Part shown: positions 1 to 64,000 of the stretch, piece after piece
How the letters are laid out: each line of letters starts with the position of its first letter
Position numbering within the stretch: the first letter of the stretch is position 1
Origin: a phage
NCBI GenBank assembly: GCA_032430995.1
Contig: GCA_032430995.1_3952.1
Strand: one strand, 5' to 3'
Length of the DNA stretch: 64,000 nucleotides
Notes under the pieces: generated by a model
Told to the model about the DNA's origin: nothing
What the model saw: only the letters and a program-made list of their open reading frames with translations
Database searches by the model: none
Program-made: the position numbers and the translations under genes

Positions 1-146
1 AAACTATCATGACTCACTCAGCAGGTGAGATGAAAGCCATTGCAGCAGACACTAAGAAGACTCCTGATAACGGTGGTCAGTCTCAGACAGATAACAAACC
101 AACGTTCTCTGCTGTAGCGACTCTTAAAAAATAATTTTAAAAGATG

Positions 147-176
147 TTGACAGACTCTACAAAGTTGCTCTAAAGT
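147..176 (+). promoter_or_regulatory. sigma70-like promoter (TTGACA-N18-TAAAGT) upstream of first CDS
   Basis: TTGACA at 147-152, TAAAGT at 171-176; purine-rich RBS and ATG at 216 follow. Confidence 0.45.
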
Positions 177-215
177 CTGTCACATCAAACAACAAATGAG
201 AGAAGAGAGTAAAAT

Positions 216-1631
216 ATGAGCGAATTATTTAAACATGCGCACCTTCATGCAGGTCGAACTGAAAATGGTGCTGTAAACCATACTTCATCAATGTCTGCTC
301 TTGTAGACTTTTACAAAGCTGCTGGTTCAAGCCGTAGCAACGTAGAAATCTTACCAGACCTGTTCTACAAAGCTTTGCGTGAGGATGTTGATGTTGCAGT
401 TCGTATTTTGCTTCATATGCGAGATGTACGAGAAGGTATGGGTGAGCGTAAAGCCTTCAGAACTGTTTTGCTTCAAGCAATTGAAGATAAAGTTTTAGAG
501 CCTACACAGGTTCTTCGCATTATGGATAAGATTGCAGAACTTGGTCGTTTTGATGACTTCAAAATCTTCGTGGGTACTTGTTTCGAGACAGATGCCTTCA
601 AACATTTAGAAGCAGCATTACTAGACCCTGCAACAGCAGGTTTGGCGGCTAAGTGGTTACCACGAGTCAAACCACGTCATAAGCAGTTTGTAAAACGTTT
701 CTGCAAGTTTGCCAACTTGAGTGAGAAAGAGTACCGCACACTGTTGTCTGCACTATCTGATACAGTTGAGCAAAAAATCTCTGCTAATGAGTTTGGTAAG
801 ATTGACTACAGTAAGATTCCTTCACTTGCTGCTGCACGTTACCAAAAACTGTTTAACCGTAAAGATGGAGAGCGTTACAAAGCTTACATCGAGTCCTTAT
901 CAAAAGGTGAGACTAAGATTAGCGCTGGTGCTGTTTACCCATACGATGTGATTAAATCTGTCAAGCATGGTAATGCAGATGTTGCTAATGAGCAGTGGAA
1001 AGCACTACCAAACTGGATGGCAGAAGGTGAAAACATCTTGTGTATGTCTGATGTATCAAGTTCAATGTCTTGGGTGAATTTTGGCTCCATTACTGCTCTG
1101 GATATTGGTGTATCACTTGCCTTGTATGTAGCAGAACGCAATACAGGTTGCTTTAAGAATGAGTTGATGGTTTATTCAACAAACCCTCACTTCATCGAAC
1201 TGAGTGGTGATTTACGAAACCGTCATCGTCAGGTGATGCGACACGTTGAATATGGCTCAACTAACTTACAAGCAGCTTTTGACCGCATTCTTGAGACAGG
1301 CAAAAGAAACAACTTGACTCAGAAAGATATGCCAAGTAAGCTTATCATCTTCTCCGATATGGAGTTTAATCAGGTTGATGGGGCTAACGGTCGTACAAAC
1401 TTTGAAGCAATTCAGAGTAAGTACAAAAAAGCTGGATATGAGATGCCACAACTGGTATTCTGGTACTTAGCAAACCGTAATGGTACTTGCGAAGTATCTG
1501 TTAAGGATAACGGTGTAGCAATGGTATCAGGGTTCTCTCCAGCCACTTTAAAAGCTCTGCTTGGTGGTGAGAAGTTTGACCCAATCAGTGTAATGCTCAA
1601 AGCAGTAATGATTGACCGTTATATCTGGTAA
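216..1631 (+). CDS. von Willebrand factor A (vWA) domain protein, DUF2828/TROVE-like
   Basis: 471 aa ORF with RBS; MIDAS-like DxSxS motif (DVSSSMS) and a second vWA-like block (LIIFSDMEF) in the C-terminal half; family name recalled from memory, not searched. Confidence 0.5.
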   Translation: MSELFKHAHLHAGRTENGAVNHTSSMSALVDFYKAAGSSRSNVEILPDLFYKALREDVDVAVRILLHMRDVREGMGERKAFRTVLLQAIEDKVLEPTQVLRIMDKIAELGRFDDFKIFVGTCFETDAFKHLEAALLDPATAGLAAKWLPRVKPRHKQFVKRFCKFANLSEKEYRTLLSALSDTVEQKISANEFGKIDYSKIPSLAAARYQKLFNRKDGERYKAYIESLSKGETKISAGAVYPYDVIKSVKHGNADVANEQWKALPNWMAEGENILCMSDVSSSMSWVNFGSITALDIGVSLALYVAERNTGCFKNELMVYSTNPHFIELSGDLRNRHRQVMRHVEYGSTNLQAAFDRILETGKRNNLTQKDMPSKLIIFSDMEFNQVDGANGRTNFEAIQSKYKKAGYEMPQLVFWYLANRNGTCEVSVKDNGVAMVSGFSPATLKALLGGEKFDPISVMLKAVMIDRYIW

Positions 1632-1649
1632 AAAGTTTTAAAAAGGGTA

Positions 1650-1678
1650 TTGACAATGTGTTTAATACCCTTTAATAT
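1650..1678 (+). promoter_or_regulatory. sigma70-like promoter (TTGACA-N17-TAATAT) at head of tRNA array
   Basis: consensus -35 and near-consensus -10 with 17 nt spacer; embedded in inverted repeat AAGGGTAT...ATACCCTT. Confidence 0.5.
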
Positions 1679-1739
1679 GTTCTACATAGAAACGAAATGA
1701 GAGCTTTTCTAAGATACTGAAAAATATTTTAAAAAGTTC

Positions 1740-1769
1740 TTGACAACCACTAAAAAATAATGTTAAAGT
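1740..1769 (+). promoter_or_regulatory. sigma70-like promoter (TTGACA-N18-TAAAGT)
   Basis: same architecture as the promoter at 147-176; immediately upstream of first tRNA. Confidence 0.45.
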
Positions 1770-1795
1770 GGTTACATAGAGTTTGAAAAGTTTAT

Positions 1796-1872
1796 CTCTG
1801 TTTAGCTCAGCTTGGTAGAGCGTTCCGTTTGGGGCGGTAAGGCCGGAGGTTCAAGTCCTCCAACAGAGACCA
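1796..1872 (+). tRNA. tRNA-Pro (anticodon UGG)
   Basis: hand-folded cloverleaf: 7 bp acceptor stem, GGTTCAAGTCC T-arm, anticodon loop TTTGGGG, encoded CCA. Confidence 0.65.
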
Positions 1873-1879
1873 AATTAAT

Positions 1880-1957
1880 GTTCCAGTGGACAAAATGGTA
1901 AAGTCACCACTCTTTCAAAGTGGATATTTGAGGGTTCAAATCCCTTCTGGAACGCCA
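1880..1957 (+). tRNA. tRNA-Glu (anticodon UUC)
   Basis: acceptor GTTCCAG/CTGGAAC, anticodon stem CCACT/AGTGG with loop CTTTCAA, T-arm GGGTTCAAATCCC, CCA. Confidence 0.6.
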
Positions 1958-2047
1958 GTTTTGACAGAAGACCAATTACAGCAAACTTAATCTACTCATC
2001 TGAAAGTTAATCGGACAAAGAAGATATTTGGTCTGGTCATTAAGAAT

Positions 2048-2124
2048 TGCGGGTATAGAGAAAGGGCGTCTCACATGTCTCATTAGCATGGTATCGGCAG
2101 GTTCGACTCCTGCACCCGCCTCCA
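2048..2124 (+). tRNA. tRNA-Met/fMet/Ile2 (anticodon CAU)
   Basis: T-arm GCAGG-TTCGACT-CCTGC, anticodon stem CATGT/GCATG loop CTCATTA, CCA; first acceptor pair mismatched. Confidence 0.5.
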
Positions 2125-2207
2125 AATTTACAGAAGACCGTTTACAGCAATATTTATTAAATTTTTAGCGGAAAAATTGAAAGATACGGTCTGGTAATAC
2201 TAAACAT

Positions 2208-2284
2208 GGTTAGGAAGCACATAAGGTATGTGCGGTCGCCTGTTAAGCGAATGGCACAGGGTTCGAATCCCTGACTAACCGCCA
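2208..2284 (+). tRNA. tRNA-Asn (anticodon GUU)
   Basis: anticodon loop CTGTTAA, T-arm CAGGG-TTCGAAT-CCCTG, CCA. Confidence 0.6.
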
Positions 2285-2353
2285 AATTTAGGAGAGAAGC
2301 GATTGCTCACCGATTTGTAAGGTGCAAGTCCTTAGCCTGAATAGAAATCAAAT

Positions 2354-2441
2354 GTGTCGTTATCCCGTAGATGGTAGCGGTGGGGACTGTAAATCCCTTG
2401 TCATTGAGACTCGGTAGGTTCGACTCCTACACGGCACACCA
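2354..2441 (+). tRNA. tRNA-Tyr (anticodon GUA), long variable arm
   Basis: 88 nt; acceptor GTGTCGT/ACGGCAC, anticodon loop CTGTAAA, long variable arm, T-arm GGTTCGACTCC, CCA. Confidence 0.65.
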
Positions 2442-2447
2442 AATAAA

Positions 2448-2525
2448 GGTTATGTAGTTTAATCTGGTTAAAATACTCCCCTGTCACGGGAGATGATGAG
2501 GGTTCAAATCCCTTCGTAACCGCCA
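2448..2525 (+). tRNA. tRNA-Asp (anticodon GUC)
   Basis: anticodon stem CTCCC/GGGAG loop CTGTCAC, T-arm GGGTTCAAATCCC, CCA. Confidence 0.65.
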
Positions 2526-2708
2526 ATTTTGAGAGGGCTATTTAGCCCCTCCCTTAAAGGGTTCTTACGAGTATTCTTTAAAGGAGCAGAAGACCAAATA
2601 CAGCAAGTTATTTAAAATTTCAAGCCAATTTAATTTTGAAAAATTTAAAACTTGGTCTGGCTCAACAAATTTACAGAAGACCGTTTACAGCAAAACTTAA
2701 ACAATCTA

Positions 2709-2782
2709 TTTCTCCGGTAAAGAAAAGGCGAAGGTTCGATTCCTTCACTCGGCAGATGTCGAGTTGGTGTAATGGTAGCACT
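2709..2782 (+). other. tRNA-like element with permuted half order (3' half upstream of 5' half); possible permuted or pseudo tRNA
   Basis: 2709-2754 folds as anticodon-arm-like hairpin (TTTCT-CCGGTAA-AGAAA), T-arm GAAGG-TTCGATT-CCTTC and 3' acceptor strand ACTCGGC; 3 nt later 2758-2781 gives matching 5' acceptor strand GTCGAGT plus a D-arm; no normal upstream 5' half found. Confidence 0.25.
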
Positions 2783-2807
2783 TAAGATGATAAACAACGG
2801 TCTGGTA

Positions 2808-2950
2808 ATTATCTTTGTAGATAAGTTATTAAGCTTACCTGTGAGTATGCGACCACAAAGGGTGAAAGGGTAAATTCTAGATTTAAACCCAAAAAGGCAC
2901 ATCGCTACAGACCTTAAGCAAGTCTGGGTAGCTTATCTACAAAGATAATT
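2808..2950. repeat. perfect 19 bp inverted repeat (AATTATCTTTGTAGATAAG / CTTATCTACAAAGATAATT) flanking a 105 bp spacer
   Basis: arms at 2808-2826 and 2932-2950 are exact reverse complements; lies between the tRNA-like element and tRNA-Lys. Confidence 0.7.
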
Positions 2951-2954
2951 TAAT

Positions 2955-3030
2955 GGAAGTGTAGCAGAATGGTGATGCGGCAGACTTTTAATCTGACAGG
3001 CGATGGGTTCGAATCCCTCCACTTCTACCA
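2955..3030 (+). tRNA. tRNA-Lys (anticodon UUU, tentative)
   Basis: acceptor GGAAGTG/CACTTCT, T-loop GGGTTCGAATCCC, anticodon loop CTTTTAA, CCA; anticodon and T stems imperfect. Confidence 0.5.
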
Positions 3031-3108
3031 AATTCACCCTTAACTGAGAAACACCTGCGCGGCTGGAAACACCCACTCAACAGTTTCTCTAACTAGGGTA
3101 CTTATTCT

Positions 3109-3185
3109 GGTTCAGTCGCAGATAAGGTAATGCAAGGGTCTCATAAGCCCTATGAATGTGGGTTCGATTCCCATCTGAACCTCCA
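3109..3185 (+). tRNA. tRNA-Met (anticodon CAU)
   Basis: anticodon stem AGGGT/GCCCT loop CTCATAA, T-arm GGGTTCGATTCCC, CCA. Confidence 0.65.
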
Positions 3186-3186
3186 A

Positions 3187-3262
3187 GCTGGTATAGTTAA
3201 GAAGGTTATAACACTCCCCTGATAAGGGAACATCGGTGGTTCGATTCCACCTACCAGTACCA
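3187..3262 (+). tRNA. tRNA-Ile (anticodon GAU)
   Basis: anticodon loop CTGATAA, T-arm GGTGG-TTCGATT-CCACC, CCA. Confidence 0.65.
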
Positions 3263-3277
3263 ATTTCAATAAAGTTG

Positions 3278-3306
3278 TTGACATTGAGATGTGACTACTT
3301 TATAGT
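3278..3306 (+). promoter_or_regulatory. sigma70-like promoter (TTGACA-N17-TATAGT) internal to tRNA array
   Basis: consensus -35, 17 nt spacer, TATAGT -10. Confidence 0.5.
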
Positions 3307-3508
3307 AACCTTAGTTTTCGTTGCGTAGCGTCTATTTTGCAAATTTAAAATAAATGCAAACGACAATGTTTTTCTGGCAGTAGCTTGATAGGCTAAACAC
3401 CAGTGAGGTCTTCCAATCCCTCATCAAAGAATTTGGCGTACTCGCCCACGGTATGATTAATAAGGTGGGCATCTTTAAGGGCTTTCTAAGAGAGTCTTTA
3501 AAGATAAT

Positions 3509-3585
3509 GCACCCTTAGTTCAATTGGATAGAGCAACGGTCTTCTAAATCGTTAGTTACAGGTTCGAATCCTGTAGGGTGTACCA
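3509..3585 (+). tRNA. tRNA-Arg (anticodon UCU)
   Basis: acceptor GCACCCT/AGGGTGT, anticodon stem ACGGT/ATCGT loop CTTCTAA, T-arm CAGG-TTCGAAT-CCTG, CCA. Confidence 0.65.
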
Positions 3586-3727
3586 AATAGTTAGCAGATT
3601 ACTTAGACGGCCTTAGCGGGTCTTCCTGTAGGGAGGTGGTCTGTATCTCATGTTTTCCAGAACATGTAAATAATCTGAGAAGGAGCTTGACAGTGTTGAG
3701 ATAACAGGGTAAGCTTCGAATTATAAT

Positions 3728-3810
3728 ATGGGACGATGTTAAGACTCTAAGGCATGAGCAACGGCCTCCAAAACCGTTTCAAAGGGGTTCAACTCCTCCG
3801 TCCCATGCCA
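3728..3810 (+). tRNA. tRNA, anticodon uncertain (possibly Trp CCA; enlarged anticodon loop)
   Basis: perfect acceptor ATGGGAC/GTCCCAT, T-loop TTCAACT, CCA; anticodon stem AACGG/CCGTT closes a 9 nt loop CCTCCAAAA. Confidence 0.4.
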
Positions 3811-3823
3811 AAGTCTTATTAGG

Positions 3824-3911
3824 GGTAGGTAGCGGCTAATGGTAGCCAAACTGTCTTGAAAACAGTTGCCACTGTAGAGATACGGTGAGGGTTCGACTCC
3901 TTTACTTACCG
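3824..3911 (+). tRNA. tRNA-Ser (anticodon UGA), long variable arm
   Basis: 88 nt; acceptor GGTAGGT/ACTTACC, anticodon stem ACTGT/ACAGT loop CTTGAAA, long variable arm, T-arm GAGGG-TTCGACT-CCTTT. Confidence 0.65.
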
Positions 3912-4061
3912 CCTAATAAGATTTACTCCGTCCATGCTTGTTCGCATTGTCGGTTTATCCCTCGTGTATTGTCGTACACTGTCAAAGCACCTAGTAGGTG
4001 TCACGGAGAAGAGATAATATCAAGCTCTCCAAAGGTTCTAGTCACCGGATTAAACAAGACT

Positions 4062-4086
4062 ATGCAAAGACCTATTTAGGTCTTTT
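4062..4086 (+). terminator. intrinsic-terminator-like hairpin inside tRNA array
   Basis: AAGACC-TATTTA-GGTCTT stem-loop followed by a T run. Confidence 0.4.
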
Positions 4087-4167
4087 TAGAGGGCTTCTAA
4101 GGTTATTAGTCGCTTGTTGTGGAACCTTGTTGCTTAGGTTCTTAGAAGTTCTCTAAAAAGATTTAAT

Positions 4168-4245
4168 GGGAGATTGACGGTAATTGGTAAACCTACCATC
4201 CTTAGAAGTTGGTGTTTGAGGGTTCGAATCCCTTGTCTCCTACCA
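4168..4245 (+). tRNA. tRNA, anticodon apparently UAG (Leu-type) but short variable arm
   Basis: acceptor GGGAGAT/GTCTCCT, T-arm GAGGG-TTCGAAT-CCCTT, CCA; anticodon loop CTTAGAA; class I length. Confidence 0.4.
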
Positions 4246-4252
4246 AATTAAT

Positions 4253-4328
4253 GCAGGTGTAGCAAAATGGTTATGCGGCTGACTCTTAATCAGTAAGACG
4301 ATGGGTTCAATTCCCTCCACCTGTACCA
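4253..4328 (+). tRNA. tRNA-Lys (anticodon CUU)
   Basis: anticodon stem GCTGA/TCAGT loop CTCTTAA, T-loop GGGTTCAATTCCC, CCA. Confidence 0.55.
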
Positions 4329-4334
4329 AACATT

Positions 4335-4410
4335 GGGGATGTAGTTTACATGGTTAAAACATAAGTTTTGCAAACTTAAGTACAGGGTTCAATTCCCTGC
4401 TTCTCCACCA
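4335..4410 (+). tRNA. tRNA-Ala (anticodon UGC)
   Basis: anticodon stem TAAGT/ACTTA loop TTTGCAA, T-arm CAGGG-TTCAATT-CCCTG, CCA. Confidence 0.6.
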
Positions 4411-4416
4411 ATTAGT

Positions 4417-4491
4417 GCATCCATAGTTTAAACGGGAAAATTACAGTCTTCCAAACTGAGGTTGAGGGTTCGATTCCCTCTGGATGCTCCA
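4417..4491 (+). tRNA. tRNA-Gly (anticodon UCC)
   Basis: acceptor GCATCCA/TGGATGC, anticodon loop CTTCCAA, T-arm GAGGG-TTCGATT-CCCTC, CCA. Confidence 0.6.
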
Positions 4492-4497
4492 AACAAT

Positions 4498-4574
4498 GCT
4501 GCTTTCGTATAATTGGCTATTACACATCCCTTGTAAGGATGGAAATGCAGGTTCGAGTCCTGTGAGCAGCACCA
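4498..4574 (+). tRNA. tRNA-Thr (anticodon UGU)
   Basis: anticodon stem CATCC/GGATG loop CTTGTAA, T-arm GCAGG-TTCGAGT-CCTGT, CCA. Confidence 0.65.
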
Positions 4575-4670
4575 ATTCAGAGGTCAAGTGAAAGACCGCT
4601 TTGAGTCAACTGAAGACCGTAACAAATACCACGGAGTTGAGTTAGCGGCACAACTTCAGACCTCTTTCAT

Positions 4671-4745
4671 ACTCGCTTAGTTTATATGGTAAAACATCAC
4701 CCTTACAAGATGAAGAAAAAGGTTCAAGTCCTTTAGTGAGTACCA
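4671..4745 (+). tRNA. tRNA-Val (anticodon UAC)
   Basis: acceptor ACTCGCT/AGTGAGT, D-stem GTTT/AAAC, anticodon loop CTTACAA, T-arm AAAGG-TTCAAGT-CCTTT, CCA. Confidence 0.6.
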
Positions 4746-4746
4746 T

Positions 4747-4824
4747 GTTCCAGTATCCCAATTGGCAGAGGATGCAAGCTCAAACCTTGTATTAGTGACG
4801 GTTCGAATCCGTCTTGGAACACCA
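4747..4824 (+). tRNA. tRNA with Leu-type anticodon CAA, class I length
   Basis: acceptor GTTCCAG/TTGGAAC, anticodon stem GCAAG/CTTGT loop CTCAAAC, T-arm GACGG-TTCGAAT-CCGTC, CCA; no long variable arm. Confidence 0.5.
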
Positions 4825-4829
4825 ATTTT

Positions 4830-4905
4830 GCAGGATTAGTTCAAATGGAAAGAGCAACAGTCTACGAAGCTGTTAATAGGGGTTCGAATCCCTTATCCTG
4901 CGCCA
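4830..4905 (+). tRNA. tRNA-Arg (anticodon ACG)
   Basis: perfect acceptor GCAGGAT/ATCCTGC, anticodon loop CTACGAA, T-arm GGGGTTCGAATCCC, CCA. Confidence 0.7.
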
Positions 4906-4922
4906 GATAAAAAGGTGATACT

Positions 4923-5165
4923 ATGCAAACATTAACAGTAGTTGAACATGAAAACTGTGAGAGTATTGAGTTTGTCAGGGTCATTGGTGTTGAACACCAC
5001 ATTTTCTTAAAAGTGGGATACTTATGCGACCCCGCTAGAGTAGAAAGATTTATACGTGATTGTTTTGGTGGTAGACATCTGAAGAGTGTTATTTTTGAGA
5101 CAGTTTTACCAGAAGGTTTAGAAACGAATAATAACATTTACCTCCTTACGAGGATTAGACAATGA
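4923..5165 (+). CDS. hypothetical small protein inside tRNA array
   Basis: 80 aa ORF with AAGGTGA RBS 6 nt upstream of ATG; sits in a tRNA-free gap. Confidence 0.4.
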   Translation: MQTLTVVEHENCESIEFVRVIGVEHHIFLKVGYLCDPARVERFIRDCFGGRHLKSVIFETVLPEGLETNNNIYLLTRIRQ

Positions 5166-5719
5166 GATACTTAAAGTATGCTTCATGGATTTTCTTAGCT
5201 TTGTTAGAGCCATTTGCAGCAATCTTAGCAGTTATCTTAGCACCTTTTGTAGTTCCATTCTACAGTGAGAAGAAAGGACACTTACCTTTCGGGTTCAGAT
5301 GGATGGAGACATATGACAACCCAATTGATGGTGATGAAGGTCACGTTAAAAGATGGGCTAATATTAGATGGGTTGGTAAACTAGGTGTCTACATGCAAAG
5401 AGTCGGATGGCTCTGGAGAAACAAAGCTTATAACTTCTCTTACCATGTATTAGGAAGAGATGTAAGAGATGTTACTAAGTGGAAAGGTAATATCAACGTA
5501 AGTTCTAACCCTGAAGATAATCAGACTGGTTATCTCCTAATGTGGAACAGTAATGCTTGGGGATTATTCGCTTTTATCCCATCAATTAAAGTCTTCGGTA
5601 AACAGTTTTACTGGAGAATTTATGTTGGATGGAAACTTAAAAGTGTTGTCCCAGAAGAAAGAGCATTCTCAAGGGAAAGAGTTATGTTGGCATTCTTTAT
5701 TCATCCACTGAGAAAGTAA
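5162..5719 (+). CDS. hypothetical membrane protein
   Basis: 185 aa ORF overlapping upstream stop (ATGA); hydrophobic N-terminal segment; Trp/Tyr-rich. Confidence 0.5.
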   Translation: MRYLKYASWIFLALLEPFAAILAVILAPFVVPFYSEKKGHLPFGFRWMETYDNPIDGDEGHVKRWANIRWVGKLGVYMQRVGWLWRNKAYNFSYHVLGRDVRDVTKWKGNINVSSNPEDNQTGYLLMWNSNAWGLFAFIPSIKVFGKQFYWRIYVGWKLKSVVPEERAFSRERVMLAFFIHPLRK

Positions 5720-5727
5720 AGATTTAA

Positions 5728-5803
5728 AGGGGATTAGTTTACAAGGTTAAAACCTCGGTCTTTGAAATCGAAGAAGTTGGTTCAATTCCAACATCCCCCG
5801 CCA
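5728..5803 (+). tRNA. tRNA-Gln (anticodon UUG)
   Basis: D-stem GTTT/AAAC, anticodon stem TCGGT/ATCGA loop CTTTGAA, T-arm GTTGG-TTCAATT-CCAAC, CCA. Confidence 0.6.
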
Positions 5804-5805
5804 AT

Positions 5806-5884
5806 GCTCCATTACTCCAATTGGCAGAGAGGCCAGACTTAAAATCTGTGTTATGTATCGGTTCGAATCCGATATGGAGTACCA
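5806..5884 (+). tRNA. tRNA with Leu-type anticodon UAA, class I length
   Basis: acceptor GCTCCAT/ATGGAGT, anticodon loop CTTAAAA, T-arm ATCGG-TTCGAAT-CCGAT, CCA. Confidence 0.5.
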
Positions 5885-5889
5885 AATTT

Positions 5890-5965
5890 AGCGGTATAGC
5901 ATAACTGGCAATGCAGCAGTCTCTGAAGCTGTCCTATTAAGGTTCAAATCCTTATGCCGCTGCCA
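5890..5965 (+). tRNA. tRNA-Gln (anticodon CUG)
   Basis: D-stem GCAT/ATGC, anticodon stem GCAGT/GCTGT loop CTCTGAA, T-arm TAAGG-TTCAAAT-CCTTA, CCA. Confidence 0.55.
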
Positions 5966-5996
5966 CTTCTAAGGATTCTTACGAGAGTCCTTAAAT

Positions 5997-6072
5997 GTGG
6001 CCTTATCATAAATGGTAATGACCCATGCTGTGAACATGGTCTATACGGGTTCAAATCCCGTAGGTCACCCCA
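5997..6072 (+). tRNA. tRNA-His (anticodon GUG)
   Basis: anticodon stem CCATG/CATGG loop CTGTGAA, T-arm CGGG-TTCAAAT-CCCG, CCA. Confidence 0.65.
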
Positions 6073-6077
6073 ATTTA

Positions 6078-6154
6078 TAGTCCAAGTAGCTTATATGGTT
6101 AAAGCGCGTGTCTGAAAAACATGAGAAGAGGGTTCAAATCCCACTGGACTACCA
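6078..6154 (+). tRNA. tRNA-Phe (anticodon GAA)
   Basis: acceptor TAGTCCA/TGGACTA, anticodon stem CGTGT/ACATG loop CTGAAAA, T-loop GGGTTCAAATCCC. Confidence 0.6.
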
Positions 6155-6170
6155 ATTTCAAAGGTGCTTA

Positions 6171-6905
6171 ATGAAAGAGATGACAGAACAAGGTAAGGAG
6201 ATTTTCAATCTCTTAAAAACCGGTAAAGGGTTTTCTAACCCCCTTATTACTGGTGCAGCAGTTCTCGGTGGAACCGTAGCTGCCTCTACATCACTTGTAA
6301 GCTCTATTAGCTCTGTATCAGACCCTACAGTAAAGGATAAGCTTGTTGCTGCTGGACTTACAACAGTTCTGCTTAACAGCTTTACCACGAGTCTGACAAG
6401 CACTACATCAACCACCAAAACACTAACAGATTACGGTCAAAAGTCCATTGATGAGTTTTCATCACGTATGCAGGTAGCAAAAGGTTACTCTAATGTTATG
6501 GGTGCAGCAGGTGAACAAGTTGGCTGTACACCATTTAGTGGTATTATGGGTGTTGCTACAGAGTATGGTCAAAAAGCTATTGATACGATTAACAGTGCAC
6601 TAGACGGTGTTAATGGTGTGTTAAGTGACTTACAAGACGCTATTGACAAAGGTCTTGATACTATTTCTGATTTAGCTAACCAAGCTGTTAGTAAGATTAA
6701 TGAAGGTATCTCAAAGATTACAGCTTATGCAGATGAAGTTGTGCAGATGATTGAAGAAGAAGCTGCTCTTATTGCAGAGTACCTTAAAACGAATATCAAT
6801 GGGTTCTTAGCAGGTATCTTACCAGACTGGTTTGATGATGCTTGTAAAACTGGTGTAATTGACACTATTGCAACACCAGAAATGAAGAGCGCATTACAGA
6901 AATAA
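6171..6905 (+). CDS. hypothetical protein (Ser/Thr-rich N-terminal half, predicted helical C-terminal half)
   Basis: ORF track frame 6108-6905 trimmed to ATG 6171 because 6078-6154 is tRNA-Phe; RBS AAAGG upstream. Confidence 0.5.
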   Translation: MKEMTEQGKEIFNLLKTGKGFSNPLITGAAVLGGTVAASTSLVSSISSVSDPTVKDKLVAAGLTTVLLNSFTTSLTSTTSTTKTLTDYGQKSIDEFSSRMQVAKGYSNVMGAAGEQVGCTPFSGIMGVATEYGQKAIDTINSALDGVNGVLSDLQDAIDKGLDTISDLANQAVSKINEGISKITAYADEVVQMIEEEAALIAEYLKTNINGFLAGILPDWFDDACKTGVIDTIATPEMKSALQK

Positions 6906-6906
6906 T

Positions 6907-6999
6907 GGAAGATTAACCCTAAAAGGTAAGGGAGCAGTTTGCTAAACTGCCAGTAGCTGAGAAATCGGTGTACCAGTTCAAGTCTGGTATCTTCCTCCA
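6907..6999 (+). tRNA. tRNA-Ser (anticodon GCU), long variable arm
   Basis: 93 nt; perfect acceptor GGAAGAT/ATCTTCC, anticodon stem GCAGT/ACTGC loop TTGCTAA, long variable arm, T-arm ACCAG-TTCAAGT-CTGGT, CCA. Confidence 0.7.
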
Positions 7000-7003
7000 A
7001 TTT

Positions 7004-16252: not shown

Positions 16253-17605
16253 ATGTGGAATCCAATTGTTAATGTAGATATTACATTGAACACCGCAGGA
16301 ACTACAAGAGAAGGTTTTGGGCTACCACTATTTTTAGCTTCAACAGATAACTTTGAAGAAAGAGTCCGTGGTTACACTTCCTTAACTGAAGTTGCTGAAG
16401 ATTTCGATGAAAACTCTGCTGCATATAAGGCTGCTAAACAACTTTGGAGTCAGACTCCTAAAGTAACTCAGCTTTATATTGGTAGACGTGCTATGCAGTA
16501 CACTGTATCAATTCCTGATGAGGTTACTGAGAGCACCGACTATTCTTTAACTGTAGCTGTGAGCGGTGGAGTTTCTCAGCCATTCCAGTACACTTCACAG
16601 TCAGAAGATACTGCTGAGAAGGTGCTACAGCAGCTTAAAACTCAGATTGAAGCAGAGCCTTCTGTAAAAGACCTTGTTACCGTCAATGTAACTGGTGCTG
16701 GTGGTTCAGCAACAATGGTAATCACCAAAGCGGGTGACAATGACTTCGTGAAGGTTACCACTACAGCACAAACAGTGTCAATTGCAAGTACAACTGCTGA
16801 CACAGCATCGACTGCTCTGGCAGCTATTGAGGCTTATTCAACTGACTGGTATTTCATTGCAGCAGAAGATAGAACTCAACAGTTTGTCTTAGCAATGGCT
16901 TCTGAGATTCAAGCTCGTAAGAAGATTTTCTTTACAGCTAACTCTGATGTAACAGCCCTACAAGGCACAGAATTAGCCAGTGCAAATGATGTTCCAGCAC
17001 AGCTTGTTAAGAGTCAGTACACTCGTACCGTTTGCTTGTGGCATCACACAGCAGCAGAAGACTATCCAGAAATGGCATACATTGCTTATGGCGCTCCGTA
17101 TGATGCAGGTTCAATTGCTTGGGGTAACGCACAGTTAACTGGCGTAGCTGCTTCTCTACAGCCATCTAATCAGAGACCTCTGACAAGTATTCAGAAGTCA
17201 GCTTTAGATGCACGTCACTGTAACTTTATTGACCTTGATGGTGGTGTTCCAGTGGTTCGTAGAGGGATTACTTCTGGTGGGGAATGGATTGATATCATCC
17301 GTGGTGTTGACTGGTTAGAATCAGACCTGAAAACTTCTCTGAGAGACTTGCTAATTAACCAGAAGGGTGGTAAGATTACTTATGATGATACTGGTATTAC
17401 CCGTATTCGTCAAGTCATTGAAACCTCTCTGCAAAGAGCAGTCAACAGAAACTTCCTGTCATCTTACACAGTTAATGTTCCTAAAGCCTCTCAAGTTGCT
17501 TTGGCAGACAAGAAAGCTCGTATCCTGAAAGACGTTACCTTCGCAGGTATCTTAGCAGGGGCTATCTTGGATGTTGACTTGAAAGGTACAGTGGCTTACG
17601 AATAA
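16253..17605 (+). CDS. major tail protein, sheath-like (putative tail sheath)
   Basis: 450 aa, followed by a 148 aa tube-sized gene, chaperone pair and tape measure: myovirus-type gene order. Confidence 0.5.
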   Translation: MWNPIVNVDITLNTAGTTREGFGLPLFLASTDNFEERVRGYTSLTEVAEDFDENSAAYKAAKQLWSQTPKVTQLYIGRRAMQYTVSIPDEVTESTDYSLTVAVSGGVSQPFQYTSQSEDTAEKVLQQLKTQIEAEPSVKDLVTVNVTGAGGSATMVITKAGDNDFVKVTTTAQTVSIASTTADTASTALAAIEAYSTDWYFIAAEDRTQQFVLAMASEIQARKKIFFTANSDVTALQGTELASANDVPAQLVKSQYTRTVCLWHHTAAEDYPEMAYIAYGAPYDAGSIAWGNAQLTGVAASLQPSNQRPLTSIQKSALDARHCNFIDLDGGVPVVRRGITSGGEWIDIIRGVDWLESDLKTSLRDLLINQKGGKITYDDTGITRIRQVIETSLQRAVNRNFLSSYTVNVPKASQVALADKKARILKDVTFAGILAGAILDVDLKGTVAYE

Positions 17606-17620
17606 TAGAGGTAAATTGGA

Positions 17621-18067
17621 ATGGCTATGTATCAGCAATATTCCCCTAAAGACGTTGTGTGTAGCTGGAATGGTATTGCTATTGAAGGCTTTGCCCCAGA
17701 CTCATTCTTACGTCTACAGAGAACATCACCACTTGTGACACCAGTTGTAGGTGCAGGTGGTCAAGTTGCTCTGACAAGAAATGCAGACAAGACAGGTACT
17801 ATTGAGATTGAGCTAATGCAGACTTCTCTCTCTAACCAGATGCTTTCTGCAATTCAAGCTAAACAAGACAATATGGAACTTGAAGAAGATATCTCTTCTA
17901 ACTTCGTAATCTACGACCCATCAGGCTCTGTTCTGGCAACTGGTATTAATGCTTGGTTGCAGGAATTACCACAGATTGAACTTGGTCGTGACCAGAACTC
18001 TAAGACTTGGATTTTTGGTTGTGAGAAGCTAGACTACACTTCTACAATTCCAGCGTCAAGTGTTTAA
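17621..18067 (+). CDS. tail tube protein (putative)
   Basis: 148 aa; between sheath-like gene and strong terminator; precedes chaperones. Confidence 0.5.
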   Translation: MAMYQQYSPKDVVCSWNGIAIEGFAPDSFLRLQRTSPLVTPVVGAGGQVALTRNADKTGTIEIELMQTSLSNQMLSAIQAKQDNMELEEDISSNFVIYDPSGSVLATGINAWLQELPQIELGRDQNSKTWIFGCEKLDYTSTIPASSV

Positions 18068-18079
18068 TAAATCCTATAA

Positions 18080-18112
18080 GGGGGAGACTTTAAAAGGTCT
18101 TCCCCTTTTTTG
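18080..18112 (+). terminator. intrinsic terminator after tail tube gene
   Basis: GGGGGAGAC-TTTAAAA-GGTCTTCCCC hairpin followed by TTTTTTGTTTCTTTT. Confidence 0.7.
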
Positions 18113-18140
18113 TTTCTTTTAAAAATATTAAGGAATCACA

Positions 18141-18539
18141 ATGAAAACAGAATCTAGAGTAATTAATGGTAAGAAAGTAAATATCGTTCTGCTTGGGGCA
18201 AGAGATGGTATTAAGATGTCTATGAAGTTGGGTAAAATTGTTGTTCCAACCTTTGCACAGATGCTGTCAAGTCTGACTGATAAAGACAAGAAAGAAGCTC
18301 CAATGGTTCCATTTAAAGAACTTGTTGAAGCTTGTTTTGACAGAATTGAAGAAATTAACCTTGAAGAAATGGCTACCTTACTATTTCAAGGGGCGACTGT
18401 TGATGACTTCCCACTAAATATTGATACCTACTTCCAAGCAAACTACGGTGAATTTATTGATTACTTAGCATTTGCGCTGGAGGCAAACTTCGGAAGTTTT
18501 TTCGAAGCAAGCATTTTCAAAAGCCTAACTTCTCAGTAA
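18141..18539 (+). CDS. tail assembly chaperone (G-like)
   Basis: 132 aa acidic protein directly upstream of tape measure; contains slippery heptamer near 3' end. Confidence 0.6.
   Translation: MKTESRVINGKKVNIVLLGARDGIKMSMKLGKIVVPTFAQMLSSLTDKDKKEAPMVPFKELVEACFDRIEEINLEEMATLLFQGATVDDFPLNIDTYFQANYGEFIDYLAFALEANFGSFFEASIFKSLTSQ
18497..18503 (+). other. programmed -1 ribosomal frameshift slippery site (T TTT TTC)
   Basis: X XXY YYZ heptamer in frame of chaperone ORF; -1 shift enters the frame of ORF 18542-18781 with no intervening stop. Confidence 0.6.
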
Positions 18540-18541
18540 AC

Positions 18542-18780
18542 ATGGGTAACACTCTACAGACACCACTGACTGATGCTGCTGTAGAGGCAACCTATGAAGA
18601 AGCAGACGAGATGAAATTTGTGCTTGCTATTTATGGTATGGAAGGGTGTAAAGAAACACTTGACCAACTCTTTGCTATGACATTCTCTGATTTATTATCA
18701 TTGAGACAATTTCTTGAGATTCAGAGGTCGTATAAAGAGGAAATTGCTTACAACGAACTTAGAAGAGCAGGAAAAATGTA

Positions 18781-18781
<1 letters not shown>
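18542..18781 (+). CDS. tail assembly chaperone frameshift extension (GT-like C-terminal part)
   Basis: 79 aa ORF in -1 frame relative to 18141-18539, ending at tape measure start. Confidence 0.5.
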
Positions 18782-24165
<5,384 letters not shown>

Positions 24166-24166
<1 letters not shown>

Positions 24167-25635
24167 TGGCAGGACTAACTACAACAGGATTACAAACTCT
24201 AAGATATCAGGAGATTTTTGATAATATCAAATCAAGACTTCTTAGAGATATTTCACCAAACCTTGACGTCTCTGAAGACAGTCAATTAGGTCTCTTCCTA
24301 GCTTCAATTGCAAGGTCTTTAGCAGATACTCATGAGATTCTATCAGAAATCTACGATGGGGGTACAATTGATAAGGCTGAAGGCTTTAACCTTGATGATA
24401 TTACAGCTTTAAATGCGGTATACAGATACGTTGCTCAGGCAACAAGAGGTCAAGTTGAGTTTACTGGAACTACTGGTGCTACCATTCCTTCAACAACAAG
24501 ATTAAGAAGTACTGCCGGAAACATCTTTTATCCAGTTAATAACATTACTCTTACTCCATCATATTGTGTTGAAGCTACCCTTGAAGTTAACTCTTTACGA
24601 ACTGATGCAGATTATGTTATTATTATTGATAACGTCATTTTCTCATATAAACCAACCTCATTAGATACAATCACCACGCTGCTAACAAAATTAGCAGAAG
24701 CTATTAATGGTGGTATTGTAGCAAAAGCAGAAGTCATTAATGATGGAGCCGCATTAAGAGTCTATAAAGATGAAGGTGATATCATTGCAAGAACAAACCC
24801 TATGGTTGTCACTGCAACAACGTTTCTGACCTTTACAAAGATTACAACTATCTCAGATGTAGTAGCTGAAGAGGTTGGTGCTATTCCTGCTTTAGCTGGA
24901 ACTCTTATTGAGATTGAGACAACTGTTGATGGTCTTGACAGCATCTATAACAGGTATGACTTAACGACTGGTAGAAACGAAGAAACTGACACAGAACTTA
25001 GACAGAGATATTTAGAATCCTTAGCAGTTACTGGTGTAGGGACTTTGGATGCAATTGTAGCTGCTGTTAAAAGAGTTCAAGGTGTCTCAGATGCTTCAGG
25101 TGTTGAGAATGATACTGAAGAGACAAACTCAGAAGGTCTTCCACCAAAATCTTTTAGGATTGTTGTAGTTGGTGGTCAAAATGATAATGTTGCTCAAGCA
25201 ATCTGGGATACAAAACCTGCTGGTATCAGGGCTTATGGCTCAATTTTTGGTACAGCCTATGATTTAGGTGGTCTGGCACATAATATCTATTTTAGCAGAC
25301 CAACACCAAAATACGCATTTGTTAAGGTGTCTTACTCATTATATGACGAAGAAAGTTTGACAATCCCTGAAGAAGATATCAGAGATAGTATTGTGCAAGG
25401 TATTAACGCCTACGGAAGAACTCTTAAGGTTGGTAATGATGTTATCCCTAACAGAATTTATGGGTACATCTATGACGTAATCAAAGGTATTGAGATTAAT
25501 GAGGTGAAAGTAGCATTATCAAACAGCCAATCAGTTCCACCTAGTGACGGACAATATACTACAGCAAGAATTACTGTTGACGGTGACCAATATACTGTTT
25601 GGGAAAGTAGCCAGTATACCATCACTAAGGAGTAA
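24166..25635 (+). CDS. baseplate J-like protein (putative)
   Basis: 489 aa; gene order W-J-I. Confidence 0.45.
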
Positions 25636-25637
25636 TA

Positions 25638-26492
25638 ATGTTTGAAAAGATTGATAGTGTTTATTATAAAACACTTGATGAAAGGACTGTAACACAGTTT
25701 AAAGATAAATTTATCTATACAAGTATCTTGAAAGCAATCACTGATGAGCTACAAACACTAGAGGATGTTTGCTGGCAGATGCACACAGAGAGAAATATCA
25801 GGACGTCAGTAGGTCAACAACTTGATAATATTGGCTCACTGATTAAAGTTCCTAGACCTTTAGGTGCTGATGATGAAACATACAGAGCTATGCTTTATAT
25901 CCAAATCTTCCTAAGACGTTCTGATACTACTCCAACATTCTTGCAAAAAGCAATTATGACATTGTATGGTGCAACTTTCTCTCAGATTTTTGAGCATATT
26001 ACTCCTAAGACTGGTGGTATCGTTATCCGTATTAATACTAGAAAAAGCGTTCTTGATGCTGCATATACACTGTCAAAGATTTCTGCAACAACCACTGGTT
26101 CCGCTGTTATCTTAAGAGATGTTACTTTAAATGGGACTGCTTGGACACCTGTAGAGGTTGCTGATTCATCACTTGCTATTGTTGATGATAAAGAGAACTG
26201 GTTTGTAACTGATGCTAACAGAGGTCTGGTCACAAATAACACTGGTGGCTCTCTGGAGTCCAACCTAGTAGGGAGTCTTGCAGATGCTGGTGTTATTGAT
26301 GGTTACTTTAAGGTTGACAGAACAGCAAACTCACAGAGCGATGATTATATGACTGTAGATAGGTCTAATAAGAGTGGTTATTTCATCGTTGGTAAAGAAG
26401 CTATTGCAGGTGGTGCATACGGAATCATGGCTGAGGTTGCACAAATTGTCAAAGGCAGAAAAGATAAATCACAACAAGAAGGAAATTCTTAA
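25638..26492 (+). CDS. baseplate/tail fiber attachment protein (gpI-like, putative)
   Basis: 284 aa; precedes tail fiber genes. Confidence 0.4.
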
Positions 26493-26794
26493 TGGCAGTT
26501 CTAAATTGGTCTACAAACGAAGTAGATACTGATGGTAATCAGTTAAAAGTTTTACCACCACCGGAAGTTCAAGAGACAGGTCTTTTAAAGGGTGAGCCTA
26601 TGGGTAGACAGTGGTTCAACTATATTATCAACTACCTGCTGAATAAAGTAAATGGCACTGTTGGTGAAGTTCGTTCATATGCAACTGAGCAACCAGATTT
26701 AGTGGCTAATGGCTGGAACCTCATTAAGTCTGAGACAGGGACTGCATCAACAAGTACAAGAAACCTTTACACATATGAATATGTAGGAGCTTAA
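26492..26794 (+). CDS. hypothetical tail protein
   Basis: 100 aa coupled ORF. Confidence 0.35.
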
Positions 26795-26796
26795 TA

Positions 26797-27972
26797 ATGG
26801 CAGTAGGTGAAATTCAAATTAGTGCCTTGCCACAAGCGGCCTTACCAATTGATTTGAGTGATATCTTCCACCTTAAGCAAGGTGTTGAGGATAAAAGATG
26901 TACGCTTGAGCAGTTGTTAGCACCTCACGCATCTCTGAGGAATAATCCTCATGGTGTAACTAAATCACAAGTGGGTCTTGATAATGTTATTAACTCTCTT
27001 CAATTAGTTGCAACTAATAACTTGTCAGACATTGTGAATGTTGCTGAGGCAAGAGCAAATCTACAAATTATGTCGTCAGAGGAAGTGAATAACTTAATTC
27101 AGCAACATATTGACGACAAAAGTAACCCACACAATACAACGAAAGCACAGGTTGGTTTAAGTAATGTTCAGAACTGGACAACATCTAATCTGTACAATGA
27201 AGATGCTGATAAGTATGCTACAGCGAGAGCAGTGAATAACTTATACAAAGCTATCCAAGCATCATATCCAGTGGGGACTATTCATCTGTCTGTTAACTCT
27301 GCTAACCCATCCACTTACTTGCTTTGTGGTGGCACTTGGGAGTTAGTTTCTAAAGGTAGGGCACTAGTTGGTTATGATACAGATTCTAGACCTGTTGGTT
27401 CAATGTTTGGTTCTCAGACTGTAGCATTAACAAATAATAATTTACCAGCACATACTCACTCTATCTACCTAACAGGTGGTGGTCATACACACTCTGCAAG
27501 TGTATCTATCTCTAGTTTTGATTATGGTTCAAAAAGCACATCAACTTTTGATTACGGTACAAAAACGACTAATAGTGCTGGTGCTCACACTCACACGTTT
27601 AGTGGCACAACAAGTAATGCTGGTAACCACAACCATAGAGTTCCTATGAGGGGTAATGATAGGGGTGGCACAAATGCTATTACTGCATCTGCTGATGCTG
27701 GTGTTGGTAATGCTATGTATACTGATTTAGCTGGTGCTCACACCCATAGCTTCTCAGGTACAACTGCATCATCTGGTGCTCATAGTCATACTGTCGCAAT
27801 TGGTGCTCACAGCCACACTGTTAATATTGGTTCGCACAGTCATACAGGCACTGTTACTGTTTCTAGCTCTGAGCATACACACTCAGGGACAACTGGTTCT
27901 GTTGGTGGTGGTCAAGCATTCAGTGTTGAGCAGCCATCTTTTGTAGTGTATGTGTGGCAGAGAACAGCTTAA
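26797..27972 (+). CDS. tail fiber protein with C-terminal His-x-His repeat tip domain
   Basis: repeated HTHS/HSHT/HNHR motifs and Gly/Ser/Thr-rich repeats resembling the metal-binding tip of T4 gp37-type fibers; C-terminus similar to next gene. Confidence 0.7.
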   Translation: MAVGEIQISALPQAALPIDLSDIFHLKQGVEDKRCTLEQLLAPHASLRNNPHGVTKSQVGLDNVINSLQLVATNNLSDIVNVAEARANLQIMSSEEVNNLIQQHIDDKSNPHNTTKAQVGLSNVQNWTTSNLYNEDADKYATARAVNNLYKAIQASYPVGTIHLSVNSANPSTYLLCGGTWELVSKGRALVGYDTDSRPVGSMFGSQTVALTNNNLPAHTHSIYLTGGGHTHSASVSISSFDYGSKSTSTFDYGTKTTNSAGAHTHTFSGTTSNAGNHNHRVPMRGNDRGGTNAITASADAGVGNAMYTDLAGAHTHSFSGTTASSGAHSHTVAIGAHSHTVNIGSHSHTGTVTVSSSEHTHSGTTGSVGGGQAFSVEQPSFVVYVWQRTA

Positions 27973-27981
27973 TTTCTTTAC

Positions 27982-28003
27982 AGGGGCTTTATAGCCCCTT
28001 TTA
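27982..28003 (+). terminator. terminator-like hairpin between the two fiber genes
   Basis: GGGGC-TTTATA-GCCCC hairpin followed by TTTT. Confidence 0.4.
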
Positions 28004-28018
28004 AGAGGAAAACTTATA

Positions 28019-30559
28019 ATGGCAGATTACAAATTGAGTCAATTAAACTCAATCGACACAATTCGTTCAGAAGACCTATTGCACATCAGAGTTAAGAAAA
28101 GACCTGAAATGTTGGGTGATGAAGACCGTAGAATGACCTATCAAGACTTCTTAGCTTCCTTCAAACTAGAAAGGTTTGTTCAGATTGCTGGAAGCACTAT
28201 GACTGGGGATTTAGGTATTGTCAAGTTACTTTACGGTGGAAAGTCTGTATTTGACCCTACAGGCTCTTCTGAGATTACTATTGGGGATATTTTAAAGACT
28301 TTTAAAATTAACGCAAACGGTCTTAAACTAACTATTGCAGATGCTTCAAGGTCAGCAACTGTTTATCATACTCTGAATAAGCCAAGTCCTAATGAGCTTG
28401 GTATGAGGACTAATGAAGAGAATGATGCAAGATACGCAAGACTTGCTATCACAAACACATTCTCTGGAACTCAAAATATTCAAGGTGATGCTAACTTACT
28501 TCGCCTTAGAAACCAAAATGCAAATAATGCACAATATATTGAAGGTGTAAACCTAGATGGTTCGGCTAGATGGTGGGTTGGTATTGGTAGTAATGGCTCT
28601 GACGAAGTAAAGCTGTACAATAACAAATACAACTCAGCCTTGACTGTTGCAAGTAATGTCTCTGTTAATAAGTCTTTAGCAATCACTGGTCAAGTTCAAC
28701 CTTCAGATTTCTCTAACTTAGATGCTAGATACTTCACTCAGACAGTTGCTAATCAGAGATTTGCACAGTTAGCTGCTAATAATAATTTCACGGGCACTAA
28801 CACGTTTAGTAGAAATCTAACTATCATTAGTGACAGTGCTGCTTTAAGGTTGAAAAATGCAACAGCTAGCTCACTATTCATTCAGGGTGTTGACTCTCAG
28901 AACACTAACAGGTGGTATGTAGGGAACGGGGATAACACAGCCTCTGTGCTGCTACACAACTATGTACACGGTTCAAATATCAGACTTGATAATGGCTATA
29001 TCTCAGTCAACCAGAACTTCAGAATCACTGGTCAAGTTCAACCTTCGGATTGGACTAATATTGATTCTAGATATATTCCGGCAGCCACATTAAGTACAAT
29101 TGCAAGAACCAATGCTGCTAACACATTCTCTGCACAACAGGTTATCAACTCTGATGGTGAAGCTCTTGCGTTAAAAGCAAAAACTGCATCGTCATTATTT
29201 ATTAGAGGGAAGGCTGTTGATGGAACCAGCAAGTGGTATATCGGTAATGGTGATGCCAGTGATATCTTAAACCTGTATAACTACAAGACAGGTAAAGGGC
29301 TTAACATTGGTTCAGTATTTGAAATGAATGCAACTTTAGCAATCACTGGTCAAGTTCAACCTTCAGATTTCTCTAACTTAGATGCTAGATATTTTACTCA
29401 AAGTGCTAGTGATAGCAGATACCTGAGAATCAGAAGCACCAGTTTTAATTTAGGAAACGATGAAAAGTGGGCTAAAATCGCTACTGTTGTAATGCCACAA
29501 TCAACATCTACAGCAGTTATTGAGGTTTTTGGAGGTGCTGGTTTTAATGCGAATAACCCATACCAATCAGGCAAGTGTGAAATTGTTTTACGAACATCAA
29601 ATAATAATCCAAAGGATTTAAATGCTGTAGCTTGGAGAACAGCAGATAATGCCCTCATCACGGATATTGGTTACGTTAACACTTCTGGTGACACTTATGA
29701 TATTTACTGTAAGGTTGGAGGCTACCAAAATTCTACGGTATCTAGGGTTCAATCTTCTAGTAATGCAAGTGTACAGTTGTTTGAAGTCCCACAGACATTT
29801 GATGATGCTCCACAAGGTATTGTGAAGGGTACAATTGCAAAATACTACACAAGTTTGCAAAAACCAACCCCTTCAGATATTGGTGCATACACTAAAGCAG
29901 AAACTGACCAGAAGATTGCAGAAGCAATTAGTGACTCTACAGACCTGAATAAAATCTATCCAGTAGGTATTGTAACGTGGTTTAACAGTAATGTTAACCC
30001 TAATACAGCACTTCCTGGGTTAACTTGGACGTACCTGAATAATGGTGTTGGTAGAACTATTAGAATTGCAGCAGCAAACGGTTCAGATGTTGCTACAACT
30101 GGTGGTTCAGACTCTGTAACGTTATCTGTTGGTAACTTACCTTCACATACACACAGTTTCTCTGCTACCACTTCATCATTTGATTATGGTACTAAGACTT
30201 CTAGCACAACTGGTAACCATAACCACAACAGAGGTACTATGGAGATTACTGGTTCATTTGGTTACTTCAGGAGTGACACTAGCAGCTTCTACACAGCAAG
30301 TGGTGCATTCCACCTCGGTAGTCAGGCAGGTTCTAAAGGGTATACTGGTAATAACTTTACTAATGGTATCCCTGTCAACTTCAACGCATCAAGAAACTGG
30401 TCTGGTGTAACGAATACAACAGGTAACCACAGCCACACTGTTGGTATTGGTGCTCACAGCCACACAGTTAGTGGTAACACTGGTGGTACTGGTTCTGGTT
30501 CAGCATTCAGTGTTACTAACCAGTTCTATAAGTTAATGGCTTGGGTAAGAACTGCTTAA
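28019..30559 (+). CDS. long tail fiber protein with internal shaft repeats and His-x-His tip domain
   Basis: 846 aa; three copies of about 110 aa repeat (LAITGQVQPSDFSNLDARYFTQ); C-terminal HTHSFS/HNHN/HSHTV motifs as in upstream fiber. Confidence 0.75.
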   Translation: MADYKLSQLNSIDTIRSEDLLHIRVKKRPEMLGDEDRRMTYQDFLASFKLERFVQIAGSTMTGDLGIVKLLYGGKSVFDPTGSSEITIGDILKTFKINANGLKLTIADASRSATVYHTLNKPSPNELGMRTNEENDARYARLAITNTFSGTQNIQGDANLLRLRNQNANNAQYIEGVNLDGSARWWVGIGSNGSDEVKLYNNKYNSALTVASNVSVNKSLAITGQVQPSDFSNLDARYFTQTVANQRFAQLAANNNFTGTNTFSRNLTIISDSAALRLKNATASSLFIQGVDSQNTNRWYVGNGDNTASVLLHNYVHGSNIRLDNGYISVNQNFRITGQVQPSDWTNIDSRYIPAATLSTIARTNAANTFSAQQVINSDGEALALKAKTASSLFIRGKAVDGTSKWYIGNGDASDILNLYNYKTGKGLNIGSVFEMNATLAITGQVQPSDFSNLDARYFTQSASDSRYLRIRSTSFNLGNDEKWAKIATVVMPQSTSTAVIEVFGGAGFNANNPYQSGKCEIVLRTSNNNPKDLNAVAWRTADNALITDIGYVNTSGDTYDIYCKVGGYQNSTVSRVQSSSNASVQLFEVPQTFDDAPQGIVKGTIAKYYTSLQKPTPSDIGAYTKAETDQKIAEAISDSTDLNKIYPVGIVTWFNSNVNPNTALPGLTWTYLNNGVGRTIRIAAANGSDVATTGGSDSVTLSVGNLPSHTHSFSATTSSFDYGTKTSSTTGNHNHNRGTMEITGSFGYFRSDTSSFYTASGAFHLGSQAGSKGYTGNNFTNGIPVNFNASRNWSGVTNTTGNHSHTVGIGAHSHTVSGNTGGTGSGSAFSVTNQFYKLMAWVRTA
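28681..28740 (+). repeat. intragenic near-identical repeat, copy 1 (tail fiber shaft)
   Basis: 60-mer at 28681-28740 nearly identical to 29341-29400 (3 mismatches); diverged third copy near 29021-29080. Confidence 0.8.
29341..29400 (+). repeat. intragenic near-identical repeat, copy 2 (tail fiber shaft)
   Basis: see copy 1; 660 bp period corresponds to two protein repeat units. Confidence 0.8.
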
Positions 30560-30638
30560 TCCCTTGTTGACTGATTGTTAAGATGGTGTTAATATTCTTT
30601 ATAGGTATTCTCACCATCTTGGCTGATGAGGTGATTAA

Positions 30639-30833
30639 ATGCCTACAATCCTAGCAATTCTTCTAAAAAATCTAGGTAGCTTCTTCTGGAAACTCATTTT
30701 ATCCCTTCTAAGTGAATACATGATTGAGAAAGTGTTCTTTAAGCTTGCAAGATACCTTGCGAGTAAAACAGATACACCTATTGATGATGAGTTCGTAGAT
30801 AACTTAGAAAAAGCTTTTAAGGGGGAGAAATAA
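30639..30833 (+). CDS. hypothetical small membrane-associated protein (holin-like candidate)
   Basis: 64 aa with hydrophobic N-terminal region, after fiber genes. Confidence 0.3.
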   Translation: MPTILAILLKNLGSFFWKLILSLLSEYMIEKVFFKLARYLASKTDTPIDDEFVDNLEKAFKGEK

Positions 30834-31205
30834 ATGAAGTGGCTAGAGGAAGCTTTTAAAAATAATATTGGTGCAATTGTAGTTGGTATTTTTAGTGTTA
30901 TTGGGATGTATACCACTATGCAAGTCTCAAGTGGTAAGCAGGAAGTGTCTGTCACAACAAAGTTACAGCAGCTAGATAATTATTCCAAAAGTAACTATTC
31001 AGCTATTCGTGATTTACAGTCTGACATGAGATTGATTCAGCTAGGGATGGAGAACCAGAAAGTTCAGTTAGAGAATGTTAAGGGTGAAAACGCAAAACTT
31101 ACCAAAACCCTTGATAAATTCTCTGACAGTGTGAACAATCTGGCTCAATCAGTATCAGCCTTGCAAGCTATTACTGAAAAGAACACAAAGAATACTGAAA
31201 AATAA
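30834..31205 (+). CDS. membrane protein with periplasmic coiled coil (spanin/holin-like candidate)
   Basis: 123 aa; N-terminal TM helix (IGAIVVGIFSVIGMY) followed by coiled-coil-like region. Confidence 0.35.
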   Translation: MKWLEEAFKNNIGAIVVGIFSVIGMYTTMQVSSGKQEVSVTTKLQQLDNYSKSNYSAIRDLQSDMRLIQLGMENQKVQLENVKGENAKLTKTLDKFSDSVNNLAQSVSALQAITEKNTKNTEK

Positions 31206-31211
31206 AATTTA

Positions 31212-31240
31212 AGGCTCCCGTAAAAAGGAGCCTTTTTTGT
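31212..31240. terminator. bidirectional intrinsic terminator between convergent late and early blocks
   Basis: GGCTCC-CGTAAAAA-GGAGCC hairpin with T runs on both sides. Confidence 0.7.
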
Positions 31241-31242
31241 TT

Positions 31243-32142
31243 TTACTTACCTACTGACAGAGGTGCTTCAATCTTTCCTGCATGTTGGTAGTTGTAAATG
31301 CCACCAATAAAATCACTTGCAGTAAGGTGTTTTAGGTCACTTAGTGTGTTAAGTGGTACACCAATCTCAAAAGTAGGTGCATGGAACTCTTCATTGTTCA
31401 TCAGTTCATAAACCTGCTTCATATGGTTCTGATAAATCTGGGTATCCCCAAAGACACCTATCAAGTACCGTGGAGTGTATCCAGTCATCTTACAAAGAAC
31501 TTCTAAGATGAAACCATAAGACGCAATATTAAACGGAAGTCCTAAAAAGGTGTCTACTGAACGTTGATACCACTGTAAGTCAACTTCACCCTCATTAGTG
31601 ATATAAATCTGAAACAGAACATGACAAGGTGCTAAAGCCATTGAGTTTGCTGCAATATCTGCTGCATTCCAAGCATTAACAAGCATGTAACGGTCTGTGA
31701 TATCACCCTTCATCTTCGTTACTAAGGTCTCTAGCTGGTCTACAACACAACCATTATGACCTTCAAAGTTTCTCCACTGAACCCCATAGATTCTCCCACC
31801 TGCATCTTCTAACCAATCTTGTTCAGAAGAATAATTAGAACTTAACCAGCGTTTAAAATCATCTGACCAGATAGTCCAGCGTTCTCCGTCATTTTCATCC
31901 CAAGTACGGTAACGAAGTTCACCCAGCTTATTCTCACCATTCAGGAACCATAAAGCCTCCCCAATAACTTGCCGTGTAAACACCTGTTTAGATGTTAAGA
32001 GCGGGAAACCAGTCCTCATATCAAAACGAAACTGAGGTGGAGCAAAAGCAGAGATAACATCTCCAGTTCGTGTAGTACGCAGTTCACCAACGGATAAAAC
32101 ATGGTTCAGGATATTTTTGTAACTTGTATCTGCTTGTGACAT
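31243..32142 (-). CDS. thyA: thymidylate synthase
   Basis: 299 aa; ThyA signature blocks LPFNIASYGF and LAPCH (catalytic Cys). Confidence 0.85.
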   Translation of the reverse strand: MSQADTSYKNILNHVLSVGELRTTRTGDVISAFAPPQFRFDMRTGFPLLTSKQVFTRQVIGEALWFLNGENKLGELRYRTWDENDGERWTIWSDDFKRWLSSNYSSEQDWLEDAGGRIYGVQWRNFEGHNGCVVDQLETLVTKMKGDITDRYMLVNAWNAADIAANSMALAPCHVLFQIYITNEGEVDLQWYQRSVDTFLGLPFNIASYGFILEVLCKMTGYTPRYLIGVFGDTQIYQNHMKQVYELMNNEEFHAPTFEIGVPLNTLSDLKHLTASDFIGGIYNYQHAGKIEAPLSVGK

Positions 32143-32143
32143 A

Positions 32144-32689
32144 TCAAAAGTGTCCTTTTACTTGTGGAACATAAATTTCAAAAGTTGCTTTACCATCCTC
32201 TGATGGTTTTGACTGTACCTTTGTAAACACACGGTTATCATACAGCTTCTCAAAGAAGTTTTCAAAAGGTAAATGCACAGTGGCCTCTTCAGTAACTTTA
32301 TGGAAAACAGTATGGAACACCACACTAGCATACGGTAAAGCATTGACAAGGATACCTGCACCACCAATTACAAAGACATCTTCATCAATAGAGCTATCAA
32401 GATACTTCAAAAATGCTCCAAATGACTCTTTACTGGCTTTAGCATACATTACATCATCTTTGCCAAAGTCTATACCTAAGTATGGTACAGAATTTGTTAA
32501 GATGAGGTTTGCACGTTCTGGTAAAGGTTTACTACCCAGAGTCTTAAAAGTCTCATTACCCATGACTACTAAGTTATTTTTAGTGAGTCTCTTAAACTCT
32601 TGCATGTCCTGTTTATGTCGAGGCCACGGCATACCAGTCGGTGTACCAAATTCACCGTTTTCACCACTTGCAAATATTAGCTTAATCAT
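32144..32689 (-). CDS. folA: dihydrofolate reductase
   Basis: 181 aa; DHFR hallmarks (IFASGENGEFG; PWPRHKQDMQEFKRLT; VVMGNETF); coupled to thyA. Confidence 0.85.
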   Translation of the reverse strand: MIKLIFASGENGEFGTPTGMPWPRHKQDMQEFKRLTKNNLVVMGNETFKTLGSKPLPERANLILTNSVPYLGIDFGKDDVMYAKASKESFGAFLKYLDSSIDEDVFVIGGAGILVNALPYASVVFHTVFHKVTEEATVHLPFENFFEKLYDNRVFTKVQSKPSEDGKATFEIYVPQVKGHF

Positions 32690-32946
32690 TTTGTAAACCC
32701 TTTCTTAATGAACCAGTTGATAACATTCTTCACAGCTTTATTGCTATGGTAGATTAAGTGTGGTGTAGGTTGGTATGAACCATAAGCCCAGAAAGCAATG
32801 ATTTCATTACACTCTGTACACCTTGTACTCTCTTCAGCGATATGACCGTTGACTATTTCACTTACCTCGCCTTGCAAGTCTGTACACCCACAATGTGGAC
32901 ATCGGATAGGTGTTCCGTCAGGCTCATAGCAGTGTTCAATTTTCAT
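32686..32946 (-). CDS. zinc-ribbon protein (4 Cys)
   Basis: 86 aa with CPHC...C...CTEC arrangement. Confidence 0.45.
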   Translation of the reverse strand: MKIEHCYEPDGTPIRCPHCGCTDLQGEVSEIVNGHIAEESTRCTECNEIIAFWAYGSYQPTPHLIYHSNKAVKNVINWFIKKGFTK

Positions 32947-33462
32947 TTATTTAACCTCAAAAACTGGTTCAAGAACCAATATAAAGTCTACACAGTCATC
33001 TTCTTCATCCAGAATACCATCAAAGTTCTTAGGAACGAAGTCGAAGAGGCTCATCACAAAACAGTCAGAAGTAACCCTGATAGTTCCTCCAATGTTCTCT
33101 ACAGTCAACACTGTACGACTTTCTTTTACCTCCCTCAGAAGATTACTCACAAAGTCATCTAAGAAGTACTTCATCAGTGACTTAAAACCTTTAGGATAAT
33201 CTGTACCAGAGTATGTTTCAATCTGAGGTACAAGCTTAACATTTATACTAGTCTTTGTTAAGAACGTGCTAGAGAACATACTATCAGGTAGCTTACAAAC
33301 AGTCTTTCCAGTACCTTCATGTTCAATCTCAACAAAACCAGCTTCATCGCCACATGTAACTATTTTAAAAGATGCTTCATTATCACCCTGTGAAGCCATA
33401 AACTTTTTAAGCATCACTTTAAGGAAATCTGCATGAGCATCTTGTAAGTATATATCAATCAT
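32947..33462 (-). CDS. hypothetical protein
   Basis: 171 aa ORF in minus-strand early block. Confidence 0.5.
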   Translation of the reverse strand: MIDIYLQDAHADFLKVMLKKFMASQGDNEASFKIVTCGDEAGFVEIEHEGTGKTVCKLPDSMFSSTFLTKTSINVKLVPQIETYSGTDYPKGFKSLMKYFLDDFVSNLLREVKESRTVLTVENIGGTIRVTSDCFVMSLFDFVPKNFDGILDEEDDCVDFILVLEPVFEVK

Positions 33463-33475
33463 AATTCATTACCTA

Positions 33476-33835
33476 TTATGGGAACAGACATTTGATGTCA
33501 TCGTTTTTGAAAACGAAGCTTGTGTAGTTGTGACCGTCAACATCCAGCCAAACAGCCTGAACATCTACACCATCAAGATTGTGGTAAAGCTCTTTGATGA
33601 AGTGGTCTTTCACAATCTGGCTGCTAGTTGTCTCCAGCTTAATGTTAGAGATTGCCGAACCTACAGCCATATAACCCATGACACGTTTCTTCTCAGTATG
33701 CTTAATCTTACCATCTTTGTAAGCCATAATGAGATTGGAGAGAATCTTCACACCATAATACTTTTCAAGGTGAGTAGGTGCACCATAAAAGCCTAATGCA
33801 AAGTTTTCAGAGTGGATAATGTTTTCACGTTTCAT
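33476..33835 (-). CDS. hypothetical protein
   Basis: 119 aa ORF. Confidence 0.5.
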   Translation of the reverse strand: MKRENIIHSENFALGFYGAPTHLEKYYGVKILSNLIMAYKDGKIKHTEKKRVMGYMAVGSAISNIKLETTSSQIVKDHFIKELYHNLDGVDVQAVWLDVDGHNYTSFVFKNDDIKCLFP

Positions 33836-33836
33836 A

Positions 33837-34166
33837 TTAATCTGCCAGCCTTAAATTAAAATTAACACCAAATTTTTCGCATACTTCCAACATATACTCA
33901 AGCGAGACATTTCCAGTGAGGTGGATTATGTTGGATACACGAGCCTGAGAGATACCACAAATTTTAGCAACTTGCTCTTGAGAAAGACCTCTGGATTTAA
34001 TCTCTCTCTTAAAACGATGTGCAACGAAATCTCTCATTTCGTCTACATCCATTGGACAAATATAACTCTCCATTTCAGCCTCTCTGTCAGCCTCCCAATC
34101 ATCTTGTGGAGCATAAGGGTCAAAAACCTCATTCATCTTTCTTCTTCCGTTTGCGTGAAGTGTCAA
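33837..34166 (-). CDS. helix-turn-helix DNA-binding protein (XRE-like, putative)
   Basis: 109 aa; C-terminal segment LSQEQVAKICGISQARVSNI resembles HTH. Confidence 0.5.
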   Translation of the reverse strand: MTLHANGRRKMNEVFDPYAPQDDWEADREAEMESYICPMDVDEMRDFVAHRFKREIKSRGLSQEQVAKICGISQARVSNIIHLTGNVSLEYMLEVCEKFGVNFNLRLAD

Positions 34167-34341
34167 TCAATGAATCTATGTTTGTAGCCCTAACCTTTTC
34201 ACGTTCATCGTTAAGATAATCGTCAAGAATCTTTTCAATCTGTGAATCATCTTGACAGATAACTGTAAAGACTGTAAAGCCGTCTGTATCATCAATTATC
34301 TTACCATAACCGCTTCTGGGATGTAACTTTTTAAGAGCCAT
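34129..34341 (-). CDS. hypothetical small protein
   Basis: 70 aa ORF overlapping neighbours. Confidence 0.35.
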   Translation of the reverse strand: MALKKLHPRSGYGKIIDDTDGFTVFTVICQDDSQIEKILDDYLNDEREKVRATNIDSLIDTSRKRKKKDE

Positions 34342-34342
34342 A

Positions 34343-34726
34343 TCAAATACCTGTGCAGCTTCTGTTTTCTAAGAAATACTCAACACCATACATAGCTTTT
34401 TGCATCAAATCTTCTTTAAACTGAATACGATGATTGAGCATAGCCTGTACATCAATATCATCAGGGTGCTTCTCTTTAATGTTTGCAGATTGCAGGAAAT
34501 ACTCTGCAAGAACGCGATATTGATAGCCAGTCACCTTATCAGTCATCTCTGTTAAAGACTCTTCAGAGATTGGTTTAAGTAGTTCGCCATTAGCTAGAGC
34601 AACACCTTTAACAATCTGACAAGTGTCTTCTGGAACACCTGATAAGTCCACATTTGGAAGTTCTGTTGCATTGACTGGTAAATTCATTGCCATAACCATT
34701 GCAGCAGCTAATAAAATCTTTTTCAT
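34343..34726 (-). CDS. secreted/periplasmic protein with signal peptide
   Basis: 127 aa; N-terminus MKKILLAAAMVMAMNLPVNATE is a classical Sec signal peptide. Confidence 0.55.
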   Translation of the reverse strand: MKKILLAAAMVMAMNLPVNATELPNVDLSGVPEDTCQIVKGVALANGELLKPISEESLTEMTDKVTGYQYRVLAEYFLQSANIKEKHPDDIDVQAMLNHRIQFKEDLMQKAMYGVEYFLENRSCTGI

Positions 34727-34817
34727 AATGACCTCAAAGTTATATTAAATTTTGTATTACATTGAGTATAAAAATAAGCTATAACACCTGACTTGTCAAC
34801 AGATTTTATAGCTTATT

Positions 34818-35092
34818 TGGCAGATTTTTTATAAGGCTACTGCCATCCTTCCATACCTCACCACACAAGACCAGACCATGCCGTACTCCACATCACCGTA
34901 CATCACTTAAAAACCCTTTTCAAAGACTCTTAAGTGATGTAATCGAATTTTTATGTAGCTCCGATTAACTACCCATACCATACAAAGCCATACCCAACCA
35001 AACATTACCGCACCATACAGAACCGTACCTAACCTGACATAGCCGCACCTTACCTTGTTAAAAGACCCTCTTAAAAGACCTTTTAAAAAGGA
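34818..35092. repeat. G-poor composite repeat region, copy 1 (shares modules with 36226-36495)
   Basis: shared blocks: GGCAGATTTTT..GGCTACTGCCATCC..CCATACC; hairpin CATCACTTAAAAACCC...TTAAGTGATG; TGTAGCT..ACTACCCATACC; TTAAAAGACCCTCTTAAAAGACCTTTTAAAAAGG. Confidence 0.75.
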
Positions 35093-35118
35093 GCCTCCGA
35101 AGAGGCTGCCTAGTCAAC

Positions 35119-35559
35119 TTAGAAAGGTTTTCTGCGTTGCTTGTTAATGTTAGCTTTCATAGCAGCTAAGTGGTTTTGCTGTTCAATTAGTCGTGAACGT
35201 TCTTGGTGGCTAAGTGCCATAGTGTTCACATTCTCAATCGCTTGAGTAGCTTGCTTTAAAGCACGACCAATTTTACCAGACATTTTGCGTTTTGCAATAG
35301 TTGCTTGATGCTTAGGTTCAACCACACGATAACCAACACCCATTGAAGCAACCAGATAAATCTTCTCTTCTTTAAGAAGCTTCTCAATAAACTTCTCAAG
35401 TCGGTTTAGGCGTGTAAGTGCATAAGCCTTCATTTCATCTTCGTACTTAACAATGTCACCTTGATAAGTTGGCTTCACAATACCTAAGAAGGTATCCATC
35501 TCAGAATGTGATACAGTGTCACCGTAACTAAACTTTGCTGCTAATGCTTTTGTATTCAT
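35119..35559 (-). CDS. hypothetical basic protein (cassette gene 2)
   Basis: 146 aa, Lys/Arg-rich C-terminus. Confidence 0.5.
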   Translation of the reverse strand: MNTKALAAKFSYGDTVSHSEMDTFLGIVKPTYQGDIVKYEDEMKAYALTRLNRLEKFIEKLLKEEKIYLVASMGVGYRVVEPKHQATIAKRKMSGKIGRALKQATQAIENVNTMALSHQERSRLIEQQNHLAAMKANINKQRRKPF

Positions 35560-35561
35560 AA

Positions 35562-36167
<606 letters not shown>

Positions 36168-36225
36168 TTAGTTGATTGTTAAGTTGTTTGTAAAGAACCC
36201 TCAACAGAGGACTCTTTAGAAACTT

Positions 36226-36495
36226 GGTAGATTTTTAACGTGGCTACTACCATCCACCCATACCGCGACACACCGAACCAGACCTTACACCACCTTACAC
36301 CACCCCACCTCATTAAAAGACCCTCTTAAAAGGCCTTTTAAAAAGGTAAGTCTCATTTTAATGTAGCTGAGACTAACTACCCATACCTCACATCACCGCA
36401 CCATACTACACCTGACACCACCTTACACCACCGCACCATACCTGACCGAGCTACACATCACTTAAAAACCCTCTTAGAAAGACTCTTAAGTGATG
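36226..36495. repeat. G-poor composite repeat region, copy 2
   Basis: same modules as copy 1 but in permuted order; plus strand nearly devoid of G over about 250 bp. Confidence 0.75.
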
Positions 36496-36710
36496 CTGGT
36501 GAGTACCTGTTGGTTTATGCTGCTCAGTATACTCACCAAATTTTCTATGTCAACAGCTTTTTATATAAAAGTCCTGATAGCTATATGTGTCACGAAACAA
36601 AAGATTGTAAACAAGACACCCATTGCAAAAGATGTGTCCAAAAGCTTACTTGCAACGTATGACAATACAAAGACAACCAGTATAAACAGAATGACTGTAC
36701 TGAACATAGT

Positions 36711-37850
36711 TTATTCATAATCCCTAATAACTAGCCCGACAGGAAACTGTAAAGAACCCTTACGAGTCATCTTCTGGAACTGAACCGTTAAAGGCTTCCC
36801 AATAAACTCTTCAGGATGCTCAGCAAGATACTGTTTCTTCTCATGAGTAGTCTTCCATGAGACATCTACAAAGACGTTAGGAAGAGTCTCTACAACGAAC
36901 TTGCCATGACCACGCTTATCAGTCTTTACACCAGTCACTTTAAACTCTTCAGTGTGCATCTTCTTGTGCTTAATCAAGAAGTATGAACGGTGACAGCACT
37001 CATAGAAGGAGTCTTCAGAGATTGAACGGTACATTGCACCTTCAAACTTAGCTTCAACCCACTTATCATGAGCTTCATCAAACTCTTCCCAAGAATTTAC
37101 ACGACGAGACTTAACAGGAACAACTTTACAGCCGTCTCTAAAGTCATTCAATGGTGAAGTCTCAATAATATCTCTACGCTCAGGCCACGTCTTAGTACTG
37201 TCACAGATATCATACCAGTAAAACTTAAGTAGATGACGGTCAGGATTGTCTTCATTTTTAATCATAGAGACAATATCTTCTAAGTCCCACCCATGAGCAT
37301 AAATCTCACCATCAAATTCATCAACATCTTTGTGGAGCCTTAACATTGCCATAATGTCAGGTATTAGCTCAGTGGGGATTTTATAAACAGTATTCTCACG
37401 AGAGTATGCTGTAAATACACTACCAATGCTTAAGTGTCTTGAAATTCTACAACGGACACCATCAAGTTTTGGTTGAGCGTCAGCAGGGAACTTCAGATAC
37501 TTTGCATGACTAACCTTTGCAGCATCATGAGCAAGCTGTACACCTACCTTCTCAGTATTCTGTGCAGACTCTTTTGTGTAAGCATAACCTTTGCGGTCAA
37601 CTTGTTTTTTATACTTAGCAGCAACTTCAAAGAGAGCTTGTTGTTCAGCGTTACGCTCATTCTTTTTACCGATGTTTTTAGGTTCTGCTGTATACTCTTC
37701 AAACATCATCTTGCCATTTTCTTTGCCATACGTGGTAACAACTTTGTCACCTACAGCGACACATGACCAGACGTTAAAAGAGCCATCTTTATTTTGTTTG
37801 TATAGAATTGTCATTTTATTCCTCTGAGTGATACAAAGTATTGCAAGCAT
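36711..37850 (-). CDS. ATP-dependent DNA ligase (putative)
   Basis: 379 aa; nucleotidyltransferase motif I KLDGVR (KxDGxR). Confidence 0.6.
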   Translation of the reverse strand: MLAILCITQRNKMTILYKQNKDGSFNVWSCVAVGDKVVTTYGKENGKMMFEEYTAEPKNIGKKNERNAEQQALFEVAAKYKKQVDRKGYAYTKESAQNTEKVGVQLAHDAAKVSHAKYLKFPADAQPKLDGVRCRISRHLSIGSVFTAYSRENTVYKIPTELIPDIMAMLRLHKDVDEFDGEIYAHGWDLEDIVSMIKNEDNPDRHLLKFYWYDICDSTKTWPERRDIIETSPLNDFRDGCKVVPVKSRRVNSWEEFDEAHDKWVEAKFEGAMYRSISEDSFYECCHRSYFLIKHKKMHTEEFKVTGVKTDKRGHGKFVVETLPNVFVDVSWKTTHEKKQYLAEHPEEFIGKPLTVQFQKMTRKGSLQFPVGLVIRDYE

Positions 37851-38007
37851 TACATGCGTAAAGCTCTAAGTCATTTTTATCTGGTTTATGAAAACAGTTT
37901 GCTCCGCAGTGGCAACGAAATGGCTTTCCACCAACTGTAAGGATGAAGGATTGAACCTTTCCATCAGGAGTTCGTACAGCATTTTTATGTTTATCTTCTT
38001 TGTTCAT
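37816..38007 (-). CDS. small zinc-ribbon protein
   Basis: 63 aa; CHC...C...C..C pattern; paralog of 38377-38547. Confidence 0.45.
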   Translation of the reverse strand: MNKEDKHKNAVRTPDGKVQSFILTVGGKPFRCHCGANCFHKPDKNDLELYACNACNTLYHSEE

Positions 38008-38068
38008 TTTATCTCTTGCCTCACAAGCTATGCAACCTTTTGAGTAGAAGTAGTGCCAAGCACAACCA

Positions 38069-38335
38069 TCAAAGCTCTCTTTCGTGATTAATTGAATTTA
38101 CTAATTCCATGTGTTTTTCGTAGAAACATAAACATTTTTTATCTTGCTCATTTATGTAGCTCTCATAAAATTCTGGTGATTCTGGTCTTTCACCAAATGA
38201 AATAACCTTTAGGTAGTACTTCCCATATGTAGAGCTATCTAACCAAGAGTCAAATAGTAATTTCTTAGTATTAGTCTTTGGAGGGATTACCAGACTTTTC
38301 TCATACAATCCCTTCATTTCTTGAGTTATCTTCAT
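38069..38335 (-). CDS. hypothetical protein
   Basis: 88 aa; AAGGAT RBS within tandem-repeat leader. Confidence 0.45.
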   Translation of the reverse strand: MKITQEMKGLYEKSLVIPPKTNTKKLLFDSWLDSSTYGKYYLKVISFGERPESPEFYESYINEQDKKCLCFYEKHMELVNSINHEREL

Positions 38336-38349
38336 TGCATATCCTTAAT

Positions 38350-38382
38350 CTTACCTAAGAACCTTACCTAAGAACCTTACCC
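38350..38382. repeat. 13 bp tandem repeat (CTTACCTAAGAAC x2.5)
   Basis: direct tandem copies in the leader of gene 38069-38335 (minus). Confidence 0.7.
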
Positions 38383-38547
38383 ACAGTTATTACACTCGTA
38401 TATGTCTAACTTTGTGTTATCAGGTTTGTGAAAACAGTTTGACCCACAACGACACCGGAATAGCTTACCATCAACACGAAGAATGAATGTTTCAAGCTCA
38501 CCATCTTCTGTAAGAACTGCGTTCTTAAATTTATCTTCTACAGTCAT
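38377..38547 (-). CDS. small zinc-ribbon protein (paralog of 37816-38007; below ORF-track length cutoff)
   Basis: own translation of minus strand: MTVEDKFKNAVLTEDGELETFILRVDGKLFRCRCGSNCFHKPDNTKLDIYECNNCG; start overlaps upstream stop (ATGA). Confidence 0.4.
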   Translation of the reverse strand: MTVEDKFKNAVLTEDGELETFILRVDGKLFRCRCGSNCFHKPDNTKLDIYECNNCG

Positions 38548-38750
38548 TTTCTCTTACCACCAATCTCTACGTCAATAACTTGAACATCACCAGCAACATC
38601 AAACTTATGAATGATGCTTTCCACAGTGTAAGTCCAACCATCGATTCTAACCAACTCACCCTCTCGTGGGACGATTGGGTTACGTTGAGCTACCGTTGTA
38701 GTGGAGTGAACAACATCATAACAGTAGATATAGTTTATTAAGACCTGCAT
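38544..38750 (-). CDS. hypothetical protein (start placed at internal Met)
   Basis: track ORF 38544-38849 overlaps upstream ORF; internal ATG at 38750 removes the overlap. Confidence 0.3.
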   Translation of the reverse strand: MQVLINYIYCYDVVHSTTTVAQRNPIVPREGELVRIDGWTYTVESIIHKFDVAGDVQVIDVEIGGKRK

Positions 38751-38760
38751 CGTAAAAACC

Positions 38761-38994
38761 TCACTCAATAACCGTAGTGTGTGATTGGCTATTTTTACCA
38801 TATCTATAAGATGTTGTTGTTTGAGAGTTTGGACATCTGACAACAACAATATCTGTGCTTATTGCATCCCCATTTAACTTATAGACTTTGCAATCTTGCA
38901 TCTCTGGTGGGAGGCTATAAGAAGCGTTTTTGTCCTCGTAAGATGGGTTACAGCCAGACAGAAAGATAACACCAACACAATTACTGCTTTCCAC
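38761..38994 (-). CDS. small Cys-rich protein with possible lipobox (lipoprotein candidate)
   Basis: 77 aa; N-terminal VGVIFLSGC resembles a lipobox but n-region lacks basic residues. Confidence 0.3.
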   Translation of the reverse strand: MESSNCVGVIFLSGCNPSYEDKNASYSLPPEMQDCKVYKLNGDAISTDIVVVRCPNSQTTTSYRYGKNSQSHTTVIE

Positions 38995-39183
38995 ATAATA
39001 CTTCTCCTATTACTGTTCACGATGTTCTACCTCTCTGTACGTTCGTCGATAGTTTATAATAAGCTGTGCTAATTCATTGCTTTTAACATCTGAACGTAGC
39101 AGTTGCCAATCAAAACCTTTACCGACTCTTCCATATAAACTAAATAATTTTACTTTGCGTTTCATTTTGATGTCCCCCAATAC

Positions 39184-39411
39184 TCAGAGGTCAATACTAA
39201 TACGTTCACCCTTAAGGACTCCTGTACGGTCCCTTGCAATCTTACCGTCAACAATAAGGATATGTGCAGACCTTAAAGATTCACTATTAAAACCTTTTAC
39301 GAACTTACTAGGCATAACCACAATAAGCATCTCCTGAATCAACTCTGGAGTATAGCAGTTGTCGTGAAGTTGCTGAATAACGTCTGCAAGTGTCATTTTT
39401 GATGTCTCCAA
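39184..39411 (-). CDS. hypothetical protein
   Basis: 75 aa ORF. Confidence 0.4.
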   Translation of the reverse strand: METSKMTLADVIQQLHDNCYTPELIQEMLIVVMPSKFVKGFNSESLRSAHILIVDGKIARDRTGVLKGERISIDL

Positions 39412-39602
39412 TACTCAATGTCAATAAGTTCTTGTGCAATGCTTTTCAGATTACCTTTCAAGAAAACCTTCTCAGAACCTGAAAGAGATGAATTGTCAAT
39501 CAACCTGTTCATTCTCTCAAACAACTTCTGCTTACGATTCTTGATAGTTTCCTTTGAAGCACCTTTCATCATCGCTGCATGGGTTCTTCCACGGTGGCTC
39601 AT
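39393..39602 (-). CDS. hypothetical basic protein
   Basis: 69 aa ORF. Confidence 0.4.
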   Translation of the reverse strand: MSHRGRTHAAMMKGASKETIKNRKQKLFERMNRLIDNSSLSGSEKVFLKGNLKSIAQELIDIEYWRHQK

Positions 39603-39663
39603 AAGCCCTCCTATATAAGATATTGTATAAGGTACTCTTCCATGAGCACCTTGTCAATACTAA

Positions 39664-42363
39664 TTAGTGTACTTCAAGCCAGCTTTTACCAACCTTACCA
39701 GTACCTGTTACAAGTGTTTCTTTCTTTAGACCTAAGTTCTTAGAAGCTTGTCCATAATACCAGTCGGTAACTGCTTTCACTTCTGCCGTCATACTTTCTG
39801 GACATTCCCAACTTGTTTCATCGTGATATGCACAGAGTAAACGAGCACCAATAGCTGGTTGACGACCATTTAACTTCATCAAACCTTCGTCAATCATACG
39901 ACGACAAGCAAGGTTAATTGCCTCATTTTGAATCTGAGCCTCTGAACCCATCAAAAGATAGTTCAACAGTTTGTGTGGAGATTTACACCACAACCAAGCT
40001 CCAGCAACCTTTACAAATCCCCCTTTAGAGATTGCAGCGGTCTTACCAAACACCTCTTCAAGTGCCTTTTTAGTTGCTTTGTAGTCAGCTTCCAAGTCAT
40101 CCAGCAGCTTCTTAATCTTAGGTAAACGAATAAAGTAAGTCTGTTTAGTCAGTGCACCTTCCTGAGTAGTTGCAGCTTTAATCGTCTTAGCAAACTTCTC
40201 ATCACCTGCACCGAACAGCAGTGCATAGATACCATTCTTAGCTTTCTTACGACCCTTGCTAATCTCATGGAGAAGGTTCTCATCCTGAGTAGCTCGACAA
40301 GTCAAGATATCCTGCTCATCATTCAAGCTAAAGTAAATGCTGTTCAGTGTGTGTGCATCAGTCCCTGAATAGACAACGTACAGGTCATTCTCAGAGTCAT
40401 AGCGGAGGTACTTATCAATCTCTGGGTTGAGGTACTCATCAAAGTGTTTGCAGTAATAGCGTCCATCTTCTTGACGAATAAACTCAATCTCTTCTTTACC
40501 TTGCGTTACCGCTTTGGTGAAGTCTTTGTCACCCATAAAGTTACAAAGAAGAACTAGCTGGGCTGAGTTCATATCTACAGAGACGACGTTAGTACCTTCT
40601 TCACAAATCCACACTGCCCTCATTGGTTCCCCATAGACAGCAGCACCAGACGGTACGTTTACAATACCATATTGTGTCATACGTCCAGTTGAAGTACCAA
40701 ATACCATTGCACCAGCACTAAGGCGACCATCTGGACGAATCTGGTTTAGCCAACCTTTTTCATCATCCTTTGAGTTCTCAATGGTTCTGCGTCGGTGCAT
40801 CAAAGTATAGTATTTAGCAATCTTCTGTCCAAGCTCACCTTCAATCGTATCATAAGAAGATTCAGTAAGTTTTGGTGAAGTACGGATTAAGCAAGGTTCA
40901 AGCAAATCCGTGTACTTCTTCACAGACCAGTTATGTTCGATGTACTGGACACCTTCGTGTTCAACATAACTCAACCCACACCGTTCAACCATCTCCTGCC
41001 ACTTAGGATGCTTTGTAATCATCTTTTTGTTGTCTTTGAAACGACAAACTTTGACAGGGCGACCGTCTGAATCTTTCTTGTAGTTCCAGTCATCTGGAAT
41101 CCAACCAACTGATTTCAAGTAGTCTTTAACAACTGCTACCTGAGTCATACGAGAAACTTCAAACTCAATTGGTGTATATGGTGCATCAATCAATCCTGTG
41201 TAGCGACTTGACTCAAGCTCAAAGTGGTTAACAACATGACTGTTATAGTACTTCACAGTTTTAACTGTTTTTACTGGCTTCCAGTCTTTGCATTTCTTAC
41301 CAATCTTTGCATTCAACTCATTGCAAATTGCACGAGCATCCTTCATTGCTACAAAACCTTCCTTGTACTCTTCACCAGTTACAGAGTTGGTTGGTGTATA
41401 GCAATTTCTCTTTTCAATGTTAAAAATCTTTGTAGTTGGCTTACCAAATGGCTTGATTTCATATGTCTGCATCTCACCGTTACGTACCTGCTGACGATAC
41501 TTTGTCTTAGGGTACTTGGTAATTCTCTTCAGTCCATCTGCGTGACCAAATGCTTCAACATACTCATTCCAAGCTTTTGCAAACTCTTCTCCAGTGACTT
41601 TACCTTTGGTCTTAATAGTTGGAGGAAGATGTGGTTCAACTTCCGAAGCAAGCTCATTAGTCAACTTGTCAAGTTCCTTTACATGGAACTCCATAAGCTC
41701 TTTATCAGCTTTCCAACCATTGATAGCTTGTTGACTCATCCAGAAAGATGTTTCTTTAGCTCGCATGTAGGTTTCATAAGTGTCTATGCCACACTTCTTA
41801 AGCTTGAGATATTCATTATCAAGTGCCCGTTTAGTTTTGGCGTTAATACGGATATCTTCTACAACACGAGTGAAGATTTCTGCATTCCACACACCCCAAT
41901 GTTCAATCTCTGGTTTACGAACACCAACACGAGCACCCCATGCAGCCAAACCATGAGCACCTTTATAACCCTTTGGAGTTGGTCTATCCATCCACTGAAC
42001 ACGAGACTGGATAAGAGAATCCTGAAAGAAATTACTCCACGGCTTACATTTTGGATTATCAAAGTTCCATAAATCCGGTGCAATGTGATTGAAGACCCAC
42101 CAGTCATAACCGAGGCCGTTATGGATACAAAGTCGTTTTGCCTTTAACGCAAACTCAACACCTTCACGTAAACCACCCTTAATGTACTTAGTGTACTTGT
42201 GACCGAGGATAGGCTCATCTGTAAAGACCCATACAGGTGGCTCTTCATCGTCAGATTTATAATCTGCGAAAGCCATTACGTGAACTTTAGTGAACTCAAG
42301 GAGTAAACCATCAGTTTCTGTATCACCAACTAAATGTAAGTTTTTAAAATCTACGTTTTCCAT
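39664..42363 (-). CDS. DNA polymerase, family A, with 3'-5' exonuclease domain
   Basis: Exo I motif DTETDGL; pol motif B-like K..NGIYALLFGAG and motif C-like YHDE; start set to ATG with GAGGGAG RBS (track start 42393). Confidence 0.8.
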   Translation of the reverse strand: MENVDFKNLHLVGDTETDGLLLEFTKVHVMAFADYKSDDEEPPVWVFTDEPILGHKYTKYIKGGLREGVEFALKAKRLCIHNGLGYDWWVFNHIAPDLWNFDNPKCKPWSNFFQDSLIQSRVQWMDRPTPKGYKGAHGLAAWGARVGVRKPEIEHWGVWNAEIFTRVVEDIRINAKTKRALDNEYLKLKKCGIDTYETYMRAKETSFWMSQQAINGWKADKELMEFHVKELDKLTNELASEVEPHLPPTIKTKGKVTGEEFAKAWNEYVEAFGHADGLKRITKYPKTKYRQQVRNGEMQTYEIKPFGKPTTKIFNIEKRNCYTPTNSVTGEEYKEGFVAMKDARAICNELNAKIGKKCKDWKPVKTVKTVKYYNSHVVNHFELESSRYTGLIDAPYTPIEFEVSRMTQVAVVKDYLKSVGWIPDDWNYKKDSDGRPVKVCRFKDNKKMITKHPKWQEMVERCGLSYVEHEGVQYIEHNWSVKKYTDLLEPCLIRTSPKLTESSYDTIEGELGQKIAKYYTLMHRRRTIENSKDDEKGWLNQIRPDGRLSAGAMVFGTSTGRMTQYGIVNVPSGAAVYGEPMRAVWICEEGTNVVSVDMNSAQLVLLCNFMGDKDFTKAVTQGKEEIEFIRQEDGRYYCKHFDEYLNPEIDKYLRYDSENDLYVVYSGTDAHTLNSIYFSLNDEQDILTCRATQDENLLHEISKGRKKAKNGIYALLFGAGDEKFAKTIKAATTQEGALTKQTYFIRLPKIKKLLDDLEADYKATKKALEEVFGKTAAISKGGFVKVAGAWLWCKSPHKLLNYLLMGSEAQIQNEAINLACRRMIDEGLMKLNGRQPAIGARLLCAYHDETSWECPESMTAEVKAVTDWYYGQASKNLGLKKETLVTGTGKVGKSWLEVH

Positions 42364-42423
42364 TTTTACTCCCTCTAAAATCATTAACCTCATACATTAC
42401 TGCAAAAAATTATAAAAAGCAAG

Positions 42424-42452
42424 TTGACAATGTACTTGACAAGGTGTTAATC
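42424..42452 (+). promoter_or_regulatory. sigma70-like promoter (TTGACA-N17-TTAATC) in divergent control region
   Basis: consensus -35; second TTGACA 12 bp downstream; AT-rich leader up to 42620. Confidence 0.4.
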
Positions 42453-42619
42453 TTTGCGAAGTGGGTTTTACTTAAAAGGTTACTTAACAGTTTAACTATA
42501 CAGATACTTTAAAACTCTTAAAAGATTATTTAATAGCTTTTAAAAAGCTTTAAAGTATAACGTATAGAATACGTTAAGATAAAAGATTAAAACTTAATAG
42601 TTACTTAAAAGAGGCTTAC

Positions 42620-43042
42620 ATGCAGAAAATGTTTGTTCACCCAGACATAGCTGACTTTGTTAGAGCTTTGCAGAAGTTGGAAGAACTTGACATTGCTGCT
42701 CAACGGGAATATGCTCACCATCACAGGAGAATGGTTGATATACAACATGAAATAGAGTTATCAGAAGATTATGAAGATGACTTAAAATGCTCTGTGTTCG
42801 AGCATATGAAAGACGTTGCTATAGCTAGACGTAAAGCTAAAGACACAGTTGCTTTACTAGATTCTCTTAAAAAGAGGTTGCAAAGTGGTACAGACCTGTG
42901 TAATCTAGCATCACTGATTAACGATGTTGAAACTTCTTGGGATAGGCACTATTATCCACGTTCTGAAAAGACACTTGACTTTTCTTCATCTGAAAACTTA
43001 AAATGTTCTAGAAAGAAACTTAACCAACTGAGAGAGAAATAA
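42620..43042 (+). CDS. hypothetical protein
   Basis: 140 aa first ORF of plus-strand replication block. Confidence 0.5.
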   Translation: MQKMFVHPDIADFVRALQKLEELDIAAQREYAHHHRRMVDIQHEIELSEDYEDDLKCSVFEHMKDVAIARRKAKDTVALLDSLKKRLQSGTDLCNLASLINDVETSWDRHYYPRSEKTLDFSSSENLKCSRKKLNQLREK

Positions 43043-43043
43043 T

Positions 43044-43856
43044 ATGAATACTACTGTAGACCAGATGCTTGAAGAAAAAGGTATTGACGAAGCTTTCTTA
43101 ATCAATGCTGTAGAAAGCATGGCTATGATTCTTCGTGGAAACAACTACACAGAACAGTTTATGCCTGCAAGCTATAACCTGCCTAAAGACAAGTCTGATA
43201 ACAGTGCTTTTGCAGAACAGGTTAATATGATGCTGTGTGACAAAACACTTGCTTTAGCATCTATTGTTGTAGGTGTTGATGCTCTTGCAGAGTTCATTTT
43301 TTATGAGATGCAGAAAAATGACTATATTGCCATGACCTCTGAAGAAAAAGACTCGCTACTGCTCTTAGATAATAATGAGCTAGTTGACCTGTTAATTTCG
43401 TCAACGAGTGCTGTTATGGCTGCTCTTGAGAAGCGCATGGAAGAGAAGCTGTCACGATATGAAAAACTTGATTGGGGTGTAGAAGAGTTAAACCCACGAA
43501 TCAAAGAGATTATCCAGCAAACTAAAGATTCTTTAGAAGAAGCTGTGAAAGATGATTCTGTAGCTGATGTAGAACCACTACAGGTGAAGGTTGCTCTGAT
43601 GATTCCAGCTATTTCTACAATGATGAATATCGTTGCACTAATCCAACTTTCTCAGATGTTGGGAGTAACCATTGAGTTCGTTGAGGAAATGACTGGCGGT
43701 GTGAGTATGCAAGCAATCAATGATGTTTTGGTGAACATTGGTGCTTCAATCATTGAAGAGAAGCTTCGCATTAACTTTGGTGATGATTTTGTGAAGCAAA
43801 TCTCAGCTATGGCTGAAAAAGAACACTCACAGATTAATACTGAGCAACTGCACTAA
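43044..43856 (+). CDS. hypothetical protein
   Basis: 270 aa acidic protein coupled to upstream ORF. Confidence 0.5.
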   Translation: MNTTVDQMLEEKGIDEAFLINAVESMAMILRGNNYTEQFMPASYNLPKDKSDNSAFAEQVNMMLCDKTLALASIVVGVDALAEFIFYEMQKNDYIAMTSEEKDSLLLLDNNELVDLLISSTSAVMAALEKRMEEKLSRYEKLDWGVEELNPRIKEIIQQTKDSLEEAVKDDSVADVEPLQVKVALMIPAISTMMNIVALIQLSQMLGVTIEFVEEMTGGVSMQAINDVLVNIGASIIEEKLRINFGDDFVKQISAMAEKEHSQINTEQLH

Positions 43857-43917
43857 GTCTTTATAAATCTTACAAGCCTCCTTAGTTGGGGGCTTTTTAG
43901 TAATTAATGGAGATAAA

Positions 43918-44661
43918 ATGAGTAATATTATAGCATTTACTGGAAAGGCGCGTTCTGGAAAAGACACCTCATGTTCTATTGTGAAGAACATCTTAGAGGA
44001 TGAGCACGGCTACAATGTTGCAGTAATGGCCTTTGCAGACAACCTTAAACTATCTGCATCAAAGATATTTGACTTGACTTGGAATGACCTGTACGGTGAA
44101 ACTAAAGAGACTCCGCAGGTATTTGACTTATCATATCATGAACTGATGTTTAAAGTTACGGAAGCTATGGAGTTCACCTTCAGAGATGAACGTTACCATA
44201 TGGACTTCAAGCTTATGTCAGAGTTAACCGGACGATTAATCATGGAGCTTAAGAAGGTTGCTAAACCGACTCTATTGACACGTCTGGGGTTTAGTAAAAA
44301 GTATAAATTCTCATCAAGACAAATTCAACAGATTTGGGGTACTGAAGTTGTCCGTAAAGTAATGGGCGACAAGTTCTGGTCTAAAGACCTTGAAAAAAGA
44401 ATGGTTAGATTCCATGAAATGTGCTCACTTAGAAATCAATATGGTTTTGTCTTAATCAGTGATTTAAGATTTGACTCTGAAGCTGAATGGCTGAGTAGAT
44501 TTGCACACCAAACTATTGAAGTAAAAAGAGACAATGTGGACAAAGTTTCATCACATGTTTCAGAAAATGGGATTTCTACAAAATATGAGCGTGACATTAT
44601 TCATAATAATGGTACTCTTGCAGACCTTGAGAACAAGCTAAGAGCCATCATTAAAGTTTAA
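43918..44661 (+). CDS. deoxynucleoside monophosphate kinase (T4 gp1-like, putative)
   Basis: 247 aa; N-terminal P-loop FTGKARSGKDT. Confidence 0.55.
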   Translation: MSNIIAFTGKARSGKDTSCSIVKNILEDEHGYNVAVMAFADNLKLSASKIFDLTWNDLYGETKETPQVFDLSYHELMFKVTEAMEFTFRDERYHMDFKLMSELTGRLIMELKKVAKPTLLTRLGFSKKYKFSSRQIQQIWGTEVVRKVMGDKFWSKDLEKRMVRFHEMCSLRNQYGFVLISDLRFDSEAEWLSRFAHQTIEVKRDNVDKVSSHVSENGISTKYERDIIHNNGTLADLENKLRAIIKV

Positions 44662-44669
44662 AAGAGAGA

Positions 44670-44870
44670 ATGAAGATGAGAGTAAAAGACAATTTTAAAG
44701 TTATTGACCACCGTTTAGTGGAACTCTCATCTCTTTCCAATGAGGTAATGATTGAACGTCTTAAGAGAGTTGAATCACGAAGGAAAGAGATTGCAGATGA
44801 AATTCATGAACTGGACAAGATTGAAAATGGATTGAAGGCAGAACTACAACGAAGAGGTGCTAATGTCTAA
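44670..44870 (+). CDS. hypothetical small protein
   Basis: 66 aa coiled-coil-like ORF. Confidence 0.4.
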   Translation: MKMRVKDNFKVIDHRLVELSSLSNEVMIERLKRVESRRKEIADEIHELDKIENGLKAELQRRGANV

Positions 44871-46848
44871 AGGTCGTAAATTGAAAGAGGCTGGTCAGTT
44901 TATTGGTCATTGTGCATGTCCACGTTGTGGTTCATCAGATGCTGGTTCAATCTATCATCATGACGATGATTCTTATTCGATGACTTGCTTTAGTTGTAAC
45001 AAAGGTTTCCCAGAGTGGGATTTTGATAAAGGACAAATCGTGAGCACTTATTCTACTGGTTCAGACAATAAAAACCGTACTTTCCGTGGAATGGATTTAG
45101 ACGATGTAAAAGAAAACCTAGAAGCAATGGACTTGAAAGACAGGAAGATTCCTGCAAAAGTCCTTGAACGCTTAGGTATCAAGGTTGACATTGACAGTGA
45201 TGGTGAAATTGACGCACATTTCTATCCAACTTACAAACGTAATGAAGATGGTAAGCTAGAACATGTTGGTTACCGTGTTCGTCACCGTTACCCAGAAGAC
45301 CATCCAAAAGAGCACCTACGTGGTAAGCTAAAAGACTTTTCTGGTGGTGTTGGAGACATTAAAGGTGAACTGGCAATGTTCGGTTCATGGATTGCTCCAG
45401 AAGGTGGTAACCGTCTATTCATCTGGGAAGGTGAGATGGAATGTGCGACAGCAATCTATATGACTTCTCTTGCGATTAAAGATAAGTCTCGTCGTAAGAA
45501 TTACTGTCATGTATCTGTTCCGTCAGGCGCAAACATCAAGTCTATCAAAGATAACTATCAGTACATCACATCATTTGATGAGATTTACTTGTGCTTTGAT
45601 AATGATGAAGCAGGTGCTAAAGCTACCAAAGAGGCTGCTGGTATCTTACCTATTGAGAAGGTTCGTTTATTCCAGTATCCAGAAGGTGTAAAAGACCTTA
45701 ATGAATGGTGGACAAAGTTCTATAAAGAAAAAGACACAGTGCTTGAAGGGTTTAAGCAGCGTATCTACAATGCACCTCGTTATTGCCCTGCTGGTATCAA
45801 GAACTTTGCAGATGGTTTTGAGGCAATGAAGAATCGTGGTCAGATTCCATTGATTCCTTTCCCAGAGTCTTTCGGGGATTTGAACAGACTGACTTATGGT
45901 GGTTATGGTTTAGGTGAGATTACGACTATTGCAGCACCATCTTCAGTAGGTAAGTCAGCTTACACTCGTGAGATGATTTATTCAGCTTGGAAAGAAACTG
46001 ATTATAATATCGGTGTAATTCCTGTAGAAGATACCTATGAAGAGTTGATGGAGATGCTCTGTGCAATCCACCTTAGCAAGCAGATTTCTGAGATTCCTTA
46101 TGATGAACGTGATTGGGATGAATTGAAGGAGGCACACGCAGAACTGTCTAAAGGTCGTCGTATCCACATCGTTGACCATCAAGGGGCAATTGACCAAGAT
46201 AACTTGCTGGAATTTGTTGACTATCTTGTTAATAGTTTAGACTGTAAGATTATTATTCTTGACCCTATTACGTTGGCTCTGTCACGTTCAGATACGGATG
46301 AAGAGGAAGTTTTGTCTGAGCTATTGCGTCGTTGCAAACGCTACCAGTATGCACAGGTAAACGTATGTCACGTTCGTAAGAGTGCAGGTGGTCAGAAAGC
46401 TAACTCTGAAGGTGGAGATATCTCTGAAGAGGATATTAAGGGTTCTGGTGCATACTTTCAGATTTCCATGAACAACATTCTGTTAATGCGTAACAAGGTT
46501 GACCCAGACCCTGTTAAGAAAAACTTGACAAAAATCAAGTTAACTAAGTGTCGTCGTCATGGTAAGTCAACAGGTATTGCTGGTCATACTTGGTATAATC
46601 CAGATACAGGACGCCTTATCAAAGCTTCTGGATGTGGTGTTGACATTGATGGTGCAGCAGAAAATATTCGTCAACAGTTTGGTATTGGTGAAGCTGAAGA
46701 CCATTATGATGACTCTTTGCCTCATTATGAGGATGAAGTGTTTGACCGTGAGACTGGTGAAGTCTATACTGAAGAGCAGCGTCAAAGCTCAACGATTCCA
46801 CCTGTATTAAGTGAGGATGCAGATGACTACCCATTCGAAACTGAGTGA
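44863..46848 (+). CDS. bifunctional DNA primase-helicase (T7 gp4-like)
   Basis: N-terminal zinc ribbon CPRCG...CFSC; TOPRIM acidic motif CFDNDEAG; DnaB-type Walker A APSSVGKS. Confidence 0.8.
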   Translation: MSKGRKLKEAGQFIGHCACPRCGSSDAGSIYHHDDDSYSMTCFSCNKGFPEWDFDKGQIVSTYSTGSDNKNRTFRGMDLDDVKENLEAMDLKDRKIPAKVLERLGIKVDIDSDGEIDAHFYPTYKRNEDGKLEHVGYRVRHRYPEDHPKEHLRGKLKDFSGGVGDIKGELAMFGSWIAPEGGNRLFIWEGEMECATAIYMTSLAIKDKSRRKNYCHVSVPSGANIKSIKDNYQYITSFDEIYLCFDNDEAGAKATKEAAGILPIEKVRLFQYPEGVKDLNEWWTKFYKEKDTVLEGFKQRIYNAPRYCPAGIKNFADGFEAMKNRGQIPLIPFPESFGDLNRLTYGGYGLGEITTIAAPSSVGKSAYTREMIYSAWKETDYNIGVIPVEDTYEELMEMLCAIHLSKQISEIPYDERDWDELKEAHAELSKGRRIHIVDHQGAIDQDNLLEFVDYLVNSLDCKIIILDPITLALSRSDTDEEEVLSELLRRCKRYQYAQVNVCHVRKSAGGQKANSEGGDISEEDIKGSGAYFQISMNNILLMRNKVDPDPVKKNLTKIKLTKCRRHGKSTGIAGHTWYNPDTGRLIKASGCGVDIDGAAENIRQQFGIGEAEDHYDDSLPHYEDEVFDRETGEVYTEEQRQSSTIPPVLSEDADDYPFETE

Positions 46849-47104
46849 TAGTTATAAAAGAGAGGGGTTCACACCCTTCTTTGAAGAAAAAAGTTTAAAT
46901 AAATTTCAGGAAGAGTGTTTGACAAAGATTGATAGGTTCTATAGAATGCTCCTCATGAAATGCGATGGGGATGTTGCTATAAAAGAAGATTCCTACCAAA
47001 GCACGATTACAGTCATCATTACACTGCCTCAGCATAATATTAGTTGGCTGTTTATAATTAAAGAAAATGTGTTTGAATATCAAGTATATCGGAGAATATC
47101 ATGA
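46811..47104 (+). CDS. hypothetical protein
   Basis: 97 aa ORF overlapping primase-helicase end. Confidence 0.3.
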   Translation: MRMQMTTHSKLSDSYKREGFTPFFEEKSLNKFQEECLTKIDRFYRMLLMKCDGDVAIKEDSYQSTITVIITLPQHNISWLFIIKENVFEYQVYRRIS

Positions 47105-47250
47105 AACACTCTAAAGCATTTGAAAAAGTTTTTGGGGATTCCTTAAAAGCCACTGCTGGCAAACCAGCAAAATACTATGAAGAGAAGCGTGTAAGAACTG
47201 GAAAAACTGCACGTAAAGCAGCTTCTAAAGATAAGCACAACTTCCAGTAA
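47101..47250 (+). CDS. hypothetical small basic protein (below ORF-track cutoff)
   Basis: own translation MKHSKAFEKVFGDSLKATAGKPAKYYEEKRVRTGKTARKAASKDKHNFQ. Confidence 0.25.
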   Translation: MKHSKAFEKVFGDSLKATAGKPAKYYEEKRVRTGKTARKAASKDKHNFQ

Positions 47251-47322
47251 TTAATGTTTGACAATAGAGTATCAACAAATTAGAATTGGTACTCTTCATA
47301 AATTGAGATAGAGGTTTAAATA

Positions 47323-48180
47323 ATGTCTAAAGTTGTTAAAATGAAAGCTCCGGTAGAGAAGTACAACGGTACTGAACGTCAAACTCTGCGTTACCTTCTG
47401 AAAGATGTTTGGTTTTATTACCTGAACACTTCACCACGTCCGGGAAAAGGTAAATCCATTGATAAGAAATTTCCAGGCAAAGACTGTAACTACAGTGTTT
47501 CAATTCTGGCAGAAGATGGTAACAAGCTGTTTAAAGAGTTTACTAAGTCTAAGAAAAACCCAGAAGGTTGGGATAAAGTTACTACTGAAGCGGTTGATGC
47601 AGATGACTTCGAAGAGAAGTTTGGTTGCAAACCACCATTTGAAGCAGACACTTACTACATCTTGAAAGTAAGTCGTGCAGCAGCTTATAAAGATGGTGCT
47701 GTGTGGACAGCTAAACAGTCATTCCCTGTAATGCTGATTGAAGAAGTAAATGGTAAGCGTGTAGCTGTTAAACAGCCGATGAAGAAAATCAAAGCTCAAG
47801 CATCTGACAAACATGAAGATGACAAGAACTATGATGTAATTCATCCAGATATTGCAGTTGGTAACGGTTCTTTTGGTAGCGTGATTCTTTCTACTCACTT
47901 CTACACTTTTGAGAACAATGTTTTGACAAAACCTATTCAGGAACAGTTTATCATTGACACCCTTGTGCCTTACACTGGTGGTAACGGTGCTAACGGTGAA
48001 CCTGAACTGGATGAAGACGAACTGGCTATGCTTGGTCTTGACGGTGTTGAAGATAACGGTGAAATCACTGAAGAAGACGCAAAAGACCACAAACCTTCGA
48101 ATGATTCTGATGATGGTGACGATGAAGACTTGCCAGACCCAGATGACGAAGGAGATGAAGACTTCGATACAGAAGATTAA
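47323..48180 (+). CDS. single-stranded DNA-binding protein (putative, acidic C-terminal tail)
   Basis: 285 aa; C-terminus DDGDDEDLPDPDDEGDEDFDTED typical of phage SSBs; position among replication genes. Confidence 0.45.
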   Translation: MSKVVKMKAPVEKYNGTERQTLRYLLKDVWFYYLNTSPRPGKGKSIDKKFPGKDCNYSVSILAEDGNKLFKEFTKSKKNPEGWDKVTTEAVDADDFEEKFGCKPPFEADTYYILKVSRAAAYKDGAVWTAKQSFPVMLIEEVNGKRVAVKQPMKKIKAQASDKHEDDKNYDVIHPDIAVGNGSFGSVILSTHFYTFENNVLTKPIQEQFIIDTLVPYTGGNGANGEPELDEDELAMLGLDGVEDNGEITEEDAKDHKPSNDSDDGDDEDLPDPDDEGDEDFDTED

Positions 48181-48242
48181 TCTCTAAAAGTCACTTTAAA
48201 GCCCTGTACTTAGTATGGGGCTTTTTCATATGGAGAGTCATA

Positions 48243-49283
48243 ATGGAGAAGTACACATTAACAAAGCTTCCCGATTCAGTTACACATGTCTTTATTGACT
48301 CTGATAGTATTGCCTATAAAGGTGCTTGTGTAGTTGAGAAATCAAAATATAGATACGTCAATAAACTCACAGCAGAAGAATCTGAGCCATTTGATAATGC
48401 GAAAGATGCTGCAAGATGGTTAGCAGACCAGAGAATCCTTGTGGAAGAACTTGGCCTGACATTTGATGAAGATGAATGGGAAAGACAGACTTGGAAAGAA
48501 GCTAAGAGTGAAAAAGAAGCTATCATGGCTACTCAACAGGTGCTTCAGGAATGGCTTAAGGTTGTTGGTAAAGAGAGAACTTGGGTAGGCTATTTAACAG
48601 AGAAAGGTGTGCATAAACATAAAGACATTAAAGGTCTTGAGCACCAATATCAAGGTAACCGTAAAGATGCTGTCACACCAACACACTTAGTTGCTTGTCG
48701 TGAGTATCTTCTGTCAAGACCAGAGTTCAAGCTCTTAAAGGGTGGCTTCGAAGCCGATTCCATCGTAATTGCTAAAGCTGAAAAGATGGGTAAGAAGGCT
48801 GCTCTTATGAGTATTGACAAAGACCTTCGACAAGCTGAAGGGACTTATTGTATTGATATGACTTATGAAAAGTCACCACTAATTTTTATTGCTGATAATA
48901 ATGTTGGTGATATCTGGGATTGCCCTATCAAATCAAAACCAAAAGCTGCAAAAACAGTTGGTGTAGGTTTTAAATTTTTGTGTTATCAGGCTGTTGCTGG
49001 AGATAATGCAGACAACTACTTCGGCCTTAAAGGTGCTGGCAAAGTAGCTGTGATGAATGCTTTAGATGGTAAAGAGACCTATAAAGAGTGTCTTGACGCT
49101 ATCTATGAACTCTATGCTAAAAAAGAGTCTTACACCTATGTGTCATGGGATGGACAGACTGTTACCAAAACACCATTAGAGTTAATGGAGCAACATTTCT
49201 GGATAGCATATCAAGAGAGAAATCCAAAAGATAATTTCTCTTTTAAGAAATATAATTGGGAGCCGTGTATGAATGAAGATTAA
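48243..49283 (+). CDS. 5'-3' exonuclease / flap endonuclease (RNase H-like)
   Basis: 346 aa; motifs SIDKDLRQ and AGDNADNYFGLKGAGKV. Confidence 0.55.
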   Translation: MEKYTLTKLPDSVTHVFIDSDSIAYKGACVVEKSKYRYVNKLTAEESEPFDNAKDAARWLADQRILVEELGLTFDEDEWERQTWKEAKSEKEAIMATQQVLQEWLKVVGKERTWVGYLTEKGVHKHKDIKGLEHQYQGNRKDAVTPTHLVACREYLLSRPEFKLLKGGFEADSIVIAKAEKMGKKAALMSIDKDLRQAEGTYCIDMTYEKSPLIFIADNNVGDIWDCPIKSKPKAAKTVGVGFKFLCYQAVAGDNADNYFGLKGAGKVAVMNALDGKETYKECLDAIYELYAKKESYTYVSWDGQTVTKTPLELMEQHFWIAYQERNPKDNFSFKKYNWEPCMNED

Positions 49284-49770
49284 AGGATTTGGCAATTGCC
49301 CCACCTACGGTCATTGGGTATCTTTGTGTGGGGAAGTTGACCCCACTAAACATTTTGGCTTTGTCTATTTAGTATACTGTAAGAAAACCGGACAATACTA
49401 TATCGGAAAGAAACAGCTTAATAGTGTGACCAAAAGAAAAGTTGCTGGCAAGACTCGGAAGAAGGTAGTCACTAAGGAAAGTGATTGGATGACTTATGAG
49501 ACTTCTTCTGAGTATATTAAAAAAGATATTGAGAGCTTTGGAAAAGAATTTTTTGACTTTTACATTATTCAAACCTACCACACAAAAGGTGGTCTAGTTT
49601 ATGGTGAAGCAAACCTTCAACATAAATTCGATGTAATGACAAAAAGGATTGACTCTAAGCTCAGACTCTTCTACAATGCCAACATTGCAGCAATTAAGTT
49701 TATCACTAAAGAAACTTATGAAGATGCTGAAAAAAGAATCCATAAGGTAATGAAAGCAAACTGTGCTTGA
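49273..49770 (+). CDS. GIY-YIG family endonuclease (putative homing endonuclease)
   Basis: 165 aa; N-terminal FVYLVYCKKTGQYYIGKK matches GIY-(x10)-YIG spacing. Confidence 0.45.
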   Translation: MKIKGFGNCPTYGHWVSLCGEVDPTKHFGFVYLVYCKKTGQYYIGKKQLNSVTKRKVAGKTRKKVVTKESDWMTYETSSEYIKKDIESFGKEFFDFYIIQTYHTKGGLVYGEANLQHKFDVMTKRIDSKLRLFYNANIAAIKFITKETYEDAEKRIHKVMKANCA

Positions 49771-49776
49771 TAACTA

Positions 49777-50040
49777 TTGAGAGAGAATAAAATGTTTAAC
49801 AAAAGTAAAGCTGTGAGTCATGTAGCAAAAGTTGACAGCAAGATTGAAGAACTTGAGCGCATTCTTGCAAATGCCAGAGAGTCAATAATTAAAGAGGTTG
49901 AAGCTGTTGAATCTCAAATGCAGCACCTAATGCTTAAACGTCAAGAGCTACGTGAGCATCTGGAATATATTGAAACACGAGAGCTAAAGGTTAACAGATA
50001 TTTTAAGGAGTCCAAATGTTTAACTCAAGAGAATCAGTAA
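49777..50040 (+). CDS. hypothetical coiled-coil protein
   Basis: 87 aa. Confidence 0.4.
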   Translation: MRENKMFNKSKAVSHVAKVDSKIEELERILANARESIIKEVEAVESQMQHLMLKRQELREHLEYIETRELKVNRYFKESKCLTQENQ

Positions 50041-50771
50041 AAAACTGGAATCTTCGTTGTGGAAACACTCAAAAGCAACCTTACAGTGATGAGTATTGGG
50101 AGTCTTTGAAATCTCAATCTCTATGTATGCTTGAAGAAGCAAAAGAGCTTGTAAAAGCAATTGAAGAGAAAGACCCCATTGAGACACTGGATGCTCAGGC
50201 AGATTTGCAATATGTTCTTGACGGTCTGATTTATCTGTCACAACATGACCATAACGGTGCTATGAAAGCTGTTTGCCATAATAATGACCTGAAGTACACA
50301 GATGACTATGAAGAAGCTTTAAAACGTCTTGCAGATATTGAGAAGCGTACTGGTCAAGAGTGTATCATCAGAATGTCAGTAGTTGATGGTAAAGAATGGT
50401 ATGCAATTGTTCGTGCAGCCGATGGGAAGATTATGAAGCAATCTAATCTCCCTAAAGTTCAGCTTGGTGAATACATTGTAGAACTTGAAAGCCAAGAACT
50501 TTTTGTGGTAGTATCTGACACATGCGTTATCTGCAAAGGTATTGTATGTAGCTTAAAGGATTTGGGTGTAGATGGTTTTGTAGAAGTTAATCCAATTACC
50601 TCTAAAGCAGATAAAGATTTCTGTAAAGAGAATGGACTATGGATTGCAGATATTGTCTACTATGATGGTGAGCAGTTCCATGTAACCTCATACCCGAAAC
50701 TGAATTATGATGCTAATAACCTGAAGTGCTGGTTAAAAGGGGTTGGTTATAATGGATTCACAGAACATTAA
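50016..50771 (+). CDS. MazG-like nucleotide pyrophosphohydrolase domain protein (putative)
   Basis: 251 aa; N-terminal LEEAKELVKAIEEKD...DLQYVLDGLIYL resembles MazG EExxE...D motif. Confidence 0.4.
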   Translation: MFNSRESVKNWNLRCGNTQKQPYSDEYWESLKSQSLCMLEEAKELVKAIEEKDPIETLDAQADLQYVLDGLIYLSQHDHNGAMKAVCHNNDLKYTDDYEEALKRLADIEKRTGQECIIRMSVVDGKEWYAIVRAADGKIMKQSNLPKVQLGEYIVELESQELFVVVSDTCVICKGIVCSLKDLGVDGFVEVNPITSKADKDFCKENGLWIADIVYYDGEQFHVTSYPKLNYDANNLKCWLKGVGYNGFTEH

Positions 50772-51075
50772 TAAAGAAGGTGTGGCTCAGAAGAGCCACT
50801 TCTCAAACTACAATATTTCTATGACGGTGTTTATGAATGACCCGTTACTTGAGAAGTATGGTGAGACTCCAGATACACTTCTGGATAATGAACAAGTTTT
50901 AAAAGCAGTTCTGTACAAATACGGGATTGATATTGAGAAAGAGTATTCTTTTGAAATCTGTCAACACAGGAATACTTTTGGTAAAGTTGTAATGGCTCCA
51001 CTCTTCATGGGTGTAGAAAGGACTGACTATGGTTGGTTATATCTAAAAAGAAACTTGGAGAAATACCGTGTCTAA
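50743..51075 (+). CDS. hypothetical protein
   Basis: 110 aa ORF. Confidence 0.4.
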   Translation: MVIMDSQNINKEGVAQKSHFSNYNISMTVFMNDPLLEKYGETPDTLLDNEQVLKAVLYKYGIDIEKEYSFEICQHRNTFGKVVMAPLFMGVERTDYGWLYLKRNLEKYRV

Positions 51076-51400
51076 AGCAAAAAAGCTATCTTATGATGAC
51101 ATTATCTCAGGTGCTAAATTAGGTGTTGATAGTATCGGACAAGATGTTAAGCACGGGGACACAGTTATGTACTGTGATGACCGAAGAGGCAGAAGTGCAA
51201 TCTTGTTTGGAAGAGTTGTTTGCAAGATGCGGGGTAATTATGTTGTTGAAGACATGAATGTGGATGTCACAAAACAGCTTGAAATAATTATGAATAGCAA
51301 TATATCATGGTTCGTAAATTGTATGCACACTTCGTCAGTCACAAAAGTAAGTGATAAGTTTTACGATATGTGGCAGAATGAGCAAATTTTCAAGATTTAA
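51068..51400 (+). CDS. hypothetical protein
   Basis: 110 aa ORF. Confidence 0.4.
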   Translation: MSKAKKLSYDDIISGAKLGVDSIGQDVKHGDTVMYCDDRRGRSAILFGRVVCKMRGNYVVEDMNVDVTKQLEIIMNSNISWFVNCMHTSSVTKVSDKFYDMWQNEQIFKI

Positions 51401-51404
51401 ACTA

Positions 51405-51430
51405 GGGAGCCTCTTCGGAGGCTCTTCTCA
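51405..51430 (+). terminator. terminator-like hairpin upstream of nrdA
   Basis: GGGAGCCTC-TTCG-GAGGCTC hairpin, weak T tract. Confidence 0.4.
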
Positions 51431-51446
51431 TCTGTAGGATTCAAAA

Positions 51447-53681
51447 ATGATTAAGACAATTAAAAAATCAAACGGTACAGTGGTAAGTTTTGACCCAGAA
51501 AGACTGAATAAGTGGGCATCATGGGCAGATAAGCGTGGAATCATCTGGTCAGAAGTCACTATGGAAGCTATGAAACGTGTCTATGAGGGTTGCACTACAA
51601 AAGAGATGCACCAAGCCATGATTGATGTTTGTGTTGATAAACAAACTCAAGAGTACTCAGATATGGCTGGACGGCTACTTCTGGGGATTATCTACAAAGA
51701 AGCCTTTGGAGGCTTTACTAAGGTTCCTACGCTGGTTACCTTCGTTAAAAATATGGAGAGAGCAGGACTTTGGGAGAAGATGGACTATTCTCAGGAAGAG
51801 CTTGAATATCTGCAAGGGTACATTGTGCACTCAAAAGATATCTCTTACGGTTATGCAGTCCTGAAACAGTTCAGAGACAAGTATGGTATCCGTGATATTA
51901 AAACGGGAAGACTTTTTGAGTCACCACAATTTATGTTTATGGGTATGGCTATGAAAGCCTTTGAGAAGCAACCAAAGCACCGTAGACTGCAAGATGTTAT
52001 CAAGCTGTACACTTACCTATCTGACCTGAAGATTAATGCTCCTACGCCTTATCTGAATGGTTTAAGAGCTACTAAATCAGGTTATGCGTCATGCTGTTTG
52101 ATTAAGGCGAATGACACTGCCGAATCTCTCGGTATTGCTGCAAAGGTTGCTTATGATATGACTACAAAGCAAGCTGGTATTGGGATGCTGATGGAGACTC
52201 GCACTATTGGTGATGGTATCCGTCAAAACACGATTGAACACATGGGTAAGCTACCTTATTACAAGCTTGTACGTTCATCTGTAGAGGCAAACAAACAGAA
52301 GAGTCGTGGTGGTTCAGCTAATAACTTCTACACTGCTCTAGACCCGCAGATTGAAGATTTACTGCGTTTGAAGCACCCTACAACGGTTCCTTCTAAACGT
52401 ATTAATGAGATGGACTACTCATTCGGCACAAACGATTATTTCTGGCAGTGTGTTCAGTATGATACAGATTGGTTGCTATTCTCTTACAAAGATGCACCAA
52501 AACTCTATGACATGTTCTACACAGCATCTGCTGATGAGTTTGCTATGGCAGTTGGTCATGCAGTACATTCAGGTGTTAAGCACAGACGGGTGAAGGCTCG
52601 TGAAATTGCTAAGCTGTTTATCCAACAGCGTTATGCTACAGGTCGTGTGTATCCATTCTTCACTAACAATGCAAACACACATACACCATTTAAAGAACCA
52701 TTGAAGATGTCAAATCTTTGTATGGAAATTGTGTTGCCAGTGTATGGTTTTGAGAAAGAGACAGACCTTTACAGAGACGATGCTGTGAAAGAGGATGGTG
52801 AGGTGGCTCTTTGCTTCCTAGCTAGTTTGGTTGCAGGGAGAATTTCAGAAGATGAATACGCTGACGTTGCTTATTATGCTCTTGCAATGGTTGATTCCGT
52901 TATTGACCTTATGGATTATCCGTATCCGTCAATGCGTAACCATGTTCAGAAGCGTCGTTCTGTTGGGATTGGCCTTACAAATGTGGCTCATTACCTTGCG
53001 AAGAACTACGTGAACTACTCTTCACGAGCAGGTAAAACGAAACTTCATGAACTTGCAGAGATGCACTCTTACTATCTGCATGAAGCCTCTCTGAGACTTG
53101 CTAAAGAGCGTGGCGTTCCAGAGTACATGAAGTTCACTAAGTATCCTGAAGGCTGGGTTCCTCCAAAGACAGCTAACAAGAAGATTGATGAAAAGCATGA
53201 TGCAAAACTACGATATGATTGGGATGACTTAGCACAGCGTATCAAAGAAAATGGTGGAATCCGAAACTCTGTATTAGAAGCTTACATGCCTAATGAGAGT
53301 TCTTCACTAGCAACTAATACGACAAATGGCTTGTACCCAATTCGTGACTTTATTTTAACTAAAAAGTCTGCAACTGGTAACGTACTGTTTATTGTTCCAG
53401 ATTATGAAGAGTTGAAGTATGTTTATGAAATTGCTTGGGATATTGACACCTTTGATATGATTGATTGTTATGCAATTGTTCAAAAGTTCACTGGTCAAGC
53501 CATCTCTTCAGACTTCTATGTTGACTATGCAAAGTCTAAGAAGGTATCATTGGCTCAAGCTCTGAAGTACATGATTTATGCCAACTCTGTAGGTATGAAA
53601 ACCATGTACTACCTTAACAGTCGCATTGGTGTAGGTAAATCTGCACTGCAAGATGCTTATTGCGAGGGTTGTGGTGTTTAG
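51447..53681 (+). CDS. nrdA: ribonucleoside-diphosphate reductase class Ia, alpha subunit
   Basis: 744 aa; N-terminal ATP-cone; active-site block KMSNLCMEIVLP. Confidence 0.9.
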   Translation: MIKTIKKSNGTVVSFDPERLNKWASWADKRGIIWSEVTMEAMKRVYEGCTTKEMHQAMIDVCVDKQTQEYSDMAGRLLLGIIYKEAFGGFTKVPTLVTFVKNMERAGLWEKMDYSQEELEYLQGYIVHSKDISYGYAVLKQFRDKYGIRDIKTGRLFESPQFMFMGMAMKAFEKQPKHRRLQDVIKLYTYLSDLKINAPTPYLNGLRATKSGYASCCLIKANDTAESLGIAAKVAYDMTTKQAGIGMLMETRTIGDGIRQNTIEHMGKLPYYKLVRSSVEANKQKSRGGSANNFYTALDPQIEDLLRLKHPTTVPSKRINEMDYSFGTNDYFWQCVQYDTDWLLFSYKDAPKLYDMFYTASADEFAMAVGHAVHSGVKHRRVKAREIAKLFIQQRYATGRVYPFFTNNANTHTPFKEPLKMSNLCMEIVLPVYGFEKETDLYRDDAVKEDGEVALCFLASLVAGRISEDEYADVAYYALAMVDSVIDLMDYPYPSMRNHVQKRRSVGIGLTNVAHYLAKNYVNYSSRAGKTKLHELAEMHSYYLHEASLRLAKERGVPEYMKFTKYPEGWVPPKTANKKIDEKHDAKLRYDWDDLAQRIKENGGIRNSVLEAYMPNESSSLATNTTNGLYPIRDFILTKKSATGNVLFIVPDYEELKYVYEIAWDIDTFDMIDCYAIVQKFTGQAISSDFYVDYAKSKKVSLAQALKYMIYANSVGMKTMYYLNSRIGVGKSALQDAYCEGCGV

Positions 53682-53736
53682 TTTTAACAACTATGAGGGT
53701 CGTAAAAGACCCTCTAAAAATAACTTTGGAGAGACC

Positions 53737-53994
53737 ATGAAAGATTTAATAGAAAAACATGAGCGACCAATATACTTGCTCTACAAACCCCGCAAAGCAT
53801 TATACTATGTGAGCAGCACAGGTATCATGATAAAGCAGAATAATGACTTATGGGTCACTGGAGCCTCTTACATCTCTACAGCAGATGGTAAAATCTATGC
53901 AAGACCTTATGAGATGTTTAACAAAGAAAATTGGGAAGTTTTAGACAGAAAACAAGCCTTAGAAATGATAAAGAAAGGAGAAATCACGCTATGA
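53737..53994 (+). CDS. hypothetical protein between nrdA and nrdB
   Basis: 85 aa from ATG 53737 with GGAGAG RBS; track frame extends back to 53653. Confidence 0.35.
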   Translation: MKDLIEKHERPIYLLYKPRKALYYVSSTGIMIKQNNDLWVTGASYISTADGKIYARPYEMFNKENWEVLDRKQALEMIKKGEITL

Positions 53995-55064
53995 TTAACC
54001 AGCACCCAATCTTTTTAGGTGGTGAGAGAAAAACTTTTGACTCACTTAATAAGCACTACCCAAAAATCTTTGAGCTTTATAAACAACAAAAAGCACAAGA
54101 TTGGTCAGAAGATGAGTTCCCTTTTGAACAATCACGTCTTGATTTTGAGAGTGTCCCAGCATCAATGTCAGGTGTAATGCTTGAGATTCTTAAGTGGCAA
54201 TGGGAAGCAGACACTCAAGTTGCTAAGAGCTTGGCATTTGCCTTTGCACCTTTTATTTCTGATGACATCTATGCAACTGCAATTATGAAGCAGTCTGAGA
54301 TTGAAAACCTACATGCTCTTACTTACTCAGAGATTGTAAGGCAATGTATTAAAAACCCTGAAACAATCTTAGATGAGATTAACCAGAATGTTGCTGTGCA
54401 AGACCGATTAAAAACTGTGAATCGTGTTCTTGAAGAATTACTGGATGAAGGTATAAACTATCGGCTGAGTTATGTCCGTGATTCACTTCTGGACAAAGAC
54501 CCTTTACACTTCCATAAAGTGATTCTGAAAGGGCTGTTTGCAGTGACTGCACTTGAAGGTATATCTTTTATGGCATCCTTTGCATGTACTTTTGCACTTG
54601 ATGCTCAAGATAAATTTCAGGGTATTGCTCAAGCTGTCCAGAAAATTATGCTTGACGAAATCCTTCACACTAAAATTGATATTGAAGTTTTAAAAGAAAC
54701 TTTAAGAGATGATGAGTGGCAGAAAGCTTTTCAACAAATTCTTCCAGAGATTAAAGTAATCTTAGATGAAGTAGTTGAAAGTGAAGAGAAATGGTCGTAT
54801 TATATCTTCTCCGAAGGACGTGCTGTAGTTGGCTTAAATACAAAGCTTCTTCATGAGTGGGTTTACTATAATGCTGCCCCACTGTATGATATGTTTGGCA
54901 TTCCCAGATATTTTGTAGCTCCTAAAGAACCACCTTTGAAGTATATGATTAAGAAGATGGAAATTGATAAAGAGCAGAATGCTAATCAGGAGCAACAGAA
55001 CGGTGCGTACCTGTTGAATACTGTTGTAGATGATTTGAATAGTGGATTTTTAGAGGTTCCTTAA
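53991..55064 (+). CDS. nrdB: ribonucleoside-diphosphate reductase class Ia, beta subunit
   Basis: diiron/tyrosyl radical blocks (EIENLHALTYSEI; ALEGISFMASFA; LDEILH); start set to ATG 53991 with AAGGAG RBS. Confidence 0.85.
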   Translation: MINQHPIFLGGERKTFDSLNKHYPKIFELYKQQKAQDWSEDEFPFEQSRLDFESVPASMSGVMLEILKWQWEADTQVAKSLAFAFAPFISDDIYATAIMKQSEIENLHALTYSEIVRQCIKNPETILDEINQNVAVQDRLKTVNRVLEELLDEGINYRLSYVRDSLLDKDPLHFHKVILKGLFAVTALEGISFMASFACTFALDAQDKFQGIAQAVQKIMLDEILHTKIDIEVLKETLRDDEWQKAFQQILPEIKVILDEVVESEEKWSYYIFSEGRAVVGLNTKLLHEWVYYNAAPLYDMFGIPRYFVAPKEPPLKYMIKKMEIDKEQNANQEQQNGAYLLNTVVDDLNSGFLEVP

Positions 55065-55306
55065 TGACTTATGTGATTTACTCCAAAACTGGATGCCCTC
55101 AGTGTGAGACTGCAAAGAATTTTGCAAAAGCTCGTGGTATTGACCATGTTGTGAGAATGTTAGGGCAGGATTATGAACTGTCAGACCTGATGGATATTGC
55201 ACAGATGCCAGTTCGTCAGATGCCGTTCATCATGAAAACTGATGGACAAAACCTAAAACCTGTTGGAACGCTACAGAATTTTATGGCAGAGGTGAATAAT
55301 GCTTAA
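55064..55306 (+). CDS. nrdH: glutaredoxin-like protein (NrdH-like)
   Basis: 80 aa with CPQC redox motif, coupled to nrdB. Confidence 0.6.
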   Translation: MTYVIYSKTGCPQCETAKNFAKARGIDHVVRMLGQDYELSDLMDIAQMPVRQMPFIMKTDGQNLKPVGTLQNFMAEVNNA

Positions 55307-55505
55307 ACGCCTTTGGGAAGGTTTGGTTGTTGATGCACCAGCTATTGTGATTGGTATGCTTGTTGTTAACCTATTTACTGATTTTGAACAAGGTTCATTG
55401 TTTGGGGCCATGTTACTATGGGTTATCTTTGAAATATTAGAGATACAGCTAGGCATCACTGAAAAACTGAGAAAACTCGTTTCTAAGTTTTCTAAAAAGA
55501 TTTAA
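55299..55505 (+). CDS. hypothetical small membrane protein
   Basis: 68 aa hydrophobic ORF. Confidence 0.35.
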   Translation: MLKRLWEGLVVDAPAIVIGMLVVNLFTDFEQGSLFGAMLLWVIFEILEIQLGITEKLRKLVSKFSKKI

Positions 55506-55511
55506 AATGAA

Positions 55512-55535
55512 AGGGTCTCTTCGGAGACCTTTTTA
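55512..55535 (+). terminator. intrinsic terminator
   Basis: GGTCTC-TTCG-GAGACC hairpin followed by TTTTT. Confidence 0.6.
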
Positions 55536-55553
55536 GCATGTAAAGGGGCAATA

Positions 55554-57698
55554 ATGAACAAAGTACAGATTATTAAAAAGAATGGCTCACTTGAAGAACC
55601 TGATATCAAAAAAGTTTTAGCGGCAGTAACAAAGTCAGCTAACAGGGTTGGATATAAAGAACTGCCACCAGATGTTACCCAAGCTCTTGAGTCAGCATTC
55701 ATGAGGATTTTGGTAAAGTCCACTAAGCAGAATAATTTGCTTATCTCGGTAAATGATATTCACAGTATTGTTGAAGGTGCTTTGGCAGAGGTCAACCACG
55801 AGATTTATGAGTCTTACTCAACATACAGAAATTACCGTAAAGAGGTTGCTCAAAATTGGGATGCACTCTACCAGAAGACTAAAGATACACTCTTCTTAGG
55901 TGACCGTGAAAATGCTAACTTTGACAGCAGTTTAATTTCTACGAAAGGTTCAATTATCCGTGGTTACCTGACTAAAGAAATCTTTAAACAGTATCATCTA
56001 ACACCAGAGGAACTTGAAGCCATTGAGAAAGGCTTTATCTATATCCACGATTTGAGAGACCTGATTTTTGGTGGTATTAACTGTTGCCTGTTTGACATTG
56101 GTAAAGTACTAAAAGGTGGCTTTGAAATGTCCGGCATTGAGTACTGTGAACCTAAATCTGTACTGTCAGCATTGCAGGTTATTGGTGACGTAGTACTTTC
56201 AGCAACTGCACAGCAATTTGGTGGTTTTACTTTAGCAGAGATTGATAAGGTACTTGTACCGTATGCTAAGAAGTCTCTACGCTATCATGCTGAGAAAGCA
56301 TCATCTTATGGTATTCCTAAAGAGCATTACCACAATTATGTAATGGAGCAGTTACAAATTGAACTGACTCAGGGTTTTCAGTCACTTGAGATGAAACTAA
56401 ATACCGTACCTTGTAGCCGTGGTGATTTTGCATTCACAACTTTAACATTTGGTTTACTTGACTCAGATATGTCTAATGAGGATAATCGACTCCAATACAT
56501 GATTGCAAGTACTCTCCTAGATGTTCGTATGAATGGACAAGGCAAGAGCAAAAAACCTGTTGTATTCCCTAAACTGGTTTATATTTATGACCAGAAGAGA
56601 CATGATGAAAATATCTGTCAAGGCCACCTGTACAGTAAAGCTATAGAGTGTTGCTCTAAAGCGATGTATCCAGATTTCTTAAGTGTATCTGGTCATGGTG
56701 CTGTAGCAGAAGCTTTTGAGCGTTCTGGCAAGGTAATCTCGCCGATGGGTTGTAGAGCCTTCTTATCTCCATATCTTAACGAGGATGGGGAAGAGTTCTA
56801 CGTTGGTCGTGCTAACATTGGTGCTGTATCTTTGAACTTACCAATGATTTACCAGTATTCTAAAGAGAATGGTTTAGATTTCTGGAAAGAGCTTGATAAG
56901 TACCTAGAGATGATTCGCAGCTTCCACAAGAAACGCTACGAAATGATTGCTAATATGCCAGCAAGTTCTAACCCTCTTGCGTTCACACAAGGTGGTCTGT
57001 ACAAAGGAACTAAGAAACCTACTGACAAGGTTGGTTGGGATATTGTGAAGTCCTTCACAGCTTCTTTTGGTGTTACTGCGCTTGATGAGTTGTCTGTTCT
57101 TGCTGAAGGTAAACGACTTCATGAAGTTGGAAGCTATAGTTTTGCATATGATGTTCTGGCATACATCAACATGAAAACCGAAGAGTTTAAAAATGAAGAT
57201 GGCTTCTTATATGCCGTCTATGGTACTCCAGCAGAATCACTATGTGGGACTCAGCTAAAACAGTTCAGAGATATGTTTGGGGTTATCAAAGGTGTTTCCG
57301 ATAAGGAATACTTTACAAACAGTTTCCATATGAATGTTGCAGCAGACATCTCACCATTTGAGAAGCAGGACTTAGAAGAGCCATTCTTCCATATCTGTAG
57401 AGGCGGTAGAATCCAGTATGTAAGAGTAGCTAACCCAGAAAACTTATCAGCACTTAAAAGTTGTATTACAAGAGGGATGTTGAAAGGTTTCTATCAGGGA
57501 CTTAACTTTGACTTAGCAATCTGTGAGCATTGTGGTAACAGACCAAAGGCTGATGTTGAAGAGTGTGAGGTTTGCCATTCACATGATATCTCTGTGATTA
57601 ACAGGGTGTGTGGTTATCTTGGATGGACTAAGATTAAAGGTGAATCACGAATGAATGATGCAAAAATCGCTGAGATTCGTGACAGAGTTTCTATGTAA
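55554..57698 (+). CDS. nrdD: anaerobic ribonucleoside-triphosphate reductase
   Basis: 714 aa; C-terminal zinc ribbon CEHCG...CEVC and glycyl-radical motif RVCGYLG. Confidence 0.85.
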   Translation: MNKVQIIKKNGSLEEPDIKKVLAAVTKSANRVGYKELPPDVTQALESAFMRILVKSTKQNNLLISVNDIHSIVEGALAEVNHEIYESYSTYRNYRKEVAQNWDALYQKTKDTLFLGDRENANFDSSLISTKGSIIRGYLTKEIFKQYHLTPEELEAIEKGFIYIHDLRDLIFGGINCCLFDIGKVLKGGFEMSGIEYCEPKSVLSALQVIGDVVLSATAQQFGGFTLAEIDKVLVPYAKKSLRYHAEKASSYGIPKEHYHNYVMEQLQIELTQGFQSLEMKLNTVPCSRGDFAFTTLTFGLLDSDMSNEDNRLQYMIASTLLDVRMNGQGKSKKPVVFPKLVYIYDQKRHDENICQGHLYSKAIECCSKAMYPDFLSVSGHGAVAEAFERSGKVISPMGCRAFLSPYLNEDGEEFYVGRANIGAVSLNLPMIYQYSKENGLDFWKELDKYLEMIRSFHKKRYEMIANMPASSNPLAFTQGGLYKGTKKPTDKVGWDIVKSFTASFGVTALDELSVLAEGKRLHEVGSYSFAYDVLAYINMKTEEFKNEDGFLYAVYGTPAESLCGTQLKQFRDMFGVIKGVSDKEYFTNSFHMNVAADISPFEKQDLEEPFFHICRGGRIQYVRVANPENLSALKSCITRGMLKGFYQGLNFDLAICEHCGNRPKADVEECEVCHSHDISVINRVCGYLGWTKIKGESRMNDAKIAEIRDRVSM

Positions 57699-57721
57699 AA
57701 CTTGACATGGTGGTGTGAGTC

Positions 57722-58105
57722 TTGATAGGCTTACATCACCTTTTTTATTGGAGTTGTATCATGGACTTGTGGCTTTATGTAGCAGTTTGTAGCCTTGCAT
57801 GTCTCATCATATTAATCATTATCGGTGTCATGCGTTTTAAAGACATTATTTGCTCAGATTTTTGGCCTGAGTTTATCTTTAAAGCTATGGTAGTGGGATT
57901 CCTTATATTTTGTGCTTTTGTTGTATATGATTCGTATAAGGTAATGGCATGGATGGATGCAAACAATTGTGTAAAAACCTCTCAAAACCGTGAGGTCACT
58001 TATTTTGTGAGCGTGCTTAGTGGGAGTACCACTATACTTGTTCCACAAACTTCTATAGAATATCTTTACACATGTGATAATGGGAAAACTATATGGTGGA
58101 ATTAA
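57722..58105 (+). CDS. hypothetical membrane protein
   Basis: 127 aa with two predicted TM helices. Confidence 0.4.
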   Translation: MIGLHHLFYWSCIMDLWLYVAVCSLACLIILIIIGVMRFKDIICSDFWPEFIFKAMVVGFLIFCAFVVYDSYKVMAWMDANNCVKTSQNREVTYFVSVLSGSTTILVPQTSIEYLYTCDNGKTIWWN

Positions 58106-58308
58106 TTATGTCTAAGCTTTTAAAGGTGTCGACACCCATACTGCATATAGCGGTATTCTTTATTGGGGTTAGTGTCACAGTATGGGGTTTCTCAGACCCA
58201 CAATGGGAGTTTTCATATCAGGGTCAGATGGATTTGTGGTCATGCTTCAAACCATTTTTAGGGTTAACTATTGCATTTTCTGCAATACCAACTAAGGTCA
58301 AATTATGA
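58093..58308 (+). CDS. hypothetical small membrane protein
   Basis: 71 aa hydrophobic ORF. Confidence 0.35.
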   Translation: MVELIMSKLLKVSTPILHIAVFFIGVSVTVWGFSDPQWEFSYQGQMDLWSCFKPFLGLTIAFSAIPTKVKL

Positions 58309-58700
58309 TTAAGTTAAGCCAAAAACAATTAGAGTGGATTAAAGATTACGCCTCAGAGTGTGGCTCTTGCGAAAAGAATCACGTAAAATACTCAACATTT
58401 CATACGACCTTCACATTGTATGTTGGTGACAACGTTCTAAGTGATTCTGTAGAAGATGGTGTAGCATTGCCTAATGAATTGCTTGACAAATTAGCTGTAG
58501 TCACTGGAACTTGGTCTGAAGAAGACGGTCATGAATTATCTGACGATGTTGTCTTCTACAGTCTTGAAAATATTATGAATCCAGAGTACATTATGCTAAT
58601 GACTTGTGCACAAGATTGTGTGCCATTACAAAACTTCATTAAAGAGCACTGTGAAGAGTTTATTACTAAACAGGTTCCCTGTCAGGTGGTGTTTGAATGA
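58305..58700 (+). CDS. hypothetical protein
   Basis: 131 aa Cys-containing acidic protein. Confidence 0.45.
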   Translation: MIKLSQKQLEWIKDYASECGSCEKNHVKYSTFHTTFTLYVGDNVLSDSVEDGVALPNELLDKLAVVTGTWSEEDGHELSDDVVFYSLENIMNPEYIMLMTCAQDCVPLQNFIKEHCEEFITKQVPCQVVFE

Positions 58701-58996
58701 GTAAAACAATTCGAAGAAAAGGTTTAAAGAACGTTCACGGACTCTATGAGTGGAGGAATGAGGTGCGTAACAGAGAAAATGCCTCAGATGTCTACTTCCA
58801 TTCTGATATGATGTCCAGAAAAGGTGGCTCTTATGACTTTACAAGTCAACCTTGTAGGGAGATTAAGAAGGCTACTAAACGTCTTACAAGAACACAAATC
58901 AGGCAGCTTTCTAAGACATCCTTCTTAGATGAAGATTTTGATATTGATAGCAAGTCTCCAAAGAAAGCCGCTAAGAACACTTATATGTATTGGTGA
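58697..58996 (+). CDS. hypothetical basic protein
   Basis: 99 aa ORF. Confidence 0.4.
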   Translation: MSKTIRRKGLKNVHGLYEWRNEVRNRENASDVYFHSDMMSRKGGSYDFTSQPCREIKKATKRLTRTQIRQLSKTSFLDEDFDIDSKSPKKAAKNTYMYW

Positions 58997-59005
58997 GGTA
59001 ACTAG

Positions 59006-59491
59006 ATGAATTACATGGAGATTCGACCATTTGACACAGCTAATGGTGAAGGGGTTCGTGTAAGCCTCTTCGTAGCTGGTTGTAAGCATCACTGTGAAGG
59101 TTGCTTTAATAAGGAATCTTGGAAGTTTAATGCTGGTAAAGAGTTCACTTATGCAAACCTTTATGGCGTCATTAAGTTAATGGATGATAATGCCATCAGT
59201 GGGCTGTCAATACTTGGTGGAGAACCTCTGGATGATAGAAACATTCAAGAGGTTACCAACATATGCAAACGTATTAAAACCGTTTACCCAGAAAAATCTA
59301 TCTGGCTCTGGACAGGTTTTCAGTTACATGAAAAAATTCACCTTGATGTGATGAAATATGTTGACGTGGTGATTGATGGTAAGTATGATTCATCTAAACC
59401 AACAGTTAAACCATATCGTGGTTCTGATAACCAAAACCTCTGGAGAAAAGAGTATGGGTGGCAAGGTGATTGTCAGTGGAGAGCAGAGTGA
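59006..59491 (+). CDS. nrdG: anaerobic ribonucleotide reductase activating protein (radical SAM)
   Basis: 161 aa; CxxxCxxC cluster (GCKHHCEGC) near N-terminus. Confidence 0.7.
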   Translation: MNYMEIRPFDTANGEGVRVSLFVAGCKHHCEGCFNKESWKFNAGKEFTYANLYGVIKLMDDNAISGLSILGGEPLDDRNIQEVTNICKRIKTVYPEKSIWLWTGFQLHEKIHLDVMKYVDVVIDGKYDSSKPTVKPYRGSDNQNLWRKEYGWQGDCQWRAE

Positions 59492-59573
59492 TTATTCTGG
59501 CAAATGGACTAAGGTATAACTCCAATTGGTATCACTGAAGAAGAACTTCATAAGTTCTGTATTAAACTTTAAT

Positions 59574-59589
59574 GAGAGAGAGAGAGAGA
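59574..59589. repeat. (GA)8 dinucleotide microsatellite
   Basis: GAGAGAGAGAGAGAGA overlapping the first possible start codon/leader of the next gene. Confidence 0.9.
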
Positions 59590-59595
59590 CTAAAA

Positions 59596-59862
59596 ATGGG
59601 AATTTTAGGTAATATGAAAGCTGGATTCTTGAAGGCACTGGCAAAAGCAGCAGCAATTGTTTCTATGACTGGAAAGCAAGTCGGTGTAGATGCTTCAGCG
59701 GTTGCACAGGTTCTTACAAGCCAAATTGAACAGCAGCCTTACATCTATGTAGGCCGTGGCAAAGGTGGTAAGAAACAAGCCCACCGTCCGTCTGGTGCAG
59801 CAGCTATTAAACGAGCAGCTAAGAAAGCTCGTAACCGTAAACGTAATAAGAAGGCTAAATAA
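59596..59862 (+). CDS. hypothetical highly basic protein
   Basis: Lys/Arg-rich C-terminus; start placed at ATG 59596 after the GA tract (upstream in-frame ATG at 59572 also possible). Confidence 0.4.
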   Translation: MGILGNMKAGFLKALAKAAAIVSMTGKQVGVDASAVAQVLTSQIEQQPYIYVGRGKGGKKQAHRPSGAAAIKRAAKKARNRKRNKKAK

Positions 59863-59864
59863 TC

Positions 59865-60185
59865 ATGAGCAAAGTTTATAACACTCGTAAATTACAGATT
59901 TTCTTACTGTGCCAGTTTATGGCTAGAGAGCATAACTCCTACTATTGTGGTACAGGATTCATTAGTGATAATGATGGCTCATATCTCCCATTCAAAGAGG
60001 CTGTAAAACTCTTCAATGAAGAGAAAAGCTCTGAGAAAGATATTGAAAAGGTTAAATTAACATATAGTAAGAAAGATAAGAAGATTATCTGCCTAGATAA
60101 CTTTGTGAAAGTTACCAAAGAAACTAAAGAGTTAATGGAAGAAAGTGAAATTCCATTCACAAGAATCTTGAAAGTAGCTCAGTAA
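59865..60185 (+). CDS. hypothetical protein
   Basis: 106 aa ORF. Confidence 0.4.
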   Translation: MSKVYNTRKLQIFLLCQFMAREHNSYYCGTGFISDNDGSYLPFKEAVKLFNEEKSSEKDIEKVKLTYSKKDKKIICLDNFVKVTKETKELMEESEIPFTRILKVAQ

Positions 60186-60196
60186 GCAGATACTAT

Positions 60197-60222
60197 AAGG
60201 GAACTGTAAAGGTTCCCTTTTT
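60197..60222 (+). terminator. intrinsic terminator
   Basis: GGGAAC-TGTAAAG-GTTCCC hairpin followed by TTTTTATTTT. Confidence 0.65.
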
Positions 60223-60236
60223 ATTTTGGAGATAAT

Positions 60237-60752
60237 ATGTATCTGTCAAATCTGAAACGTTCTGCTGCAATGTCAGTGTTAAGACTCAGTTTTGAGGAAC
60301 GTCAAGAGTTCATTGACTCCCACCAATACGACCCTTCCAACTCCAATCACATGATTCTCTGGAATCGTGAGAGTACTCGTGAAAGAGCATTATTTCGATA
60401 TTACCCACACTACACCATAGACAACCTGTATGAATGTTTTGTTGTGAAGAACACCATTACAGTACTCAATAAACTTTGCAGATACACAGGCAGTCAATCC
60501 TTCACATTAGGCCACCACAAGCCTGTGACAAAAGGTGGTGAACATCACTGTGCAAACTGGTTTATTCAGACTAAAGCTGATAACCAGAAGCAAGGAGATA
60601 GCCTTTTAAGTACCCCTAAGATGACCTATGAAGAGCAAGAGAGATATATCAAAAATAATATGCCAGATGTGCTTGACAACAACTATACAGATTTGGCAAT
60701 ATCTCTCCTGTTGAAGTTCGAGATAGTTTATAGGGCAACTTACAATGGCTAA
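60237..60752 (+). CDS. HNH endonuclease (putative homing endonuclease)
   Basis: 171 aa; His-Me finger block LGHHKPVTKGGEHHCANWFIQTKADNQKQGD. Confidence 0.55.
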   Translation: MYLSNLKRSAAMSVLRLSFEERQEFIDSHQYDPSNSNHMILWNRESTRERALFRYYPHYTIDNLYECFVVKNTITVLNKLCRYTGSQSFTLGHHKPVTKGGEHHCANWFIQTKADNQKQGDSLLSTPKMTYEEQERYIKNNMPDVLDNNYTDLAISLLLKFEIVYRATYNG

Positions 60753-61023
60753 AGAAAAGTGGGAGATTTTACCATTAGTCAGTGAAGGAGGTAATGGTTG
60801 TGAAATGTACATGATACGTGGTCATGTTCCAGAGCCAATTGCACTTGAGATGGTAAACAACTTTACAGATGGTTCTTACAAAGACTTAGGCGAACCAACT
60901 GTCAAGCAACAATGGGTTAAACCTGTACCAGACAGCACAGGTAACTGTAGTGTACTTTATCACGTTGTAGACCCTGCAAAATGCAAATCTGCAATGGCAG
61001 TAACAAACATAACCTTTGATTGA
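60745..61023 (+). CDS. hypothetical protein
   Basis: 92 aa ORF. Confidence 0.4.
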   Translation: MAKEKWEILPLVSEGGNGCEMYMIRGHVPEPIALEMVNNFTDGSYKDLGEPTVKQQWVKPVPDSTGNCSVLYHVVDPAKCKSAMAVTNITFD

Positions 61024-61034
61024 GAGAGAAAACT

Positions 61035-61916
61035 ATGAAAACATCTATCCGTGTTACAGTTCATTCACCAACTAAAGGAACTCATGAAGAAGAGTTTAAC
61101 ATCATCCAATTTCCTTCTGGTGAGATTGGTGGACACTTTTCGCCAGAGTTTGTTGATTTCACTGCTTATGCAGCATCATCCATCAACAATGTGATTATGA
61201 TTGTAAAAGGTTATGATAAGGATACATTGTTTGCTGTGGCACTTGCTAAAGAAGCAATTGATGATTTAATTCCTCATGATTATGCTTTAAAGACTGTCAT
61301 CTTTTACTACTTACCAAATGCACGTTATGACCGTCACATGTTTAAAGGCGACGCAGCAGCTTTAAAGGTTTTTGCTAAACAGGTAAATGCAATGGGATTT
61401 GGTGCAGTCTGTGCAGTTGACCCTCACAGCTATGTACCAGATAACCTGTTTAACTGCTTCCAGAGTATTCCTCAAAAGGAAATTGCAGTCCACTATGCAA
61501 ATGACCCACTGATTGATTACTTAGTAGCCCCAGATGCAGGTGCTGCTAAGAAGATTGCAGAGACTGCTAAAGAGGTGGATAAACCATATATCACAATGTC
61601 TAAAGTACGCAACCTTAAGACTGGTGAAATTACTGGTATGCGAATCCTTGATGATGTTGATTTGACAGATAAAACCGTCATGATTCTGGATGATATCTGT
61701 GATGGTGGTCGAACCTTCATAGAAGCAGCTAAACATCTTCGTGAAGCAGGTGCAAAACGTGTGGAACTCTATGTAACACACGGTATCTTCTCTAAAGATG
61801 TTGAAAACCTTCTTGGCAATGGCATTGACCACATCTACACTACAAACTCTTTAGGGGAAGCTAAAGACCGTGGCTTAACACATTATGGTCAAGTTACTGT
61901 AGCAAACCTTGATTGA
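61035..61916 (+). CDS. ribose-phosphate pyrophosphokinase family protein (PRPP synthetase-like; candidate ADP-ribose pyrophosphokinase of an NAD+ salvage pair)
   Basis: PRPP-binding loop VMILDDICDGGRTF; adjacent to NAMPT-like gene; ATG 61035 with GAGAGAGAA RBS. Confidence 0.6.
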   Translation: MKTSIRVTVHSPTKGTHEEEFNIIQFPSGEIGGHFSPEFVDFTAYAASSINNVIMIVKGYDKDTLFAVALAKEAIDDLIPHDYALKTVIFYYLPNARYDRHMFKGDAAALKVFAKQVNAMGFGAVCAVDPHSYVPDNLFNCFQSIPQKEIAVHYANDPLIDYLVAPDAGAAKKIAETAKEVDKPYITMSKVRNLKTGEITGMRILDDVDLTDKTVMILDDICDGGRTFIEAAKHLREAGAKRVELYVTHGIFSKDVENLLGNGIDHIYTTNSLGEAKDRGLTHYGQVTVANLD

Positions 61917-61924
61917 AACTTTAT

Positions 61925-61946
61925 AGGGGCTTAAAAGCCCCATTTT
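61925..61946 (+). terminator. terminator-like hairpin between the PRPP-synthetase-like and NAMPT-like genes
   Basis: GGGGC-TTAAAA-GCCCC followed by ATTTT. Confidence 0.45.
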
Positions 61947-61961
61947 GAGAGAGATTAAAAG

Positions 61962-63743
61962 ATGACTAAATCACTTTATGCAGTACCAGCAGGTTTAAAC
62001 GCAGATGCTTACAAATCTGGTCATGTTTACCAGTACCCTAGTGCAACAGAGTACTTGATGTTCAACCTGACACCACGTAGTGACAAATGGTTTAACAGCC
62101 CCTTAGCAATTGATGGTGTAGTAGCTTTTGGTATTCAACGTTTCGTTAAAGATTACTTGATAGACCACTGGAACGCCACTTTCTTTGAACGTGATAAAAA
62201 AGAAGCCATTGATGAAATCTTAGAAGTCATGAATGGTGTTCTGGGTAAAGATGCTATCGGTCGAGAGCATTGGGAAGCACTTCACGACTTAGGTTATCTA
62301 CCAGTTGAAGTATACGCTGTAGAAGAAGGTACAGTTGTTCCTATGCGTGTACCAATGATTGTCTTCCAGAACACTGTTTCAGGTTTCCATTGGATAGCGG
62401 GATATCTGGAAGATGCTTTCTCTGCTGAGATTTGGAAGGCTTGTACCATTGCAACTATTGCATTGCATTATAAACGCATCTGTAAGAAGTGGGCTGACCT
62501 TACTTGCGACAATGACTTACATTTACCTTATCAGTGCCATGACTTTGCTATGCGTGGTATGTCCGGCTTTACTGATGACGCATTTAACGCTGTAGGCCAC
62601 TTAACCAGCTTTAAAGGGACTGATAGCTTCCCTGCTGTATATACAGCTAAACGCATCTACGGACAGTCTTACCTAGTCTCTGATATTGGTGGTTCTGTAC
62701 CAGCCACTGAACACTCTGTAATGTGTGCAAACATTGCTTGGGAAGGTGGTAATGAGTTGGTTGAAGAAGAAAGACGCTTTAAAGGTGAGTTGCAAACCTT
62801 CCGTCGCTTCTTAACAGAAACTTATCCAACTGGTATTGCAAGTGTTGTTTCAGACACTTATAACTTCTGGAGAACTGTGTCAGAAATCTTACCAGCACTC
62901 CGTAAAGAAATTATGGAACGTGATGGCAAACTGGTAATTCGTCCTGACTCTGGAGACCCTGTACACATTGTCACAGGTTATAAAGCAATCCACTTAGAGT
63001 GTGCTAAAAAGGCTTATTATGAGCACCTAAGCAATCTGGAAGCCAGTGACACAATGCTGAATGCTGTTCTGAACATGAAGCTTGAAAACATCAGCTATGG
63101 TATTGCTGGATGGCTACTGTCAGAAGGCTACGAAATGGTTGTTGACAGAGAAGACTTTGAAGTTGCTGATACAGTGATGTTGAAGAACGCTTATATGGTT
63201 GGTTCTGCAAACGTTGTAACACGCCCTGTAGCAGAGATTGATGGAGCTATTAAGACCTTGTATAACATCTTTGGAGGAACTATTAACTCTAAAGGTTTTA
63301 AGGTACTGGATGAGCACATTGGCCTTATCTATGGCGACTCTATCACGTTGGAACGTGCAAACGAAATCCTGAAGCGTCTGTATGAAATGGGGTTTGCAAG
63401 CTCTAACGTGGTGTTTGGTGTAGGCTCTTACACTTACCAGTACATGACTCGTGACACCTTTGCATTTGCTGTCAAAGCAACTCTTGCAAGCATTGGTGGC
63501 AAAGAGATTATGCTTGCAAAAGACCCTAAAACAGATAGTGGTGTTAAGAAATCTGCCTTTGGTGGTGTAGCACCTATGTGGGATGGTGAGAATTTGAAAG
63601 CTGTAGATGGCTATGGATTCCAGAGCTTTGCAGATGCACTTGAACATCCAGCTTGTGCTTTACGTTTAGTCTTTAGCGACTCTGAGCAGTACGGTTACAC
63701 AACTCTTGGTGATATTCGAAATAATATTGACAAGCAGCTTTAA
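61962..63743 (+). CDS. nicotinamide phosphoribosyltransferase family protein (NadV/NAMPT-like)
   Basis: 593 aa; N-terminal DAYKSGHVYQYPSATEYLMFNLTPR matches the NAMPT-family D-x-YK-x-x-H-x-x-QYP block. Confidence 0.7.
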   Translation: MTKSLYAVPAGLNADAYKSGHVYQYPSATEYLMFNLTPRSDKWFNSPLAIDGVVAFGIQRFVKDYLIDHWNATFFERDKKEAIDEILEVMNGVLGKDAIGREHWEALHDLGYLPVEVYAVEEGTVVPMRVPMIVFQNTVSGFHWIAGYLEDAFSAEIWKACTIATIALHYKRICKKWADLTCDNDLHLPYQCHDFAMRGMSGFTDDAFNAVGHLTSFKGTDSFPAVYTAKRIYGQSYLVSDIGGSVPATEHSVMCANIAWEGGNELVEEERRFKGELQTFRRFLTETYPTGIASVVSDTYNFWRTVSEILPALRKEIMERDGKLVIRPDSGDPVHIVTGYKAIHLECAKKAYYEHLSNLEASDTMLNAVLNMKLENISYGIAGWLLSEGYEMVVDREDFEVADTVMLKNAYMVGSANVVTRPVAEIDGAIKTLYNIFGGTINSKGFKVLDEHIGLIYGDSITLERANEILKRLYEMGFASSNVVFGVGSYTYQYMTRDTFAFAVKATLASIGGKEIMLAKDPKTDSGVKKSAFGGVAPMWDGENLKAVDGYGFQSFADALEHPACALRLVFSDSEQYGYTTLGDIRNNIDKQL

Positions 63744-63756
63744 AAGTATATGATAA

Positions 63757-63780
63757 AAGGCTCCTACGGGAGCCTTTTTA
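63757..63780 (+). terminator. intrinsic terminator
   Basis: GGCTCC-TACG-GGAGCC hairpin followed by TTTTT. Confidence 0.65.
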
Positions 63781-63796
63781 ATTTCTGGAGAAGATT

Positions 63797-64000
63797 ATGA
63801 AAATCAAAGAGATGAACATCAACATTATCTTAGAAGAACGTTGGGAGAACATTAAGAAACCTGAAGATGGTAAAAAGTTCCTTAACAAAATTTTAGTAGC
63901 AGCTAAAGAAGAACTGACTGGCAAGATTGCAGCAGCAGTCACAATAAAAGTTTGTGTAAAAGGTCTTCCAGACAACCACCAATTTGCGCTTGACGAGTTT
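63797..64000 (+). CDS. hypothetical protein, 5' partial (runs off window end)
   Basis: ATG with GGAGAAG RBS; open frame to end of window. Confidence 0.35.
   Translation, partial: MKIKEMNINIILEERWENIKKPEDGKKFLNKILVAAKEELTGKIAAAVTIKVCVKGLPDNHQFALDEF

What the first reader, a model, noticed from the sequence alone, without database searches (positions are those of the whole stretch)
2808..2950. Perfect 19 bp inverted repeat enclosing 105 bp next to the tRNA-like element
AATTATCTTTGTAGATAAG (2808-2826) and its exact reverse complement (2932-2950) flank a 105 bp AT-rich segment, ending 4 bp before tRNA-Lys. A perfect IR of this length is unlikely by chance in a 64 kb window. It could form a long hairpin RNA, be a miniature inverted-repeat insertion, or be a protein binding site.
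Basis: seen in the sequence. Interest (0 to 1): 0.45.

Follow-up and report, generated by a model that had tools for sequence, protein, structure and literature searches.

The report
Closing stem of phage noncoding RNA
The perfect inverted repeat is the long closing helix of a conserved ~144-nt structured noncoding RNA in the tRNA operon of a Felix O1-like phage. It lies beside a tRNA-mimicking Y-RNA-like element and 1.2 kb downstream of a previously unrecognised Ro60-like protein gene.

Summary
The repeat is real. It is the longest perfect inverted repeat in the window; 100 shuffles gave at most 15.

It is an RNA helix on the + strand. Across 22 distinct relatives, 98% of cells pair, 9 pairs carry compensatory changes, and 35 wobble cells fit the + strand against 2 for the - strand. 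More distant relatives keep a ~20-25 bp stem with an unrelated sequence.

The stem closes a ~144-nt RNA ("M5") with three inner hairpins. M5 always sits directly 5' of tRNA-Lys(UUU).

The context is the main result:
- ORF 216-1631 (DUF2828/DUF7788) folds as a Ro60/TROVE ring plus vWA domain.
- Four repeated RNA modules lie between that ORF and M5.
- The module abutting M5 (2671-2808) is a circularly permuted tRNA mimic of YrlA type.

Best reading: M5 is a stable RNA cut out of the tRNA precursor. RNase P would make its 3' end, and the stem would protect it or serve as an RNase III site. It probably belongs to the phage's Ro60-like/Y-RNA-like system; that link is inferred, not shown.

The MITE and DNA-binding-site readings are rejected.

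The parts
2807..2828 (+). 5' strand of the closing helix of ncRNA 'M5' (perfect 19-mer at 2807-2825)
   Evidence: locate the arm; the 22 pairs are 97.9% paired across 22 distinct homologues, and 7 pairs carry double-sided changes.
2929..2950 (+). 3' strand of the closing helix (perfect 19-mer at 2932-2950). It ends 4 nt before tRNA-Lys.
   Evidence: A G.U pair at 2826/2931 is kept in 21 of 22 sequences, which marks + strand RNA.
2835..2865 (+). Inner hairpin H1, with loop (G)AGUAUGCG
   Evidence: MFE fold. The loop motif is shared with L062 on a different stem (GGGG/CCCC versus CCUGUG/CACAAAGG). This is the least certain of the three inner hairpins.
2868..2890 (+). Inner hairpin H2 (GGGU...ACCC) with apex AUUCUAGAUU. 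The palindrome UCUAGA is at 2876-2881.
   Evidence: The apex is conserved in both interior types A and B. L062 has ACUAGU instead, which is again a palindrome.
2908..2926 (+). Inner hairpin H3: CAGAC / GUCUG stem with loop CUUAAGCAA, stacked directly on the 3' strand of the closing helix
   Evidence: 5 pairs are 100% paired and 2 pairs carry double-sided changes (G-C to A-U, A-U to U-A); this hairpin type occurs exactly once in each of 10 Ounavirinae-like loci, always in M5, and never on the - strand.
2951..3030 (+). 4-nt linker TAAT followed by tRNA-Lys(UUU) at 2955-3030. RNase P cleavage at 2954/2955 would create the 3' end of M5.
   Evidence: tRNA, 54.4 bits. The cleavage itself is inferred from established RNase P biology.
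2671..2808 (+). Module M4, a YrlA-like circularly permuted tRNA mimic.
- h2: UUAC 2671-2674
- internal loop, 5' side: AGAA 2675-2678
- h1: GACCGU 2679-2684
- single-stranded UUACAGCAA 2685-2693
- V hairpin 2709-2725
- T arm 2730-2746
- acceptor-like stem-loop 2747-2764 (7 bp, loop AGAU)
- UG 2765-2766
- D arm 2767-2781
- h1' ACGGUC 2797-2802
- internal loop, 3' side: UG 2803-2804
- h2' GUAA 2805-2808
   Evidence: (the acceptor-like stem covaries: ACUCGGC/GUCGAGU versus ACCCUUC/GAAGGGU). The architecture matches that described in PMC4201824 and 10.1101/312249.
2584..2663 (+). Module M3 (GAGC[AGAA]GACCAA...UUGGUC[UG]GCUC) with a simple hairpin payload
   Evidence: Helix h2 covaries between copies.
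2128..2197 (+). Module M2 (UUAC[AGAA]GACCGU...ACGGUC[UG]GUAA)
   Evidence: (families D4, D14, I2)
1962..2039 (+). Module M1 (UGAC[AGAA]GACCAA...UUGGUC[UG]GUCA)
216..1631 (+). Ro60-like protein gene (471 aa; Pfam DUF2828 + DUF7788; PHROG 850 'RNA-binding protein')
   Evidence: AlphaFold2 model with pLDDT 86.6 and pTM 0.87. The 13 best Foldseek PDB hits are all Ro60/TROVE proteins (E 3e-8 to 1e-5, TM 0.43-0.62, full length). 8 of 34 homologues hit Pfam vWA_Ro60. A DxSxS MIDAS motif is invariant at D279/S281/S283.
1650..1769 (+). Two sigma-70-like promoters (1650-1678 and 1740-1769), upstream of the first tRNA at 1796. They are the likely start of the transcript that carries M1-M5.
   Evidence: These are consensus matches only.

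Best explanation
The inverted repeat is the terminal (closing) helix of a conserved, structured noncoding RNA of about 144 nt. I call it M5 (window 2807-2950, + strand).

Transcription and processing (inferred):
- M5 is transcribed as part of the phage's polycistronic tRNA operon.
- RNase P cleavage at the 5' end of tRNA-Lys(UUU), 4 nt past the helix, would give M5 a 3' end that is almost flush with the stem.
- The 22-24 bp A/U-rich duplex would then hold the two ends together and protect the RNA from 3' exonucleases.
- At about two helical turns, the duplex is also a plausible RNase III site that frees M5 from the upstream RNA.

Anatomy (shown by folding and covariation): inside the stem are three hairpins. 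The one stacked on the stem (H3) has a loop, C(C)UUAAGCAA, that resembles the conserved YUNCAGCAA segment of four repeated RNA modules immediately upstream.

Link to Ro60 (inferred):
- Those modules, one of which is a YrlA-type tRNA mimic abutting M5, are the likely RNA partners of the Ro60-like protein encoded 1.2 kb upstream on the same strand.
- M5 is most likely a further member of this Ro60-like/Y-RNA-like set. This parallels known Ro60 loci, where a tRNA-like Y RNA and a second long-hairpin Y RNA are made from one precursor.

Status of each step:
- Shown: the helix, its RNA-level conservation, the strand, the conserved position, and the Ro60-like fold of the neighbouring protein.
- Inferred: the processing enzymes, the stability of the RNA, and any binding to the Ro60-like protein.
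For: Helix and strand:
- 27 pairs are 98.3% paired in 22 distinct sequences. Nine pairs carry double-sided changes. Controls with slid partners give 29-44% pairing and 0-1 such pairs.
- G.U cells favour the + strand 35 to 2.
- The covariance model scores 162 bits on the + strand and 61 bits on the - strand.

Structure kept while sequence changes:
- L062, L063, L064 and L065 have Ro-like proteins only 53-63% identical to the window's. All fold into 140-162-nt elements closed by stems of about 20-25 bp with unrelated sequences.
- All of them lie directly 5' of tRNA-Lys(UUU).

Interior is constrained:
- H3 covaries.
- The type B inner helix has 3 covarying pairs.
- The loop motifs (AGUAUGCG, CUAG, YUNNGCAA) persist.
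- Indels of 1-2 nt in close relatives rule out coding constraint.

Operon context:
- 26 + strand tRNAs, promoters at 1650 and 1740, and no terminator at M5.
- Other long stems end 1-3 nt before tRNA-Leu and tRNA-Arg.

Ro60 context:
- ORF 216-1631 folds as Ro60.
- M4 has the YrlA order V-T-AS-D with a closed acceptor-like stem.
- The same module grammar, enclosing T-AS-D, recurs next to DUF2828 genes in distant phages. It is always on the gene strand: 59 orphan T arms against 0 on the other strand, and 17 loci against 1 for the strict pattern.
- Published Ro60 loci carry one tRNA-like Y RNA plus one long-hairpin Y RNA, processed from a single precursor (PMC4201824).
Against: - No expression, end-mapping or binding data exist; no paper was found in the held library.
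- M5 itself lacks the module's conserved A-N-A-A / U-G internal loop. It also lacks the published GNCGAAN0-1G Ro-binding motif. Only L063's version has a module-like closing stem.
- M5 is confined to the Ounavirinae-like clade, whereas the YrlA-like RNAs follow DUF2828 genes much more widely. M5 may therefore serve something other than the Ro-like protein.
- No Rfam family matches M5.
- The natural isolate FG1m lacks M4 and M5, so M5 is dispensable for growth in the laboratory.
Confidence: 0.6

Rival explanations
1. M5 is only a processing spacer. The long duplex would be an RNase III stalk, like those flanking 16S and 23S rRNA, whose sole job is to separate tRNA-Lys from the upstream RNAs. 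The excised interior would be degraded and have no function of its own.
For: - The stem is about two helical turns long and A/U-rich.
- Similar long stems end 1-3 nt before tRNA-Leu (4076-4166) and tRNA-Arg (3471-3505), with related 3' arm ends ..AAAGAU(n)AAU.
- L062 has a hairpin with the same CUUUGUAGAU core 5' of tRNA-Leu.
- FG1m is viable without M5.
Against: - The interior is not free to drift. H3 and its loop are conserved in every Ounavirinae-like locus.
- The H2 apex and the H1 loop motifs persist across diverged lineages.
- Inner helices covary.
- A pure spacer would need only the stem.
Confidence: 0.22
2. The element is a miniature inverted-repeat mobile element, or the remnant of a mobile insertion, sitting in the tRNA array.
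For: - It has terminal inverted repeats of 19-22 bp around a short segment.
- The interior occurs in two very different versions (types A and B) between conserved arms.
- The array contains homing-endonuclease genes in relatives.
Against: - It is single-copy in the window.
- It is absent from E. coli genomes.
- In IMG/VR it is found only at this locus of Ounavirinae.
- No target-site duplication is visible.
- The arms evolve by compensatory and G.U changes rather than staying identical as transposase sites would.
- The position 5' of tRNA-Lys is kept in distant relatives that have different arms.
Confidence: 0.02
3. The repeat is a DNA-level palindrome: a binding site for a dimeric protein, or a cruciform used in replication, packaging or recombination.
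For: The inverted repeat is perfect and significant.
Against: - The half-sites are 106 bp apart.
- 35 cells are G.U pairs on the + strand, which would be A.C mismatches in a cruciform's other arm or on the - strand.
- Distant relatives keep the pairing but not the sequence. That is the opposite of what a protein recognition site would show.
Confidence: 0.03
4. The element is a transcription terminator or attenuator, or a cis-regulatory leader that controls expression of tRNA-Lys.
For: It is a strong hairpin directly upstream of a gene.
Against: - The stem is A/U-rich and is followed by UAAU, not a U-run.
- The terminator scan finds nothing here.
- tRNAs in such arrays are matured from read-through precursors.
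- No Rfam cis-regulatory family matches.
Confidence: 0.03

Closest known systems
Bacterial and phage Y RNAs bound by Ro60/Rsr: YrlA (tRNA-like) and YrlB/Yrn2 (long hairpin). Examples are S. Typhimurium, M. smegmatis, D. radiodurans and mycobacteriophages (PMC4201824; 10.1101/312249).
   Same: - The RNAs are encoded within 4 kb of a Ro60-fold gene, on the same strand.
- There are several RNAs per locus, one of them a permuted tRNA mimic (here M4).
- Another RNA has a long stem formed by pairing of its 5' and 3' ends (here M5).
- The RNAs are made from one precursor.
- Some acceptor-like stems are 7 bp long and carry an encoded NCCA, as in the RNase P-cleaved M. smegmatis YrlA.
   Different: - The protein is DUF2828/DUF7788, not an annotated TROVE protein. 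It shows no sequence-level hit to any solved Ro60.
- The conserved RNA motif is h2-[ANAA]-h1-YUNCAGCAA ... h1'-[UG]-h2', not GNCGAAN0-1G.
- The RNAs are interleaved with genuine tRNA genes.
- M5 has a three-hairpin interior rather than a small pyrimidine-rich loop, and it lacks the module motif in its stem.
- No Rfam Y-RNA family matches.
Thermus phage phiLo phiRo60 with Yrl1 and Yrl2 (PMC12135203; PDB 9KOP, 9L5Y)
   Same: It is a phage-encoded Ro60-fold protein with two adjacent Y-RNA-like genes. It is the top structural match to the window's ORF.
   Different: - Sequence identity is only 15-16%.
- The phiLo RNAs lie upstream of the gene, have a CGAA motif, and are not in a tRNA array.
- Binding and PNPase recruitment were shown experimentally there. 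Nothing has been shown here.
RNase III processing stalks: rRNA operon stems and T7 early-mRNA sites (established knowledge)
   Same: In both, a long-range duplex of about two helical turns encloses an RNA that is excised from a polycistronic precursor.
   Different: Cleavage is untested here. The stem is only 4 nt from an RNase P site, which could make the 3' end without RNase III.
Phage T4 stable RNAs 'species 1 and 2' (rnaC, rnaD), encoded within the T4 tRNA cluster
   Same: They are small stable RNAs of unknown function, co-transcribed and co-processed with phage tRNAs.
   Different: No sequence or structural comparison was made here. T4 is not known to encode a Ro60-like protein.
Miniature inverted-repeat transposable elements (MITEs)
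   Same: Both have short terminal inverted repeats flanking about 100 bp.
   Different: M5 is single-copy, has no target duplication, has arms that covary as RNA, and keeps a fixed syntenic position.

Membership tests
Y RNA (Ro60-associated ncRNA), tested for M5 | Encoded near (within 4 kb of) a Ro60 orthologue and on the same strand | tested here: met
   M5 starts 1,176 nt after the stop codon of ORF 216-1631, on the same strand. The ORF has a Ro60 fold. The orthology is structural only.
Y RNA (Ro60-associated ncRNA), tested for M5 | [quoted passage not shown] | tested here: met
   The closing helix is 22-24 bp, covaries, and is conserved in length across the clade. The RNA ends themselves have not been mapped.
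Y RNA (Ro60-associated ncRNA), tested for M5 | A Ro60-binding motif in the stem: GNCGAAN0-1G in bacteria, GGUCCGA bulged helix in metazoa | tested here: not met
   The M5 stem has no such motif and no A-N-A-A/U-G internal loop. Only the H3 loop resembles the module's YUNCAGCAA segment.
Y RNA (Ro60-associated ncRNA), tested for M5 | Physically bound by the Ro60 protein | not testable with these tools
   This needs RIP/CLIP or EMSA.
YrlA (tRNA-like Y RNA), tested for the neighbouring module M4 | Domain order V, T arm, closed acceptor-like stem-loop, D arm, all enclosed by a 5'/3' stem, with T-loop UUCRA and D-loop GG | tested here: met
   V 2709-2725; T 2730-2746 (loop UUCGAUU); AS 2747-2764; D 2767-2781 (loop with GG); enclosing stem 2679-2684 / 2797-2802. 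AS and h2 covary.
YrlA (tRNA-like Y RNA), tested for the neighbouring module M4 | Match to a curated covariance model, or presence of the GNCGAAN0-1G motif | tested here: not met
   No Rfam hit other than a weak partial tRNA match (22 bits) at E up to 10. The motif here is ACAGAAGAC, not GNCGAAG.
Ro60 / TROVE protein, tested for ORF 216-1631 | HEAT-repeat ring plus a C-terminal vWA domain with a MIDAS motif | tested here: met
   The 13 best Foldseek hits are all Ro60, aligned over the full length. There are vWA_Ro60 Pfam hits in 8 of 34 homologues. DxSxS is invariant. There is no sequence-level PDB hit.
MITE / mobile inverted-repeat element | Multiple dispersed copies with target-site duplications | tested here: not met
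   One copy in the window, none in E. coli genomes, and only the syntenic locus in IMG/VR.
Intrinsic terminator | A G+C-rich hairpin followed by a U-run | tested here: not met
   The stem has 4 G-C pairs out of 22 and the tail is UAAU. The scan finds nothing at this site.
RNase III substrate | About 20 bp or more of near-perfect dsRNA, and cleavage by RNase III | tested here: inconclusive
   The length criterion is met in all homologues. Cleavage cannot be tested here.
tRNA / tmRNA, tested for M5 | Cloverleaf or tRNA-like domain recognised by ARAGORN or Rfam | tested here: not met
   Searches find nothing in 2807-2950.

The most novel reading that the evidence does not exclude
DUF2828/DUF7788 proteins would be a large, unrecognised branch of Ro60 that is widespread in phages and has its own family of Y RNAs.
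- The RNA signature is h2-[ANAA]-h1-YUNCAGCAA ... h1'-[UG]-h2'.
- Many of these RNAs are permuted tRNA mimics, and they are embedded in phage tRNA operons.
- M5 would be a clade-specific additional RNA subunit or adaptor of this particle.
- The particle could be used to police or reshape tRNA and RNA processing, or host RNA decay (for example through PNPase), during infection.
- This would also be a living example of the proposed origin of YrlA from dimeric tRNA transcripts.
Probability: 0.3. Interest if true: 0.75.

Novelty: new variant of a known kind. Interest (0 to 1): 0.6.

Why it matters
Felix O1 is a classic Salmonella typing and therapy phage, yet the 430-bp 'intergenic' stretch between its tRNA-Asp and tRNA-Lys genes is unannotated or carries spurious ORFs.

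This work shows that the stretch encodes conserved structured RNAs next to a Ro60-fold protein. If the link holds:
- It gives a genetically tractable E. coli/Salmonella system for asking what phage Ro60 particles do.
- It supports the idea that tRNA-like Y RNAs arose inside tRNA operons.

For annotation, it removes false ORFs such as Felix O1 ORF94.

Tried and rejected
- **Rfam**: no family matches M5 or the modules. The only hits were a weak partial tRNA match over M4's V and T region and a 16.6-bit Dictyostelium Class I RNA match over M3. The latter shares UACAGCAA and is probably chance.
- **tmRNA or tag-peptide idea.** Type B contains AUGAGUGCCGAUGAAUUUCCUUAG. I rejected a coding reading because substitutions there follow base-pairing, not codons, and because ARAGORN and Rfam find no tmRNA.
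- **Hammerhead-like core** (CGAUGA...GAAA in type B): rejected because GAAA is not conserved in Mooglevirus sequences.
- **Small ORFs** (33 aa on the + strand at 2772-2873; 85 aa on the - strand at 2645-2902, equivalent to Felix O1 ORF94): rejected because of 1-2-nt indels among close relatives and the replacement of the interior between types A and B.
- **IMG/VR pattern search for M5 interiors with other arms**: the 23 new loci were all chance hits in coding DNA.
- **Covariance model R1 on 58 loci**: it recovers only the window, L062 and, weakly, L063. L064 and L065 were found only by synteny and folding.
- **Generic structural scan for modules without the CAGCA motif**: not specific, with 19 hits against about 8 in shuffles.
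- **Sequence searches of the ORF against the PDB**: nothing. Only the fold comparison revealed Ro60.
- **Literature**: nothing on DUF2828 as Ro60, on Felixounavirus Y RNAs, or on Felix O1 transcriptomes. Two Wolin-lab reviews were not held.

Full report
**Where the window comes from.** The window is a Felix O1-like phage (Felixounavirus, Ounavirinae). The 2500-3100 stretch is 99.8% identical to E. coli O157 typing phage 15 and matches 282 phage records. ARAGORN finds 26 tRNA genes at 1796-7079, all on the + strand. The finding lies between tRNA-Asp (2448-2525) and tRNA-Lys(UUU) (2955-3030).

**Checking the observation.**
Its exact reverse complement is at 2932-2950.
- The pairing extends to 22 nt, and to 24 bp with G.U pairs.
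- The enclosed segment is 106 nt with 41.5% G+C, against 39.4% for the window, so it is not AT-rich.
- It is the longest perfect inverted repeat (gap of 200 nt or less) in the window. The longest in 100 shuffles was 10-15 nt.
- The 19-mer has no other copy, even with 3 mismatches.
- 121 public records carry the region at 99% identity or more, so it is not a sequencing error.

**It is an RNA helix on the + strand.** I collected 22 distinct versions from GenBank phages and IMG/VR contigs and aligned them (A3).
- For the 22-bp closing helix plus a 5-bp inner hairpin, 98.3% of cells form standard pairs.
- Nine pairs show changes on both sides, for example U-A to C-G at 2818/2939 and G-C to C-G at 2825/2932.
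- None of 500 column shuffles reaches these values. Sliding the 3' partners by 1-3 columns gives 29-44% pairing and 0-1 compensatory pairs.
- Single-sided changes are overwhelmingly G.U on the + strand: 35 cells, against 2 A.C cells that would be G.U on the - strand.
- A covariance model scores the + strand at 162 bits and the - strand at 61 bits.
- The fold of 2800-2955 is -48.3 kcal/mol, with a z-score of -4.97.

**Conservation of shape without sequence.** Contigs whose Ro-like protein is only 53-63% identical to the window's (L062-L065, including Yersinia phage P778) have, directly 5' of their tRNA-Lys(UUU), elements of 140-162 nt. These are closed by stems of about 20-25 bp with quite different sequences. 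Examples are AUUAUUCUUGUAAGUAAGCUGU / ACAGCUUACCUACAAGAAUAAU in L062 and UUCUAUUUAAUGGGUG... / ...CACGCCUUAAAUAGAA in L065.

**Interior of the element.** Just inside the 3' strand of the stem, every homologue has a 5-6-bp hairpin (H3) with loop C(C)UUAAGCAA, CCUUAGCAA or CCUAUGCAA.
- This hairpin type occurs exactly once in each of 10 Ounavirinae-like loci, and never on the opposite strand.
- Within Felixounavirus the interior comes in two versions. Type A is in the window and Felix O1. Type B is in bumzen, DR094, Mooglevirus and Suspvirus.
- Both types share the H2 apex AUUCUAGAUU and H3.
- The type B inner helix has three covarying pairs.
- Indels of 1-2 nt in close relatives exclude a coding reading.

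I call this RNA M5.

**Surroundings: repeated modules.** The 430 nt between tRNA-Asp and tRNA-Lys are strongly conserved and consist of consecutive RNA modules. Four copies share one grammar:

5'-h2(4 nt)-[A N A A]-h1(5-7 nt)-YUNCAGCAA-payload-h1'-[U G]-h2'-3'

- The copies are M1 1962-2039, M2 2128-2197, M3 2584-2663 and M4 2671-2808.
- h1 and h2 covary between copies and between phages. Examples for h2 are UGAC/GUCA, UUAC/GUAA, GAGC/GCUC, UUGC/GCAA and GAAC/GUUC.
- All Ounavirinae-like loci carry 3-5 such modules, only on the gene strand.

**M4 is a tRNA mimic.** The payload of M4, which abuts M5 and overlaps its first two bases, is a circularly permuted tRNA mimic. In order it has:
- a variable-arm-like hairpin;
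- a canonical T arm (GAAGG-UUCGAUU-CCUUC);
- a 7-bp acceptor-like stem closed by a tetraloop;
- the dinucleotide UG;
- a D arm with GG.

The acceptor-like stem covaries (ACUCGGC/GUCGAGU in the window, ACCCUUC/GAAGGGU in Mooglevirus). In Mooglevirus, L063, L095 and L117 it is followed by an encoded NCCA. This is the architecture published for YrlA, the tRNA-like Y RNA bound by bacterial Ro60 (PMC4201824; 10.1101/312249).

**The protein upstream.** ORF 216-1631 (471 aa, + strand) sits just upstream of the array.
- It matches only Pfam DUF2828 + DUF7788 and PHROG 850 'RNA-binding protein'.
- It has no sequence-level hit in the PDB.
- An AlphaFold2 model built from 34 homologues has pLDDT 86.6 and pTM 0.87.
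- Its 13 best Foldseek matches in the PDB are all Ro60/TROVE proteins aligned over the full length: Thermus phage phiLo, Xenopus, human and Deinococcus Rsr (E 3e-8 to 1e-5, TM 0.43-0.62). Below these come isolated vWA domains.
- Eight of 34 homologues also hit Pfam vWA_Ro60.
- A DxSxS MIDAS motif is invariant.

**The pairing of protein and RNA is general.** I examined 75 distant DUF2828 loci from IMG/VR with 38-47% protein identity.
- 27 have tRNA genes within 4 kb, all on the gene strand.
- Across all 84 loci, 'orphan' T-arm motifs outside called tRNAs number 59 on the gene strand and 0 on the other.
- Many of these orphans sit in T-AS-D units enclosed by the same 5' AAAG-h1-UUUCAGCAA ... h1'-UGAUA 3' grammar (L073, L076, L082, L086, L092, L093, L095, L096, L099, L117).
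- A strict pattern finds 17 loci on the gene strand and 1 on the other.
- These RNAs meet the published positional criterion for Y RNAs: within 4 kb of the gene and on the same strand.
- None is recognised by Rfam.
- I found no paper that links DUF2828 or Felixounavirus to Ro60 or Y RNAs.

**How M5 most likely works.**

Shown:
- M5 is a + strand structured RNA with constrained stems and loops.
- It sits in a tRNA transcription unit. There are promoter-like sites at 1650 and 1740 and no terminator at M5.

Inferred:
- RNase P cleavage at 2954/2955 leaves M5 with a 4-nt 3' tail on a 22-24-bp duplex. That structure resists 3' exonucleases.
- The duplex, about two helical turns long and A/U-rich, is also a plausible RNase III site that would free the 5' side.
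- Two other long stems end 1-3 nt before tRNA-Leu (4076-4166, 26 bp) and tRNA-Arg (3471-3505, 16 bp). Their 3' ends are related..AAAGAU(n)AAU. Stem-before-tRNA is therefore a recurring design in this operon.
[quoted passage not shown] M5's H3 looks like an 'empty' module core (h1 + YUNNGCAA + h1').
- On these grounds I consider M5 most likely a further RNA of the Ro60-like system.

Caveats on the Ro link:
- M5's stem lacks the module's ANAA/UG loop.
- M5 is confined to the Ounavirinae-like clade.
- The natural isolate FG1m lacks M4 and M5.

My confidence is about 0.9 that the repeat is the closing helix of a functional structured RNA, and about 0.35-0.4 that this RNA works with the Ro60-like protein.

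**Rejected readings.**
- MITE: single copy, absent from 5,426 E. coli genomes, syntenic, and the arms covary.
- DNA protein-binding site or cruciform: the half-sites are 106 bp apart, there is a G.U strand bias, and sequence is not conserved among distant relatives.
- Terminator: the stem is A/U-rich with no U-run.
- Coding: indels rule it out.
- tmRNA or ribozyme: ARAGORN and Rfam find nothing, and the candidate motifs are not conserved.

**Verdict.** The real interest lies in the context: an unannotated Ro60-like/Y-RNA-like system woven into the tRNA operon of a model phage, with M5 as an uncharacterised conserved RNA next to the tRNA mimic.

Noticed in passing
window 216-1631 (+): A 471-aa DUF2828/DUF7788 protein, annotated as hypothetical in most records, has a full-length Ro60 (TROVE ring + vWA) fold.
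   Followed up: yes
window 1962-2039, 2128-2197, 2584-2663, 2671-2808 (+): Four copies of a covarying RNA module, h2-[AGAA]-h1-UACAGCAA-payload-h1'-[UG]-h2', are interleaved with tRNA genes. The fourth holds a YrlA-like permuted tRNA mimic. The same grammar occurs next to DUF2828 genes in distant phages.
   Followed up: yes
L002/L003 (Mooglevirus), L063 ~7021-7045, L095 ~6008-6030, L117 ~5580-5600: In some lineages the acceptor-like stem of the YrlA-like RNA is 7 bp long and is followed by an encoded NCCA (GCCA or ACCA) before the loop. These versions could be opened by RNase P into a two-piece, CCA-ended tRNA-like RNA, as reported for M. smegmatis YrlA. The window's version has a closed AGAU tetraloop instead.
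   Followed up: partly
window 4076-4166 and 3471-3505 (+); L062 7906-7993: There are further long hairpins (26-bp and 16-bp stems) ending 1-3 nt before tRNA-Leu(UAG) and tRNA-Arg(UCU). Their 3' arm ends resemble M5's (..AAAGAUnAAU). L062 has a 23-bp hairpin with the same CUUUGUAGAU core 5' of its tRNA-Leu.
   Followed up: partly
window ~3729-3810 (+); similar in L071 ~7990-8065: An unannotated tRNA-like sequence has a T arm, an acceptor-like stem and a ...CCAUGCCA tail, and what looks like an expanded anticodon loop (CCUCCAAAA). ARAGORN does not call it, and Rfam gives only a 23-bit tRNA-Sec-like hit.
   Followed up: no
window 3278-3306 and 3204-3508 (+): The strongest sigma-70-like promoter of the region (TTGACA-17-TATAGT) lies right after tRNA-Ile. 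It is followed by about 200 nt with sub-threshold Rfam hits to tmRNA and permuted tmRNA (29 and 16 bits). ARAGORN finds no tmRNA.
   Followed up: no
window 2592-2659 (+): Module M3 gives a weak (16.6 bits, E 2.3) match to Dictyostelium Class I RNA, which shares a short stem followed by CUUACAGCAA. This is probably chance, but the motif resemblance is curious.
   Followed up: no
L009 (ESCO50), L010 (FG1m): Natural Felixounavirus isolates carry deletions in the array whose ends lie at or near the repeated modules. FG1m lacks the stretch from tRNA-Asn to tRNA-Lys, including M4 and M5. ESCO50 lacks tRNA-Asp, M3 and most of M4, and has a truncated tRNA-Lys, but keeps M5. The repeats may drive recombination, and these RNAs are dispensable in the laboratory.
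   Followed up: partly
L071-L145 (75 distant DUF2828 loci): 27 of the 75 loci have tRNA genes within 4 kb of the Ro-like gene, every one on the same strand. This suggests a general functional or transcriptional coupling between this protein family and phage tRNA arrays.
   Followed up: partly
window 2645-2902 (-) and 2772-2873 (+): ORFs annotated in some records (for example Felix O1 ORF94 'unknown', and 'hypothetical protein' entries under the match) overlap M4 and M5. They are almost certainly spurious.
   Followed up: partly

Follow-up and report, generated by a model that had tools for sequence, protein, structure and literature searches.

A Felix O1-like myovirus carries, with a probability that we put at about 0.88, a complete VIPR (Viral Interference Programmable Repeat) system of type II, SUSP1 clade, aimed at an Escherichia coli satellite; the locus (34819-36553) is the central part of the phage's early minus-strand transcription unit. 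The window – the whole 64-kb stretch of DNA analyzed – is a Felixounavirus genome with ~94% nucleotide identity to E. coli phage E9. The block under study contains 18 ORFs, all co-directional on the minus strand (as are all of its features described below), between the DHFR gene (32144-32689) and the DNA polymerase gene (39664-42393), and the matching region in Felix O1 is an early transcription unit spanning genes 96-80 (PMC3185647). Each block ORF has a PHROG match (E≤6e-19, and for most E≤1e-32), so the small ORFs listed in the initial annotation are real, conserved genes. That annotation saw the block as purely protein-coding, and missed that ~0.94 kb of it (34727-35118 and 36165-36560) is non-coding and contains four guide RNA (vrRNA) genes with 5-nt-periodic arrays. 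Outside of VIPR, the block includes a DNA ligase, a helix-turn-helix (HTH) regulator, and ~13 small Ounavirinae-restricted genes, among them two Zn-ribbon paralogs, a secreted protein, and a frameshifted lipoprotein.

Vipr, Vap1 and four vrRNA genes

The vipr gene (35562-36149, with its true start at ATG 36149) codes for a 195-aa RAMP-like protein that, by homology to SUSP1, is predicted to polymerise on vrRNA. It is identical at 190 of 195 residues (97.4%; E=1.5e-127) to PDB entry 36pp ('SUSP1 Vipr protein'), and retains H17, K33, E71, M72, R138, C173, D177, W178, and R179, which constitute every published RNA- or DNA-contact residue (10.64898/2026.04.26.720927). The adjacent vap1 gene (35119-35559) encodes a 146-aa basic (pI 9.9) Vipr-accessory protein matching the product of the SUSP1 gene in the same position at 145 of 146 residues (99.3%), a protein reported to enhance protection (SUSP1 VIPR preprint, 2026). 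The locus is syntenic with that of SUSP1. These two ORFs had been regarded as unassignable, which is incorrect, as both are 97-99% identical to experimentally characterised SUSP1 proteins.

A sigma-70-type promoter (TTGACA-16-TATACT; 36526-36553) is located upstream of vrRNA U1, vrRNA U2, vipr, and vap1; it matches the consensus at 11 of 12 positions, is the top-scoring site of the region, and recurs in sequence at the same place in SUSP1 and DE17. Each of the four vrRNA genes has a 5′ hairpin, an array of 10-17 YNNGG units, and, as a 32-nt tail, an H-type pseudoknot, and the arrays occupy exactly the sites of the SUSP1 vrRNAs, which were verified by sRNA-seq (SUSP1 VIPR preprint). vrRNA U1 (36349-36455) is preceded by an 18-bp leader hairpin (CATCACTTAAGAG...TTAAGTGATG; 36456-36495; -16.5 kcal/mol) that is conserved in SUSP1, E9, LMP34, and ASO1B, and consists of 15 units (36455-36381; NN code GT TC CA AT GC GG AA GG CA GT AT GC GA GA AT) and a tail at 36380-36349. 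vrRNA U2 (36226-36312) has a leader with the motif AAGAGGGTCTTTTAA (36313-36346; hairpin of -12.1 kcal/mol), 11 units, and a tail, GTGGATGGTAGTAGCCACGTTAAAAATCTACC, identical to that of SUSP1 vrRNA1; a mechanically called ORF at 36179-36313 arises from this array and is spurious.

An intrinsic terminator-like hairpin with a T-run (35092-35107) is situated directly 3′ of vap1, and is followed by the leader (AAAAGGTCTTTTAAGAGGGTCTTTTAA; 35058-35091) of vrRNA D1 (34941-35057), which has 17 units and the tail GTAGTTAATCGGAGCTACATAAAAATTCGATT. vrRNA D2 (34819-34900), with a 5′ leader hairpin at 34901-34939 (-15.5 kcal/mol), has 10 units, the seven at the 3′ end being the same as in SUSP1 vrRNA4, and the tail AAGGATGGCAGTAGCCTTATAAAAAATCTGCC. 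The ends and processing of the vrRNAs are predictions from sequence, as are promoters for D1 and D2, both of which lie past the terminator.

Among 332 units from six phages the Y position is conserved at 99.7%, the second G at 98.5%, and the first G at 80%, and the NN positions have entropies of 1.84-1.90 bits. In the window the first G deviates (to TG or AG) in 14 of 53 units (26%), and the NN dinucleotides of these units still match their targets. The tail pseudoknot is paired in 63 of 63 cells, with compensatory changes in eight of nine pairs, and none of 500 shuffles equals this. Tandem Repeats Finder (TRF) detects partial periodicity in the arrays, and no Rfam family matches in the region.

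Guide matches in an E. coli satellite

We scored the NN positions of each guide against ten satellite loci using the published code, in which one target nucleotide is skipped. vrRNA U1 matches the satellite tape-measure gene at 28 of 30 NN positions, and U2 matches that gene in satellites L009 and L017 at 19 of 22, the two guides matching complementary sets of tape-measure alleles. D1 matches the junction of two small satellite genes (31/34 in satellite L010, 28/34 in L014), and D2 the serine-recombinase gene (18/20; L007 and L010). Skips of 0, 2, or 3 nucleotides give just 14-21 NN matches, and shuffling the guide order reaches the observed matches in 0/500 trials for each of U1, U2, and D1 and in 1/500 for D2, although U2 and D2 are only modestly above their shuffled maxima (17 and 18, respectively). 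All four guides match at 86% or more of their NN positions, and uninterrupted interior runs reach 13, 15, and 8 units; by the target coordinates, the skipped base coincides with the codon wobble position in each of the four, as also reported in the SUSP1 VIPR preprint. No guide matches the phage's own 64-kb window, and an exact scan of the whole collection with D2 gave no match.

The satellite is a ~12-kb element integrated in E. coli chromosomes and is matched in 568 of 5426 E. coli genomes; EC12 (NZ_CP070229) and 20Y000092 (NZ_CP138217) are among the strains that carry it. Its baseplate protein is 75.7% identical to the product of window positions 21030-21794, its tape-measure protein is 28.8% identical to that of the phage, and it bears its own vrRNA with a phage U2-type tail. 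The shared tail genes, together with the preprint, suggest a helper–satellite relationship.

In the mechanism that we propose, the sigma-70 promoter would drive expression of U1, U2, vipr, and vap1, with D1 and D2 coming after the vap1 terminator. By homology to SUSP1, one Vipr protomer would bind each vrRNA unit, sequestering the GGY bases and presenting the NN dinucleotides, which would then pair with double-stranded DNA while every third target base is skipped. The R-loop or triplex so formed is expected to block transcription without cutting, and Vap1 – basic, and a predicted DNA binder – may boost silencing. The four guides would be directed at an integrative satellite with its own tape-measure and baseplate genes and its own vrRNA: U1 and U2 at alternative tape-measure alleles, D1 at the two-gene junction, and D2 at the serine recombinase gene. 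Ribonucleoprotein formation and a benefit to the phage are likewise presumed.

The locus could instead be inactive or aimed elsewhere, the satellite matches being relics of guide inheritance in a system drifting toward loss. Phage DE17, the nearest relative across part of the block, has deleted vipr and vap1 entirely and retains one chimeric orphan vrRNA, and the system is therefore dispensable; vipr is found at ≥90% identity in ~118 phage records, compared with ~260 records matching the block (tblastn). The first G is degenerate in roughly one unit in four, and the lipoprotein gene of the same block is frameshifted. However, degenerate units are also present in experimentally active SUSP1 vrRNAs, no damage is seen in the promoter, leaders, or tails, and Vipr and Vap1 are likewise whole and hardly vary, with other phages carrying Vipr proteins 100% identical to that in the window. 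These features, and the extent to which all four guides preserve their matches, make decay or a different target improbable.

Other genes of the block

The block was described initially as having no recognisable enzymatic motifs, but it does contain an enzyme, because the ORF at 36711-37814 (367 aa from ATG 37814) is an ATP-dependent DNA ligase (PF01068, 5.7e-7; OB domain PF14743, 1e-5; phrog_114, 3e-97) with a KLDG motif at residue 116, and is annotated as a ligase in relatives. Between it and the VIPR promoter is a 48-aa, very hydrophobic (GRAVY 1.87), small membrane-type ORF (36561-36707; phrog_22006, 1.7e-32).

Several of the protein features first noticed are confirmed. The Zn-ribbon-like paralogs A (37816-38007; 63 aa; 3e-39) and B (38377-38547; 56 aa; 5e-33) both belong to phrog_5768, share 61% amino acid and ~67% nucleotide identity, and have invariant C32, C34, H40, C52, and C55; an AF2 model of A (pLDDT 62.8) had no match in a fold search. 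An 88-aa ORF (38069-38335; phrog_32421, 5e-54) separates the two copies, an arrangement limited to 9 of the 175 phage records that match. The four-cysteine protein (32686-32946; 86 aa; phrog_2993, 9e-42) does have a CxxC...CxxC pattern, with sub-threshold likeness only to the Lar and ECs_2282 zinc ribbons (NCBIfam Lar, 19.2 bits; cutoff 39.6). The HTH protein (33837-34136) is an HTH_3 (Cro/C1-type) transcriptional regulator (Pfam, 6.1e-10; phrog_1373, 1.2e-26). Its gene sits amid ORFs encoding a 171-aa acidic protein (32947-33462; phrog_4422; only six matches among 1.84 billion representatives), a 119-aa protein (33476-33835; phrog_4116), and a 70-aa protein (34129-34341; phrog_4473), none of which has a hit in PDB or Pfam.

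The ORF at 34343-34726 (127 aa; phrog_4332) has a textbook Sec signal by inspection (MKKILLAAAMVMAMNLPVNA|TE, with cleavage predicted after VNA20), in agreement with its earlier description; the only homologs found are ≥93% identical, and its AF2 model is unusable (pLDDT 44.8). A promoter-like site (TTGACA-17-TATTTT; 34771-34799), annotated as a promoter in ASO1B, is located upstream of the operon that starts with this gene. The possible lipoprotein ORF (38761-38994) forms the body of a gene (38761-38996; phrog_902) from a true lipoprotein family, with homologs in Ounavirinae-type phages only, but this gene is disrupted in the window. The ribosome-binding site (AGGAG) and true ATG at 38996 are intact; codon 8 is one base short (T-run ~38971-38972) relative to DE17, E9, JLBYU32, and ASO1B, so that the signal peptide, which in the intact DE17 protein is MWKAVIVFGVIFLSGC, is out of frame. 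The gene sits amid four small ORFs, encoding 68 aa (38544-38750; phrog_4427), 51 aa (39010-39165; pI 10.2; phrog_2381), 70 aa (39184-39396; phrog_4230), and 69 aa (39393-39602; pI 10.3; phrog_5180).

Superinfection exclusion is mediated by phage lipoproteins such as T5 Llp and phi80/N15 Cor, and T4 Spackle is a periplasmic protein; the products of 38761-38996 and 34343-34726 resemble these by analogy only, as small envelope-targeted proteins among early genes. Neither sequence nor profile searches, nor any usable structural comparison, links them to these proteins, and the lipoprotein signal peptide in the window, unlike those of Llp and Cor, is frameshifted.

The initial annotation expected such early regions to house host-takeover, anti-defence, and superinfection-exclusion proteins, with nothing assignable from sequence and no RNA component. 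The ~13 lineage-restricted ORFs, one with a signal peptide and one in a lipoprotein family, are in keeping with this, and for them it is a possibility; it is refuted as a complete description and highly improbable for the block as a whole, since the ligase, HTH protein, Vipr, Vap1, and four vrRNAs with their predicted targets can all be assigned. The region is indeed home to conflict functions, with a system of warfare between mobile elements at its centre, though not of the classical kinds envisaged. Least probable of all is that the GGT-rich 5-nt repeats act as DNA, as iterons or sites for partition or replication proteins flanked by unrelated hypothetical ORFs: GenBank labels in relatives ('DR_4' in wV8, 'possible binding site of StbAB' in KhF3) and the partial TRF periodicity favor it, but a constant GGY with near-random NN reverses the pattern expected of an iteron bound by protein, the compensatory tail changes preserve an RNA pseudoknot, the adjoining ORF has 97% identity to a protein whose structure was determined with just this kind of RNA bound, and the NN strings match satellite genes under the published code only.

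Relationship to other RNA-guided systems

The window and SUSP1 systems share gene order and flanks (DNA ligase upstream, secreted-protein gene downstream), promoter, leader hairpins, two tail classes with a pseudoknot, the YNNGG code, and the satellite family targeted. They differ in host genus (Felixounavirus and Suspvirus, respectively), in array placement (two upstream and two downstream in the window, one and three in SUSP1), and in guide repertoire, U1 being common to phage LMP34 and U2 and D1 being absent from six phages compared. As in the backbones of Class 1 CRISPR-Cas systems (Cas7 RAMP filaments, Cascade/Csm), the guide RNA is covered by a filament of RAMP-fold protein with a thumb that turns bases out at regular intervals, and target DNA is read by base pairing; silencing of transcription through binding without cleavage is shared with CRISPRi. 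In contrast, VIPR has no repeat-spacer array, cas1/cas2 adaptation genes, nuclease, or PAM, its guides are separate genes with a pseudoknot cap instead of a repeat handle, and they are read as two nucleotides per 5-nt unit, with one-third of target bases skipped.

The Vibrio phage ICP1 reportedly carries a type I-F CRISPR-Cas against the PLE satellite, and is likewise a lytic phage whose RNA-guided system has guides against a chromosomal satellite parasitising that phage. ICP1 is said to have a full CRISPR-Cas with Cas3 degradation and spacer acquisition, whereas the system described here has two genes and no nuclease, and we know of no acquisition mechanism for VIPR.

Type II VIPR has itself become known only very recently, from two 2026 bioRxiv preprints of one laboratory (10.64898/2026.04.26.720920 and 10.64898/2026.04.26.720927), and the window adds another member. 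Because the guides are directed at the satellite, the most likely role of VIPR in this phage is RNA-guided transcriptional silencing of an element that exploits the phage's own replication and is a parasite of its lineage.

A Vipr gene and its guide RNA arrays in the early block

The block at 32686-39602 on the minus strand shares ~94% nucleotide identity with Escherichia phage vB_EcoM_E9 and is matched by ~260 Felix O1-like records, so that the window can be recognized as a Felixounavirus genome. GC skew is negative from ~30 to 42 kb of the window, which is consistent with a minus-strand transcription unit; for the Felix O1 unit of genes 96-80, extending from DNA polymerase to thymidylate synthase, early divergent promoters have been proposed as the start (PMC3185647). 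The initial annotation described the interval between the DHFR and DNA polymerase genes as a run of small early ORFs, none assignable from sequence alone. The ORF listing yields 18 plausible minus-strand genes here, and these are real and conserved because every one (18/18) matches a PHROG family. That description is thus partly confirmed and its interpretation partly supported, and it passed over two long intergenic gaps, both of which hold arrays of vrRNAs, the guide RNAs of a VIPR system. Just beyond the block, the window DNA polymerase gene (39664-42393) is uninterrupted, unlike those of JLBYU32, ASO1B and SUSP1, where an HNH or endonuclease VII homing-endonuclease gene lies at or inside the polymerase gene (L002 8057-9495, L003 7933-8445 and L005 31503-32030, respectively).

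VIPR (Viral Interference Programmable Repeat), first described in 2026, is a form of RNA-guided DNA recognition that may predate CRISPR, and is composed of Vipr (a minimal RAMP protein), a Vap protein and vrRNAs of ~100 nt; in the SUSP1 Vipr family the minimal RAMP consists of an RRM core, a G-loop and a thumb (bioRxiv 10.64898/2026.04.26.720920, 10.64898/2026.04.26.720927). One Vipr protomer occupies each vrRNA unit, hiding the GGY bases and presenting the NN dinucleotides, which pair with double-stranded DNA such that every third target base is skipped and transcription is silenced; expression of the vrRNAs (~100 nt), their co-purification with Vipr, and silencing have been demonstrated for SUSP1 only (bioRxiv 10.64898/2026.04.26.720920, 10.64898/2026.04.26.720927). 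As judged from its sequence, the core of the block is apparently a complete and intact type II VIPR, with four guides predicted to act against a Felixounavirus-associated satellite.

A phmmer search of PDB sequences with the 200-aa ORF at 35562-36164 retrieves 36pp_D, 'SUSP1 Vipr protein' (E ~1.5e-127 to 1.7e-127). Read from the ATG at 36149, the vipr product (35562-36149, minus strand) is identical to 36pp_D at 190/195 residues over its full length. The residues reported to read GGY and the skipped base – H17, D177, R138, W178, E71, M72, R179, C173 and K33 (10.64898/2026.04.26.720927) – are all retained with the same numbering; at residue 175 the window protein agrees with the PDB chain in having V, whereas the text of that paper gives T175. 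Two nucleotides downstream is vap1 (35119-35559, minus strand), a 146-aa ORF identical at 145/146 positions to the SUSP1 gene in the same position and coding for a basic protein (pI 9.9); vap1 is the accessory gene of type II VIPR and a predicted DNA-binding protein (bioRxiv 10.64898/2026.04.26.720920, 10.64898/2026.04.26.720927).

The vrRNA arrays came to light when the minus strand of both gaps was read through and scanned for 5-nt periodicity. Two repeat tracts lie upstream of vipr, U1 (36455-36381, 15 units) and U2 (36312-36258, 11 units), and two downstream of vap1, D1 (35057-34973, 17 units) and D2 (34900-34851, 10 units), all on the minus strand. Published vrRNAs comprise tandem YNNGG units – at least four are required and 9-16 reported – followed by a conserved tail, which in the SUSP1 clade forms a pseudoknot (bioRxiv 10.64898/2026.04.26.720920, 10.64898/2026.04.26.720927); D1 is one unit beyond that range. 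Among 332 units tallied from the window, SUSP1, E9, JLBYU32, ASO1B and LMP34, 99.7% begin with a pyrimidine, and the two G positions are G in 80% and 98.5%, respectively, with entropies of 1.90 and 1.84 bits at the NN positions (2 and 3). Owing to the variable NN positions, TRF picks up the arrays only in part, as fragments. Ahead of U1 is a near-consensus sigma-70 promoter (36553-36526, minus strand); vap1 is followed by a predicted terminator (35107-35092, minus strand), and a predicted promoter for the next operon (34799-34771, minus strand) lies downstream of D2.

Each of the four arrays is followed by a 32-nt tail, and these four align without gaps with three variants from relatives. An H-type pseudoknot, ((((..[[[[[...)))).........]]]]], accommodates all of them, with pairing in 63/63 cells and compensatory changes on both sides of 8/9 pairs, in a model built from the same sequences on which it was scored; none of 500 shuffles equals it, and slid controls are 27-43% paired. 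A conserved leader also precedes each array, as long hairpins at U1 (-16.5 kcal/mol) and D2 (-15.5 kcal/mol) and as the motif AAGAGGGTCTTTTAA at U2 and D1, so that a leader element, either the double motif or a hairpin, adjoins every vrRNA. This motif type has six matches in the window, where chance alone would give 0.59. It also occurs, with an upstream half-site AAGGGCTTTCT, at 3488-3502 (plus strand), 7756-7770 (plus strand) and 53702-53716 (minus strand), the first of these being 6 nt upstream of tRNA-Arg(tct) at 3509. The tRNA array itself (1796-7079, plus strand) contains 26 tRNA genes by ARAGORN and 24 by Rfam, covers most amino acids, and is the only feature that Rfam finds at the gathering threshold, outside the block. 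Possibly, vrRNAs and tRNAs share the leader element as a small-RNA promoter particular to phages, or as a maturation or processing signal.

An ORF at 36179-36313 is an artefact of array U2. GenBank records of relatives carry short 'hypothetical protein' CDSs on or over the vrRNA arrays (E9, L001 5028-5141 and 5294-5383; LMP34, L012 1646-1753 and 2048-2278), and in other records the arrays are entered as DR_4, repeat_region or 'possible binding site of StbAB'; all such entries appear to be annotation artefacts of vrRNA genes.

We place the locus (34819-36553) in the published VIPR family, as type II of the SUSP1 clade, because every defining feature that sequence can test is present. SUSP1 itself has the same parts but with one vrRNA upstream and three downstream, where the window has two and two. 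A CRISPR-Cas assignment can be dismissed, as Pfam, PHROG and NCBIfam scans reveal no cas family in the block, which is also free of CRISPR-type repeats; the likeness to VIPR extends only to the published kinship of the RAMP proteins.

Predicted guide targets in an Escherichia coli satellite

When the upstream vrRNA region was compared by blastn with 5426 complete E. coli genomes, a U2-type repeat tract and tail was found in 152 chromosomes, in unannotated DNA in all 152. In strain EC12 (NZ_CP070229) it belongs to a ~12-kb element inserted in yecE. Besides small ORFs, this element has genes for a serine recombinase, an HNH endonuclease, and baseplate and tape-measure proteins. Elements related to it were matched in 568 genomes, at either yecE or a site between tonB and yciI; strains 20Y000092 (NZ_CP138217) and WP5-S18 (NZ_AP022159) are also satellite-bearing. 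The satellite baseplate protein is 75.7% identical in amino acid sequence to that encoded at 21030-21794 (plus strand) of the window, and its tape-measure protein 28.8% identical to that of the phage (18781-20361, plus strand). The shared tail genes are consistent with a satellite living at the expense of this phage lineage, and suggest that it swaps in its own tail components during helper infection.

Satellites were located through their own vrRNA tails and then scanned locally, with the guides rewritten as NNxNNx... and searched with mismatches allowed on both strands of ten satellite loci. The U1 guide matches the tape-measure gene in L006 and L015 at 28/30 NN positions, with 13 interior units perfect (predicted site TTATCACAGATGGCTGGTAAGGGTCAGGTTATGGCTGAAGAGCT), and more weakly in L008 and L013 (27/30) and L010 (26/30). 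The U2 guide is also predicted to target the tape-measure gene, in L009 and L017 (19/22) and L014 (18/22), and its matches fall exactly in those satellites whose tape-measure allele U1 misses. D1 matches the junction of two small genes, antisense, in L010 (31/34, 15 interior units perfect; predicted site GGTAACGCATAGCATTAAACCTCCATCGCTAACTTGTGAATCTTGATACT) and L014 (28/34), and D2 the serine-recombinase gene in L010 and in L007, a degraded satellite remnant (18/20).

The NN matches of 93% (U1), 86% (U2), 91% (D1) and 90% (D2) are all above the threshold of at least 80%, and skip lengths of 0, 2 or 3 give background scores of only 14-21 matches. Shuffling the order of units equals the observed score in 0/500 trials for U1, U2 and D1 and in 1/500 for D2. 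From the gene coordinates, the skipped base coincides with the wobble position in four of four targets, as also reported in the preprint, which finds most natural targets of the SUSP1 clade in a satellite phage (bioRxiv 10.64898/2026.04.26.720920, 10.64898/2026.04.26.720927). SUSP1 vrRNA2 and vrRNA4 and several E9 guides match the same satellite loci. Self-targeting was sought by scanning the window with all four guides and none was found, the best self-match being at most 70%. In the search for targets, the full D2 target run as an exact pattern through IMG/VR gave no hit.

The satellites bear a 14-unit vrRNA of their own (L006 14985-15086, L007 11986-12087 and L010 10380-10481), with a tail identical to the phage U2 tail in L006 and differing from it by a single base in L007 and L010. 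The satellites themselves lack vipr, and presumably borrow the Vipr of the helper phage. A search of the window and the ten satellites for the target of this vrRNA yielded none that is convincing (best 23/28).

Distribution of vipr and apparent exchange of guides

A tblastn search with Vipr finds 130 phage records, of which 118 have at least 90% identity and are all Ounavirinae-type; the remaining 12, below 60% identity, are Pseudomonas, Gordonia, Mycobacterium and Listonella phages. In every annotated record examined Vipr is labelled 'hypothetical protein'. Since ~260 records match the block and 118-130 have Vipr, roughly half of these phages lack vipr. The record GU169904.1, 'Staphylococcus phage SA1' (147 kb), contains the entire Felix O1-like block at 94.7% identity with a 99% identical Vipr, and is probably chimeric or contaminated.

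Phage LMP34 has a U1 guide identical to that of the window but different U2, D1 and D2 guides, and seven units in the 3' half of D2 recur in SUSP1 vrRNA4; because of this sharing, guides appear to be swapped between phages as cassettes. DE17 (OP595146), the nearest relative of the window around the zinc-ribbon genes (98.2%), has a deletion of U1 through D1, including vipr and vap1, that leaves the promoter and one chimeric vrRNA. This orphan vrRNA (L011 3125-3420), located between the secreted-protein gene and the ligase gene, has a U1-type leader and a D2-type tail. A match of its guide to the window's vipr at 18/22 positions was rejected as not significant, as 18/500 shuffles equal it.

Neighbouring genes and implications

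Profile scans (Pfam and PHROGs on all 18 ORFs, NCBIfam on ten) can assign only the ligase and the HTH protein. The absence of recognizable enzymatic motifs reported in the initial annotation does not hold for 36711-37814, an ATP-dependent DNA ligase by PF01068 (29.9 bits, cutoff 26.2), phrog_114 (3e-97) and KLDG at residue 116, with an OB domain (PF14743) at 25.9 bits, just under the cutoff of 28; it is labelled ligase in all relatives. The HTH protein was correctly recognized (Pfam HTH_3, 6e-10), as were the 4-Cys protein (32686-32946), the Sec signal peptide of the secreted protein (MKKILLAAAMVMAMNLPVNA, with cleavage predicted before TE) and the zinc-ribbon paralogs, two phrog_5768 members with 61% amino acid and ~67% nucleotide identity to each other. 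Proposed assignments to Lar, ECs_2282, InsA and a piccolo zinc finger were rejected, as all matches are below threshold; for Lar, the 86-aa CxxC ORF at 32686-32946 scores 19.2 bits with TIGR03655 (threshold 39.6) and 14.5 with PF14354 (28.6), the likeness being confined to the CxxC zinc ribbon.

The possible lipoprotein at 38761-38994 belongs to a lipoprotein gene family as proposed, but an apparent 1-nt deletion removes the in-frame signal from the window gene. In E9, JLBYU32, ASO1B and the near-identical DE17 the N-terminus is MWKAVIV(F/L)GVIFL(S/A)GC, with a lipobox. The window gene is short of one T in a GTTTG run, such that the ATG at 38996, which is present with its AGGAG ribosome-binding site, is out of frame with the body of the ORF. 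The only in-frame start, the GTG at 38994, gives MESSNCVGVIFLSGC, with no positive n-region and a short h-region; no signal peptide with a lipobox ([LVI][ASTVI][GAS]C) in frame with a start was found in the window sequence. The PF16225 tag precomputed for the homologs did not reappear with hmmscan and was ignored.

PDB sequence searches with the 171-aa, 146-aa, 127-aa, 119-aa, 63-aa and 86-aa proteins return no match. Homologs of the secreted protein, the lipoprotein, the zinc-ribbon protein and the 171-aa acidic protein were found in close Ounavirinae relatives only, leaving sets too shallow for profile or structure work: AF2 gives a pLDDT of 44.8, too low for use, for the mature secreted protein and of 62.8 for the zinc-ribbon protein (from 7 sequences), whose model has no Foldseek match in the PDB better than E=1.6. 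The remaining small ORFs are kept here as unassigned early genes restricted to the Ounavirinae, among which the secreted protein and the lipoprotein may plausibly act at the envelope. The order zinc-ribbon A, 88-aa ORF, zinc-ribbon B is found in 9/175 matching records, most phages having a single copy. The short spacer between the 88-aa ORF and paralog B contains a perfect 13-bp tandem repeat, CTTACCTAAGAAC, in 2.5 copies (38350-38381), a possible marker of the joint at which this minority cassette recombined.

Three readings reach further. The window would carry an uncatalogued guide set in which U1 and U2 cover mutually exclusive alleles of one satellite tape-measure gene, as in an ongoing arms race of guide and target; the leader would be a signal shared by vrRNAs and tRNAs; and one or more of the ORFan neighbours, such as the HTH regulator, the zinc-ribbon pair or the secreted protein, might modulate VIPR or likewise act against the satellite. 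We consider these readings unlikely, at roughly one chance in four.

The analysis replicates in silico the noncontiguous NNx code, using guides for which the preprint has no experiment: four guides point to one satellite family, at a skip of one only, the skipped base being the wobble base each time, and concrete triplets of phage, satellite and target are named for experiment. It also exposes an annotation gap, in which Vipr is 'hypothetical' and the arrays are called direct repeats or spurious ORFs, and genome scans will keep missing VIPR unless intergenic 5-nt periodicity is inspected. At the level of populations, guide cassettes vary between near-identical phages, deletion derivatives keep orphan guides, and satellites bear guides with phage-type tails. 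If the arms-race reading is true, the allele split between U1 and U2 could show how new vrRNAs arise without machinery of the Cas1/Cas2 type.

Follow-up and report, generated by a model that had tools for sequence, protein, structure and literature searches.

What is the function of the AT-rich gap that separates the DNA polymerase gene of Felix O1-like phages from the divergently oriented genes of their replication cluster? It was originally predicted to be a divergent early promoter region and possibly a replication origin with iterons. Felix O1-like phages, long established for Salmonella typing, are widely used candidates for biocontrol and therapy, and precise knowledge of such a locus would help in designing engineered Felixounavirus genomes without breaking essential cis-elements. 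That divergent early promoters lie in this gap was an assumption of the Felix O1 genome paper, whose authors saw no obvious or recognisable promoter there and detected transcription of the polymerase gene by RT-PCR within 5 min (Whichard et al., 2010; PMC3185647). The same paper is silent on the twin-box module and its duplicate, on the word array with its dyads, and on the conservation described below (PMC3185647). Start-site, RNA-seq or origin mapping for Felixounavirus was absent from the searchable literature, and a CRISPRi-ART study of SUSP1 does not mention the gap.

The intergenic region and its flanking genes

The DNA analysed here, a stretch of 64 000 nucleotides referred to as the window, belongs to a Felixounavirus with 97-99% identity to wV8 and Felix O1; 258 Ounavirinae records matched it. 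The gap corresponds to the intergenic region between genes 96 and 97 of Felix O1 (PMC3185647; MZ726791), with the same flanking genes and 97-99% identity, and to that between genes 103 and 104 of wV8. On its left lies the gene for a family A DNA polymerase of 899 amino acids (39664-42363, minus strand; Pfam DNA_pol_A), the first gene of a leftward operon, and on its right a gp104 homologue of 140 amino acids (42620-43042, plus strand; phrog_4039), the first gene of a rightward operon. The gap had been located correctly between the minus-strand polymerase gene and the first plus-strand gene, and its length has to be revised from 226 to 256 bp (42364-42619), because the shorter value followed a mechanical open reading frame start at 42393 and the conserved start is at 42363. 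A start corresponding to the ATG at 42363 is annotated in Suspvirus and Mooglevirus records, the frame of the longer polymerase reading frame is broken in Suspvirus by an upstream 1-nt indel, and a Shine-Dalgarno sequence, GAGGGAG (42369-42375, minus strand), invariant in seven genomes, is found 5 nt before this ATG. Within the gap there is only one small open reading frame, of 22 codons with a GTG start. A search of Rfam over 42000-43000 returned zero matches at E <= 1, and a simple promoter/terminator scan called no terminator in the gap.

In the rightward operon, gp104 is followed by gp105, a terminator, a dNMP kinase gene and a gene for a T7 gp4-like primase-helicase. The latter, of 663 amino acids, gave DnaB-like and DnaG-like matches, all well under the curated family cut-offs. 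In composition the replisome matches that of T7, which pairs a polymerase of family A and a primase-helicase of the gp4 kind. Neither gp104 nor gp105 belonged to a Pfam or NCBIfam family, and we found no RNA-binding or single-strand-binding fold in either protein; likewise, no initiator, helicase-loader or DNA-binding signature was detected among the proteins adjoining the gap. A role of gp104 as initiator or regulator was considered and rejected: its family is restricted to the Ounavirinae, its AlphaFold model is an all-helical hairpin (pLDDT 73), and comparison of the model with the PDB gave no informative match, the best ones (E > 0.04) being generic coiled coils. Also rejected was the idea that gp105 is a single-strand-binding protein whose operator would be AU-rich as for gp32, since its model is all-helical and of low confidence (pLDDT 51), searches against PDB sequences gave no match and its homologue in Bas63 is non-essential. 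The gp104 homologue in Bas63 is gene 48, for which the PhageMaP data on this phage give no value; intergenic sites are likewise absent from that data set. Further away, the leftward operon encodes an HTH_3 protein with a helix-turn-helix of the Cro/CI type (33837-34166).

Identity of the gap to its counterparts in Suspvirus and Mooglevirus is 82-87%; in the flanking genes, four-fold degenerate sites reach only 43-57%. Among seven neighbouring gaps it is the best conserved overall, one small gap being comparable in Mooglevirus only. Judged by these comparisons, the gap is under strong purifying selection.

Candidate back-to-back promoters and the twin-box module

A candidate rightward promoter, P_R, was recognised at 42424-42453 (plus strand) from its sequence and its retention in related phages. 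It consists of a consensus -35 box, TTGACA (42424-42429), an 18-nt spacer and a -10 box, TAATCT (42448-42453), preceded by TG at 42445-42446, with a predicted start at about 42459-42461. A second TTGACA (42436-42441) lies inside the spacer and generates a 12-nt direct repeat, TTGACAAnGTnn; the two boxes had been described as overlapping, and both are indeed present, arranged in tandem 12 bp from start to start. Directly upstream of the -35 box is an A-tract, AAAAAATTATAAAAAGCAAG (42404-42423, plus strand), which we take, on the general consensus, to resemble an UP element. The promoter blocks were invariant across Felixounavirus, Suspvirus and Mooglevirus: this holds for the consensus -35 box, for the upstream A-tract (AAAAAGCAAG), and for the -10 region of the form TGnTAnnCT, in which the hexamer keeps TAnTCT. 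An A-tract at the corresponding position was also present in the class B copy and in unrelated contigs carrying the twin-box.

On the opposite strand, sequence comparison points to a candidate sigma-70 promoter, P_L (42394-42422, minus strand), whose -35 box overlaps the A-tract. It comprises TTGCTT (42422 to 42417), a 17-nt spacer and TAATGT (42399 to 42394), with a predicted start near 42387. Its -35 box is invariant (AAGCAA on the plus strand), and in Mooglevirus the -10 box keeps the form TAnnnT (TAGGGT) at unchanged spacing. Back-to-back equivalents of P_L were seen in more distant relatives, namely TTGCCA-N17-TAATTT in L074, TTGACC-N17-TATCTT in L076 and TGaTACTAT in phiEa104. At the place equivalent to P_R, TTGACA-N17/18-TAnnnT was found in phiEa104, vEam_W_25, Arno162, L074 and L076.

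The -10 elements of both candidates are weak. A simple sigma-70 consensus scan, which demanded at least 4/6 matches in each hexamer, called neither of them and returned only a weak minus-strand site in the gap; P_R was missed because its -10 box matches the consensus at only 3/6 positions. As the scan found nothing relevant in the gap, the case for promoters rests on the comparative evidence. GenBank record MZ726791 annotates a rightward promoter equivalent to window positions 42424-42451 and a leftward one equivalent to 42496-42522. The proposed P_L thus differs from the annotated leftward promoter, the -10 box of which Arno162 lacks. A leftward candidate close to that annotation, TTTAAG-N16-TATAGT, was rejected in favour of P_L because its -10 box lies in CTATACAG, which becomes CTAAACAG in Arno162.

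The 23-nt twin-box module of P_R, TTGACAAnnnACTTGACAAGGTG, is invariant across genera, is unique in the window and has a second copy in wV8 at 23802. Genomes from IMG/VR also contain two copies each. The number per genome is exactly two, and each divergent junction has one of them. The two twin-box regions are paralogous over about 85 nt, a stretch that includes the first word of the array described below (ACTTAAAAGGTT), and both promoters are followed by such words and a hairpin. This arrangement fits a paralogous early promoter with a leader, and not a unique iteron origin. The analysis gives exact positions for two paralogous modules, each a predicted early promoter with its leader.

Back-to-back sigma-70 promoters with UP elements are known from early regions of bacteria and phages. 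The arrangement here is like them in having a -35 box of consensus sequence, an A-tract between -40 and -60, a TGn as in extended -10 elements and adjacent -35 boxes of opposite orientation. It differs from the standard arrangement in the second TTGACA within the spacer and in a conserved AT-rich array of 150 nt that lies downstream of the predicted start and not upstream. Taken together, the invariant boxes, the back-to-back candidate P_L and the twin-box at the other divergent junction support the original prediction in this respect, and the locus is probably a divergent early control region with promoters of the host type.

A conserved array of short words downstream of the candidate promoter P_R

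The gap had been described as very AT-rich, and this was borne out: the A+T content of 42394-42619 is 74.8% and that of 42462-42612 is 78.8%, compared with 60.6% for the window. At scales of 100, 150, 226 and 256 bp the gap was the top-ranked AT-rich stretch of the window, and by nearest-neighbour energy no other segment of 100 or 150 bp forms a less stable duplex (-105; mean -128.5, s.d. 5; z about 4.7 within the 64 kb). Curvature was assessed by a proxy, the helical phasing of A-tracts; phasing power at 10-11.5 bp was unexceptional, being reached by 10% of background windows.

The AT-rich segment contains an array of short words, all in the same orientation. The main part (42469-42556, plus strand), with steps of about 10-13 nt, consists of (TA)CTTAAAAG at 42471, CTTAACAG at 42483, CTATACAG at 42496, CTTTAAAAC at 42507, CTTAAAAG at 42517, TTTAATAG at 42529, CTTTTAAAAAG at 42537 and CTTTAAAG at 42548. 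Two further words, CTTAATAG at 42593 and CTTAAAAG at 42604 (42593-42614, plus strand), run into the gp104 Shine-Dalgarno sequence AAGAGG (42609-42614), an arrangement also found in Arno162 and L074 (GTTTAAAGAGG). Repeated words had been noticed near 42466, 42478 and 42599, and these were confirmed as TTACTTAA at 42468, 42480 and 42601, which are three of the five copies on both strands of the window. The iteration is real, and the motif as first noted is specific to Felixounavirus; the conserved unit is CT(T/A/G)(T/A)A(A/C/T)AG together with slightly longer forms.

The repeats are too degenerate for Tandem Repeats Finder, which reported no array here, and words were therefore counted with regular expressions and compared with dinucleotide-preserving shuffles of the region itself. 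The gap holds 7-10 words of the CTTAAAAG/CTTAACAG type in the same orientation, where about one is expected in local shuffles. For TTACTTAA we counted three (shuffle mean 0.16), for CTTAAAAG three (0.05) and for CT[TAG][TA]A[AC]AG six (0.21), and the observed counts were reached in 0 of 2000 shuffles. As a feature, the array is conserved in Suspvirus, Mooglevirus, Arno162, Kolesnikvirus and the Logan contig L074 (each P < 0.001 against local shuffles), and the excess of words was significant in seven of nine leaders, with a modal spacing of 11-14 nt. It recurred in all Ounavirinae lineages examined, some of which are too diverged to align, and in each of them the words are oriented in the direction of the predicted transcript. 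The 150-bp AT-rich array is more constrained than the four-fold degenerate sites of the neighbouring genes. We found no earlier description of this array.

Words of this class are also 2-3 fold over-represented genome-wide and fill the loops of terminators as well as a non-coding block of 1.6 kb (wV8 13.9-15.5 kb). Since asymmetric words have no bias towards the transcribed strand genome-wide (38 versus 32), the class may partly reflect composition or punctuation and not a specific binding code.

Two dyads accompany the words. An imperfect palindrome of 55 nt (42504-42558; 27-nt arms, 78% complementary, centre at 42531) is built of near-palindromic words, is conserved in the three genera and includes a perfect 15-bp dyad, AGCTTTT-A-AAAAGCT (42535-42549), that is unique in the window. 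The predicted gp104 leader folds better than its shuffles (z = -2.5), and the palindrome accounts for this score. The second dyad, TAACGTAT-AGA-ATACGTTA (42558-42576), spans 19 bp with perfect 8-bp arms and is likewise unique in the window. Two compensatory pair changes were observed in it across genera, from C:G to T:A and from A:T to T:A. It contains a -10-like TAGAAT (42565-42570), which together with AGCTTTA (42546-42552) at a distance of 12 nt resembles a MotA-box promoter in form and geometry only, T4 middle promoters having a MotA box, TGCTTtA, 11-13 bp before TAnnnT; no MotA or AsiA homologues were found among 15 neighbouring proteins scanned. An operator regulon for the HTH protein was considered and rejected, as neither the 19-bp nor the 15-bp dyad has a further copy in the window.

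Control region, origin or RNA element

We favour as the best explanation of the whole, with reasonable confidence, a pair of back-to-back early promoters combined with a regulatory word array. The host sigma-70 RNA polymerase would read the gap as a divergent early control region, with P_R firing rightward from about 42460 into gp104 and gp105, and further downstream into the dNMP kinase and primase-helicase genes, and P_L serving the polymerase operon, with a leftward start at about 42387. With its 8-10 CTTWAMAG words about 12-13 nt apart and the two dyads, the 150-bp segment following P_R is a selected cis-element and no neutral spacer; it would be transcribed as the gp104 leader. This array may serve as a promoter-proximal regulatory platform for a host or phage factor, hypothetically one such as the HTH protein encoded at 33837-34166, and the bound platform would determine how strongly, and when, early transcription starts from the two twin-box promoters.

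A layout in which a promoter precedes a readily melted AT-rich zone within a T7-like replication cluster may equally fit an origin activated by transcription, as in T7 and T4. This reading is compatible with the promoters, and we regard it as rather unlikely. The transcript from P_R, or the duplex opened in the array, would then allow the family A polymerase and the primase-helicase to start, a mechanism that we propose with equal reserve; it would also make the second twin-box region a second origin, which is doubtful to the same degree. Several observations agree with it. Immediately after P_R comes the weakest duplex of the 64 kb at 100-150 bp (the segment with z of about 4.7), the region ranks first in A+T content at every scale, the locus lies within the replication cluster between the genes for the polymerase and the T7 gp4-like primase-helicase, and purifying selection extends over the whole 256 bp, more than a promoter needs. 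Tandem AT-rich repeats are part of the duplex-unwinding elements of bacterial origins such as oriC, and the 12-13-nt AT-rich units of the array recall them. The occurrence of the words genome-wide, including in terminator loops and the 1.6-kb block, counts against it.

Cumulative GC skew, proposed as a check of the origin, has a local minimum at the gap, which at first sight agrees with the original prediction. The complete wV8 genome shows, however, a change of direction in the skew at each of its four strand switches, and the other divergent junction has a minimum of its own. GC skew is therefore uninformative on the origin, because its turns coincide with the switches in gene orientation, and it adds nothing to this reading.

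The primary origin segments of T7 have an established origin function. In the segment with phi1.1A and phi1.1B (T7 5848-6007), an AT-rich zone in which CTTAAG and CTTTAAG recur begins right after the promoters, and CTTAAAAG is a further repeated word of the T7 regions compared, this segment and phiOL-A1. The layout and vocabulary are comparable to P_R and its AT-rich zone, although T7 uses promoters for its own RNA polymerase and the candidates here are of the host sigma-70 type. Window positions 42488-42576 aligned with T7 398-492 (phiOL-A1) with a score of 32, compared with 16.6 +/- 2.6 for mononucleotide shuffles, a control to be read with the low complexity of this AT-rich DNA in mind, and the word similarity may be convergent. 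That T7 segment also holds the A1 promoter, and the resemblance may reflect a style of promoter regions. T7 also carries a left-end array (CCTAAAG, CATAAAG, CTTAAAG) that is alike in vocabulary and periodicity, with C(C/T)TAAAG-type words of 7-8 nt every 12-13 nt; it adjoins the genome end and terminal repeat, whereas the array here lies between a promoter and a gene start. We know of no function for the T7 left-end repeats. Felix O1-like genomes have, in addition to the array, words of the C(C/T)TAAAG type in the 1.6-kb block. The analysis defines a short-word vocabulary that the array has in common with the origin and left-end regions of T7. As in T4 oriF(uvsY) and oriG(34), the candidate promoter immediately precedes the DNA that melts most readily in its region; the T4 origins depend on MotA-activated middle promoters and an R-loop at a DNA unwinding element.

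If the array were an origin, the principle of a promoter plus an unwinding element known from T7 and T4 would extend to a phage dependent on the RNA polymerase of its host. A more far-reaching and unlikely version would make the twin-box promoter and the CTTWAMAG array a Felix O1-like origin present in two copies, the counterpart for host RNA polymerase of the T7 and T4 origins, and would treat the CTTWAMAG words across the genome, among them those of the non-coding 1.6-kb block and the T7-like CCTAAAG arrays, as the code recognised by a phage factor for replication or packaging, such as the primase-helicase.

It is quite unlikely that the element acts chiefly at the RNA level, with the AU-rich gp104 leader of 160 nt, its CUUAAAAG words and one or two hairpins forming an RNA operator; such an operator would act on translation, on the stability or processing of the mRNA, or on antitermination at the numerous intrinsic terminators of the genome. 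The Felix O1 paper left unanswered how transcription gets past these terminators (PMC3185647), a point in favour of this reading. It also gains from the orientation of the array words along the transcript in every lineage examined, from the overlap of the last word with the Shine-Dalgarno sequence, from the occurrence of words and a hairpin after both twin-box promoters, and from the leader fold with two compensatory pairs in the small hairpin. Outside that hairpin, however, the consensus fold has almost no covariation (-0.2 kcal/mol for this term), and co-varying half-sites of a dyad equally fit a dimeric DNA-binding protein. The lack of an Rfam match, of a sense-strand bias of the word class genome-wide and of an RNA-binding or single-strand-binding fold in gp104 and gp105 also weighs against it. 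A boxA-like CTCTTAAAA at 42514-42522 matches the boxA of nutL, the boxA of lambda-type nut sites being GCTCTT(T)A with a stem-loop after it. Its CTCTT core varies between genera (ACTCTT, CCCTT, GACTT, GTCTT), which counts against the RNA reading, and a nut site of the lambda type was rejected on this ground and for want of an Rfam match.

The iterons of the original prediction fared less well. An iteron origin of the classical kind, known from lambda and theta plasmids, would combine three or more direct repeats with a dedicated initiator encoded nearby, and repeats of one orientation beside AT-rich DNA in a replication gene cluster superficially match this picture. It is very improbable here, given that the cores are degenerate and of 8 nt, not 17-22 bp, that they recur at the paralogous promoter and, as an over-represented class, across the genome, that no initiator-like signature was detected in the neighbouring proteins, and that no DnaA box (TTATCCACA) was seen on reading the sequence. 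The words are thus not iterons specific to this locus.

AT-rich DNA easily yields short repeated words, and Tandem Repeats Finder called no array, but a neutral AT-rich spacer with repeats due to low complexity is hardly credible when the word counts were matched by none of the 2000 local dinucleotide shuffles, cross-genus identity stays at 82-87% where synonymous sites are near saturation, and the layout of the array is kept in lineages too diverged for alignment.

Locus and gene setting

The 1.2 kb around the gap matched 258 phage records, 215 of them at 95–99% identity, and nearly all of these close records were Felix O1-like myoviruses (Felixounavirus; wV8, Felix O1, Bas63 and others). The gap corresponds to that between genes 96 and 97 of Felix O1 and is flanked in wV8 by gene 103 (DNA polymerase, minus strand) and gene 104 (hypothetical, plus strand), beyond which lie gene 105, a terminator, a dNMP kinase gene, a small gene and the primase-helicase gene. 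Obvious promoter sequences were not found in the Felix O1 gap by Whichard et al. (PMC3185647), and two weak consensus promoters are annotated in it by GenBank MZ726791.

The length of 226 bp originally given arose from a mechanical polymerase ORF running to 42393. GenBank annotations of the polymerase start are inconsistent, at 42384 (906 aa; wV8, Ro111lw), at 42363 (899 aa; Suspvirus, Mooglevirus) or giving 910 aa (UAB_Phi87). The Suspvirus and Mooglevirus start at an ATG equivalent to 42363, the ribosome-binding site GAGGGAG located 5 nt before this ATG and an indel that breaks the longer frame in Suspvirus all point to 42363, and the real gap is therefore 42364–42619, 256 bp; this start is favoured over both 42384 and 42393 by its ribosome-binding site and by conservation of the frame across genera.

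The first gene of the rightward operon encodes gp104 (phrog_4039), which is confined to Ounavirinae and was modelled as a helical hairpin for which no informative structural match was found. The second product, gp105 (phrog_4251; 43044–43856, plus strand), gave no known family and an all-helical model of low confidence, and is unusually variable in Felixounavirus (84–94% protein identity vs 97–99% for DNA); its Bas63 homologue is non-essential according to PhageMaP supplementary data. The annotation of this replication-block gene as 'minor tail protein' is doubtful.

Back-to-back candidate promoters in a conserved gap

The most probable identity of the gap is a control region with the phage's divergent early promoters, an element of a type already known and one postulated earlier for this same gap. 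The rightward sigma-70 candidate, P_R (plus strand), consists of an A-tract (42404–42423), a first TTGACA (42424–29), an 18-nt spacer holding a second TTGACA (starting at 42436) and a TG (42445–46), and a −10 element TAATCT (42448–53). The two TTGACA boxes, which had been described as overlapping, are tandem, since their starts at 42424 and 42436 stand 12 bp apart. Mooglevirus has TG.TAGTCT at P_R, keeping the A and T that matter most in the −10 element. At the equivalent position in more distant Ounavirinae (phiEa104, vEam_W_25, Arno162 and the Logan contigs L074 and L076) stand a single TTGACA, N17/18, and then TACATT, TAGGCT, TACTGT or TAATGT. The leftward candidate, P_L (minus strand), comprises a −35 element TTGCTT (42417–22), the complement of an invariant AAGCAA, and after N17 a −10 element TAATGT (42394–99). 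Its equivalents are TAGGGT with identical spacer in Mooglevirus, TTGCCA-N17-TAATTT in L074, TTGACC-N17-TATCTT in L076 and TGaTACTAT or TGaTATGAT in Kolesnikviruses; in each lineage the P_L −35 element lies within a few bases of that of P_R, a back-to-back arrangement. A simple consensus scan called neither P_R nor P_L, and both are putative promoters supported by comparison. The literature on these phages yielded neither mapped transcription start sites or origins nor RNA-seq data.

Conservation was assessed in an alignment with wV8 and with genomes of two Suspvirus and three Mooglevirus phages, and further in 16 distinct IMG/VR variants. Gap identity to Suspvirus and Mooglevirus was 82–87%, compared with only 43–57% at four-fold degenerate sites in the genes on either side (polymerase, gp104, gp105 and dNMP kinase) and 71–81% at gp104 first codon positions. 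The gap was also the best conserved overall among seven neighbouring intergenic gaps (0.82–0.86 vs mostly 0.53–0.74; one small gap reached 0.85, in Mooglevirus only), and it contained the long invariant blocks AAAAAGCAAGTTGACAA, ACTTGACAAGGTG, TCTTT.CG.AGTGGG, TTAACTATACAG, CTTAAAAGATT.TTTAATAG and AAGCTTTAAAGT. Because its identity exceeds that of four-fold sites and neighbouring gaps, the comparison indicates that the entire 256-bp gap is under purifying selection. The feature is genuine and selection on it is strong; the length under selection exceeds the need of two promoters.

In three Kolesnikvirus phages the polymerase gene is separated from the control region by an inserted HNH homing endonuclease gene (L011 86–562, L013 65–544, L014 85–561); the word array described below and the rightward promoters remain on the gp104 side, with a second canonical promoter, TTGACT-N18-TGgTATGAT, immediately 5′ of gp104.

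The word array and its possible roles

The predicted AT-rich gap with iterated words was confirmed. A+T content is 74% in the gap and 79% at 42462–42612, against 61% in the window, and within the window the gap has the highest AT content at all scales tried and, over 100 and 150 bp, the least stable duplex (~4.7 sd from the mean). Word counts were reached by none of 2000 dinucleotide-preserving shuffles of the region: TTACTTAA occurs at 42468, 42480 and 42601 (3 vs 0.16 expected; three of its five copies in 64 kb), CTTAAAAG three times (0.05 expected) and CT[TAG][TA]A[AC]AG six times (0.21 expected). Whereas TTACTTAA is specific to Felixounavirus, the conserved unit is CT(T/A/G)(T/A)A(A/C/T)AG with slightly longer forms. 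Downstream of P_R the words follow in one orientation as CTTAAAAG (42471), CTTAACAG (42483), CTATACAG (42496), CTTTAAAAC (42507), CTTAAAAG (42517), TTTAATAG (42529), CTTTTAAAAAG (42537), CTTTAAAG (42548), CTTAATAG (42593) and a last CTTAAAAG (42604) continuing into the Shine-Dalgarno sequence. Being nearly palindromic, they give rise to a 55-nt imperfect palindrome (42504–42558) and a perfect dyad, AGCTTTT-A-AAAAGCT.

One shared regular expression applied to nine leaders gave 7 words in the window, 6 in SUSP2, 8 in Moogle, 8 in Arno162, 4 in each of two Kolesnikviruses and 6 in L074 (0.4–1.1 expected; P<0.001 for each of these seven); L076 and the class B copy, which lies at the other divergent junction, had a less marked excess. 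Across the nine, the modal end-to-end spacing was 11–14 nt and orientation uniform, so the array layout survives in lineages beyond sequence alignment. We found no earlier description of CTTWAMAG words arrayed periodically, and conserved as such, in the window's most meltable DNA.

The 23-nt twin-box promoter module TTGACAAnnnACTTGACAAGGTG occurs once in the window. Its second wV8 copy (23802) lies just left of window base 1, in the genome's other divergent gap, that of genes 45 and 46; there, at wV8 23780–23955, CTTAAAAG-type words and a dyad of another sequence, AGATATC-TTTCTG-GATATCT, come after the TTGACAAAGTACTTGACAAGGTGT module. An IMG/VR scan returned 57 loci, among which two main classes stood out, each with ~20 members; complete Felixounavirus genomes supplied one member to each. 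The two copies align over ~85 nt with the first word (ACTTAAAAGGTT) equidistant from the promoter in both. Paralogy of this kind links the TTACTTAAAAG word with a unit formed by promoter and leader, and speaks against a set of iterons unique and specific to the locus. The module's presence at both divergent junctions was likewise not found described before.

We consider it moderately probable that the array regulates transcription; this role and the two considered next are not mutually exclusive. That it doubles as a T7/T4-like transcription-activated origin seems unlikely. The T7-like replisome (family A polymerase and gp4-like primase-helicase) would suit such a role, as would a promoter directly followed by the window's most meltable DNA and the like layout and similar words of the T7 primary origin region. 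Local alignment of window 42488–42576 with T7 (L072) 398–492, which spans phiOL to A1, scored 32 vs 16.6 ± 2.6 for mononucleotide shuffles, but the likeness lies in low-complexity DNA and is resemblance, not demonstration. The T7 part comprises the AT-rich segment downstream of phiOL and the A1 promoter core (GACTTAAAAGATTAATTTAAAA...TTAAAGTCTAACCTATAGGATAC). Both T7 regions compared here have origin roles in that phage. The cumulative GC-skew minimum, proposed as a check, did fall at 42–43 kb but is uninformative on the origin, because skew across complete wV8 changes direction near 13.5, 24, 55.5 and 66 kb, exactly the four gene-orientation switches. Action of the array in the mRNA leader is less probable still. 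A separate 19-bp dyad, TAACGTAT-AGA-ATACGTTA (42558–42576), with two compensatory changes between genera, is compatible with a hairpin in the RNA and with a dimeric operator alike. A Cro/CI-type HTH_3 protein of 109 aa in the leftward operon (33837–34166, minus strand; E = 6e-10) is a candidate regulator of the two control-region dyads, but neither of these recurs in the 64-kb window. Of the original prediction, the divergent early promoter stands, on comparison, as the most likely identity, while the classical iteron origin fails on repeat length with locus specificity and on an adjacent initiator.

Related words and repeats elsewhere

Words of the CTDWAHAG class number 148 in the window (63 ± 8 expected) and 151 in the first 45 kb of wV8 (48 ± 7 expected). 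The non-coding 10% of the window holds 28% of the sites, and the densest 160-bp stretch of the whole window lies in the gap (7 sites; next-best 4). Asymmetric words had no transcribed-strand bias genome-wide (38 vs 32). Many words lie in intrinsic terminator loops, for example GGGGCTTAAAAGCCCC; Rho-independent hairpins at ~18075–18110, 27976–28010, 60185–60215 and 61915–61945 have GGAGACTTTAAAAGGTCTTCC, GGGGCTTTATAGCCCC, GGGAACTGTAAAGGTTCCC and GGGGCTTAAAAGCCCC as loops or inner stems.

Outside the window, a ~1.6-kb non-coding block at wV8 13.9–15.5 kb, the convergent junction of genes 27/28, contains dozens of 8-nt words (CTTAAAAG, CTTATAAG, CTATAAAG, CTGTAAAG, CTGTTAAG, CTTGTTAG, CTCTATAG) of the same vocabulary as the gap array, and resembles the CCTAAAG repeat array of the T7 left end. 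A 608-bp terminal repeat has been reported for UAB_Phi87 (PMC4837284). Intergenic stretches of the minus-strand block at 34830–35095 and 36240–36500 contain unusual short repeats, imperfect and rich in C and A (CCATACCTCACCACACAAGACCAGACC...), and then a shared module, CTCTTAAAAG(A/G)CCTTTTAAAAAGG, resembling 42516–42547; they are the counterparts of the wV8 'DR_4' repeats.

The exact twin-box module was also present in unrelated IMG/VR contigs (L016, L029, L032, L046, L056, L060, L066), six of the seven related to Clostridium phages (TTGACAAAGCACTTGACAAGGTG, then TATGAT) and one apparently from a T4-like cyanophage, in which one stretch matches the class B promoter of Felixounavirus exactly; this could be a mobile promoter cassette or assembly chimera. 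At window 146–185, flanked by the homologues of genes 46 and 47 of wV8, TTGACA lies in an inverted repeat with 9-bp arms (TGACAGACT...AGTCTGTCA) that could be a promoter, operator or hairpin.

Follow-up and report, generated by a model that had tools for sequence, protein, structure and literature searches.

The adps-namat gene pair of a wV8-type Felixounavirus is very probably a NARP1 counter-defence operon

The NARP1 pathway of NAD+ reconstitution was defined from an operon of phage Bas63 (JohannRWettstein, MZ501086), where the deletion of genes 79-80 renders the phage about 20-fold more sensitive to the SIR2-HerA system (Osterman et al. 2024). Restoration of NAD+ by these two genes takes place even when the host is ΔpncC ΔnadR, and ADPR-PP was detected in that work. 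The enzymology of the pathway has been demonstrated with the enzymes from SpβL1, ICP1 and P. foliorum, the Adps of Bas63 itself never having been purified. The same two-gene adps-namat operon is found in SpβL1, for whose Namat crystal structures are available (9W5W/9W5X), and in ICP1, the source of the structurally characterized Adps. Extended versions of this operon are also known, viz. NARP1-AP of Vibrio phage Gary (Adps-Adpp-Namat), which includes a Macro-domain phosphatase, and the RyDEP NARP1 loci, as in mycobacteriophage DyoEdafos, which include an RyR-domain glycosidase. The NAMPT fold and its nicotinamide/ribose-phosphate core are in addition common to NARP2 (KVP40-type Nampt + Nmnat) and to the classical NadV (H. 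ducreyi NadV, HdNadV; PDB 9KE8), and the PRPS fold to the class I Prs of E. coli.

The sequence considered here (the window) is a whole stretch of 64,000 nucleotides from an E. coli phage of the FelixO1/wV8 type; it represents a wV8-type Felixounavirus, with 99.2% identity to phage SP22 over positions 61000-64000. The same locus is carried by 216 phage records, and in some relatives HNH genes have invaded it. The original prediction placed a Prs-family gene directly upstream of a NAMPT-family gene, and both the open reading frames and the family matches bear this out (Table 1), the two genes being adjacent on the same strand. A TTG codon at 61020, upstream of the ATG, is an alternative start for the first of them. 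The Adps protein matches the Pfam families Pribosyltran and Pribosyl_synth as well as phrog_619 (E 2e-96), and the Namat protein matches NAPRTase, NAMPT_N and NF006629 as well as phrog_448 (E 2e-202); these matches are full-length, highly significant and far beyond chance. Protein lengths, synteny and sequence identity mark the two genes as orthologues of Bas63 gp79/gp80 (bas63_0079/0080), i.e. of the validated NARP1 operon. The two phages belong to the same genus and have in common the gene order, the flanking synteny (NrdG ... 0077-0078-adps-namat), the lengths of both proteins and all of the mapped functional residues, and the proteins align without gaps, showing 78% identity for Adps and 97% identity for Namat. 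However, the N-terminal domain of Adps (about 180 residues, aa 1-180) represents a different allele, with only 58-75% identity to Bas63, and the DNA similarity begins only at window position 61310; further, namat of Bas63 is followed by an additional 345-nt gene (0081) ahead of the next gene, and this additional gene is missing from the window. The SpβL1 and ICP1 proteins are more distant (46-47% identity for Namat and 31-35% for Adps), but the Namat catalytic core and the signature of its selectivity-clamp helix (SCH), as well as the catalytic Lys, the acceptor residues and the truncated C-terminus of Adps, are common to all of them. In view of this orthology, and of the Adps and Namat signatures described below, the NAD+-reconstituting function proposed in the original prediction is upheld, and it is very probable that the region 61035-63743 is a NARP1 counter-defence operon.

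Table 1. Coordinates of the features of the adps-namat locus in the window.
Feature	Position	Strand	Basis or remark
adps, ADP-ribose pyrophosphokinase (PRPS-like), 293 aa, ATG start	61035..61916	+	ORF call, phrog_619, TIGR01251, Bas63_0079 orthology
Adps Lys190 codon, equivalent to catalytic Lys185 (β-hairpin) of ICP1 Adps	61602..61604	+	Alignment mapping
Adps PP-loop region, D219-D220-I-C-D223-G-G-R-T-F228 (ICP1 D212-F221)	61689..61718	+	Alignment
Hairpin GGGGC-N6-GCCCC within the spacer (45 nt) from adps to namat	61926..61941	+	Folding of the spacer, -12.6 kcal/mol
namat, nicotinamide ADP-ribose transferase (NAMPT-like), 593 aa	61962..63743	+	ORF, phrog_448, Bas63_0080 orthology, PDB match
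Namat selectivity-clamp loop (SCL), aa 37-51 TPRSDKWFNSPLAID, K42-W43 at the adenine-stacking position	62070..62114	+	Alignment
Namat His251 codon (ATEHSV), putative equivalent of the NAMPT catalytic phospho-histidine	62712..62714	+	Motif alignment
Namat insertion 1 (aa ~257-275), helical, length-variable	62730..62786	+	About 15 aa, missing in Namat of both SpβL1 and ICP1
Namat insertion 2 (aa 340-427), α/β mini-domain, Ounavirinae-type phages	62979..63242	+	
Namat SCH signature GSYTYQYMTRD, aa 488-498	63423..63455	+	Consensus match
Intrinsic-terminator-like hairpin and T-run after namat, closing the unit	63755..63778	+	Folding

If the operon were of an extended type, then one or more of the flanking genes (60237-60752, 60745-61023, or the gene from 63797) would form part of the NAD+ pathway, similar to Adpp or RyDEP. 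NARP1 operons with accessory genes are already known, no terminator was called between the upstream gene pair and adps, and this gene pair is syntenic with adps-namat in both Felixounavirus and Mooglevirus, and the equivalent slots are also filled in Kolesnikvirus, whose gene 111 bears the annotation Felix O1-like. The upstream genes lie between adps on one side and a terminator-like hairpin at 60197-60219 on the other. However, no Macro domain (Adpp) was detected in the five flanking open reading frames of the window, their orthologues or Bas63_0081 even at a Pfam E-value ≤ 1, nor was an RyR domain (RyDEP) found in the flanking frames at this threshold, and these genes were thus rejected as NARP1 accessories of either kind; the PHROG families which they match have no assigned function. 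It is also of importance that deletion of only genes 79-80 of Bas63 gave the phenotype, and that two genes suffice when transplanted. In addition, tblastn matches to the 92-aa upstream protein are found only in 231 enterobacterial Ounavirinae records, as against 1395 records for Adps. Hence, a role of the flanking genes in the pathway is very unlikely, and the window operon differs from both NARP1-AP and the RyDEP loci in lacking, in or beside it, the Macro-domain phosphatase of the former and the RyR-domain glycosidase of the latter, while having the core in common with them. The suggestion that the partial gene which starts at ATG 63797 may belong to the same module did not hold up: this gene is probably not part of the NARP1 module, since a strong terminator separates it from namat and its adjacency is not conserved, an additional gene being present between them in Bas63 and in the Mooglevirus Maleficent. 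The terminator has a 10-bp stem with 5 G-C pairs (-17.1 kcal/mol), and terminators are annotated at the equivalent site in phiEa21-4 and other Felixounavirus records. An Rfam scan of positions 59000-64000 gave only a sub-threshold chance match overlapping this terminator (Atu_C8, 22.9 vs 50 bits), and a promoter scan revealed no enrichment (11 found vs 10.9 expected in shuffles). The stem of the hairpin within the adps-namat spacer is invariant in Bas63, SP22 and Maleficent, with variation confined to its loop and flanks, and this element is possibly a partial terminator or an RNA-stability element.

A different interpretation of the gene pair is that of classical salvage, in which a true PRPP synthetase and a NadV/Nampt would produce NMN, which is then converted into NAD+ via host NadR or PncC/NadD. 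All of the GenBank records describe the genes in this manner, viz. as ribose-phosphate pyrophosphokinase and nicotinamide/nicotinate phosphoribosyltransferase, and the models TIGR01251 and NF006629 exceed their cut-offs. However, for Adps, TIGR01251 is a broad subfamily model, which is passed with 119.9 bits against a cut-off of 113, whereas all of the NCBIfam Prs equivalog models are far under theirs, the best of them scoring 102 vs 296 bits. Compared with E. coli Prs, to which Adps shows 25% identity, the equivalents of R96, H131, D170 and D220-D221-x-x-D224 are kept, but the protein ends about 20 residues short of the Prs C-terminus and at the alignment level has no counterpart of AEAIRRISNEESISAMFEH; by this comparison, the C-terminal α11-α12 helices, which serve filament formation and regulation in Prs, are missing from Adps. 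The residues of ICP1 Adps of known importance can in turn be recognized in the window protein by alignment: F26, R97, H131, D167, K190, D219, D220, I221, C222, D223 and F228 correspond to ICP1 F18, R87, H121, D161, K185, D212-D216 and F221. Of these, R87, H121, D161, D212, D213 and D216 belong to the acceptor site, the change K185A in ICP1 Adps abolishes the formation of ADPR-PP (PMC13586617), F18 of the neighbouring protomer contacts the adenine of ADPR, and the DDICD motif together with the adenine-lid Phe is the same in both proteins. The PP loop reads DDICDGGRTF in the window, DDICDGAASF in ICP1 (the residues after DDICD thus being GGRT vs GAAS), DDMIDTGGTL in E. coli Prs and DDLSSFGGTF in SpβL1; a remodelled loop of the ICP1 C215-S220 type, which is conserved in Adps homologues, rather than the DTGGT loop of Prs that binds the phosphate of R5P, is therefore present in Adps, this criterion being a loose one since SpβL1 differs. 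The equivalent of ICP1 Phe92, the other residue in contact with the adenine of ADPR, is Met102 in the window and also in Bas63, whose enzyme is functional in vivo, while SpβL1 has a gap at this position.

The evidence from Namat points in the same direction. The PDB entries that match it best, by sequence as well as by fold, are those of SpβL1 Namat (9w5w/9w5x), with 428.8 bits as compared with 178 bits (Xcc Nampt) and 140 bits (mammalian NAMPT), and the AF2 model (mean pLDDT 93.6) has a TM-score on the target of 0.95 to 9w5x. The catalytic core is kept (D15, Y17, F195, R198, D221, A248, R327, D329, G458 and D459), the SpβL1 core counterparts being D13, Y15, F189, R192, D215, R306, D308, G360, D361 and the catalytic His. 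The latter residue, which is described as common to Namat and Nampt, by motif alignment probably corresponds to His251, which is invariant in an alignment of 52 sequences. The distinction between these enzymes lies in the adenine clamp, which is present in the window Namat and missing from HdNadV and Nampt. In Namats, the SCL carries either an Arg at position 3, or a Lys/Tyr followed by the stacking residue; SpβL1 uses Arg40, whereas the window has Lys-Trp. The sequence of this loop, inclusive of K42-W43, is the same as in the Bas63 Namat, for which the residue following the Lys has been modelled as the stacking residue (PMC12774641), and stacking is likewise predicted here. The SCH signature of the window fits the consensus published for Namat, GSXΦXΦXΦTRD, with aromatic side chains in positions 3 and 7, whereas the corresponding sequences of the controls, HdNadV (GAQTYQRNTRD) and Xcc Nampt (GGALLQKVDRD), do not have this motif, the two adenine-stacking aromatics being absent from HdNadV. 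Together with the activity of the Bas63 orthologues in a host lacking both pncC and nadR, and their production of ADPR-PP only when a NADase system is active, these observations make it highly improbable that the pair is a conventional salvage module. Namat does have a residual PRPP→NMN activity in vitro, and due to this some classical flux may persist.

A NARP2-type pathway, in which the second gene would be a Nampt acting with an NMN adenylyltransferase whose gene lies at another site of the genome, can be given almost no credence, for although phages carry enzymes of both kinds and Namat is a homologue of the NARP2 Nampts, the latter are found in phages without Adps, no phage with both pathways was found, and in the window it is an Adps gene, 45 nt upstream, that is the partner rather than Nmnat. 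A tblastn search of the window and the whole SP22 genome with NadR and NadD as queries, which is of limited sensitivity to very remote homologues, gave a best E-value of 0.34, and neither an open reading frame with the HxGH motif nor any such annotation was present in either sequence. The original prediction had stated that placement within the housekeeping Prs and NadV clades, together with an NMN adenylyltransferase gene elsewhere in the genome, would indicate the classical pathway; neither of these was found, and both NARP2 and classical salvage are unsupported for this phage on the basis of its gene content.

It was also correctly noted originally that the NAMPT-like protein is about 100 aa longer than a typical NadV, the window Namat having 593 aa, whereas the Namats of ICP1 and SpβL1, as well as HdNadV and bacterial homologues, have 488-496 aa. 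The extra residues are accounted for by two lineage-specific insertions, both of which are common to the functional Bas63 Namat, and they are a lineage-wide characteristic and not an anomaly of the window locus. Insertion 1 ranges from 5-43 residues across homologues, and the model has the helices H251-262 and H268-287 in this region. Insertion 2 (about 88 aa), a corresponding region of about 80 aa being absent from SpβL1 and ICP1 Namat, directly follows the β-strand bearing the ribose-binding residues R327/D329; it is confidently modelled as an autonomous α/β mini-domain, evolves faster than the Namat core and is restricted to the Ounavirinae-type phages. A search for a fold relative of this domain found none. 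When the 95-aa insertion alone was searched against a database of 5.8 billion proteins, a single match (a 54-aa fragment) was obtained, the short query limiting the word index, whereas the full-length Namat query retrieved many insertion-bearing homologues, and the result for the short query thus does not reflect true absence. That the insertion is a remnant of an intein or homing endonuclease was considered and rejected, as no Pfam match beyond NAPRTase and NAMPT_N is seen, a small α/β domain is modelled here with high confidence as part of Namat, and the functional Bas63 protein contains the insertion as well. That insertion 2 adds a function to Namat, instead of being neutral decoration, is unlikely, as is a role of the hairpin between adps and namat in setting the ratio in which the two enzymes are expressed.

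Based on the chemistry of the SpβL1 and ICP1 orthologues, from which we infer that of the window enzymes, the NARP1 operon would act as follows. If NAD+ is cut into ADP-ribose and nicotinamide by an NADase system of the host (e.g. SIR2-HerA/Nezha, type I Thoeris, DSR1/2 or SEFIR), then Adps would move the β,γ-pyrophosphate from ATP onto the 1'' position of ADP-ribose (ADPR + ATP → ADPR-PP + AMP), and Namat would exchange the pyrophosphate of ADPR-PP for nicotinamide, giving NAD+ directly (ADPR-PP + nicotinamide → NAD+ + PPi), such that neither an NMN intermediate nor an adenylyltransferase would be required. The anti-defence phenotype expected for the window pair is similarly based on that of the Bas63 Δ79-80 phage. 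For the window itself, the presence of the two genes, their orthology, the conservation of the tested residues and the absence of accessory and alternative-pathway genes are shown by the analysis. As it was in a phage of the same genus, with genes nearly identical to these, that the pathway was discovered, the pair is one that is already known, and its identification is correct but ordinary and conceptually nothing new; the sole question raised by the locus is whether the insertion domain of Namat, which is specific to this lineage, has a role. The identification is nonetheless of value for annotation, since GenBank still labels these genes as Prs/NadV or even as 'nadR'. Without Adpp, the NARP1 of this phage would probably be unable to use ADPR-1''-phosphate and thus would not counter aRES, as may be deduced from the aRES preprint. 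Against defences which convert NAD+ into ADPR and nicotinamide (SIR2-HerA, Thoeris I, DSR1/2, SEFIR and Kongming), it is predicted that this phage can escape, and this property could be of use in choosing therapeutic phages.

The PRPP-synthetase-like gene adps and the NAMPT-like gene namat are separated by a spacer of 45 nt on the same strand, and the ORF call confirms the coordinates that the original prediction gave for the pair. The family assignments made there are also correct. Adps matches the Pfam families Pribosyltran and Pribosyl_synth, the model TIGR01251 (119.9 bits; cut-off 113) and PHROG 619 'ribose-phosphate pyrophosphokinase' (E 2e-96), and Namat matches the Pfam families NAPRTase and NAMPT_N, the NCBIfam model NF006629 (468.5 bits) and PHROG 448 'nicotinamide phosphoribosyl transferase' (E 2e-202).

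Table. Genes and hairpins of the adps-namat locus
Feature	Coordinates	Strand	Remarks
Terminator-like hairpin	60197-60219		Upstream of the two small genes preceding adps
Two small overlapping genes	60237-60752 and 60745-61023		Abutting adps
adps, 293 aa	61035-61916	+	ORF call; alternative TTG start at 61020
Hairpin GGGGC-N6-GCCCC	61926-61941		In the adps-namat spacer
namat, 593 aa	61962-63743	+	ORF call
Terminator-like hairpin with T-run, strong	63755-63778		Directly 3' of namat

The locus belongs to the nucleotide-metabolism region and follows nrdD and nrdG. Over positions 61000-64000, identity is 99.2% to Escherichia phage SP22 (Felixounavirus wV8) and 90-98% to >200 other records of FelixO1-like phages, whose hosts are Escherichia, Salmonella and Shigella. 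NAD+ reconstitution pathway 1 (NARP1) was defined by Osterman et al. with another Felixounavirus, the BASEL phage Bas63 (JohannRWettstein), as the genetic model. In that work, loss of bas63_0079 (Adps) and bas63_0080 (Namat) in the Δ79-80 mutant raised the sensitivity of Bas63 to SIR2-HerA about 20-fold and put an end to NAD+ recovery, the wild-type phage still overcame the defence in a ΔpncC ΔnadR host, and ADPR-pyrophosphate (ADPR-PP) was seen only when the defence system and both genes were present together. The enzymology comes from the SpβL1 homologues, of which Adps converts ADPR and ATP to ADPR-PP and Namat forms NAD+ from ADPR-PP and nicotinamide. The Bas63 proteins have the same lengths as those of the window (293 and 593 aa) and align with them gap-free, with 78% identity for Adps (230/293) and 97% for Namat (578/593), and the gene order is also the same (viz. 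nrdG, three small ORFs, 0077, 0078, adps, namat). Since the two pairs are orthologous, the central proposal of an Adps/Namat NAD+ reconstitution module was right, and the window pair is almost certainly the NARP1 operon already described, in the phage genus of its discovery.

The diagnostic residues of both enzymes largely accord with this. For Adps, PMC13586617 reports Lys185 as catalytic, R87, H121, D161, D212, D213 and D216 as acceptor residues and F18 and F92 as contacts to the adenine; the PP loop is remodelled, and the C-terminal α11-α12 helices of Prs are lost. In the alignment, the window Adps has K190, R97, H131, D167, D219, D220, I221, C222, D223, F26 and F228, it stops before the Prs C-terminal helices, and its PP loop reads DDICDGGRT whereas that of E. 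coli Prs reads DDMIDTGGT. The sole differing residue is Met102 in place of F92, a Met also found in the functional Bas63 protein, and none of the NCBIfam Prs equivalog models comes near its cut-off. PMC12774641 defines Namat by three features: its catalytic core resembles that of Nampt; its adenine 'selectivity clamp' helix (SCH) has the motif GSXΦXΦXΦTRD, in which positions 3 and 7 are aromatic; and one more stacking residue comes from a variable loop (SCL). All core residues are kept in the aligned window protein (D15, Y17, F195, R198, D221, A248, R327, D329, G458 and D459), its SCL carries K42-W43, identical to Bas63, and its SCH motif is GSYTYQYMTRD, in contrast to GAQTYQRNTRD in the classical H. 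ducreyi NadV (HdNadV) and GGALLQKVDRD in Xanthomonas (Xcc) Nampt. Judged from these sequences, the motif does discriminate Namat from both. Among PDB sequences, SpβL1 Namat ranks first (428.8 bits), ahead of HdNadV (352), Xcc Nampt (178) and mammalian NAMPT (~140), and the AlphaFold2 model (mean pLDDT 93.6, pTM 0.91) gives the same ranking by fold, with a TM on target of 0.95 to the SpβL1 Namat structure 9w5x. Chromosomal homologues of 495-496 aa are present on multi-Mb contigs of Klebsiella, Cronobacter, Kosakonia, Phytobacter and Erwinia (P0070, P0074, P0075, P0080, P0084, P0085 and others); those examined (P0070, P0074, P0084 and P0113) have the clamp GS[FY]TYQYNTRD, of Namat rather than NadV type, which is consistent with the bacterial NARP1 homologues that have been reported.

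If the pair were a conventional salvage module, its proteins should fall within housekeeping clades and an NMN adenylyltransferase should be encoded elsewhere in the genome. This combination was not observed: with E. coli NadR and NadD as tblastn queries, the best E in the window and in the whole of the SP22 genome was 0.34, no ORF in either carries the HxGH nucleotidyltransferase motif, and both halves of the SP22 annotation lack an NMN adenylyltransferase gene. Osterman et al. also found no phages carrying NARP1 together with NARP2, the Nampt and NMN adenylyltransferase pathway. The known accessories of NARP1 are the Macro-domain phosphatase Adpp (NARP1-AP) and the RyR-domain glycosidase RyDEP; neither domain was detected at E ≤ 1 in the five ORFs flanking the pair or in Bas63_0081, and the window locus is therefore the bare two-gene core. 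From the aRES work, such a NARP1 should not counter defences leaving ADPR-1''-phosphate.

The partial ORF starting at ATG 63797 (phrog_4262, function unassigned), orthologous to bas63_0082 (62/68 identical), had been suggested as a possible further member. This is unlikely, because a strong terminator precedes it and its adjacency to namat is broken in Bas63, by an unrelated 345-nt gene (0081), and in Maleficent, which also has an extra gene there. In 63727-63778, a sequence in 11/12 agreement with the sigma-70 consensus (TTGACA-16-TATGAT) extends over the namat stop codon; with the hairpin directly following, its transcript would begin inside the hairpin, and promoter-like matches overall are not enriched over shuffles. 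The two small upstream genes, which overlap by 8 nt, show conserved synteny with adps-namat in both Felixounavirus and Mooglevirus, and Kolesnikvirus has genes in the corresponding slots. Co-transcription of the two with adps and namat is possible; the Bas63 phenotype does not need them. Homologues of the 92-aa upstream protein turned up only in enterobacterial Ounavirinae (231 records, versus 1395 with Adps). The 171-aa protein (60237-60752; phrog_3500, function unassigned) weakly resembles HNH endonucleases at aa 59-124, GHHKPVTKGGEHHCANW (phrog_2214, E 1.3e-4), and its gene keeps its position ahead of adps in Bas63 and Maleficent. The annotation of phiEa21-4 gene 111 notes similarity to a Felix O1 protein. 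Between nrdG and this block lies a 96-aa ORF (59572-59862; phrog_4425, function unassigned) with an extremely basic C-terminal tail (…KRAAKKARNRKRNKKAK). The spacer hairpin, followed by ATTTTGAGAGAG, the namat RBS, has a stem invariant across Bas63, SP22 and the Mooglevirus Maleficent while its loop and flanking bases vary, and it may act as a weak attenuator or an RNA-stability element, setting the Adps:Namat ratio.

In Adps, aa 1-180 (61035-61574) are only 58-75% identical to Bas63, as against 91-98% for the C-terminal ~110 aa, and DNA similarity starts only at ~61310, which indicates at least two alleles of the hexamer-core N-terminal domain in Felixounaviruses; the window has the common allele (≥95% in about 120 records). 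The excess of ~100 aa noticed earlier in Namat is real and, aligned with SpβL1 and ICP1 Namat, consists of two insertions (aa ~257-275 and aa 340-427), both shared with Bas63, Mooglevirus and Erwinia phage phiEa21-4. The larger, directly after the RPDSGDP strand, has tblastn matches in 254 phage records, all enterobacterial Ounavirinae. Confident models of it, both within Namat and by itself (pLDDT 92.4, pTM 0.81), show a β-α-α-α-β-β-α-β mini-domain, and its divergence is about double that of the core (e.g. 50% vs 87% identity for Mooglevirus-type sequences). Across 52 homologues the site holds 11 to 94 residues, of unrelated sequence in some lineages, and by these comparisons it is an insertion hot spot. 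P0098, P0099, P0116 and P0118 have there a ~91-aa insertion of unrelated sequence (9-13% identity; e.g. ...REDTPHGKCGD...YNRYDKQYYYIDG...), which suggests that this one structural hot spot has received insertions independently. The simplest reading of the larger insertion is a tolerated peripheral decoration; less probably, it may have a regulatory or docking role. PMC12774641 modelled Bas63 Namat, and a term search of its text does not return the word 'insertion'.

An HNH homing endonuclease is annotated inside the matching locus of MF370225 (ST11), NC_027337 (VpaE1), KP143762 (Mushroom) and AF320576 (FelixO1), where the matching stretch is ~470 bp longer; the window locus, unlike these, is without it. 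The ST11 Namat is annotated as two pieces flanking the endonuclease, and PHROGs 16547 and 15800 correspond to the N- and C-terminal Namat halves. Public annotations of the locus are inconsistent or wrong: the adps orthologue of SP22 (LC519489) is labelled 'nadR', several records name namat 'nicotinate phosphoribosyltransferase', and the neighbouring small ORFs go under the name 'baseplate distal hub subunit'. As NF006629 is an equivalog for 'nicotinate phosphoribosyltransferase' and passes its cut-off on Namat, automated pipelines will go on mis-naming this protein. Elsewhere in the window, GC skew turns negative at ~30000-42000, a minus-strand gene block (thyA, folA and others) in the SP22 annotation, and the flip reflects ordinary strand-switch architecture.

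The NARP1 locus of the window is thus already known, and it holds nothing new beyond residual curiosities, viz. the orphan domain inserted in Namat, the mosaicism of the Adps N-terminal domain and the conserved hairpin between the two cistrons.
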